A DNA stretch of 64,000 nucleotides from Psilocybe cubensis (lineage: Eukaryota), in assembly GCA_017499595.2 (NCBI GenBank), contig CM039005.1, positions 2,976,001-3,040,000 of the forward strand. Direction: 5' to 3'. This document shows positions 1 through 64,000 of this stretch, one piece after another (position 1 is the stretch's first letter; each line of letters starts with the position of its first letter). Both the position numbers and the translations under genes were made by a program. The notes below the pieces were generated by a model. The model had not been told where the DNA came from. It was given only the letters and a program-made list of their open reading frames with translations, and made no database searches.

Positions 1-35
1 CTATCTGAATCAGTTCAGCTTTACATCCAACAGCC

Positions 36-740
36 ATGAAATTCTCTTTGTCCATTGCCGTATGTCTGGCTGCTATGGCTTCAGCGGCCAGCGTTGGGAC
101 CACTACCGCATCAACCATGAAGGCTATTATGGGAGACTTCTCCAAGCTTGGGCAACAGTTCGCAAAAATCGCCAACGATGTTAATGCCTTCCCTCAAACA
201 GGAATGGCGGGTGTTCAGGTAAGGCAAACAAAATATTGGCAAATAATTACTGAAACCTTGCGTGTAGGATATACACAACGATGCGGCTGTCATTCACGAC
301 CTCTTCTCGAGCGTGAATGACAATCTAGATGTAAGTACAAAGACGTGTACAATGTCCCCGGATGACCTGATTGGCGTTGTTTAGGCTCTTCCAAGACCAG
401 TATCGGATGAGCATGTCCTCAAAGTCTTTTCTACGTTTAACAGCTTCACCCCCGACATCATGGACTATCTCAACGGGATCACGGAAAAATCTGCTGACTT
501 TAAAGCTCTTGGCACGGCTTCCTCAACGATCTCTATCGACTTACAGGCCTCTGTGAAATCGTGCGCACAATTCGGACAAACAATAATGACAATGATTCCT
601 GTGAGTGCCTTTTAATATTGAATATACTGCGTGATGATGACGCCATGACGATATGCAAGCCCGCTATGAGCGACACAGCGAGCGCTACGTTCAACGAAGT
701 CGATGTTGCCAGGCAAAATGCCATTGCTTCTCTTGCTTAG
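36..740 (+). CDS. Secreted helical HsbA-like (hydrophobic surface binding) protein, family 1 copy 1; 4 exons
   Basis: Spliced product MKFSLSIAVCLAAMASAAS...GMAGVQ|DIHNDAAV...NLD|ALPRPVSDEHV...MIP|PAMSDTAS...NAIASLA*. Signal peptide and GT-AG introns. Paralogous to 5787 and 55413. HsbA label is inferred from size and amphipathic pattern. Confidence 0.75.
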
Positions 741-2390
741 GATTGTGCCCTACAACCGCAGCGTGTTACATACAACACCATGGGCCATTTCATGTAGTCA
801 ACGATAACAAAGAAACATATATGTCTAACTTCATAAACAATACATTTGAGCTTGTTGCGTATAGAATCTAATTGCCACCGTTGCGAGAATTAGGTCAGTT
901 CAGCGATTTAATGCACGTATCCAACTATATACATAAATTTACATGCTGAAGTCACAAAATATACTTTTAGGATATGGTCATCAAAACGGTACTATTCACC
1001 TATTCTGCGTCCATTTCTTAAACAAATGTCGTGGGAAAATGAGTGTCTATGTGATAAAAGCACAAAAATCAGGCTAAAAGTTCAAATGTATCCTTTCGGG
1101 AAACACTCAGATGCGTTGGATTGTATTTTAGCCTAGTATCCAGCTGAGAGAACATCAGGGAAAATTCAAGTAGTTGTTTTTCGGGAGCTATGTTATTCCA
1201 AGATACTACCCATAGAACATCCGTATCAAAACACATCGTATAGCCCATCTGCCCGGCAGCGCTAAGATTAGGTTGCCAGTCTATGGTTCGATAGAGGCCA
1301 TACAATGCAGGACATATGAAAGAATTTACGTGTTTTATTTTCTTCAGCATCCTAGCACCAACCCCGCAGCATGACCCTCTTGTTTCATGACATCCACCCC
1401 GTGAGTCCGCTATCTGTCTGTATTGGCCTGTATTGGCTGCGACGTTCTGAGTGATTTGCACTGTAAATGCGAGGCGGGTTTGATTGAGAAGCGGCCTGTG
1501 TGTACGTAGCGGGGTGAAGGTGAGTCTTGTGCGCCTTATGCATATGTTTATGCCGAATCTGCCAACACTTTTCTGACACTTGGTCGCAGTCATCGTGATT
1601 CGACAGGTCCGATAGAAGGATAGGGCGATTTGGTGGAAGAATTGCGAGGGTTAGCATTTTTGCCGTTCATTCCTGTAGCTTGCACCCGTACAGCGTCGAC
1701 AGCGTCGAGCACACTAGGAGATCATGAGTATCAGCACATTCCCTACAATGTGCAGACACTGACGCACTATTTTAACCAGCGTGTTTCTGTCTCTTGGTCC
1801 CTCTTCCCCTCCGTTCGATGATGGTAATAATATTCTGGGTGAATTTTCAATATGCTACGTGGATTACTTCGCGTCTGACACGTCTTGGGTTCCCTCTATG
1901 TGTGCTGTTCCTTGGTTGGATGTGCGTACGTCCAATCTGCGCGACAACTCTTGAGAATACATTCACTTATAGGGAGTCTTTAACTTGATCCATCAGACAT
2001 GGCTAAGCGTCGAATAGGGTATATTTAGTGGGAGGTGAGAAAGGGCACGGTGATACCCCAAACCTGAGACCCCTTGCCATCATGGACACAGCGATGCCAT
2101 CACATAGATAACATAGTAGTAATTTTGTTATGAAGTACCGCGTTTAGCGCTATCGAATTACTGCATAACTTCGAAGACTAAATTTTATAATCTAAAACCT
2201 GCGCATGATTTTATGGGAAATTTTATTTTTTAAACCTGTTAGCCTCACTGTGTCTTCAATCAAACTAACAGATGTGAGAACCACGTGTATATTGATGCCA
2301 TCACGGAGATAAGATAGATATTTATTTGTACCGATAAGATAATTAATCTACACCTTCCCCATCGATTAGTCAATCCTGCCTTCCATTTTC

Positions 2391-3359
2391 TCATTGAATT
2401 GTAGAAGGGTCATCTAGGTGCGTCAATGAGTTCCTTTTCTACTTCAAGACGTCCCACTTACATTCTTTCATATCATATCTTCCACCCGGTATCACCACCC
2501 TGCCAAAGGAATCGATGCGTCCTTTGCGTGGCGGCGGGGGTGCGGCTGCGGCCTTTCTGGCAGGACGCCTGTGAAAAGCACAAAGTAACAGGGCATCAAC
2601 ACAGCACATGAGCAATCCACTGAGATAAACAGGCCTACCTTTTCTTTTGGATCCCACCATCGCTCCGTGCATGCGTTTCGGGTGTGTCCAAACCCCTTTC
2701 ACCGCTCGTGCCTTGTCTTTGCGTATGCTTACGCTTCGCCTTGGAGGCTCTAGTGCTGCAAAAACCTTTGTCAGTTTCTTGATACGAAAGGCAGAAAAGC
2801 ATACATTACCTTCGAGCTGTAGTTGGGCTGGAATGTTCTACATTCCGCTCAACGGGACTTGTCCCGGAGCGTCCAGTATTTTGGCTGGCTCCTTGCCCGA
2901 ATTTGTTTATGTTATTTTGTCTTTCCGTTTGGACGGCAGAAGGTTGCGGCTGGCCAGGTAACACATCGCTAAGTGTGTTATGGTCTGCATGTTCGCTTGA
3001 TCCCTCGGAGGTCGCAGGGAAAAGTGGAGCTCCAGTGACGTTCCACGTCTCTGCACCGGAGTCTGTGTCTGCCCTGTTTTGTGTGTACCCGTCCAGGGAG
3101 AACATATCCGACGGCCAGTCTGTGGGTATGCGAGGAAGATAATAATGCAGGGTATCTGGCCCAAAGGGCAACTCTGAATACGGCGGTATGAGAAGATAAT
3201 CGCGACTGTCTTCCACCGAATCTGTGGTTTTGAATATCAGATTTTGCGATTGAGGAGGGGAAGGCTACGACCATACGTACCCTCAAAATCCAGTGGTGGG
3301 AGCCAAAGCGTTGTATGGAGGGGAGTGCTTGGCGATGATGTCGCGCTCGAGTGATCCAT
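2391..3359 (-). CDS. Hypothetical low-complexity protein with a basic C-terminal part; about 5 exons
   Basis: ATG at 3359 (MDHSSATSS). Exons join through canonical splice sites (...FE|DSVEDSR...ARS|TRASKAKRK...KKR|RPARKAAAAPPPPRK...KE|YDPSTIQ*). No recognisable domain. Confidence 0.45.
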
Positions 3360-5786
3360 GGATATGTTGCAGGAGGTCAAAAACAGGGAAAATATAAGTC
3401 TTGGGTATGGAAATTCCATTAGATTGGACATTTATAAAGGTAAACAATGTATTAACATGCGTATACTTCGTGTCAACCGCTCACAGTACAGCAATTGAAA
3501 CGATTCGGGAGTATTTTATCTGTCTGCACAGCTCGGACTTACCTCGATCGCTCTGCGAACATGAAGTTCACAGAGAAGCCACTGACCTCAAGGCAGGCCG
3601 GAATGCACGTCCCAGCTGACCTCCATCCTCGTGTATTGAAACTGCGCAGTCCATGTTGTGTATTCAGTCCCGCGGAGTGGCATTTGGGTATTGTAATTCC
3701 TACTCACTAGGGAATAGGGTAATGTTAATATTCACATTGAATTGAACGACTCATTTCGTCGTGTATTCTCGCCGTTGTCCCGAGATAAGAAGGAAGTGTT
3801 CGCGATTTATTTTAAGCAACGTCATTCCAGCCGGTATCGGCTTACTTGAATATTGAACTCCGATGACGAAATTCCTTGCCGACATCATGCCGATTTCCCC
3901 TCGTATAGAAATTGTTGCCGATTAAACTAATGATGTGTTGTGTAGGATGTATAGCACTAACAATTCCTCATAAAATGTTTCCTACTTTGTGTTCTGCTGT
4001 GCAGGCATTTTAAATGGCGAAGTCTGAGCTTCAAGTCGTTAATGAGTCATCGCTAATCAAAATGTTCTCACGGTCTGCATCTTCGTTCATCTCCTCACTC
4101 ATTACTTGAAACGAAGCTTTAGGTTTCATGCATCATAGCCTGGTGCTCGATTTATTGGAATGAATTACACCTCTCTAATTGAAATGCCTACTGAACCGTG
4201 TTCACGACGTCTTGGGTAATCTTTCCCCTGAACGCCGCCAGATCACTATCCTTGACGCCCCCCGACGACTCGTGAGGAGGAAACGACGGTTTTGGGCCGA
4301 CACCGGCGCGTTATCATTTCCAGTTGGAAAGCCATTGGTTGAAGCCGACGTATCACGGGGCATTCCAGTTCCCACTTACCATGTCTCAAAGAGTAGGTGG
4401 TTCATTTCTATCAAGGTAGATAGCAACCTTTCTGTCATGCAGACTCTCGGAAAGGATATCTTTATGAGAGGAACGTGCAGGAGTACACCTTTTGGAATTA
4501 TATTTAACTTCGAGAGATAGTCTCTAGTCGTTCATGGTATGCAAGGTTATACCAAAACTACCGCCGTTGGGATGGGGTGAATGTAGCCATCATACAACAA
4601 TGCAGAGCGGCGCTTCAGTGTATTCGACTCGCAAATTGAGCTCTGAATCTGATCAGTAAAGACGATAGTAGATACCAAAGCAGAAACAAACTCGTGAAGA
4701 CTGGAGTATGGCGTTGAGGATACAATGTCTATCAATGAACCATGTAGTCCGCTATCGCACACTCCTGGTCTACTGGGGAATATCAGAGTTTTGACCTCTG
4801 ACCTAGCCAAGCCTCTATAATTTTGTGACCGTTTTTCGGTGGTACCGGGTAGTGAGAGATAGTTATATTAATACTTGGGCTTCGAAGAACAAATGTGTTC
4901 TATTCCTGTTAAACAAGGAAGTAGCCTGATCACAGAGATTTAATTTATAGCCACACAAACGAACCTTGATTCACGGAAGTTATAGGAGGACTTCTAATCC
5001 AAGTCAATGTACATAGAAGTAGGCTTACATAGACGCCTACATAGCGGGAACTTTAGACAGCTTTCAACGCTCTTCAGACTTTTTGAACCAACTGCATATC
5101 AATCGCCAAAATTTTCGGATCGTGAGGTAGCCGGAGTCTCCTATGCAGCTCCGTTCCTTCATTGAGCCGTGGTTTCATAGGTCACAAAATTGGACTCAAA
5201 TTCAGTTTAGATATACCTCACAAGCTGGGTAGACTCCTGGATGGGTGTCATGTGTATCTGAACCCAGAAAAACACTCGACATGGGTAAAGAACATGTCGG
5301 CCTCAAGATAAGTATGTACATTACTTGGAAAGAGTAAACCAAAAGTAGGAGCTTCACGCCCTTATTTCTGCCTTAAATGCGCTCGGACATAACCTTATAT
5401 CGATTTGATTCCCCACCTTTGTCAACACCACATGGTTAACATGAAAGTGCCGGTGGGAACAATCTTTAGATTGACCGTTACATTACTCTATCTCTCCCTA
5501 TATGGCCAGTTTGTGCGGTGAAGGTGCGTATCCTTCAGCCCAGATTCGTGAATTTCATTCTCCAATATGAAGTACTAATTTTCTTCCATTATCAATCTTC
5601 CGTTTGCTGTGGATAACTTGGGAACATCGTGATTCTATCGAAAAATTCAGTGTGAATATGGAAGACACATGATCCACACTTCTTTAGACTCAAAGGTATT
5701 AAAGGAAAGCGACGCTGGATACTACGGTAGGCCGTCTATTGGTTATCACATCCATCTGAATCAGTTCAGCTTTACATCCAAGAGCC

Positions 5787-6489
5787 ATGAAATTCTCTCT
5801 GTCTATTTCCGTATGTTTGGCTGCTGTTGCTTCAGCTGCCAGCATTGGGAGCACTACGGAATCAACAATGAGGGCTATTATGGCAGACTTTTCCAAACTT
5901 GGACAACAGTTCGTAAAAATTGCCAACGATGTTAATGCTTTCCCCCAAACCGGAATGGCAGGTGTTGAAGTAAGTCAAGAAGCTTTTAAAAGATCATTAT
6001 TGAGACCTTGCGTATAGGATATACATAACGATGCAGCGGGCATTCACGAGTTCTTTTTGAGTATCAACGACAATTTAGATGTAAGTATAGTATATATACA
6101 ATCTTCCCAGATAAGCTGATCGTCATCAATTAGTCTCTGCCGAGGCCAGTATCAAACGAAAATGTCATCAAAGTCTTTTCCACATACAAAAGCTTCACTC
6201 CGAACATTTTCTCCTATCTCAATGGCATCACGGATAAAGCCGCTGACTTTAAAGCCCTTGGCTCGGCATCCACTACGATATCGTTGGATTTACTGGGTTC
6301 TATTGCCCCGTGTGTCCATTTCGGAGGCACAGTGATGGCAATGCTTCCAGTAAGTGTCGCTGAATTTTGATTATGTTATGTGTTACTAAGGACTCGATAT
6401 TCCGGCAGCCTGCTATGAATGACACGGCGAGCACTATGTTCAACGATATTGATAATGCGAAACAGAACGCCATCAATGCTCTTGCTTGA
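5787..6489 (+). CDS. Secreted HsbA-like protein, family 1 copy 2; 4 exons
   Basis: MKFSLSISVCLAAVASAASIG...NAINALA*. Same intron positions as, and high similarity to, 36..740. Confidence 0.75.
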
Positions 6490-6803
6490 GATAAAGTCAA
6501 GTACATATCATGTTGCATACAAGGCTATGAGCCATTTTTGGAGCCAATGATGACGAACCACATATTTGTTCATGTACCTCTTGAAGACAAGCATCAGAAC
6601 GATACTAGCTGGCCCAATTTGAGATAACAACTAGGAAGGATCTAACGAAGTTTCAAGCAGTGAGGCGAGCCTGTTAATCAATCTGCCCAAGTACGCAATC
6701 GCAATCAGTCTTTCATCCGTCTGAATTAAAAAAATTAGAGGGTAATGTGTCTGATGCCGACAACATACAACATACAATGTTACAAAGATCCTCTGTCGAA
6801 GCA

Positions 6804-8019
6804 CTAGTTTTTGGCAGCTCCCGCCTTGCCGATTGACCCAAGTATTCCCATGAATCGCTCACACTCCTTTGCAAACACCTCCGTCGCATACTCTACTGCA
6901 TCGGGAAACGATTTTGTGAGGAGACCTTCACCAAGAGCTTTCGCGTAGAGGGTTCTCCCTTCGAGGTTTATGTTCACCTATCCTGAAATTAGCAATATTT
7001 TAATAATTATATTTGGAACACGGACAAACCTTGCTGACTCCGTTCTTGATGCACTCCTTAAATAGAGCCTCTTGAAGGCCTCCTGTACCATGAAGACAGA
7101 TTGGAACTTCGCTATTGAATTCCGCACGAATTTTCTGCAGACTAAAATGATTTTAATGTAGTCCAATGCGATGAGTAGTAAAAGGCAATTACATGTCTTG
7201 GCGGAAGGTAGGTGGTTCCTTGTAGACCCCATGCAAGTTCCCAATGCTCGGAGAAATGATATCAGCTCCGGTTCTATGATTGTGTGTGTTGCGTTTAATA
7301 TAGGGGTACCGGATCCAACGTAAATTTTGTAGAAAAACTCACTGGTCCATAAATGTTTTGACTTTGTGAGGATCCGCCAGTCGACCGCTTGCAATCTCCC
7401 GTAGACCTTGCTCCCTTCCCTCTACGCGGCCAAGTTCAACTTCGACAGCGACCCCGAGTTGATGGAACCGATCGACGTACGGTTTGGTCAAAGAAATATT
7501 CTCTTCATCAGTCTAGGTGAAATCACAATTGTCATTAGATCTGAGAACCATGACAAAGAAAAAGGACGTACATCAGCACGACTCCCATCTATCATGATGC
7601 TGTCTAACGGGAACCCCTTTTCTGCAAGGTCAAGTGCGAGCTGGACCTGCTCCGGATCGGTAGCGTGATCTAAATGAACAGAGATAGGCACGGTCGCATT
7701 ATGTGCGCTACCAATGAAGATGGGTGAGGCTCTGTACGCGCGCATTAGCTGTTGAACTTACAGGTCGAGACAGAGTCGCAGAAAAGGGCCTTTGCCATAC
7801 ATGAACGGAGGCGGAAAGAACTGTAGAATAGCTGGACTTCGAGTACGTTCGGCTGCACGAACGAGCCCAAAGGCCATCTGCGCATCGTAGCTAACCAAAG
7901 ATGAAGGATAACAGTAGATTTTTGAGACAATTTACCCACCATGCGTGAGCTAACACTCCATACCCCTCCCTCTGTGCTCTCGCAAGGATCTCAAGAGTGC
8001 GATTTCCGGCCAAGGACAT
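6804..8019 (-). CDS. Class II ketose-bisphosphate (fructose/tagatose-bisphosphate) aldolase-like protein
   Basis: Spliced motifs VPISVHLDH, DSIMIDGS, VAVEVELGRVEG, PSIGNLHG, PICLHG and GVSK|VNIN match class II Zn-aldolase motifs. Confidence 0.85.
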
Positions 8020-8293
8020 TTTAAACTGATAATTTACAGTCCTCTTGGAGTAGAGGTTTCCTGGAAGCGAAGAATCAAGTCATCAAGTCAAGATGGAGCA
8101 GTCGAGGATCGCCATGAAGTCTTAGACCAAAGGTGGTGCAACATCCGCGTCGGTGTGGCTGTGCGCCTTGCAGTAATTCTCACGGTCCGTCAACTTGAAC
8201 TTGGCATTTGAACTGACTCGGTTTTCGGATATATACACATAACGTAGAATAAGTTTAGAAAAAAAGAAAACGTAAAGAACTTCCGTCAACCTC

Positions 8294-11028
8294 TTATTGA
8301 AGAGCAGCCGGAAGAGCGTTATATATTGGGCATAGGTCAAGCCATTCTTGTTTGATAATCTGGGCGTCTGGTCCGGAGACTTGCGCTGATGGCGCTTCGG
8401 CGAACACGACGGCTAGGCCTGCTTCGAGGTGCCAATCTAAATTGCAAGTCAATTCTATTCTTCTCGCATGCTAGTCACCGTTCATAACTCACCGATATCT
8501 GCGTTTACGAACACAAGTGGATGTAAATTAAATAATTTGCGGTCTATTGGAATCCCAGGAAAAATACATACGGCAGTGCAGGAACCTTGGCAAGCGTAAG
8601 TGGCACTGAGCTGATGAAAGTAGCATTGGTAGACTTACCAAGGTCCCGGGTTATCAGCTTTAAATCGAATAATTACAGTAGATCCTGAGTAATTTATTGA
8701 ATACGTCAGGTCAGTGAGGAAGCCTATCTTTCTCACCTTTCACCCCCACGACATCTCTCCTTGGAGGGTTGATATAATTTGGAGGGCCACTCTGTCCCTG
8801 TATAATATCAAAGACATGACCATGCAAGCTATATGCATATGACGTTCAGTATCACAAAACGTGAGGAGGGGAGCTGATTGGGTCTCACTGGAAAGGGCTG
8901 TTACAAAGGATTGTCTGGTGAGATTCGTCGATTGATTAAATCATGACTTACTGAACATGACCTGAGGGAGATAATGGTGAATGAGTACAAGTGTCTTTAA
9001 CCCTCGACAAGAGACGACCCACTTACCATTTGCAGATCCGTGTATCACCAGATCAACTATATCGTTTTTATTGATGACATATGTGTGTTCTGATGTTGCG
9101 AAATCATTCTCGCTGGTAAAGCCATTGGCGATAATGTTCAGGAGGGTCGGAACGGTCGGAGGGTGATATTTGATCCCATTTACCGTCCACTGTGTAACCA
9201 TTTTTTGTAAGCATGAATGAAAAATTGCAAAACAAATCGAAACACCTGAAGCTCGCCGTTGACCGTAGAGCGAGTGAACGACAGATCAATTGTCCGGGAA
9301 GCTGGACTGTTCCCGCCTGGTGCGCCAGGATTCTCCAAGGGGACCAGCTCGTGCTCCTTCAGGAGGTTATCAACGCTTCCTTTAGCTTTGGTCGTAGGTT
9401 CGGAGGCAGAAGCTCCCTCGTAGTGCAAAACCGCATAGACATTCTCAGGGTCAACTTTGATTATGATAAAATTATGAAATTTGTTAGTTCAAACTGAAAC
9501 GTAGTACGAACTTATGACTCACGGTTATCATTATCGCTATCATGCTGAAGCTCCATTGGGGCCCTAATCCAATAATTTTTAACAGGCTTATTAGCGTTTA
9601 GAATCACGGAATAACGTTGGCCGGCGTGAATATCAAATCCGTCGACCGTGCGGGGAACATGATTGATGCCGTCTACCTGAAATGAAATGTGAATCGCAAT
9701 CTGTGTTGTCTTATATTCTGTATAATACCTCAATGATTGTTAAAGGGTGGCTTTCGATAGAGAACGTGTAGTAAGCATAAACGGATGAGTTTATGACACG
9801 GAATCGGTAGCGTTTTCCTGAAATGACATTGATCCGAGGGCGTACGACTGATGGACCTCCTTCATATCTCCCAACGCCGTTAATCGTTCCACAATCAGGA
9901 ATCTGGTTAGTGCGTTATTGACGCTCCGTATCGATTGAGATATTTACCACATACCGGCTCATGATTTCCGTGGAGGTAAGTATCCGTCATTCCTGGAGCA
10001 AACTGGGAAGATATGTGACAATAATCTCAGAGCTCTCGACATAAAATGTACCTTGTGATACCAGTCGGAAAGTTGAATTACGGTGCTCGCGTCATCCACA
10101 TCATAGAGGCTTAGATGTGGATCAACAGGGTCTATCCTTCATGTTGGGAGAAGCATTTTATACACGATGTGTAAAGCTTACCGTAGACTACCAGGGCACT
10201 GGAGAGATGTCAAAACCTCATGCCACAGTAATAAAAAAAATAGATATACTGACCCACGTAGACCATCCACATATTGCGATGACAAATGGCTGGATATTCG
10301 GAATTTAATTACATAGTTCTCACAGTTCACGGGTGATCAAAATATAAAGAATAGACGTGCCTGTGATACCTGGAAGAGTCACAAATAATATATTGTCAGT
10401 GAAATAGATCAGTAAGCGTCAGCAACACTTACCAATGAGTGCCTGCCTGTCCATTTAGCGGTACTGCGCGTATGGATATTTTCATCAAAATACTCAGAGA
10501 CGGCTTATACTGGACCTACTATCATAGGTATAAGAGTGACCAGGCGCTATCGGACACTGGTTCACCATTGCCGCTACAATGATATTATTATAAGAGTTTA
10601 TCAGGTAGAAGCTTTTTCACTTACGGCCATCTTCCGAACCTGTTCTACGTTGAAACTAAAGACACGCGAAACACTCGTTGTTAATGAAGACATCAAACTA
10701 TATATCACATTATGCTTACCAATCCATGCCAATGAATCGAAGTGCTTCGCCTGTATGAGAGAAGTGAGCTTCAAGATTGTATTTGGAACTATGTTTAGAC
10801 GTACCTCATAGATGGATTCGTAAGTTGATTATTGACAGTGATATGCAAAGTGTCATCCTTTTGAGCTTGAATCAAAGTACCAGGAAACACCCCGTTTACA
10901 AGTACAGCTGGCCGTGAAAACCCATCAGGTGCAATATTTGCGTTGACAATGTTGAAAATGACATTGACATTCGCACTCATTGACCTGGTTGCCAATAAGA
11001 CGCAGAGTGCTACCGACTTAAGATTCAT
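8294..11028 (-). CDS. Laccase (AA1 multicopper oxidase), many exons
   Basis: Signal peptide. All four Cu-binding motifs reassemble across introns: SIHWHG, WYHSH, HPFHLHGH and [13 protein letters not shown]-terminus is ...[14 protein letters not shown]. Confidence 0.92.
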
Positions 11029-12563
11029 GCTGGGAGTGCACTCAGATGTGAAGAAAGAAGTGGGAGACGGTACAGTATTTTCGGTTCCGCTTGATCTTTT
11101 TATACCTATTGTCCTTGAAACCGACTTCTACATATGAATCGGAATGAATAAACCAGGTACTATATAAACGAGGGGTTGAGCCACAAACGTGCATTTAAAA
11201 ACATACTCCTGAACAGAATCAGTCAATCGCGTATCGACAACTTCGTGAAGTATGTGAATAAAAGCTACGTTTTGGGGTGGTGCGGTTTGGCTTCGCTCAC
11301 CGAAGAACCAAAACGGATACAAGGTGACATTCTAATAGCTTCCTCTATGCTTTCCAAGTGAAGAATGATCTTCTATAATGGCGCGAAGTGAAGCCAAGGA
11401 TTTGAGAAGCATGGTCAGGAAACCATTAATTTGTAGACGATCCCAGGTTCGCCTCATTCTGCCGATAGTGGTGGAGTAGATCCTACCGCCCTGACACCCT
11501 TTTCTGTACAATGCTGAATAGTGCGGTACCTTATATCTACTAATGTCGCCTTTTACGATCTAGTTTTGAGCAATAATCGTAGAGGTTAACGAGAAAGATC
11601 TTGCACGGCTATTTATAGACTACGGATGCAACATTTAACGGCACATGTATATTACACCACCACGCCAATACAGCCTATCCACCTCGAGAGATATTCCATA
11701 AAACTAGACTTTGGAGCCGTCAGGAAGCTGACTGTTTTTTATGTTAGATGACACATTATGCTCGGCCATGGGAACGGGTCGATGTTAACCCCGGAAAATG
11801 ACCCCAGCCAGTGGATGGAATTGATGGAACTGGATCCTTATCCACTGTTAGTCCAATGAGCCTAGAAAATGTAAGGTTGAGCGACCTCCATTCCAGTATC
11901 TCGGTAGCTTTGTACCGCTTCTGTGGGAAACCCGACGTTGTACGCTGTCTTGGGATACGGTGGTGCCTGGTGATTAATTAGCAGAAGCAATTGAAAAGAA
12001 CTTCGCAATCACATTATTCTGTAAGATATGTGGACAACCGGCCATGGGATCAGATTCACAGTACCATAAGCTTGTTACTTTATCGCTAACCGCGGTACCA
12101 TATGGTGAATTACTTTCGCGGAAAGACTTTGAGCGTATTTATAATGTATATCCAGACGAGTGGAAGCCAATCTCGCATAAGTGTAGACAATTTAACCCAA
12201 TGCAGTGGATCAATGTACATTACTCGTTGTCTAGAGCCTCGGAATTAGCTAGAAGTTATGATCCAGTGTAGTGTAAAGGTACTGTGCGGGGCCCGGCGAG
12301 TCGATGCTCGATGGAACCGGATCGTTCGCCATATAATCGATCGCAATGTCCCCTTGTGTTGGATATGTATAGTCAGTTAAGGAGAGGTGGTTAGAATGAA
12401 GTAAGTATTTGGTAACAATTTCTAGAACACCGCATATTATCTATTCTAACAGTAGGACAGATCCAACAAAGATTCAAATAATTGTTCAAACTAGCTCGAG
12501 GAGAGACACCTTCACTCATACAACGTGCCAAAACGTCGCAACTGAATGGCCAATTTCAAAGTC

Positions 12564-15500
12564 TCACGTTAATCTTTTACAATAATCCGGATTTCCTTTA
12601 GGGTTCTACGAGCGCAGATAACCATAAATGCACAGTCACAGAAACAACTGGAATGCTTCTGCTTACCAATGCCCAGTTAGGGAATGGAATAACCTTGCCG
12701 CTACCACCTCCTACGGCGAAGGTGTACACAAACACCATGATCTTGAATCTAAGTCAGCTTTAAAATCAGATATAAGCACTATAGATTTCACGAACTGATG
12801 TTCCCCCGTCAAGGGCAGCGCTAAGAAGGAAGCTAGATTTGGGGGTATGTTCAATGAGACGGTCAACATAAAGGCAAAGTACATACTTGTACTTTCTGAA
12901 CCATGTTGCTCGATATCTAAATTATGGTTAGTAAAGTTTTGAGTTATGACACGTATATCTTACGTACTTGCGAAGGTAGTACTGAGAGAAGACAGCCAAC
13001 AAGAAGGACGTGAAGACGCTGGAGTTAATTCCGACGCTCAAAATACCGAGTTCAGCTATGGAATTCGGGAAGATTTAAGAGAGGGCCCTCAAAAATTTAA
13101 GAATACACATACCGACAAGGACCGGAGTAAAGACAAGATTGAAGCCAACCTTGGGGTACTTCCGATGCAGTAGCCAGAATGGAATTGGGAATCCAAGGCC
13201 AACCAAAAGCATGTAGGGCACAAACTGACAAGAAGGTCAGCATCATCGTGGACAAGGGTTGATGGTTATGCATACACCATATCGAGTACCCGTCGCGTAA
13301 AGAGGCTTTCCAAGCGCTCCCCAAGCAATCGCAGCACTGTTGTAAGATTGAACCTATACGGGTACGTCTAAGAATGCTAATTTTTTATCGGTACATGAAC
13401 ATCTTTCTTACCTGTTGTCCAGACCATACATTGGTTCCCTGAACACTTCGCAGAACATCTCGTTGAGCGCTGACTACAGTCTAATATATTTATATTCAGC
13501 AGGAGTTGGAAGCCATAGATTGTTGTTCAAACCTTCATGATTACGAAGTTTAATAAACCGCCCTAGTCGTTACGAGTCAGTCTCTGGAATGATGTGAAGT
13601 TGAGTATAGGACATACAATGATTGTCCCAATAATTTGCACTGTGAAAGTCACCCTCGGCGGTAGTTTACAATATTGCCCCTACACCCATGTTTGTTACCC
13701 AGCTAGATCAAGGAGATTTGTTGGCGACCCACCAGTTTCAGGTCCCGGAGAAGATTAAGTGACTGAACAACGGGATTGTATCCATACATCGTGAAATACA
13801 TGTTTGCCACTGGTTTCCCTGGGACTAATGCACCGCCTAACATCTTTGAACGACCAATATGATAAATGAAAAAGTAAACAATAGACAAGGGAGGACATAC
13901 CTGAACCATATTTTCAATACTCGGTGCGTAACCCACAGTTGCATTGAGCTAAATAGCACCAGTTTTAGCAGTAAAACGAATCGATAGAATAATTAAACTA
14001 CCGTTCCGATGATTGGCACAAACATCCATGCAAAAATCAGTGCAACAAAAAGTGCCCACCAAGGAAGACCTGACTTTGCCGCATATGTCGTTCCGAGAGC
14101 GATTCCCGTCGTAGCGACAAAAATGGCAAAGTACCACCAATTCGAAATCTCCTTGTAAATCTATGGGCACAGTTATAAATCAGTAGCGTTAGAGGGGAAC
14201 TCCAGGTTCTCGCACCTTCATCTTCTGGTAATGGGGGTCAGGACATTCAGATGTCTATAATATGTTCAACGTGTGTATCTGCTTGTCGATCAAAAAAATA
14301 CCAATTACTGACTCGATATTCGCTTATAATCTTGTAGATGGTCTTGGAATGCCAAAGGAAGAAATGTGTAATAGCGGCTATAACAATGAAGGTATAAAAT
14401 AAATATCAAACGTCCTTGCCTTGCACGTACCGCCTATATACATCGTCCTGCTGACCTTGTACAATAATTGTGATGCCGCATACCACGGAAGCCCCTAGCT
14501 CTCTGTATCAATGAAGGTGTAATTGTGACATCTTTCTCAGATACTTACTTGAGCGGCCAGCTTATCGGGGTTCAAAGTAAAATCATCGTTCAGGATAGAC
14601 AGTTGATCATATTCCGTTCCTGAAATGTTAAAATTACGCTGTAAAAATGCAGATATTTCGGATAGATTGCACTGACCGTTCTCATAATATAGCAATTGCG
14701 TCAGGAACGGGAAATTCTGAGTGTTCCATGTATTCCTTGCATAGCATGCACAAAAAGCAATTCTGTCGATAATTGGGGTCAGTGGCATTCGAGAAAGACG
14801 CCGAAAATAATGAAAAACAGTTTTCACTCACATGCAGACGGCCGTACCTCCATACAAGGAGAGCTGGGTTGATAATGGTGTGAACAACGACCCGATTGAG
14901 CCACCACCTGCTCCCACGTATGCCCAATCGAAACAAATGGAGAACACTCCAAGGCCTTCATTTCCTGCCGCCCCACCTGATTATAGGGAAGTACAGGATC
15001 AGAACATATATACAGATTTGCATAAGCTTGATTAACCAAATATACGAGTGAACCAAGCATTTTTTTGGTTCGCTAGACAGAAGATGCTAATGCCAGTGAG
15101 CGTTCTGTTTGAAAAATGTCAACATTGGGTTCACGTGACTGATCTAAAAATAGAGTGTACGAACGGGGCAATATATTCCTAATTTGCATGAAGTCACGTC
15201 AGAATGATGTCATTGTCCATGAGCAGTATTTAGGATTCCTTACAGGGAACCATTCCCAAACGAAGATAGCAACAAAAATGATCCAGAAAAATCGTAAGCG
15301 CTTTCTTTGCATGATTGCCTCTTGTCCTCGATGAAGGGCATCAAAGAGTTGGACAGTTGGCATAAGCTGCGGATACACGGCAAAGGTAGGATATACCAAG
15401 AAACTCCTCATTACGCCTTGAGGAAAATCAGCTATAGGTTTAACCAAAATAGGTCAAGGAGCCACAAACCGGCCGTTCCATATCCAATCAACTGTGAACC

Positions 15501-16528
15501 AATCAACCTGTCCATTCACTTGGTATTAATGATGGAATACTACTTGAGGGTTCATTGCTTACGTGAATATGCCCACAGCGGCGTTCGGTCGAACGTTATA
15601 GTATAAATCTTGAGCTGCAAAAATGCTAATTGCCAGAGCTGAGGAAGACGCAGTCGTTGCCATGATAGTAATGGCTATATGCTCTTTGATATCTGTACTT
15701 AACTGAGCCGGTGTAGGAATGTGTGGTCCCGGCACAAACACTCACTAAATGGGCCCGGATTCATGAACCTTGTTGGAAGCGAAATGGTTGGTATTATAGA
15801 CATGTATCAGTAATTCATCTACTTACCTCCAAAATGTGTTGTTTTTTGTCCTGAATCTTGATTTATTTCCAGGGCCTGGTATTATCTCTTCCATTGCCTG
15901 GAGTGATCAACTTTCAGACAGCAGTTTACATAGCAGTTTTGCTTGAGTTCCACCTTGCCCATCACATAGGATATAATCTGTAAAAAGAGCTGGCTAACTT
16001 GAACCTGATGTTGTCATTGGAATAGATTTGAGAAGATGGCAGAATGGCTCAAACCGCTTGAGGGCGAAAGTACTATGAACATACGGAAGGTAAGATACAT
16101 ACAGCTTGACGAAAAAAATACGCACAAATATTTGACCCAGTACAGCACCAAAGCACGACAGCCCGAGGGAGAGGAACCACATCCGGAAGGTCCATATCGG
16201 AAGACTAGGATCATCATCGAGTGATATCAAGCGCATTGAGTAGTCAGCGTCAGTTTCTAAACATTTTACAGCCCACCCATTAGTATAAACTATGATTTGA
16301 ATAAATTGTCCTACCAATGGGCCTCTCCTTTCCATCTTCACCAAGATCAATAAGCCGTGGACCGTCAGAAAAGACTTCCCCGATAGACATAGAGTCTATT
16401 TTCGCTATCTCAACTTCTTTATCGTCTCCATAGTAGGCCTTTTCGTTCGAATATTCCGGTGCAGCATGAGCAATAACCTCCTCATGAGTAGGCAAGTTGC
16501 CTTCGAGTGGTGATGATATCTGAGACAT
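12564..16528 (-). CDS. OPT-family oligopeptide transporter
   Basis: Motifs DDDPSLPIWTFRMWFL, NPGPF, KEHIAITIMA, GYGTAG, FVWEWFPEYIAP, NEGLG, LLRDLKLGQYCKLPPR and SAALDGG. Ends PFPNWAL|NPKGNPDYCKRLT*. Confidence 0.92.
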
Positions 16529-17181
16529 GGCTAGAACCATGTTAACGGAAAACGGTTTCAAAGTATGCTATATACTCTACACTATATCCTTTGAGCTCCA
16601 AGTTGCACATGTAAGAAGGTCGATAAGGATCATTTGACCATAATGTCGTTTTACTACGCGAAGGTGTAGCGCCAAGCCATCAAAGATTGGGTTATAAATA
16701 AACTGAAGGCTAATGCCAAAGCGCCAACTTGCAAGCTGAACGAAAATCAGTACTTTCGCATTCTTAAAAATCAACCACTGTCTTTCGATTATCAAATACA
16801 CTCATATATATCTCATATATATTATTTTTGTATTCAACTGGGACAATATGTGCCGGGTGCTCCTTAGATTAAGGCTGAAATAAATTGCTTTAATTTGGGT
16901 ACAGGCATCAATTCACCGACTTTTGCACCGGAACATTCAAATCAACGGCCAAACTACCGACAAACGTTGAATAGTTTATCCTGACAAGAGGGTATTTGCA
17001 CACGTAATAGAGAACCATATGGCCTTGTAAAGAACGATTATATCCACATATTTCTAATCATTTGCTCAGATCGATATTCCGGCTCAATCATACTGAAGTT
17101 AGAAAGAAATCCAGTTTAACTCCATTGAAGACCTCATCATAGTAAGGATGACGATATCAAGTGTCCGTCCGGATAGCTTGG

Positions 17182-18398
17182 AATATCTAAAAATAGTCCA
17201 ATCTTCAAGTGGATGTTTCCTTACTCTCAGCCTCCATCGCGAGTAAAGACAGCAGTTGCACTACCATACACAGGTACGTTCATATTTTTGATGCTTTATG
17301 TTCACAGGTCGATTGACGTTGGAAATTCCTAGCTTTGCAGCAAACCGGCACCTACGTTTAGCATCTTTCACACAGTCTAATATTTCCTGCTGGTTTCATA
17401 CCCATGGGCCGGACAATTGTGCTCCGGCAGGCTTCTGATCACTTTTAACATCATCCAAATCGTGTACATGAATGAGTAAAGATATCTCTTTAAATCTTTC
17501 GCGACCTAACAATATTGCACATGTAACTATTTACCTCTACAAGGTCAAACATCCCGAGTTCCTAGAGAAAGATTTGTGCCAATAGGGAACATGACTTATA
17601 GAAAGCATTAAAGAGCGTCAGAAGGACTCAGATGGTTCAAAAACTACCCTCATGAAAATCTTCCCTATACTCTCCGCATTCATAGGCTTTGCGTTTGCGT
17701 CTACTTTGGCGCAAGTCAATGCTGATGTATCTAGCCTTTCCGCGTTTGCTACAACCTACGATAATGACATTATAGCTCTTCCGGCGAGCTCTCCGTCGCC
17801 TAGCAGCCTTATGGTCAGGACATTGCATGGTACACAATTATATGTTATTTTAACGTACCAAATTATAATCAGCAAATTCATACCGACGCACAAGTCCTTA
17901 CCATTTCTCTTGCTCAGCTAGCCTCAGATTTGAAGGTCAATTCCAGCTCTGTTCCAGCCCGAATTCGGTTGATATATTACAGCAGAGCCTTCCTTTACCC
18001 GTTAACGAAGACGATCTCATTTCATTGTTAATAACGATCTCAGACTCCTATATACCTCCTATAACGGACGCCTTATCAGAAATTTCTCTCAAGAAACAAG
18101 CCATTGCTAGCGCGTCCATCGCAGCATTTCCTTCGATCATATTAGATGATCTTTTGACACTAAACGCCAGTAACTCGAACCTTGAAACCACTTTTCTTAC
18201 AACATTCCCTGGGGTGAGAAATAGCGGCATTGTCATGCAGCTCATAAAATTGTTGACCACTCTTAACAGATAAATTGTCACACCACGGTCGTTGACTCCG
18301 CATTTGCGAAGGCCATAGCTGTCTATAGCAACTAAAATTTGTACATCTACAAAATATATACGGGTCAATTGGGGTGTAGTATTTCGAAAATACAGATT
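17182..18398 (+). repeat. Left arm of a ~1.2 kb inverted duplication (partner ~33231..34448)
   Basis: aatatctaaaaatagtccaatcttcaagtggatgtttccttactctcagcctccatcgcgagtaaagac at ~17182 matches the reverse complement of ~34380-34448. Similarity continues through the promoter, the gene and the 3' UTR (tatacgggtcaattggg). Confidence 0.9.
17652..18335 (+). CDS. Secreted HsbA-like protein, family 2 copy 1; 4 exons
   Basis: MKIFPILSAFIGFAFASTLAQVNADV...|QIHTDAQVL..|SLPLPVNEDD...TFPG|INCHTTVVDSAFAKAIAVYSN*. The VDSAFxxAIAxY C-terminus is typical of basidiomycete HsbA-like proteins. Confidence 0.8.
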
Positions 18399-18837
18399 CC
18401 CGCTTTGGTTGTAATGTTTTTCCTGGATGGGGTGGGGCATTATCTCCTGAAACTGACACGATACCTCGTGTGCGTCGGGAGAAGAATGATAGGCAGTTTT
18501 TTATAGCGCGATATCGAGTTTCTCTCACAAGTTCACGGTTCAACTGTCTCAAGTGGTGAATAAAAAGCGCATCATGATGAGATGTTTCAAGGACCTACGG
18601 GGTCTTTGTACCTGCATAGATATAATTAGTTGATAGAAACGCGATGTGTTTGATACACCATAGCGTCGACTATTGTGTCAGCCATCCATTCACAATCTTC
18701 AAGGCAGCGTGGCTATGAATATGCTAAACGGTTCTCATGCCCGAATATGCGGTATTATACAACACGGTTATGGGTATAGTTCCTTCTACATACTACAATG
18801 TCCGTCCATATGCAAGTTAAGCAACTTTATACGCCCT

Positions 18838-20137
18838 TCAGACCGATGACTTATCGTGCCAACGTCCAGATTGCATCTGGGAGATATCGGACCCCTCCAG
18901 CACAAAGCCCTCCGGTTTAGATTCGTTTAGTGTGTTGGAATGATTTGATGCATCAACAGTCGAAAGTGGTTTGATAAACTTCATACTGACGGACTCCGCT
19001 TCTTTGGTGTTCCCTGATAGAAGCTGTTTAGTGGTTTTATCAGTCCAGGCCTTTCCGTATGCAACTCTGTACGTGATAAGAAGTGGAGCAATGATCTGGG
19101 GTATTTTGATAGATATCAGTGTTAGCAATGGGAGTGATACAGTTTAAGCGACTTACCTGAACCTCTCCTAACATCTGAATAAACGTATTTTGAATGGGAT
19201 GGTTAAGAGCGAAGGGGACTAAGAAACACAGTGAGAAGACAGAGTAGATTGCCGCAGATTCCACAAGCATTGCAGCAATGCTGGTATAATGCGACCCATG
19301 CCTTCCTCCCAACACCTTCACCATCCTTCTGCGGAAAACAAGCAGTCTCGCGCAGATAGCTATAGTCATGGTCATATTAAGAGCCAGTGACAACCAGAAG
19401 TATGGCGCAGTAAAGTTGATGCTCCCAGCTACCCAAGGTGAAGTGGCAGAAATCTGCGTTAGCCACAGTATTCCAGTGGCTATAACGATAAGGCATCAAA
19501 AAAGGACAAAATTGTGATGGGCGCTCATACGCACTAACGGATCCGAGGTATGCAATGGCTGGAATTCCCATGACCAGATAGGGGGAGAACCTACACCCTC
19601 TGTAGATGACCATACATCGATACACCTGTGGATACAGCCATGAAAATTGATTTCAGAACGACCTCTGCATTGAATACTCACAACCATCCCATCCGCAAAC
19701 CAATTCGCCAAAACATACGCCACATTTGCTACTTCATCTACCGGAATGGAAAATTCAACTTCTTCAAAGGTGGCTGCAACGAAGCGGATCCGGTATCCTT
19801 TTCATCAGACTAAGCGAGTTTTAAAAATGCTGTACTGCGCACCTGGGCCTCCAGGGATGTTCCGATAGTCAATGAAGCTCAACTGCGTCATTTTCGAGCC
19901 TGAACCAATAATCAAAGTACCCAGGATGAATATAAGTGATATGTAGATTATCAGCGGAAGTTTGGACGCGAGATTCCTTTTGTTTGTCGTCCGTATGAGC
20001 TGTACGAAGGACATCATGAACAATGTGAAGACAATCCCGTAGGCGACTGCCGAAAGAATGATGCCAGCCAACCATGTCCGTTCATTCAAGATCGTGGCCG
20101 CATCCTCCTGAGGCCTCCAACTAGGATCCAACGACAT
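18838..20137 (-). CDS. Multi-pass (probably 7TM) membrane protein of an expanded agaricomycete GPCR-like family
   Basis: About 7 hydrophobic segments across the exons. Motifs NWFADGMV|MYRCMVIY, AAMLVESAAIYSV and QIIAPLLITYRVAYGKAW, followed by a polar C-terminal tail. Confidence 0.75.
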
Positions 20138-20500
20138 CGAGCAGAGGGTTTATGAAGGAAAGAATGACAGGAAGGATTGTAGCCGACTGCGCCGCTCACA
20201 AACCGAACCTCGGTATATGAGGGTTTACATAGGCTTTGCTGTCGGTTCCTCGCTGGTTGCCTTGCTGGTTTGACGGGTGTCGGACAAAATCCAGTGACCA
20301 GGGAGTTTTGGGCTAATAATGGAAAAAAGGTCTAAATTTAACGGAAAGGAACGCACAGACACCGGTACATGTGAATCATGGGAGAAAGATTCTGAACGAA
20401 TGTATTTCGGCTGTCATTCCATCCTCCATCACCCGACATTGTACCGTGGCCTAAAATATACTATTTCCCAGATCACATGCTAGCCTGTTACGCAGTAGTG

Positions 20501-21153
20501 CTATCGGTCTTTCACCTAATGTTGCCCATTAAAACTGACAAATTTATTAGTAGGGAATAGTACCTTTGAATGAGCCTTGAAGTTTTGTTCCGCTTCCGAA
20601 TAGACTTGGGTCCAATCGAAGCAAAGAGTATTATAAGTCCTTGAAGCAGTCGCTGCCGAGTTCTTCGCATTCTCCAGACCGGTATTCAAATTGCACAGAA
20701 GACTTTGTCGCAGATAATTCATGCAATGTCGAGTGAGGGATGATATGGGTTGTGAGGCATCATTGAGGTATTCTTGACGAATGACGTCTAGACATTTCAG
20801 CTGGTGGAATAAGGTAACGGTATACTTCTCCTTCCCTATATGAACTAGATGTCCGCCAGAAGGTAGCAGACTTCGATACTCCTCTTCACTATCAGAAGAA
20901 TTGATTCGATAATGTGTAGTCGACCCGATCAGCATCGCTACGGGCTCTCCTCGTTGTTTGAGAAGTGAGTGATCTAGAGTTGGATAATGAGCGCAATACA
21001 CCTAGTCTTCCATGGGGAAGCAATACCAGAAGCCGAGGGCCAGGAATTCCAGTACGATGCTGTAAGTATCCGAAAAACGCTCAGGGAGATGGCCATTGGT
21101 ATAAGGATTGTGGTGAGGGCGCTATGCCATGACCATTTCTTCGATACCGCCAT
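20501..21153 (-). CDS. DUF3328/UstYa-like oxidase with degenerate HxxHC motifs
   Basis: N-terminal TM anchor (MAVSKKWSWHSALTTILIPMAISLSVF), then an intron, then VTLFHQLKCLDVIR, LTRHCMNYLRQSLLC and TLCFDWTQVY. Probable last intron gives ...HSK|VKDR*. Confidence 0.85.
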
Positions 21154-21249
21154 CAATGCATAGGGAAGACATCACAAAGCACGCTTCAGACTTAAATATT
21201 AGCGAACAAAAAAGTCACAGGCTCTTGATTCTTTACTCGAAACTCCACC
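21154..21249. promoter_or_regulatory. Very short shared intergenic region between the divergent DUF3328 genes (probable bidirectional promoter or overlapping 5' UTRs)
   Basis: Only 96 bp separate the two start codons. Confidence 0.55.
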
Positions 21250-21891
21250 ATGAAAACTCTGTCAACATTTCTAGCTGGAGTTGTCCTGCTCAACCTATCC
21301 TTAGTAGCTTGGAATTGTTCGAACATACTTATACGACAAAAGAAAGGTATAACAATATGACCTCCTTCAAATTATCAAAATTCATGAAGCGTCAATTTAG
21401 ATTCTTACTCGTATATCGGAGAAGACTTTCCCTTCTTCCACCCATCCTTAACAAGGGAATATACCTCCTTGACGTATCAGGAGAGCATTCGGTTCGGTTA
21501 CAACTCAGAAGACAAAACCGAAGCAGCGATATGGCGTTCTCTGACGAATCAGCCAGGAGGATTTGGAAGGGCTCACCTTGGGGATCAAAGAAGATCTTTT
21601 TTGTTCACGTTCTACCACCAGTTTCATTGCATTTCTCAGTTTCACAGAGCTCTACAAAATAGAGCAGACGAAATAGCGACGTCGGAACACGTTGATCATT
21701 GTCTTCAGTATCTGCGCCAAACGCTGCTCTGCTCGGCTACGAACACTTTAGAACGCGGCGACTTCATGAAGCGCAATTTTGATACGGATCGAGTTGGCCC
21801 CGAATCTGGATGCGTAAACTGGGAAACTATATTTGGAGAGATAGATAGGAGTTGGCAGGACTTTACACGATGGAGAGAATTATGGAACTGA
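21250..21891 (+). CDS. DUF3328/UstYa-like oxidase with two canonical HxxHC motifs; 2 exons
   Basis: MKTLSTFLAGVVLLNLSLVAW (TM or signal), then |DSYSYIGEDFP...FYHQFHCI...EHVDHCLQYLRQTLLC...CVNWETIF. Confidence 0.92.
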
Positions 21892-22315
21892 GTCTATGAA
21901 TAGATATCCTGTTTGGGTCGACACCGAGTAGTCCAGTGGTGAGAAAGTTCAAGCTCCGCAATCTCTACTATCTATTTCGGAGACCGGGTGATATTTCAGC
22001 TCACTCACGCCCATCCTGTTTGGCATTCCTCTGGCAACACATGCATCTTTGTCGGCTGTTTGATTTATCTCAGGACCATCAGCTCGGGTTCGAGGTTCCT
22101 TTGGAAGCAAAGGACTATTGAATGTAATTACTAGTGTCTGAGACCTTCATTGTCTGTCTCAGGGGGGTGCCGACGCTCGGTCATATGCAATTCCCCAATC
22201 TGAGCTTCATTAGTGCCTATTCTCAGAAAAGTAATAACCGAATTTTGCGGGATGAAGGTCTGGTTAAACTTTGTATCCTCTTTTGTTGAAGCTTCCCATC
22301 ATTCCCTCACAGACT

Positions 22316-23493
22316 ATGATGAGCGAGACAACAGGGTTTGTAGAGTTTGTAGTCTCAAACAAAGTATTCCAGACATGGTACAAGGTAGTTGGGGACCTTT
22401 CAAGCTCGAGACGACGGCCATTAGTCGTACTACATGGTGGCCCTGGCCTAACACATGACTATATGTTGTACGTGTCGATTGATGCTGTCATTCAAATACA
22501 TTGTCACTAATTTTCATCTTAGGCCTCACCGCAAACTCTCAGAGGAAGGGTAATTCCAGTTAGTTATTGACCTCCAATATTTTGTCTTATTATTCCCAGT
22601 ATACCTGTGGTTTTCTTCGACCAGCTTGGCAGTGGAAAATCGTCTCATTATCGCGAAGCTCCCATCGACTTCTGGAAACCTGAGCTATTTGCGGATCAGC
22701 TCGATGGTCTAGTTCAACATTTAAAAATTAGCGACAACTTTGATCTTTTGGGTCACTCCTGGGGAGGTATGTCGCCGTCGTCAGATACTTGGGATGGATG
22801 CAATAACTGCTGCAGGCTTTTTAGCTGCATATTATGCCGCCAATCGACCTCACAGTGGCTATCGCTCTTTAATTCTGGCAAATGCACCCGCATCAATCCA
22901 TCTTCTTGAAAAGGGCCTCAACCTTCACCTTGACCAGTTTCCAAAAGAATTTGCAGATATGATGCGGAGACACGAATCAGAGAATACCACCAACTCTCCC
23001 GAATACTCCAAGGGGATATCACAGTTTGTATCAAAACATCTTTGTTCTCTGAGTCCCTGGCCGCAGGAGCTCAGAGATTCATTTGCTGCGAACGGGAAAG
23101 ATCCAACCGTTTCTAATTCCATGTGAGTGTGAGTCTATGTCAGTCAGTGGGTAACATTAAGCGATATCAGGATGGGCCCGTATCAATTCAAGATAACTGG
23201 CACTCTGCGCCCGTACTCGACAATCGATCAGCTGGGTAACATCAAAGTCTCAACTCTGGTGATTCATTCTCCCTTGGACGAAGTACATCAAATTGCCATA
23301 CAGCCATTTTTAAAGCATATCCAGCGTTGTGAACTACAAGAGCTACGTAATAGCACCCATCTACCCATGTTCGAGGAACCCGACAGGTAAATTTTCATTT
23401 ACTCCGTCATGACCGCTGTAGCATCACACTGACCCTACCCGTACGTCAAGGTACTTCGCAACATTGTCATCTTTTCTTTCGAAGAACGCATAA
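22316..23493 (+). CDS. Proline iminopeptidase / L-amino acid amidase-like alpha/beta hydrolase (peptidase S33), copy 1
   Basis: Motifs [20 protein letters not shown], nucleophile [12 protein letters not shown] and [11 protein letters not shown]. Confidence 0.9.
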
Positions 23494-23605
23494 TTGTGGT
23501 ACAATTAATCTAAAGAATGATAAGCAGGCCTTCGGTTGACCATGTGAGCCAAGTCTGTACACGTAGGGGGCGGTCCAAGGAGAGACCAGGAGAGACCCTG
23601 AGACG

Positions 23606-24657
23606 TTACAAAGTTGAATGCTGAACTATGAATATGCCTTAAAAATTGGAAATCAGACGCTAGTGTTACCAGGGAGGCAGAAAATTGAAAGCCATTGAGG
23701 ACATACCGTGAGTTGGATCATCGTCTTCTTTATTTTGCCACCATTCCATAGAGCAGGAGTCGGACTCGAAGCCAACTTCGTCGGAACATTCAATTTCGAA
23801 AGTTAATACATCGTCCCATGCACAGTGAAAGGTTTCTTTCCAAGTTACAGGAACGCCAGGAGTAATTTTGACATTGGCAACGGTTGTAAGCTTCCGAGGA
23901 GAACTCGAGAAAGACAATGATTTAGTATCAATAGGTTGCCTTTGGTCTAAACGATGGATCGATACAAGGAAGGAGCCTCCAGCTGAAGCAGTCGTATTAG
24001 CCGGAATCATCAGTTTTAATTCACACTGTTCCATCCCGAAGTCAATCGCTCTAAATTGCACAATGGTAGATATCTAATGCAAAAAGGTAATCAGACGACA
24101 TTAAACGAGCTGTAGACTGTGAAGAATGGTGATACCGATGGGGATATTGCTACCCTTCTGTCTTCAGGGGACACATATCCTGTATGTGACATATATCGCT
24201 TCGGGTCGTCATCGAAGACTTTCTTGGGATATTGAGCGTCTATTTGAGCGATGACCTCGGGATAATTGAGAAGTGTCCTAGGTTCTGGTGGAGACGGTCT
24301 TCGAAGCTTTTCCAAACCAATGAAAGGGGAAGGTCGCTTGAGATTGTTATACTGGCCTTTCCTGATTATTGGAATAGAGGTGGGCGATGTGAGGTATGAA
24401 GCATCCATTGTAACTAAACAATTGACGACTGTGCACAGGAGACACACAATCACAACCCACTGGGAACTCATGACGTTGGGCTGTGGTTCTGGTCTTCGGA
24501 CGATTGTTTCTCCACAACTGTCGCATACGCATACATGCTGTTCGGATGCATCCTCTCGCGAGTGTAAGTCGGTACCAGATGGTAGTAGAGCTATTCTACT
24601 CTCTTCTGAAAGTGTCTTCTTCGACGGCCATAGTCGATGTAAAGGGTTTTTGAGCAT
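23606..24657 (-). CDS. Single-pass membrane protein with a probable But2 C-terminal-like beta domain; 3 exons
   Basis: TM segment WVVIVCLLCTVVNCLVTM, then STIVQFRAIDFGMEQCEL, FHCAWDDVLTFEIEC and MEWWQ; ends HGIFIVQHSTL*. Domain label is from recall of similar basidiomycete proteins and is unverified. Confidence 0.7.
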
Positions 24658-25146
24658 AGATTTTTTGGCCGGAGAGCAATTTCAGGATGATTAAATGGCG
24701 AGACCGAGTTGTGCCGTCGATGCAGGCAGCAGAAGACCTTCTTGATAGATGACCACCGTGAGAAACACTTTGTTGATAATCAAATACTTGCTCAGGTCCC
24801 TGAGGTGCCTTGTTGCGTTGCCACAGTGGGAGCGAACCAAACATCCGTGACTAAACGATGCTGTACCCAGGATGCCAGAGAAAGTATCTATATCAAGGCG
24901 AAATCAAATGGAGCACATGCAGCGCGGTAAAAATGATGATTCCAGAGGTCTGCTTTCGTTGTCGGGCGGGTATAAGGGAATATATCCCGCCGCCTAAGCT
25001 TCACGCTGTCGTCAGTGGTCCGTTAAGGAATCAACAGATCACATGCCGATATAGTCCAGGTCTGTTCATTAACGGCTCAGTCGCCTTGCCACTCTCTTCC
25101 AGATACCGCGATACCCAAACTGTGGTAAAATCTTCGATAGCGAATC

Positions 25147-35842: not shown

Positions 35843-37110
35843 TTACAATGAAAGATGTATTGTTTTCCCTTCCCTTGCGCTTTTCTCAATAGCATCAATG
35901 AGCTTATGGTTCTTGACTGCATCCTCGATGGTGGCATGATGGCTCCCATGCTCGGCAAAGTCTTTCCAAGCAGCTCCAATAGTATGCACGGCACCTGTCG
36001 GACCGTCCAAATCGACCTGCGTCCCATTCAAATACACCTCAGGCTCGACAACGCTAGGGAAGGGCGAAGACGACTCTATCCGTATAACGCCCTCGTCGCC
36101 CTCGATCTCCCACATGTACATCCGTCGCCCTTTTCCTAGGGCATATCCAGATCTCCAGAACAGGTTGGCCAGTACACCCCCTGGTAAAATTCCCGTGATG
36201 GAGAAATGGTCCGGGTTCTGTGCAGCATAGGTTCGTGGAGTGGGTTTTCCATCATTGTCGACCACAGTGCCCGTGGGATATGCTATGGTACTCGTCGCCG
36301 TGATGCTCGAGAAGTCTCCGAGAAGATAGGAAACCGTGTCAAGTAAATGAAGAATGGGTATGTGAAGTTGTGTGGCTCCTGATACGATAATTAATATCAT
36401 TCATTCCAAGTGAATAGAAAACATACCATTTTTATGCTCCACGAGATAAAGATCCTTCTCTTTGGAAAATGGAATCCATAGATGCCCTTCCCTCGGTATT
36501 AGGTTCGTCTGTAGGTTAAAGGTATCAAGTATGGAACAACATATCACCAAAATTAACTCACAATATTGGTGGACCTGACAGTACCAATAATACCCGAAGA
36601 CAATAACTCTCGGACCTAAATTAAAACCATTAAATACCGCACAGCCGACGTAGTATTACTTCTCACCTTCTGGATCGCTGCCTGATGTCTCGTTTGAAGA
36701 CCCACGATGGTCCTTACACCGTGAACACGAGCAGCTTCTGCGATCTCCTCTGTCTCCTCCAACGATGCCCCTGCTGGCCATTCGATAAAGATGTCCTTCT
36801 TCGCTTGAATGACGGGAAGCACCAGTGCTTTGTGGTACGGTGCCTTGACGGAAATCGCTACTAGGTCTACGTTCGGATCGGCAGCGATTTGCTCCGTGCT
36901 CCCGAAATACGCCTCGATGGGATGTCCAACCTCTTTCGAGTACTTCTCAGCGGAGGCGCGTGCAGATTCTTCTGAGCTGGTAGAGACGGCAACGAGGTCG
37001 TATGTGTTCTTGAGAGAGTCCTGGAGTAGTGCAGGTCCGAGGACAGCCGAGGCCCACCCTGTAGTAGACAAGCCAACGAAGCCGACTTTGATCGGGGTGG
37101 TGGTGGACAT
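35843..37110 (-). CDS. Gfo/Idh/MocA-family NAD(P)-binding oxidoreductase (Gal80-like)
   Basis: Motifs IKVGFVGLSTTGWAS, VDLVAISVKAPYH, IFIEWPAG, VGLQ, GHLLD-like IPILHLLD and WEIEGDEG. Confidence 0.88.
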
Positions 37111-37687
37111 GGTGTATTGTGAGCGAAAGACAATGTAAAATGGGATGAAATGTTGTTGATCGATACCGATTTCTGTGTTCCTCTACTTAACGTCTGCGGA
37201 TAGTCGGAATCTTGTCAGTCTCAGTAAGCAAAGGACTGGTTAGTATTGCATTGCATTGGTAACAAATTGGTAAGCATTGTACTTCAAGACACACATTGGA
37301 TGATGCTCCTTCCCCGTCGCATGGTGTAAATCGAGTTACCGTTGAATAATGAAGAAAGAGGAACATGACAAAAGTTGTGTTTCGAGCAGGCTCCGAGGTC
37401 GAAGCTCTGGTTCGAGCGGAGGCAACTTACGCCCGAGGTTGATTAATTGATTGATGGAAGCAAGCGGAGTTTGAAAAACGGTTTTCCGTTCATATAGGGG
37501 ACAACAAGGGCAACAAGTTCATCCTAGGACTATTATTTTATACACATGTCGGTGCACTCTTACTGGAGACACTCGTTTGAGAGACCCGTGTGAGAGGTTT
37601 CATAGCTGTGTCATTCTAATGGAAAGATGCGGATAAGCGCTTTGGATGCTCAAAAGACGACAGACTCTAAGAAGCATAGAAAGACAG

Positions 37688-39589
37688 CTAAAGTGGTACA
37701 GCTTCTACTGACTGTAAGAAGTCATTCTTGGGGTCGACCGAGTGGAATTTGATCAAACGCCAGCCGGTGCTTTCCAGGAGAGATTGTAGACCCAATACAG
37801 TATGTTCCTGAGCGTTGAAATAAAACATCATCTGTGTGGCAATCAGTACATATGATATACTCTTGTATCGCTAAACTCACAGTTAAGTCTAATGTATATG
37901 GACTGTTGCTAACCGCGCCATAGTTAGGGAGAAGAGGTTCCGGTGCTTCCTTGTAGTATGTCCCTCCATTGTCAGAGAGGGTCTCGCTGTCGGAAGAGCG
38001 TCTACAAGCATAGGGAAGGACGTTGTCGATGACAATGAGCGTGGTTTCAGGCGTCGCTGCTTCGCGCAACCGCCGCAGAATCTTGGCCATATACGGCTTG
38101 GGCCAATTGTGTAATATGTGCTTCAAAAAGAACACGGAGGCGTTTTTGACAGGTTGGACATCAAAGAAATCTTGTGCTGCATTTTGAACGCGTCAGTATA
38201 TGTGAATTATCATGATCATTCGAGAGATTTGCAAACCTTGCAGCTTGACCCTATTGCTAGAGAGCGCATGAGGATATTTCTGCGACCAAAACTTTGATAA
38301 AATTCAAGGTGAGATCGTTGAAGGACAAGGAAAAAACTGGTTATCGTACCTTTTTGCCCTCTTCGACAACAATAGGAAGATCTTGAATAACGATATTCAG
38401 ATCGGGGTACCTTTCAGCCAGAGGAGATATCGTAACTCCTATGCCACCTCCGACGTCAACAACGGTGGAATCTGGCTTCAGCGAGTTCCAGTCAAACGCT
38501 ACAGGCCCCACATTTGAGTCTGTGCATCACATTAAGTAGACACAACCAACCTTTAAATACCAAATCAGGCGATTGAATCGCACCCATACCCTTCATCGCA
38601 TATCCAAATCGTCGATGCCTGAACAAATTGTCAGGTTGTTGGAAGAACTTCCAGTACGTCGTATCGGTGTTGAGGCCCTTGGAAAATATGGTATCCGTAA
38701 TTTCGTTGGAATGTCCGAGGACCGGATCTTTAAGCACGTCCCAAGCGATCGCACTGCACTTATGATCGAGGTCCAGACTGATTGCAGATCAGTTTGATTA
38801 GATTGTGTGTGCGCGAAATCACAACGTACTGATGGCTGATAAGCGCAGGGAACCCAGTTGATTCGTATTTGCTTTCTGGACTATCAGGTATCAATTGTCA
38901 CATCGCCCCAGTGAACGTAGGTGCATACGTACTCGGAAAATATTTCTTTCGAGGGTTTCCCGGTGTCCAATGTGCCAGAAATTCTATTGTTGGTGAAGAC
39001 ATATGGTTTGACCTCGCGATAGATGTGGTGAATGACCAGATATCTCATGATTCGCCCTGTAGGTATAAATGTCAAAAATTTCCTCTTGCGATAAAATAAG
39101 ACACTTGCCGAGCTTGGAAGGATCGAGCCCACATTTCGCAGCGATCTCGTTGACGTGAAGTCCCTGACACAATGGTCTTAAGTAGGTGAAAGTAGAATTG
39201 GATGAATACTTACCTCTGGACCAGCCTCTCGCAAAATCTCTGTGACATTAGCCTCCAAACAAGTCCTCACCGCAAAAGAGTGGTGTTCCTACAATGTAGA
39301 CTGTAAGTAATGGATACATATTCAGGGAACATCGACGTACTCCGAGTGCCAATTTGTAAAGCGAATCTGTAGGAGGAAGTAGAACCGCTGCCAGCTGCAT
39401 ACAGGCCGCAGCGGCGACCTTTACTGCTTCAGCAACGCCAGGTGCAGAACGGAAGGCCTCTGAGGAAGGGTCGAATCCAAATGAGTTCAGATCCGGGATA
39501 GAAGTTTGTGATTCGAGCGTGAGGCGCTCTAATGTGGCGACCGAGTCTGAAATGAGACTGGCCAACTGGGAGATTTGACTAGCAGACAT
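37688..39589 (-). CDS. SAM-dependent O-methyltransferase (Methyltransf_2, secondary-metabolism type)
   Basis: Motifs VVDVGGGIG, IVIQDLP, HDFFDVQPVKNASVFFLKHILHNW and FNAQEH, with an N-terminal dimerisation region. Confidence 0.92.
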
Positions 39590-39935
39590 TGTTGGGTGAC
39601 GAGAACGAGTTGCGATGGTATTTATCGTGCCGCGCGATCACCACAATATAATGTTTTGATCCAACTAATGAAGCTTGAAGCATTAGGTACACACCCGTGC
39701 CAGATGACCCACACCGAACAGGCATGTTTCTGTATGGTCATTCCGCTTCACTTGCCATTATTTTGATGCCAGGGACGTCATGACTCATGCCCATAGAACT
39801 CCGCCGTCAGGGATTTGTATCGAGTTGAAACACGGGGCGTGGCGGTCGGTGGCGCATAAATGAAAAGGGTTGGATGACGTCAAAATCGAAAGTCGAGAGC
39901 AAACGGGTTTCTCTAAACCGAATTCCAACACCAAC

Positions 39936-39960
39936 CTTCAAGCTTCAAGCTTCAAGCTTC
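39936..39960 (+). repeat. Short tandem repeat (CTTCAAG) x3.5 upstream of the O-methyltransferase
   Basis: cttcaagcttcaagcttcaagcttc read directly from the sequence. Confidence 0.7.
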
Positions 39961-40573
39961 GAATACCAAGTGTGAGGGTTCACTATGCACGAGCAAGGAG
40001 AAAATAATTAAACTTTTCGTGGGAACATTCGAGAGGTTCGGTGGTTGTAGGCTGAGTTTCAGTCGGTGGCAATATTTGGATGACTTTGATGGGAGGATTT
40101 GATTCATGTATAATACTAAGAAACCGATTCATGGTGTGGCCAAATGAAGATAGCAGGGTATGATACTAAACCACTACAGATTCCACTGTAGCAGATATTG
40201 GGGAAAAATCTGAAAATTGTACTTCCGTTGGAGTTTAACGCGATATGATATTCAATCTCCGACTGAAAACGACTATACTCCGACTGATCATCGATCAAGC
40301 TCTGAACTCAAACATGTTGGGGTCACAGTTAGACGTTAGACATTAGATTGGTATCGCTCTGATTTCACAATTCTCTCCCTCATGTTCAAATTTCACCAAC
40401 AGTATGTTTAATCCCACTACTTGGCGGGAGGTAAGGCGATGCCAAGGTCACCCAAGCGCAATAAATGACGAAAATCTCCCATTTAAATAATATCGACGTC
40501 ATTTGGGGTAGTGGAACAAGTGGATAAACTTAAATATCAGCGTTCAAGACTCCTTGATCCAACCGCTACCACC

Positions 40574-41337
40574 ATGTCGCAAGCACACAATCACCATACC
40601 ACACACGGACATAACGAAATCGAACACTTGCACCATCAACAACATCACCGCGATGAGGATGGACACCATCACCATTACTCTGTTCCTGCTCGGAAGCTCG
40701 TTTTCACCAAGGGGATTCTCGACATACTCGTATCATTATTCCTGCTGTTTTTCCCATCTTTCTTCCTAGATGGGCCCTTGACATCGGCAGTGTACAATCT
40801 GACTGGAATTGTAAGCATGTTTTGTCGAATGGGAGTCGAATTTTGACACTGATCATGGTATACGGGTGTAGCCAGCGGCATCATGGGGACAGGACCACGC
40901 AGGTGTTGCTAGTCTATCTGCACTGGTCATGGGATGCGGCTTTGCTGGAATTACAGCTGGACAGACAGCGTCTGACGATGGATATAGGGTCGTTGGTGCG
41001 TAACGGAAAGCATCGCCCTGTTTTACAATTTACTGACCTTATTTTATAAACAGCTGCCCTGAACGGCGCATTTGCGATAGCTGGATTTATTATATGCCTC
41101 CTTTCTCCACACAAGTACGGCTCGGTATTCCTCTTGTTTATGTCTATCCAAGACATCATCTGGTATGCCGCCATCGTACATGCTGGATCCTTTGGACCAT
41201 TGGACTCCCTCGGGTTGTCAAGTCGGGGCCTTTGTGTGTTGGAAGAACGACTCTCGAGGGACGTGCTGAGACGCAAAGCAGAATTCGACGCGAGGCATGG
41301 ACATGGCCATCATGAGAAGCATGGCTTGGAAGGTTAG
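40574..41337 (+). CDS. Small ~4-TM membrane protein with His-rich N- and C-termini; 3 exons
   Basis: MSQAHNHHTTHGHNEIEHLHHQQHHRDEDGHHHH, then hydrophobic segments, ending RHGHGHHEKHGLEG*. Canonical introns at ~40811-40870 and ~40996-41053. Confidence 0.8.
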
Positions 41338-41522
41338 AGCGTCATTACATGCCCTGCAAGTGTGATACGAGCCTAGCTATTAGTGTAATATATTTACTAC
41401 AAAAGTTATGCCTATATATCTCCTGTCGCAATTCTGCCAAATTATCTGAAAAATATGTTTCTGCACAAGCATTTATGATAGTCCGGATTTGATCAAATCC
41501 ATTGGTTTCTAGACCTGCTGGG

Positions 41523-43662
41523 TTACGCCTGTGATTCCTTCATCATTTTATTTTCCATCTGCTGATTGAGTACCACATTATGTACTGGTAGCATGTCTTG
41601 CGCTGCCTTCTTCCTGCGGATCATTACCACCATGGCAATGTACATAATGCATCCAAGTAATGCCACAATCTGTTGACGTTATTGAGTTGTATTTTTTTTC
41701 ATGTCATTATCGTAACCGCTTACACCACTGAAAACTGATGCTCTCCACCAGATAAATGATGAAGTCAGCAACGCTCCTTGAATAGGGGCGCCTATCAGCC
41801 CTCCAAATCCTGAGGAAGAAGGGTAAAAATTCCGAAAAAATGCAAACAGATTGTCATGATACTTTCCAGCGACAGTGAAGCTGATTCCCATACGCAGACC
41901 AATCTCGGAAACGTCATCTGCGAGATTAGCGATCATTGGCGCCATTAATGCAATGTCTGTCCACTGTATTAGTATACAGTGATTTTAACGCTCGTAAAAT
42001 TACTCACAGGCACCAGAGAAGAAGCCATACACCACTGCAAAGAGTACCACACTCGAGACCTCGGATATGCCTATCATGAAAAATATAAGGATACTACAGC
42101 ACGCTGTGCAGAATACCACAAGATTTCCGATTCCAAATAGACCTCCAGAGAACCCCGCAAAGATCCTTCCAATACATGAGCATCCGTTCATCACAACGAG
42201 CTGGAAACATGCAACGGTAAGTTCACCCGCAAGGGACGAAACATGATATAACAAGTTACCGAATAAAACGCAAAGTTTGGGCTTAGATGATGCGTGATCG
42301 AATCCAACTGCAGGTAAAAAATGGGGTAGAAAAAACCTATTATGAAGAAGAAGAAGCTGTAGTATGTCTCGTTAGTATTGTGTTCTTTCCAGTTATTCAT
42401 CTTGCGTACCCCAGGGTAGAAAATATATAAGCTTTATCCTTCGAGAACTTGACCAACGATTTCTTCAAATCAGGCGTCGTAGCAGGGGGTGGAAGCCTCG
42501 TCTTCATAATCAAACAAGCGAGCAGGAGAAGTCCAGAAATCATCCCAGCGTTTGCTCTGGTCGCCTTTGCGAATCCAATCTTTGGGAGAAGGTTGTTGAG
42601 CATGATAGGATGCACTACGGCCCCAAGGGATGATCCAGTCGCCACTACGGTCATGACTAGACTCCGGCGTTGTTTGAAGTAGTGCGAAAGGATGGCGACT
42701 GAGGGGACGTAGATCATCCCAACTCCTAATCCGACACCTAGCCCTTGAGATAAGAATATTTGATAGTATTCTCCTTTCTGTGCAAGAGAGAGCATAAACA
42801 ATGAGAATGAGATGATCGCGGATCCTCCCCAGAGTAATGCATAGCTAAGAATGAATTGGTCGCTCAGCCATGAAGTGGATGTGGATACAAAGAGCTTCTA
42901 CGTACAAGTAACCGCGATCGTACACTCTCCCTGCTAAAAGGCCTCCTGATATCACCAAGAAAGCGTTTATGCTGCCGATCCATCTGTATTTCTTCTATTA
43001 ACATGCTCATAAATTGATGCAAAAAAAAAAAAAAAACCTCACGCAATGGATGATGAGCTTTCTTTCGTCAGATACTCGCGAACATAAAAGTCTGTGTGTA
43101 ACTTCAGTCACATTTGCTCACAACAAGGAAATGGGATGAAGTCTGAAGAATAAAACATAACAGACCTTGAAAGACTCCAAAGGAGGTAGAATACCTTGAC
43201 AAATTTATTCACAAAATGAGCATAGGCCATCGCAGGAGAGGGTAAATTGCCTTTTACCCGAATCCGCAAAACTGAATGATAAACCTGAATAGAACTAGCG
43301 TGTCACTAATTCCTTTCAACTCGCGAATCGATGTCGAACACATACGCGCCTAACGCAGTCCCCCAGCCAACCAATCCCCCCTCTGGGAACGTTGGTCCCA
43401 TGGAAGGTGCTGCATCCACTTTTCCAGCCGGTTGTACTTCTTTCGGCACCTCCTTTGACTTTTCGGAATAAATCGACGGTAGGCTCTCCGTAGAGGTGTT
43501 TGGTAACATGTATTTTGATTGGCGACCGCGGTCTTCGACAACTATCTGCTTCGAAAAACGTCTTGGAGAAGCGAAAGGATCGACGTTGAACACCGCAGGC
43601 GCTGAGGCGACGCTACCTCGGTAATATTTGACATCCCGGGATACATAACCCGAGGGTTCCAT
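41523..43662 (-). CDS. MFS transporter, monocarboxylate-porter (MCH-like) family
   Basis: Motifs FPEGGLVGWGTALGA, SFGVFQ, WIGS, YYQIFLSQGLG, ATGSSLG and EIGLRMG. Confidence 0.9.
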
Positions 43663-45006
43663 TGTCCACAAGTGCTATGCAATATGCGATTAAAAAAAGA
43701 GTGATATGAGGTGAGTCGGAGACCAGTTCTGGTCCTGCCAGGTGTATCTGAATGAGTGTATGTGTCTAGACGAGCAGCTAACAGAATTTTACGCTTCAGA
43801 CTGAACAAAGCCTTTTATTAGGAGTAACTGGGCGTAACTTACGCCCGTATGCGATGCCTGTCCTATTAATACAAATGATTTACGGAATACGACACTCGGG
43901 TTCATATATCTATTTAAACATCAACATATCGCCCCGATGAATGCAAACAAGGTTGTTCTCCAGGCAATAACTGGGTGGGTGGTCAGTGAATAGATCTGAG
44001 GACTAAGTATTGGTCAAAAGTCCAAAGGATTTTTTTGTAAAATAGATGATGGTGCGTTCAGTGACAATATTCGCGTTGCCTGTGGTATTCGTATGAGCAT
44101 CAAGGTTACGCCGATAGCGACAGCCACGATCGCAACTACGTCACATATAATACCGAGTTCCTGTACGTATCCTGGAGATTGTCCACGAGCTGTGTTGATA
44201 TGTATTAGCATCCACATATATTTGACAAGGTGAATCCACCCGTGTTTGCTTCGTCACGAGTGGATTACTATGGCCTAACTCTATAGAGATAATAATCAGA
44301 AAGGACGCCCATGGCGGTATCAGTCACTAGGGATGCCGCTCAATCATCATTGAGAGGTGACGAGGTACGCCTTCGAGGTCTTCCCTCTAAGAAACCATCG
44401 CTGTAGCCATGCTGACTGGAGCACCCCCCAAACGTCGGGAATGGGACGCACCTTGGCGTGATAATGCCAGCCTGCAAGAACCAGGGCCTAACAAAAATTT
44501 AAGGAACGAATAAATCAAACTATTGGTAACACAAAAGCGAAGAATATCGACTCCAGCGAAAGGTTGTTTCGCCACAATAAGATACAATGCCGTTTCAAAC
44601 TCAGACGGCACGCACTGAAACGTACCCTTGCGATGGTACAATAATCCATTCTATCTGCTTGCGATGTATAATGTCCGGTCAGCCAAGCACCACCATCATC
44701 CCTCGCTGTGTAGTGCACGGTTCGTCTTTCTTTTCCTCTGGCATTATACATTCTACATACGTATCATGCTGACACGTTACACCAGCGACAAGCCATGCTG
44801 TCTGGCGTCTGATTTGGCACTAATGCCAGGAAACCCTCCGTCCGCAAGTTACGCATAAGTAGTCGGTCACCCTACCAAACCCATCATCAAAACACGTTAT
44901 TCCTATCAAGAGAATTACAGGGAAGCGTAGGACTACTTGCGCAGTATCGGCGGTCCTGAGATGCATGCCCCCACTGTGAGAGAACTTGGCCGTTATCAAG
45001 GGGCAC

Positions 45007-45014
45007 TATAAATA
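45007..45014 (+). promoter_or_regulatory. Putative TATA box of the nitrate transporter gene
   Basis: tataaata about 170 bp upstream of the ATG at 45180. Confidence 0.4.
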
Positions 45015-45179
45015 TGTTCCACATATCTATTTGGGGCTGTATTGTAGCATCCTTCAAACGCAAGTTATTCTCTATTGAGCATTATTCTAAACTGATCGTA
45101 TGAACTCGTATAATTCAGCAGCGGCTCTCTGTCCAATACTCCAACCTTTCCGTGCAACCAATCGATATCGAACTCCCCA

Positions 45180-47143
45180 ATGCACGCACAATCTCGAGAA
45201 CCTCCTTCTTTCCAATGGGCTCATCTCTGGCAACCCGCCATTGTCAATCCAGTCAATCTGAAGAGCTATACCATACCATTATTCAACTTATGGGATCCAT
45301 ATGCGAGAGCTTTCCATCTTAGTTGGCGTACATGCTGTTTTACTGATACATCATGCGAAGCTGATACACGTTCTGCAAAGTGGGATTCTTCGTAGCGTTC
45401 TTGTCGTGGTTCGCTTTTCCTCCACTCATACCCGACGCAATCAAATCAGACCTCCACCTCTCCGCTGCAGAGGTGGCAAACTCAAATGTCATCGCCTTGA
45501 CATCCACCTTCGTCATTCGAGTCATTGTTGGGCCACTTGTTGATAGATATGGACCGAGAAAGGTGATGGCGTATTTGCTCATTCTTGGTGCCATCCCATC
45601 TGGGCTAGCAGGGACAGCACATGATGCTGGAACCCTCTATATTCTTCGGTTCTTCATTGGCATCTTGGGGGCTACATTTGTTCCCTGTCAGGCATGGACC
45701 TCGGCGTTCTTTGATAAAAATTGCGTGGGGACTGCGAATGCATTAGTTGGAGGCTGGGGTGAGTGGCTCCTGATTGGTTCTGGAGAAATTATCTGATGCC
45801 GTTATATTTGCATACGCAAGGAAACATGGGGTGAGTGGATATGTCCCTTGTTTGAACTTGGAATTGAATGCACTTTAGGGGCGGTGCGACCTTTGCTATT
45901 ATGACGTCCCTTTTTCAAAGTTTGACGTCCAGGGGGATGACATCCCATACGGCATGGAGGGCATCCTTTGCGATTGTTCCGTAAGTGACATTGAACATTC
46001 TGAATATGCATGTCTATAACTGTGGTCCAGTGTACCAATTCTTCTCTTCGTAGCAGGATTGGTATTTTTATTTGGCACTGACCATCCAGCTGGTAAATGG
46101 TCAGAGAGGCACAACACCCCCGCTACACAACTAGCACTTCGTCAAGGATACCAGACCCAATACACTCTGCATCATGACGAGAGCGCAACGGAAAAGAATA
46201 TCCTTGGCGGCGACAGCGAAAAGGCCATCGTCAGCATCACTGATCCTGCAACAGACTCTGATGCTTCAGATGGGGTTGTAGTGCAGTCGACGGTGGACAT
46301 TGCCGTTAACGAAACGCTAACTGCAGCGGTTGCATTGAAACTTCTCGTCAGTCCGCTAACGTGGCTTCCGGCACTGGGATATCTGACTACCTTTGGAATC
46401 GAGCTCGCCATTGACAGCAGCATGTCGGGGGTGCTATTCACTTTGTTCAGCAAAAGACGACCGGGGTTCACGCAAACTACGGCTGGGTACTACACATCAA
46501 TCTTGTAGGTACCTTTATTGTCCTAGTGCGGCTTTTTCAGAGCTAATCTTGTGTGGATGGATAGCGGGTTATTGAACATAGTCACGCGCCCTCTCGGGGG
46601 ATACCTGGGGGATGTCATATACCGGTACTACGGTACCAGGGGAAAGAAGGTATGGACCGTAATCTGCGGCCTGATCATGGGTGCCTCCCTCCTCGCTGGC
46701 GGGTTCTATCTGCAGAACCACCGTACTGCAAACGATGCGCAGCGTAAGGGCAATTTATGGATCGCAATTATAATGTCGTTGGTTCTGACTGATTCTGTTC
46801 GCACTGGCATATTCCGCAGTCTCTGTGCTCATGGGCATCTTCTCTGTCGCTGCCATCTTCTCAGAGATAGGAAACGGAGCGAATTTCTCCCTCGTTCCAC
46901 ACTGCAATCCATTCAACAATGTGAGTATTTTTCTTGGGTTCTCAGCATTTTCACACGGCCCTCAGTGTTTTTTTAAAGGGATTTATGTCCGGGCTTGTAG
47001 GCTCGTTCGGAAACTTGGGTGGCATTGTTTTTGCTCTGGTGTTCAGATTTGTGCCGCAGGTGGGAAAAGCGTTCTGGATTATGGGTGTCCTCTCCATCGC
47101 TATAAACGTCTTGATCCTGCCTATTCCTGTACCCAAGCTGTAG
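45180..47143 (+). CDS. nrt2: High-affinity nitrate transporter (NRT2/NNP family MFS)
   Basis: Motifs RAFHLSW|LGFFVAFLSWFAFPPL, GATFVPCQAW, GTANALVGGWGN, GNGANFSLVPH and GSFGNLGG. Confidence 0.95.
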
Positions 47144-47576
47144 TGGCACGTTTTAGGATTAGCGCCTCCTGTCATGCTATTGTCGAAAGCCGACAGGTAG
47201 TAATTATGGATAATACACATGCTTTAAAAGGGATTCAGAGCTGGGGAATGCACCGTGATTTGAGGTTATTTATAATCTTGGTCATCCACGCAGTGATTTT
47301 TTCCCACAGGCAAGGACATTGTTGTGCGTGGATCTGTCAGTGTCATGATGGTCGTGCATCCTTTTCTCCATATTCATCATACACGAAGGTTGTTAATCTT
47401 GCTATCGGTCGAAGTGGGACCACACGACAAGGTTCTAGCGGCAAATGGAGCAACCTCTTATCATTCGACAGAAATCCTGGGCCTGTGGAGGCCAGACCCA
47501 ATGTAGGTCTGGGGTTAACTCGGAGTGGATGATTTAGCGACTTGAGCGTGTCCAACTTCGACGAACCTCCTTCAAG

Positions 47577-50500
47577 ATGTCTCTCAGTGGTGAGTGACCG
47601 TGTATCTTGCGCGTTTTACTTTATGAAAGTTTCTATCGATCATTATGAATAATTAAATTTTCAAGTCGACACATCGGTATTTGGAACGGATGTATCTTCT
47701 CCAATATCATCGTCTTTGAGCAGCTTTCCGGATTCATCATACTCAGCAGCGACATCACCATCATCTGTAGAGGATTCACTGTATCCAGCGACGCAAAATG
47801 CACCAGTGCAGTTACCATATCCTTTTTACCCACCTTCCCTCCAACAGGACGTCGAAGAGAAGGAGGTACCCACCAGGATTCCCCGTCCATTGCCTTGTCA
47901 CGTCCAACAAAGTCTCCCGAGTATGCCAACGGAGTCCGCATGCACAACTATCGACTCTCCAGATATGTGGGTACTTGCTCTAAACGTCTTCTACAACGAT
48001 TGACACTTCTTCAGTGGTACACCCGATGCTTGGGTCCCTCGCGACTCTCGCCTTGTCCGGTTGACTGGGAAGCATCCTTTTAATACCGAGGCGAGGCTGA
48101 AGGACCTATATGATCAAGGATTCATCACCCCCAGCAATCTTTTCTTTGTCAGAAATCATGGAGCTGTACCGAGGATTGAGCGCGCTAGAGCGGAGAACTG
48201 GCGGTTAAGGATTCACGGGTACGTCGGCATTCATCGCGTTCACCTATGGATGGAAATGAACTTGAAATTCACTGACGGATATACGGCGCCAAATGAAATG
48301 CTACCAGGCTGTGTGCCAACCCAACGACGTTCATGATCGACGACCTTCGCACCAACTTCCGCGTCGTTACGATGCCAATCACACTCGTGTGTGCGGGGAA
48401 CCGCCGCAAAGAACAGAACGTCGTACAGCAGTCGCTGGGGTTTTCGTGGGGTGCGGCAGGACTGTCAACTGCGCTATTCACTGGCGTATATCTGGCTGAT
48501 GTGCTCCGCTATGTGCACCCTGTTCGAGGGGCCAAACATGTTATCTTTGAAGGTGTGGATGATCTTCCAAATGGACCTTATGGGACGAGGTGAGTCGATA
48601 GTGACGTTGAAGTTTAAATCGAGGGGTCTTATAGTCCACCGCAGCCAGCTCCTTTCATGGGCGTCTGACGTACGACAAGGGATGATGATTGCATGGGCGA
48701 TGAACGGGCTTGCGTGAGTCCTTTTTCAGTGTCCATGGATTAGTCGAGGTTACCCCTCTTATTCATTCATTTGCATATAGCCTAGAGCCAGATCATGGTT
48801 ATCCGCTTCGCCTCGTAGTACCCGGTCAAATTGGGGGGAGGTCCGTGAAATGGTTGAGCCGAATCGAGCTCTCTGCAACGGAGAGCCAGCATCATCTCCA
48901 TTTCCACGATAACAAGGTTCTTCCTATGCCATTGGGTCCGGACCAGGCACGGAAGGAGAAAGACTGGTGGTACGATTCAAGGTGCCTCATTTTTTTACAA
49001 ACTATCTGGAATCCAACTTAAAGGTTGATGTGCTGTAAATAGATATATTATTCGAGACTTGAACGTCAACAGTGCAATAGCCCGGCCTAACCACGACGAA
49101 GTTCTCGATATCACCGTCGCTTCTCATCCCACATACACTGTCAAGGGTTACGCCTACGCGGGAGGCGGACGTCGCGTCACAAGAGTCGAACTCTCTTTGG
49201 ATAACGGATCTTCCTGGGAGCTCGCTCTCATACAGTATCCCGAAGACGCTTATCGCAACGTTAGTTTTACAGCAGACCCGATTTATGGCGACTTCGATAT
49301 GATGGACAGCGATACATGCTTCTGTTGGTGCTTTTGGTCATTTGAGGTTTCGGTGGAGAGGTTCCTAACAAGCGATGCGATGATGGTGCGTGCAATGGAC
49401 GAGTCTTTAGCGCTGCAGCCTCGAGATATGTACTGGAATGCGACTGGTATGATGAACAACTGGTAAGAGGTTGAGTACTGGTCCATATATATCGTCTAAC
49501 TCCGTGAAGGTGGTTTAGGGTGGCGATACATCATACGGAAGGTGGAAAAATACGTTTTGAACATCCGACAAGTACGTTACGATGCTATACATTTATATGA
49601 CATATTTATCTTAATGTCGATAGTGGCTGGTGCGCAACCTGGAGGGTGGATACAACGACTCAAGGATGCTGGACTCGACCCTACCAAGCCTGATTTCTCA
49701 TCCCCTTCAAATTCTTCCTCCTCCCCAGACGCCGTCAAAATAAATCCCCCTGATCAAATACGTATGACCAACCCATCTACAACTCGTAAAATTAGCCAGT
49801 CAGAACTCGAGTCCGATGAAGCCAAGCGGGAAGCTTGGTTTGTAGTTCGCGGAGAGGTAATGTCTTCCGCTACTCATAATCCATAAGGGTATAGGAAAAT
49901 AACTTATGTTTGTACACTACGCCATATCAGGTGTATATTGGAAGCAAGTTCTTCAAAGATCACCCAGGCGGCGCACCATCCATTGAACTCGTTGCGGGAG
50001 AAGATGCCACAGAAGATTTCATGGCTATTCATAGCTCAGATGCACAAAGGCAACTCGCCGATTTCCACATTGGGACCATGATTGAGACATCCCTTGAATC
50101 GGGCCCCTCTTCGATGCCATCTCAAAACTTTTATATCAACGAAAATGATGATGCTACAAAGCCCTTCCTTCAGACAAAGAAATGGAAAAGCGTCAAGCTT
50201 GTAGAGATACGCCCTGTCTCAAGAAATACCAAGATCTTCCGATTTGCACTCAGAGACGAGAATCAGGAACTTGGTCTCGCATTTGGTCAACATCTCTATG
50301 TGAGATTACGCAGGAAAGTTGCTAAACCTCCCGATGGGCAAGAAATCTTTGGTGAGATGGTGCAAAGGGCATATACACCTCTGTTTGAGCGAAATGATAG
50401 AGGGTATGTTGACCTGCTTGTCAAGTAAGTTGCTCGCTGCCCAATCTTTTCTGAAAAATGCAATGGATTTAATGTCATTGTATTCCAGGATATACCACCC

Positions 50501-51122
50501 CACTCCAGAATTTCCGGAAGGGGGGCGTATTACCCTCGGCTTCAACGAGCTTACTGTTGGAGACAGCATTGAGCTGAAGGGTCCCATCGGCAATTTTATT
50601 TGGAAAGGCCGTGGTCGGGCTTTCTTCAACAATGAAGATATTCGTATAGCAGAAATTGGGCTCGTCTGTGCCGGCAGTGGAGTAACACCCATCCTTCAGA
50701 TCATGCGAGCGATTTTAAACGACCCTCAACGTTCCAAGGACGACAAGAATTCGTTGACCAAAGTCTGGGTTTTGGACGTTAATCGCGACTTTGAAGATAT
50801 TCTGTGTAAGAAAGAGATTGACCGTCTGGTGAGAGAAAATCCAGGGATAGCACATGTTCATTACAGCTTGACGGGAAAGGAGGTACCTGATGGATGGGAA
50901 CACTCGATAGGGAGGATCACTGCTGATATGCTGGTGAAACACCTTCCTCGACCCGGCCAGGATAAGGTGGTCTGTTTATGTGGACCCCATAGTATGGAAC
51001 AGACTGTGAAAGGTGTGTTGATTTTATAATATTAATAATACCAACAGAATCGACATGATATGTTTTCAGGCTATCTAAGTGCTATTGGATGGGATGAAGC
51101 AAAAGAGATTGTTCTATTTTGA
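47577..51122 (+). CDS. niaD: Assimilatory NAD(P)H nitrate reductase
   Basis: Moco domain (LTGKHPFNTE, FVRNHGAVP, TLVCAGNRRKEQN, IGGRSVKWL, CFCWCFW, GMMNNW), cytochrome b5 domain (HPGG) and FAD/NAD domain (RAYTP, CAGSGVTP, LCGP). Confidence 0.96.
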
Positions 51123-52167
51123 GCGCCGGTCTAGAGCCGCGATCAATGTTGGAGCTATTCATGGTATGAAACGGTTCAGAGAAACATAAAGGATAGGGAT
51201 GGGTGTCCGGAGGACAGGTGGTAAAGTGGTGTCTTGGAAATTGTATTGGCTTTAGGAAGGTGTGCATACCATCAGAAAGCTTCATTTTCTAACGTTCGCC
51301 GACGAGAAAACTTCATTATTATCTTCTAACTGGAAATGGTTCTTCGCAGATGGTTTGAATCCATGTCAAGTAGGCTTATAGGACCGAAGCCCTGCGCTAA
51401 CTTTGACAACCGAATGACATGCCATCTACTGAATTGACAGCAGATAGATCTACAACTATATTTATAAAAGGTATACTTGTTTATTTACCAGTCCTATATT
51501 CTTCAAGTCATCTGTTGGCAATTTGACTTCGGTGGTCTCAATGCGAAGAGTCCGATGGTTTAATCCTCAATATTCTGACATCCTCGTATAAACCAGGCCT
51601 CATTTACTTAGAAGTCTCACTTGAATCACGCTCATTCAATGCTTTAGATTAATTGAAAATATCGATTGCGTGACACGAGTCATTCTCTTGTGACTTTTCA
51701 AAACTTAATGGACGCAGATCAAGTCTCGGGAACGTCAATCATTGTGATATAGAAGCATTTGGTATAACTGTCTATCATTCACATGTACTCCAATATCCAA
51801 GCGTAGTCTTCATATTTTTTTCTCCATTCATTTCCCCTGAAGAAGAGTTCAACTGACACCCACGATCTCCCAAGCTCTGAATATGAAGTTATGCAAGCTA
51901 TGATTTACAGAGGACAGATCAGTGATATTGTAACTCAACTCATCTTATATGCTATGAAATATTTTATTTTAAGTCACCCTAATCTCCCAAATAGCAATTA
52001 CAGAGTAACAAAGAGAGAAATCTTAAGACTATATATTGTATGGGTGTAGTTGGGGGTGTAAAGCATCGTTTTCCTTCACCAGTTTACTATTCTTTATCCC
52101 CTCCTTGGAACTGGTTTTGTTAATTTTCAACACTCGTACACTCTCATTCAAATACGTACTCATCGAG

Positions 52168-54465
52168 ATGGCTCATTTACCACTATCATCTTGCGTATTG
52201 ATTCTCGCATCACACCTCTTTATATTTGTTAATGCTTCCCCTCCGCCCGTAGTTGACCTGGGCTATGCAACATACCAAGGAGCTGTCGTGCAGGACAAGT
52301 TGACCAACGCCACGCACACACAGTTCTTAGGCATGAGATACGCGGCACCTCCGACAGGTGGGTCACAAACTCTAGGTTGCAAATTGACGGCTGAGATACA
52401 AATTTTCTTTATAGGTTCTGCACGATTCAGAGGACCAATTCCACCTAGTTCCACGCATGGCATTCAAATAGCAGATACAGAACCTCCTGAATGCTTCCAA
52501 GCGAGTCTCGGGAGCTCCCCCACCTCTCCGTTTCTTCCCGTGAGTAATCACAAACCAAGAGCGGCCGACTCTGGACCATCAGAGGATTGTCTCTTTTTAA
52601 AGTAAGTCCACATTTCTGTGCATAGATAAAATCATCGTCTGAGGGGTAGTACACAGTGTCTATGTCCCTGGAAATCTTGGAGAAAAGCGTAACTTGCCCG
52701 TCGTATTTTGGATCCATGGGTACGAACTTTTGTCTCTTCATCGCTCTCAATGCGTCTCACTACTTCGGGGATTCGTTATGAAGAGGTGGTTATGCTCTGG
52801 GAAGCGCATCACTGTACGACGGGAATGATCTCCTCCGAGAGTCGAATGAAGGTGTTATCGCTGTTGTGATACAATACAGGTTGGGTCTATTTGGCTTTTT
52901 GTCAGGCCACAAAGTAAAAGAATCTGGCACTCTGAACGCCGGATTGCGTGAGTTTCAGTATCAGTGTCTCCCTTACACTCATGCTTATATTTTTACGACT
53001 TAGTGGATCAACAGTTTGCTATGAAATGGGTCCAACAGCATGTAAGAATAACCCGTTTCCTTCTTTTGACTTTTCATCTGATTATCTCTAGATTAGTAAA
53101 TTTGGAGGCGATGCTAACAAAGTTACTATATGGGGTGAATCGTCTGGTGCGGGCTCGGTTTTACAACATATTGTAGCCAACGGAGGAAGAACACGCCCAC
53201 CTCTTTTCCGTGCCGCCATTACCAGTTCTACGTACCTGCCATCACAGTACCGTTTTGACGATCAAATTCCGGAGGTATATTTACACATATGATGTTTGTT
53301 CTTAATTAAGCATGGATCTACAGACCTTGTTCAGCGAAACGTTGGCAAAGACTAAGTAGAATCCGAGTCCTATATTATCCCTTTGAAATTGCTAATCATT
53401 GGCTGGTGTAGCTGTTCCTCCGCAATCGATTCATTGGAGTGCCTACGCAAGGTGGATGTCGACACTCTGCAGAACGCCAACACTGAAATATATACCAGTG
53501 GATTCTTTGGGACATTCGCATTTGTCCCTGTAGTCGACGGAAGATTCATTACCAACAGGCCCACAGTCCTCCTGAAGAATGGTCGATTGAATGGGGTGTG
53601 TCTTGAGTTGACATGTTATCTAGAGAGAATTCCTGACAGGCTTTATGTTACTTCAGAAAACTCATCTATCGGTGACCAATACATTCGAAGGAACTCGCTT
53701 TGTTAACCAGACAACAGCAAACACAGTTGAAGTTCCAACATATGTTACTCAGCTTTTCCCACAGCTCACTCCACAACAAGCGAAAATGGTAGCGGATCAA
53801 TACGCGCCGCTTGGTACCCCTATTTTTCAGGTTAACGCCATCATGGGTGAATGTAAGTTTCAAATAACCATATCTTTGCATTAGGCACTAATTATTGATC
53901 TTTGTGTAGCCATCTTCATCTGTCCAACCTATATGCTGCTTCGCGCGTTTGATCAGCGTGGATTTAAGGTGAGGGGGGTGATTCATAGAATCTTCGGTAT
54001 AGTGACTCTATGAGGGCGCCATAGGGAGAGTTTGCTATCCCTCCAGGAAGCCACGGGTTAGATGTATCATTCTATTTCAACAAGTAAGCAAGAGCGATAT
54101 TGATGCCCACTTCCGTTTGATCTCACTAAAATTTCAGTGGTGTCCTTCCCTCCGCGTTCCCCAATCAACAATTTGTGACAGCCTTTGCGGAGAGCTTCCA
54201 AAATTTTGTAGTGTCATTAGACCCCAATGTCAAATCGGACCGGGCTGATATAACTTCCCTATGGAAGCAATGGGGAGGGTCGAATGAAATGCTTTTCAAC
54301 CTGACAGAAACCGGCACCCCTGACATCAGGTCAATTCAAACTTCCCACGACCTTTTGAAGCGCTGCGAGTATGTCAATCCCTTATCTTATCGTTTCTAAA
54401 TTTGTGTGTTCACTGAATTCCCTAATAGCTTCTGGGAATCCATGACAAGCGCTACTTCTCAGTGA
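52168..54465 (+). CDS. Secreted type-B carboxylesterase / lipase
   Basis: Signal peptide plus FLGMRYAAPP, SEDCLFL, WIHG|GGY, QYRLG, FGGD and WGESSGAGS. Confidence 0.92.
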
Positions 54466-54703
54466 TGAGGATTTTGGTATTCTTAGAATAAGGGATTGGG
54501 ATTTCCATTATGAGATTAGGCATTCAAAAAGTTGATATTGACTAGTAGAACTGAAGCGATTTCACAACGATGAAACTCACCCCCTTTATTCAATAGGGTT
54601 AATTGTAATTTTTATCGCAAACTTTATTATTCTTGACTACATAGAGTGGCACATGGTTCTTGTCAAGTTCTCAAGTAACACGGTACCAACATGTGTTGAA
54701 CTC

Positions 54704-55413
54704 TTAAGCAAGAGCAGCAATGGCGTTGTCTCTTGCAACGTCAACCCCGTTGAGCATAATGTTCGCAGCATCCGTCATAACAGGCTGCAGGATTTTTACA
54801 TTGTCAGTTATCATAAAATATTGTTAAATTTACAGACAAAATCACTCACAGGAATTATTGCCATCAATGTTTCGCCGAAATGGACACAGGCCCCATTAGC
54901 GCCGATTAAATCCGAGGAAATGATAGCGGATGCCGAGTCAAGGGATTTAAAGTCAGCGGCTTTGTCCGTGATGCCGTTGAGATAGTCCAAGATGTTAGGG
55001 GTAAGGCTGTTATACGTAGAAAATATTTTGCGGGAATTCTCGTTAGATACTGGTCTCGGAAGAGCCTAAGAAGCACTTATAAGCAGTCTAGTTGTGTTCT
55101 CATATCATGTGTACTTACGTCTAGATTGTCATTAACATTTTGGAAGAGTGTGTCGATGATGGTTAAATCGTCGTGTATTACCTATACATGCAACATTTAA
55201 TAAGCACTTTCGAGAAGTTTCTTGACTTACTTGAACACCCGCCATGCCAGATTGAGGGAAAGCATTAACATCGTCGACGATTTTTGCGTACTGTTGTCCA
55301 AGCTTGGAGAAGTCGCCCATGATGGCCCTCATCGTTGTTGCGGTAGTGCTCGCAATGGAGGACGCCGAGCCAACAGCAGCCAAGCATACGACAATGGAAA
55401 ACGAGAATTTCAT
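54704..55413 (-). CDS. Secreted HsbA-like protein, family 1 copy 3
   Basis: MKFSFSIVVCLAAVGSASSIA...NAIAALA*. Same exon structure as 36..740. Confidence 0.75.
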
Positions 55414-58400
55414 TTCTGTAAGATGTAAAGTTGGACTGATAGAGGCAGTAAACCAATTTATGGCCTACTGTACTTTCGCGCATGAGTCGCCTTTAATACT
55501 CTTGGGTCCGAGGAAGTGTGGGACACGTATCTTCTATATTTGCAATGACGTTTCGAAAAAACGCAGAATAGTCCATGTCACCCATGCTAAAGGGAAATTT
55601 AATGGTTAGGGGCAAGAGTGTTATGAACCTGGATTACAATATACACATCTTCACCGAACGAAATGGCCAGACACTGGGTAAAACAGTCAATCCAAACTTT
55701 TTCCCACTAACACGTTCATCTTGACCATGTGGATAGAGACAGGAAATTGAATTGTGATACAGTTATGTGCAGGCGCATTTAAGAGAGAAGTGAGAGCATG
55801 CAGTTCTTCCTTTGGTTTGCTCCTTCCTTGTGATGCACGTACTGGACTCGAAGCCAGCCTGGTTTTACCCATGTCGAGTGCATTTCTGGAAGGACATGAC
55901 ATTGACACAGGAATCTGAATAGTTCAGAGTACATTGAATAATCATCAGGATCTTCCATAACTTCCGGGGTCTAGGGTTGGAGGGTGTAAATATAAATGCG
56001 TGAGTACAGCTCATTATCATGCTGGAAGTCATTGTTCCTCGGGGTCCATGATATATATTTATCACTATACGGTACCGCCGACAATAATAACTGTTTATCG
56101 TATCTTCTCGGTCAGAATATCCGAGTCTCTGATGCACAGAGCACTTGAGGAACGACAACTTTGGCAGCTTAGGCAAAAGTTAGAGACCAAAACACTGAGA
56201 CGGTCTCCCAGTTAACTCCAAACAAGGAGATTAGTGATCAAGTGTATCTAAGCAGCGATTTGAGAGAAATCTTACCCATCCCGCGCGGTAATGCACCCCG
56301 TTTTGCAAGATTTGATATCGCTCGGCTGACCTATACAAGAATTTTGCGGACTACTTGAAGTTTAGAGCGGGTTCTGGGTAGGAATATTGTATAATAAAAT
56401 GACTTTATGGATTCTCCTCGTTTATCCTCCGAAGTTGAGGTATTCCCTGGCGGCGAAGTTGAAACGTTGGGGTTCAGAAAGTTTACTATGTAAAGGACGC
56501 GATGGACGTGCAAGGGAGGTGTGGTAATGGGATATGGGCGCAATGGGACGTGCGGGAGTAATCCGGAAACGTGTGCGAGTGGCCGGGGGAAGTACATGTG
56601 TTTGTGTGAGGATGAGGGTTCGAGGATCGCGGGAATCATTGACTTCAACAAATTTCACAGCTTGATCAGACGATTCGAGCGTCTGATGCCACAGCGCGTT
56701 CGAAGTTTAGGGAGTGAGAGATCAAAGCGCTGAGACGGTCACAGTCAGCCCGAAAGTCAAAAGATAAACGATCAGGTAAATCAGAGCAGAGATTCGAGAG
56801 AGGAAATACATATTCAGCTCGGTGGCGCAATCCATTCCCCCAGTTTGAACAACGTTGGGCTGACCTGTACATGGATCGCGTGGACCAACTGATGGGTAGA
56901 GCTGAAGCTGGGTAGGCACAACTGTATAAAGAAATAATTTTGCGGATTCTCCTCCAAAGCTGAAGCATTTTCCGGCGGCGATGCTGTAGCTTTCTGCTGG
57001 TGTGCCAGTGGAATCTACTCCTGAACACTCAGTTAACTAACGTCCTGAGCCGGGCGAACAGTCTCATACGTTGTAAACTAAACTCTGAAATCGGTCACAG
57101 AGGCATCATTCTTGAAAACTGGGCGGAAGCGATGTCAGTGGTCGAACTTTGAACCAAAGAAAATGGCAAGAGAATCCGAGTTTGCGACAGGGGCCGGGGG
57201 CAGCCAATGGGCCGGGTCTCCCCGTGCCGTACAATTGAAATCACATGATGTTCAGACGCGTCGCGCGTGTTGTTCAGGGGTACAGCTGTTTCAATTTCAT
57301 TCATGTTTATTGTAAAGGATACATGCGCCTTGCATGGGCCGAGCAATAATATACAATTGGGCGGCACATTTCAGGATCAATGGGCATAAGATCCGATAAG
57401 CGCCCGAACAAAGCAAGTGAATGTGTCATGGAACCGGGTTGAGAGTAGCTTCTCTTCCTCTGTTCTAATTGCGGAGCCTATCTGGTCGAAGAGAGAGCAC
57501 CAATGTGAAACAAATGAGAGCGTTTTGACCACAACATACACAATACATGCGGGATCGAAGAAAGACTAATAATTCTGTAATTTGTTGAACTTTTGTGAAC
57601 ATAAACTCGACTACACAAAGTTAAATATCAGGAAGTTGCGAATAGGGTGCTGCCTAACAGATAAGTGATCAAACTGATAGTAATCATCACCCTGGAACCT
57701 CTGCTTCCCTTTACGACATTTTGATAACTTCAGAGTACATAAACAGACTTCTGGCCGGTTGGTAGATAAACCGGGCAGTAACAAAATTGCTGAAAGTTAC
57801 AAAGATGGTGGGAGATATGAGGATGTAGACCACTTCAGTGCAAGTACTCGTGCTAGGGTCCGCAGAGCAGGATGTCAATTTTTCGTGTACCATAGTACTA
57901 TTTAAAGTTGTTTGCTCCACCTCTGTCGTGATATGCTTCTTTGAAGGAATCTGTAAGCTTACGCTGCGCATTAATTCCCAAATACTACCGCTCAAACCCT
58001 GTTCAGCAGACTTCCCTTCAGCACCGCAAGATGCGGAGGTTTGATATATACCTTAATCCTCACCGAAACGTCTTGACAGTCATCGAAAACGGTGTTCATA
58101 CAAGTTGGCGGATGGCCTGGTTGCTTTTTTATGTCTGGCAACCAATTAGGGCTATAGTTGGCCTATACATATACACAACCGTGTCTACCGATGGGATTAC
58201 TGTGTTTTTAGTACACGCTGGGAATTCTATCGATATGTATATCTTATTCGGCATCTCTCGGCAAGATTTTTAACATCACACCCAAGTTCTCAGAGCTTTG
58301 AGATTATGACTTCAACAACGCATTGGTTTGTCGTATTCCTAACATAGTGATACGTTAGCTCAATAGCTGGTGGAAAGAAATCGAGGGGAACTTGGGAGAA

Positions 58401-58792
58401 AGAAAATATTAAACAGTATCAATGGTTCCACTCCTTGTTCATGGTCAGTACATTTGCCATAGTAGTTGTGCCTTGTCGATAGTAAGTATCCAGAATTTTT
58501 TGCGTATGGCTCACAAACTTTAAAAGTGCCTTCCGTGACTCGGAGTATGCAGAAACCGGACAGATTCTATCTCAGAACGGGATAATAAAGTCAGCAGGAT
58601 TACCTACCATCATACTGCGCGACACACCAAGGTTACAATTAAAGTAATCGAAAAACATATATAAGGCTCGATGTGCTGTGAATACTCTCTCAGCTCATCG
58701 AGTTACTTCAGTACACAGTCAGTAGAACCACCTCAACCTCGCTTCTTTTTGCGTACTCTAACGTCTGACATATTTCAGATCGTTTCTTTACA

Positions 58793-59166
58793 ATGAAGCT
58801 CATCAACGCATTCTCCATCCTTGCTTCGGCATCCGTCGCAATGAGTGCAACAGTCACGGGCTTTGCTGGAGCAGATTGCACCGGTGCTATCGTTGCTACA
58901 GGCAGCGGCGGGTCTGGTGTTTGCCTGACTCTGGGCGCGTCCTCTGTGAAGTCAATCAGCTACTCTGGAGTGCCACACTCAATCCAATTCTTCGTCTCCG
59001 GTGGAGGGCACGACAACTGCACCAATGGTTCCCAACTCACTCTTGGAGCTGGATCGGGATGCGGAACCGCACCTGCTGGGTGAGATATATGACTGATTCT
59101 CTCTGAAATGTATGTTTGCTGATATATGCTTGCAGATTTAACTGGGAAAGTGTTGCCATTTCATAA
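58793..59166 (+). CDS. Small secreted Gly/Ser-rich protein with 4 Cys; 2 exons
   Basis: MKLINAFSILASASVAMSA signal peptide, ...ADCTG...VCLT...DNCTNG...SGCGTAPAG|FNWESVAIS*. A tatataa motif lies at ~58658. Confidence 0.8.
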
Positions 59167-59337
59167 GCAATAGGAAATGAAATATCGCTCTGGAAATGGG
59201 AGATAAAAAACACTAAGCATACCACTCCAAAGTAAACAGAAATAACGTAAAAATCACATATCATGTTGAAATATTGTGTCTGATTGTCGCAGGAAAGCTT
59301 GAACACTGAAAAAATATACGATATGGAAATATTAATA

Positions 59338-59854
59338 CAGGCCCCGGGAAGCTCCCCAGTAAAGTGTCCCAACTTTCGTGGATTTGTAACCAAAAATTGC
59401 ATTTTTTTATTCAGTTCTGTCGGATTTGAGAGCCCTGAAAAGTGAGTATTTCGCCGGGAATTGCATATTTGAAAAGATTTGAGCCCAAAATTATTCACGG
59501 CGGGCAGCCAGATGATGCATACTGAGGTCTAATTTGGGCCATCTAAAAACACATCAAATGTGGCACCTGGCAGTTGCCTCCGTAGATACATACCATACAC
59601 CTGGCAACTGCCACGGTATGAAGGTTTCAATGGGCCACTAGAGGTAGTTTAGGGATGCGAAAAGAGTTGTAAATTCGTAAATTAGGACCTTGGAAAGGCT
59701 TGTATAAGTCATTCTTAACCAAGAAGTCCAGTTTGTTTCAGTGTTGGGCAGCTGCGAGGAACAACCGCGGATTTAGATGCAAATTCCTGTAGATTCAAGA
59801 CCCAAAATTTGGGTTTAGCCCCGACACGCTATTGAGAAAGCTTCCCGGGTCCTA
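59338..59854. mobile_element. Possible degenerate MITE
   Basis: Imperfect terminal inverted repeats caggccccgggaagctccccagtaaagtgtc and gacacgctattgagaaagcttcccgggtccta. Noncoding interior. No clear target-site duplication. Confidence 0.45.
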
Positions 59855-60276
59855 TTTATACGCGCATCGCATTAAACCATTAGTCACATTGCTAGATGGC
59901 CACCGGACAGTTGAGCGCTAAATGCTGATCGAGGCGGTTTAGAACTCTTCCGCAGCAAGAAATGTCTATCCAGTCTCCCTGGCGCAAGTGGCTATGCAGA
60001 GGAGAAGGAGGCAGTGTTAACTAACAGCGTCGGATGAGGTCATGTACAGGGTTTTTCACCACTACGTTTTGGGTGATGATCTGCAAATGTATTACACCTC
60101 GTATAATACACCTCGTACAATATGTTAGGTTTTTGCATAGTTTAACTTCGAGCTTCAGCTTCAGGCCCAAAAGTAATTGATCGTGACATGAAGCCGTGGC
60201 TGTGCATGGTTAGGGTGGGATTCGTAAACCTAGCCGAACCTTCGGAAGTTGTAATCTCCTGAACACGCTCGCCAGC

Positions 60277-64000: not shown

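Follow-up and report, generated by a model that had tools for sequence, protein, structure and literature searches.

A conserved His-depleted DUF3328 subfamily of mushrooms, paired with a canonical copy: a candidate copper-site-depleted partner in Psilocybe cubensis

Multiple DUF3328 genes per locus, presumably serving one product, are present for UstYa/UstYb (ustiloxin, a dikaritin RiPP), PhomYa-e and VicY. These proteins are described as all having two HxxHC motifs, with a Kex2-repeat precursor alongside, and each of the UstYa/UstYb and PhomYa-e paralogues is regarded as an enzyme with a step of its own. Pairs made of a complete subunit and a conserved paralogue which has lost its ligands and kept the dimer interface are represented by METTL3-METTL14 and by trypanosome AdoMetDC-prozyme. 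PMC12048977 takes the double HxxHC motif as the signature of the family. That DUF3328 proteins are dimeric enzymes with binuclear copper, able to functionalise unactivated C-H bonds, was established only in 2025 (PMC12435403). CctR, the DUF3328 cyclochlorotine hydroxylase of Talaromyces islandicus, is a disulfide-linked homodimer in which each monomer holds two coppers on the four His of HxxHC...HxxHC; mutants with Ala in place of the conserved His and Cys have completely lost activity, and an accessory protein, still unidentified, that would supply electrons or Cu(I) is postulated by its authors (PMC12435403). This puts on firmer ground the proposal, made in the first-pass annotation of the locus described here, that paired HxxHC motifs form a metal site. 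The cyclochlorotine cluster contains three DUF3328 genes (CctO, CctP2 and CctR), each likewise regarded as encoding an enzyme with its own step, and halogenation, hydroxylation, macrocyclisation and isomerisation are all attributed to the family as a whole (PMC12435403). Four planar His also hold two coppers, for oxidative peptide chemistry, in the BURP-domain peptide cyclases of plants (PMC12435403). The likeness of these plant proteins to the pair described below is one of described chemistry. To our knowledge, no paired His-depleted partner exists for BURP-domain cyclases.

The window analyzed here, a stretch of 64,000 nucleotides of Psilocybe cubensis (assembly GCA_017499595.2, contig CM039005.1, positions 2,976,001 to 3,040,000), contains two DUF3328 genes arranged head to head. 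Gene A, the canonical paralogue (195 aa), lies on the forward strand at 21250..21891, with a CDS of 588 nt (21250..21346 and 21401..21891) and one intron of 54 nt (21347-21400). Gene B, the His-depleted paralogue (183 aa), lies on the reverse strand at 20501..21153, with a spliced CDS of 552 nt (21153..21027, 20973..20564 and 20515..20501, the stop being within the last piece) and introns of 53 nt (20974-21026) and 48 nt (20516-20563). The gene ends implied by the first-pass annotation, 20501 and 21891, are correct, and its distance of 96 bp between the start codons also holds: the ATG of B is at 21153-21151, that of A at 21250, and the divergent intergenic spacer, at 21154..21249, was counted at 96 bp and contains a TTAAATATTA stretch. 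The second exons of both genes match PF11807 (UstYa), at 46.0 bits for A and 45.5 bits for B with a gathering cut-off of 25, and no further match to this family was found among the 150 of 154 ORFs of at least 85 aa in the window that were scanned by Pfam. Both first exons encode a hydrophobic anchor, the best 19-residue Kyte-Doolittle mean being 1.93 in B (from residue 12) and 1.79 in A (from residue 3). Contigs of sequencing run X1 skip exactly the three GT..AG introns listed above (both introns of B are absent from a contig of 2060 nt), whereas the DNA-type contigs of runs X3 and X5 retain all three, which is the sole ground on which X1 was taken as transcript-derived; the X1 contigs stop at 21149 and resume at 21317. 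Given the PF11807 matches, the introns spliced out in X1, and spliced frames that are intact with one stop each, at the end, A and B are real, transcribed genes. The N-terminus of B is like that of its Crassisporium orthologue (P0006), and public models of the gene, of 140 and 176 aa, deviate at both termini; a protein search with A returned no 100% identical protein. The identity of A and B is merely 25%, which marks them as paralogues that separated long ago and not as the outcome of recent tandem copying.

The two paralogues differ in the motifs that bind copper in CctR. A has two complete HxxHC motifs, HQFHC (21616-21630, forward strand) and HVDHC (21688-21702, forward strand), whose four His and two Cys do not vary among 13 type-A sequences, as well as YLRQTLLC and CVNW (i.e., CxNW and not CxDW). 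On the reverse strand, motif 1 of B reads HQLKC (aa 99-103, 20792..20806), with Lys in place of the second His, and motif 2 reads LTRHC (aa 122-126, 20723..20737), with Leu in place of the first His. The coordinates thus bear out the loss of one His from each motif noted in the first reading, as well as its description of B as otherwise intact: the ORF has a single stop, and the anchor, YLRQSLLC (20693-20716) and CFDW (20612-20623) are all present, the region spanning the last two (20612..20716, reverse strand) including two more Cys that do not vary (C93 and C117 of P0002). B is a PF11807 member by profile, yet it fails the two-HxxHC motif signature used in the literature. CctR is like A and B in its Pfam family and N-terminal anchor and, as predicted for the pair, in a lumenal helical domain and motif helices at the dimer interface; it shares the full HxxHC...HxxHC with A, and the cysteine spacing here fits its inter-monomer disulfides. 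The cysteines of B at +10 and +34 from the motif-2 Cys would correspond, judging from this spacing, to C190 and C213 of CctR, which form the inter-monomer disulfides. Unlike the P. cubensis pair, CctR is made by a single gene in an ascomycete NRPS cluster and dimerises with itself; the pair combines a canonical copy with a paralogue having one His per motif, and is found without an NRPS gene or a cyclochlorotine-type context. Parallel and antiparallel arrangements of the motif helices both fit the DSSP string and the inter-chain contact list, and the His pair lost in B may belong to one copper site or comprise one ligand from each site. A GGH upstream of motif 1 was considered as a B-specific extra ligand and rejected as too patchy among representatives.

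B belongs to a large and old Agaricomycete subfamily with H-x-x-[K/R]-C followed by x-x-x-H-C, in which two of the four His are left. Among 88 candidates, 76 were B homologues, and 71 of these 76 have K or R at the second His of motif 1 together with a residue other than His at the first His of motif 2. The B profile retrieved 174 clusters at E<=1e-30, and the same combination is found in 126 of the 150 best representatives, which were those examined (K/R alone at the motif-1 position in 127/150). Conservation of the HQLKC type in other genomes, on which the first-pass annotation had made its reading depend, is borne out by this check across Agaricomycetes. At the first position of motif 2, 41 of 75 homologues have L, 10 have I, 7 have M and just 4 have H, and seven residues (H56, C60, H82, C83, C93, C117 and W120 in the numbering of P0002) are invariant across 74 B-type sequences, so that each motif always keeps its Cys and one of its His. 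A B-type gene is also present in Pleurotus ostreatus. The core B clade (90 rows) has an SH-like support of 98, and both substitutions are fixed through five named Agaricomycetes orders. Certain Mycena B proteins are an exception in that they retain HTRHC and so a complete second motif; His loss is not absolute, a point against a heterodimer of A and B.

The pairing of a canonical with a His-depleted copy recurs in many other genomes, and that of P. cubensis is not a matter of chance. A and B are neighbors or near neighbors in at least 17 further loci from Agaricales, Polyporales and metagenome contigs, in agreement with the pairing proposed at first reading. They have consecutive GenBank accessions in a second P. 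cubensis locus, Crassisporium, Pholiota, Mycena polygramma (twice), M. rosella and M. leptocephala, and consecutive JGI ids on the same contig in M. vitilis; in Fibroporia (Polyporales) and in Hypsizygus they are separated by a single gene. Adjacency is not universal, the distance in Armillaria being 7 to 27 accession steps, and this too speaks against a heterodimer. Six of the 11 B-bearing metagenome loci have an A gene (head to head in L007, L009 and L010), and in the five where none was found (L001, L005, L006, L008 and L012) the contig ends within about 3 kb of B. Among the best 120 of 360 A matches listed, A and B are on different contigs in six named species, which given this scope is no firm evidence against the pairing. 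The arrangement varies by lineage: A and B may be head to head, on the same strand and separated by one gene, or convergent and separated by two. Two further loci of the head-to-head type have putative ATG-to-ATG spacers of 325 and 783 bp, the 96-bp spacing being specific to the P. cubensis lineage, and the tight co-regulation proposed in the first-pass annotation is at most conjectural. A and B are inherited as a unit and in P. cubensis have also been duplicated as a unit. They have co-diverged, their distance matrices over 19 pairs being correlated (Mantel r 0.87, a value reached by 0 of 2000 permutations). As the pair is kept together across many mushroom species, B is probably a working partner and not a dead gene.

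Three kinds of gene accompany the pair in shuffled order. Beyond B lies a gene of several exons for a multi-pass membrane protein (approximately 18841..20149, reverse strand; 45-54% tblastn identity to L001, L002, L003, L004 and L006), homologues of which adjoin B in these five loci without exception. The X1 contig over B extends into this gene. Its product matches no Pfam family; the nearest ESM-Atlas clusters are unnamed and from Basidiomycota, with a weak likeness to DUF6534 (0.89). Beyond A lies a gene of several exons for a proline-iminopeptidase-family alpha/beta hydrolase (approximately 22268..23387, forward strand; TIGR01250 pieces and PF00561), with a second paralogue of this family at 25141..26275 on the forward strand. 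Orthologues adjoin B in L001 and L004, the L004 copy scoring 173.7 with a TIGR01250 cut-off of 167.65, and the gene is kept beside the pair in three lineages. Between the two hydrolase genes, at 23669..24681 on the reverse strand, at least two exons encode a single-pass membrane protein with a But2 C-terminal domain (PF09792), at a sub-cut-off 21.2 bits here and clearly in L007 and L010 (43.5 and 48.1 bits). Its homologues adjoin the pair in L001, L004, L007, L009 and L010, and the But2 domain is modelled as a beta-sandwich (pTM 0.68) for which a fold search gave only weak, mixed beta-sandwich rows. A, B and the But2 membrane protein, often with the iminopeptidase-family hydrolase and the multi-pass membrane protein, probably constitute a small conserved gene set.

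Because characterized DUF3328 enzymes are homodimeric with binuclear copper (PMC12435403), B is most likely a copper-site-depleted partner of A, and the modelled complex is consistent with the two acting as an A:B heterodimer, to which we give an even chance. The predicted A:B complex has an ipSAE of 0.92 in each of three runs, as opposed to 0.00 for the best of three controls; the runs share at least 90% of contacts, with a partner pLDDT of at least 79. The modelled interface takes in the two motif helices together with the stretches around the conserved cysteines, including the YLRQSLLC-CFDW cysteines of B. In calibration, 51 of 78 solved complexes passed the ipSAE mark, as did 2 of 108 mismatched pairs; for eukaryotes it was passed by 39 of 65 solved pairs without a similar older complex and by 2 of 126 unrelated pairs. 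A PDB search by sequence found no DUF3328 structure, so the score is not the memory of a solved complex; in a fold search of the PDB, the B monomer model (mean pLDDT 65.7) gave no match at E<=0.001. As A and B are paralogues in a homodimeric family, and close cousins of the true partner passed in 10 of 12 calibration cases, the score cannot separate A:B from A:A or B:B. The support for the heterodimer proposed in the first-pass annotation is that of a model, a confident one which homodimers might satisfy as well.

Under the heterodimer reading, both proteins would be membrane-anchored and would place their helical domains on the lumenal side of the secretory pathway. B alone would be unable to build a four-His binuclear copper site, and would join A via the helix-bundle and disulfide interface of the family, giving a heterodimer with one complete copper center (A) and one degenerate (B). 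The role of B might then be structural, or lie in substrate handling or in copper/electron relay, and the conserved gene set would act on a substrate, possibly a peptide. The likeness to METTL3-METTL14 and AdoMetDC-prozyme is an analogy only, their folds and chemistry being unrelated and the A:B heterodimer a modelled one. The treatment of paralogues as separate enzymes in multi-DUF3328 clusters, cyclochlorotine with its three among them (PMC12435403), counts against a heterodimer.

Three other readings of B were weighed. The idea that B has stopped functioning or is degenerating into a pseudogene draws on the loss of two of the four His, on the inactivity of the CctR His and Cys mutants (PMC12435403) and on slightly more non-synonymous strain variants in B (3/9, with 6 synonymous) than in A (1/9, with 8 synonymous), yet it is refuted for all practical purposes by frame, splicing, conservation and dN/dS, and retains next to no probability. 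The spliced frame is intact and the transcript correctly spliced, five orders share the same two fixed substitutions, and at least 126 clusters at 50% identity carry the pattern. B is under purifying selection and not decaying, its dN/dS of 0.17-0.24 (five comparisons, dS about 0.3) being equal, at about 0.2, to that of A (0.19). Neither a pseudogene-like dN/dS nor absent expression, either of which the first-pass annotation held to tell against its own reading, was found, the introns of B being spliced out in X1 contigs. Adjacency could alternatively be the inherited synteny of an old tandem duplication, after which B drifted to an unrelated role with no functional tie to A. Paralogues with 25% identity probably did arise side by side, and neighbors often persist by inertia in related genomes; however, the linkage outlasts changes in order, orientation and intervening genes, the same But2, iminopeptidase-family and membrane-protein genes are reshuffled around the pair, and the pair was duplicated as a unit in P. 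cubensis. Genes that are reshuffled and still linked fit selection for clustering better than frozen synteny, which we regard as improbable.

A stronger competitor, given a substantial probability that nevertheless falls well below even, is that B forms a stand-alone homodimer like CctR with a remodelled site, at a different step of the pathway of A. Such a site could, for example, hold one copper on the two remaining His and Cys, or be metal-free with Lys/Arg taking over, and the step could be a non-oxidative reaction, copper delivery or electron transfer; linkage would then reflect a shared pathway and not binding. Characterized multi-DUF3328 clusters do divide reactions among paralogues, as CctO, CctP2 and CctR illustrate, and reactions as diverse as those credited to the family accord with a distinct step for B (PMC12435403). 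The cysteines for any disulfide-linked dimer are retained, linkage without adjacency is enough in Armillaria, and the cationic replacement is itself conserved; K/R conserved at the lost His suggests a new function and not mere loss. On the other side, at most half of the ligands that CctR needs are left, CctR Ala mutants being inactive (PMC12435403), co-divergence and co-duplication of A and B are strict and one-to-one, and the A:B model is confident, although the last two points are still compatible with a stand-alone B. An extended form of the heterodimer reading is put forward tentatively and is, on our estimate, rather unlikely: mushroom DUF3328 proteins would include an obligate heterodimer in which A, with its full copper site, is permanently coupled to a B that is non-catalytic, copper-delivering or electron-relaying and is the kind of accessory factor missing for CctR, and the pair would make up a widespread gene cluster together with the But2, iminopeptidase-family and multi-pass membrane-protein genes.

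The DUF3328 family and its copper site are already known, whereas the His-depleted subfamily and its pairing with a canonical copy are apparently new, no description having been found in the literature searched. The same search, whose coverage left most subscription journals outside, returned no His-depleted DUF3328 subfamily, no DUF3328 heterodimer and no DUF3328/But2 cluster. The B subfamily is a natural experiment, as it stays beside a canonical copy and retains the scaffold, the dimer cysteines and a single His plus a single Cys in each motif, and so reveals which ligands are dispensable, and B is a concrete candidate for the missing DUF3328 accessory partner. It also marks a blind spot in genome mining, as picking DUF3328 genes by the two-HxxHC rule overlooks this subfamily; were the heterodimer cluster reading true, motif- and repeat-based RiPP miners would pass over the cluster. 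A conserved mushroom gene set is indicated, of which at least the A/B pair occurs twice in Psilocybe cubensis.

The P. cubensis pair is like the ustiloxin locus in having two DUF3328 genes together, and unlike it in that one partner is His-depleted and a search for a repeat precursor was negative. In 10-36 kb of the window there is no coding-size tandem DNA repeat such as a Kex2-repeat precursor would give, and none of the ORFs of at least 40 aa in 11-34 kb has at least three KR sites or a 5-mer repeated three times, scans that would miss a single-core precursor. A Pfam search of the window ORFs showed no tyrosinase, and Pfam detected no methyltransferase in the six loci scanned. The window does contain an O-methyltransferase gene, at about 38 kb, the stretch compared with other loci being 14-30 kb.

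Two intron-bearing genes lie head to head when positions 20200-22300 are read and translated, a canonical plus-strand DUF3328/UstYa gene (A) and a His-depleted minus-strand paralogue (B), and both the sequence and the spliced frames bear out the DUF3328 pair of the first-pass annotation, with start codons exactly 96 bp apart. Gene A (21250..21346 + 21401..21891) runs from the ATG at 21250 to the TGA at 21889-21891, contains a 54-nt GT..AG intron (21347-21400) and encodes 195 aa. Gene B comprises a first exon beginning with the ATG at 21153 (21153..21027), a 53-nt intron (21026-20974), a second exon between both introns (20973..20564), a 48-nt intron (20563-20516) and a last exon that includes the stop (20515..20501), and its product has 183 aa. 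The spliced frames measure 588 nt for A and 552 nt for B, each with one terminal stop; in both genes the first exon encodes a hydrophobic anchor and the second exon matches PF11807 (UstYa/DUF3328; 46.0 and 45.5 bits, cut-off 25), with no further match in 150 of the 154 window ORFs of at least 85 aa. The two proteins are 25% identical. A carries HQFHC, HVDHC, YLRQTLLC and CVNW (its last motif thus being CxNW), and B carries HQLKC, LTRHC, YLRQSLLC and CFDW; re-reading the sequence returned the motifs as first claimed, and the open reading frame, anchor, YLRQxLLC and CxDW motifs of B are indeed intact. Exon 2 of B is 100% identical to 'hypothetical protein JR316_0009402 [Psilocybe cubensis]', and the two published protein models of B, with 140 and 176 aa, both deviate at both ends from the RNA-supported one. 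For A (21250-21891), unlike B, the protein search gave no fully identical entry, and the public P. cubensis annotation may lack the gene.

Four sequencing runs (X1, X2, X3 and X5), none of them on record as RNA, were aligned, as contigs only, on 20300-22100. X1 contigs skip precisely the three predicted introns: the gaps from 20513 to 20562 and from 21344 to 21399, with the cut shifted two places right, are introns 20516-20563 and 21347-21400, and the gap from 20973 to 21027 is the first intron of B. As X3 and X5, which have genome-sized totals, are continuous through all three sites, X1 contains spliced A and B transcripts. On the sides facing the spacer, X1 contigs stop at 21149 (B) and 21317 (A), these being contig ends and not transcript ends. 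A single X1 contig of 2060 nt spans B and the downstream same-strand membrane-protein gene (approximately 18989-21149), extending 1311 nt beyond 20300 into the latter; it reflects either read-through or overlapping untranslated regions, and does not prove a single transcript. At 20716 (B codon 129) the X1 contig has G against A in the window, X2, X3 and X5, which puts His in place of the HCMNYLRQ Tyr, a residue invariant in 74 homologues; the difference may reflect either an error or an allele from the other nucleus or another strain, while A-to-I editing is ruled out because the change is U to C on the transcript strand.

B belongs to a conserved subfamily and is not a decaying copy. A search with B returned 76 proteins at E<=0.001 among 88 candidates, and all named homologues belong to Agaricomycetes (Agaricales, Boletales, Polyporales, Russulales and Gloeophyllales). 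Motif 1 aligns as H-[Q/E]-x-[K/R/E]-C in 76/76 and, by pattern, 71 of the 76 combine K/R in motif 1 with a residue other than His at the first place of motif 2, which is L in 41, I in 10 and M in 7 homologues; the exceptions are three Mycena proteins that keep HTxHC, one protein whose motif 1 has E and whose second motif is complete, and a partial match that the pattern could not score. Eight positions are invariant in 74 aligned B-type sequences (H56, C60, H82, C83, Y86, C93, C117 and W120, in the numbering of the B-type reference P0002). Searched against 1.84 billion cluster representatives, the B-family profile matched 2732 proteins at the E<=0.001 level, 174 of them with E<=1e-30; among the best 150, 126 show the [K/R]/non-His pattern (74 R, 52 K), 3 are canonical and 11 off-pattern. 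The HQLKC type, whose conservation the first-pass annotation had made decisive, is conserved in both surveys. In a FastTree phylogeny of 228 A- and B-type rows, a branch with support 98 sets apart 85 of the 89 [K/R]/non-His rows together with the five partly reverted ones, and the remaining four, long-branched R-type rows, lie outside.

Metagenomic B genes have dN/dS values of 0.17-0.24 in five comparisons (dS 0.29-0.36), with 0.56 for one nearly identical pair, and adjacent A genes have 0.19; strain differences among X1, X3 and X5 amount to 6 synonymous and 3 non-synonymous in B, and to 8 synonymous, 1 non-synonymous and 1 intronic in A. Neither the pseudogene-like dN/dS nor the silence named beforehand as grounds for doubt is found, given the 0.17-0.24 range and the spliced X1 transcripts, and the reading of B as a pseudogene is excluded for practical purposes.

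Linkage of A and B recurs in other genomes. A search with A alone gave five relatives, three of them apparently contig-mates of B homologues. A and B have consecutive GenBank accessions at a second P. cubensis locus (KAH9484723, KAH9484724) and in Crassisporium funariophilum (KAF8155879, KAF8155880), Pholiota molesta (KAF8193011, KAF8193012), Mycena polygramma (two pairs: KAJ7602492, KAJ7602493 and KAJ7629961, KAJ7629962), M. rosella (KAJ7699277, KAJ7699278) and M. leptocephala (KAJ7792081, KAJ7792082), and consecutive JGI ids on a single contig in M. vitilis; one gene intervenes in Fibroporia radiculosa (FIBRA_08409, FIBRA_08411) and Hypsizygus marmoreus (Hypma_007153, Hypma_007155). A 10,179-nt contig probably bears A and B of a close relative. 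In Armillaria both types share one contig at 7 to 27 accession steps, and in six further species the A and B matches listed, with A limited to the best 120 of 360, lie on different contigs. The B profile picked out 16 metagenome loci, 11 with a B-type gene and 6 of these also with an A-type gene. The two are head to head in L007, L009 and L010 (the last two near-copies; putative ATG-to-ATG distances 783 and 325 bp), on the same strand with 3 to 4.6 kb between them in L002 and L003, and convergent 4 kb apart in L004; L001, L005, L006, L008 and L012, whose contigs end within about 3 kb of B, are uninformative on pairing. L011, L013, L014 and L015 carry only canonical type-A-like DUF3328 genes, of which those of L013 and L014 show the LExGDF...CRDW signature of A partners on contigs too short to reveal a neighbour.

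The A partners form a coherent group of their own in which the two HxxHC motifs are present and a stretch LExGDF is invariant. Across 19 pairs, A and B distance matrices correlate with r = 0.87 (0/2000 permutations as high), and identities to the window pair drop in parallel (88/75, 69/66, 64/54, to about 30/37%), which indicates an old unit that co-diverged and was co-duplicated in P. cubensis. Pairing elsewhere, on which the earlier reading also hinged, is thus seen in consecutive accessions and in the 6/11 metagenome loci, and the pair-and-subfamily observation is confirmed: a large, conserved, His-depleted DUF3328 subfamily is tied to a canonical partner.

The pair is embedded in a small conserved gene set. 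Translated window ORFs from 14-30 kb were set against the metagenome loci, whose own ORFs were scanned against Pfam. A multi-pass membrane protein (18841-20149, minus strand), beside B in L001, L002, L003, L004 and L006, matched no Pfam family and resembles only unnamed basidiomycete clusters. A proline-iminopeptidase-family hydrolase (22268-23387) is found again in L001 and L004 (the L004 copy scoring 173.7 against the TIGR01250 cut-off of 167.65). A single-pass protein with a But2 C-terminal domain (23669-24681, minus strand), also present in L001, L004, L007, L009 and L010, is found in all five independent lineages sampled; its domain is modelled as a beta-sandwich with four invariant Cys, for which the fold search gave no clear structural relative. 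In the window this gene is flanked by two iminopeptidase-family paralogues, the second at 25141-26275, and the metagenome loci show one copy only. Order and orientation of the companion genes (window 18841-26275; L001-L004, L006, L007, L009 and L010) vary by locus, as expected from a selected gene cluster rather than from frozen synteny. No Kex2-repeat precursor was found among DNA repeats at 10-36 kb or ORFs at 11-34 kb, and a canonical dikaritin cluster was therefore rejected; the neighbourhood has the look of a conserved cluster in which neither a precursor nor a core synthase is recognisable.

The characterised family member CctR, from the cyclochlorotine pathway of Talaromyces islandicus, is a membrane-anchored, disulfide-linked homodimeric hydroxylase whose HxxHC(x)nHxxHC lies on dimer-interface helices, with four His coplanar in an AlphaFold model and two coppers per monomer by ICP-MS; Ala mutants of the conserved His/Cys lose activity completely, activity requires O2 and electrons, and an accessory protein of unknown identity supplying electrons or Cu(I) has been postulated (PMC12435403). 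Studies of ApnU and AprY are cited there as reaching the same conclusions, and the double HxxHC serves, in PMC12048977, as recognition signature for RiPP-related DUF3328 genes. Neither an account of a His-depleted DUF3328 subfamily nor a DUF3328 heterodimer or DUF3328/But2 gene link was found in the literature searched, which excludes most subscription journals.

In contrast with the four-His site of the CctR homodimer, B has one His per motif, with a conserved cationic residue in place of the second His of motif 1; presumably unable to build the binuclear site, it would not be a CctR-like oxidase by itself. Scaffold and anchor are retained, as are a single His and a single Cys in each motif and two later Cys, which by their spacing may correspond to the inter-monomer disulfide cysteines of CctR. 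As B conserves the very helices through which the family dimerises, an A:B heterodimer is the simplest reading; it would hold one complete and one degenerate copper centre. Models of the lumenal domains of A and B reached ipSAE 0.92 in 3/3 runs against 0.00 for the best of three controls, with 226 to 230 contacts, partner pLDDT of 79 to 82 and contact agreement of at least 90% between runs, and the modelled interface comprises both motif helices and the conserved-cysteine regions of both chains. The mark of the modelling tool is reached by 51/78 solved complexes and 2/108 mismatched pairs and, on eukaryotes, by 39/65 solved pairs that lack a similar earlier complex and by 2/126 unrelated pairs. 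A sequence search of the PDB found no DUF3328 structure, so the high score does not reproduce a known complex; in the calibration of the tool 10/12 close relatives of a true partner reach the mark as well, so the score speaks for an A-compatible interface and not for a preference for A. The model thus shows B as still having a family-type dimer interface predicted to be compatible with A, and parallel and antiparallel motif-helix arrangements are both consistent with the A:B contact register and with the helix pattern in the modelled B monomer, so the two missing His may make up one copper site or be one ligand of each. The heterodimer at the core of the first-pass annotation is accordingly a supported hypothesis, with tight co-regulation of the two genes as a further possibility.

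B might instead work alone, forming a homodimer whose site is remodelled and serving another task in the pathway of A; precedent from multi-DUF3328 clusters suggests such separate tasks, and we regard this as a minority possibility of real weight. Purely inherited synteny of A and B without functional coupling is improbable, as the gene set persists although reshuffled.

Outside the 14-30 kb compared with the loci, other Pfam-recognised fragments occur at 7491-11127, 35846-38192, 42400-45793, 48297-51026, 52027-53703 and 60724-62937, and include a class-II fructose-bisphosphate aldolase, a laccase-like multicopper oxidase, a Gfo/Idh/MocA oxidoreductase, an O-methyltransferase, two MFS transporters, a carboxylesterase, ankyrin-repeat and AAA genes, and a nitrate-reductase-type gene with Mo-co, cytochrome b5, FAD and NAD domains.
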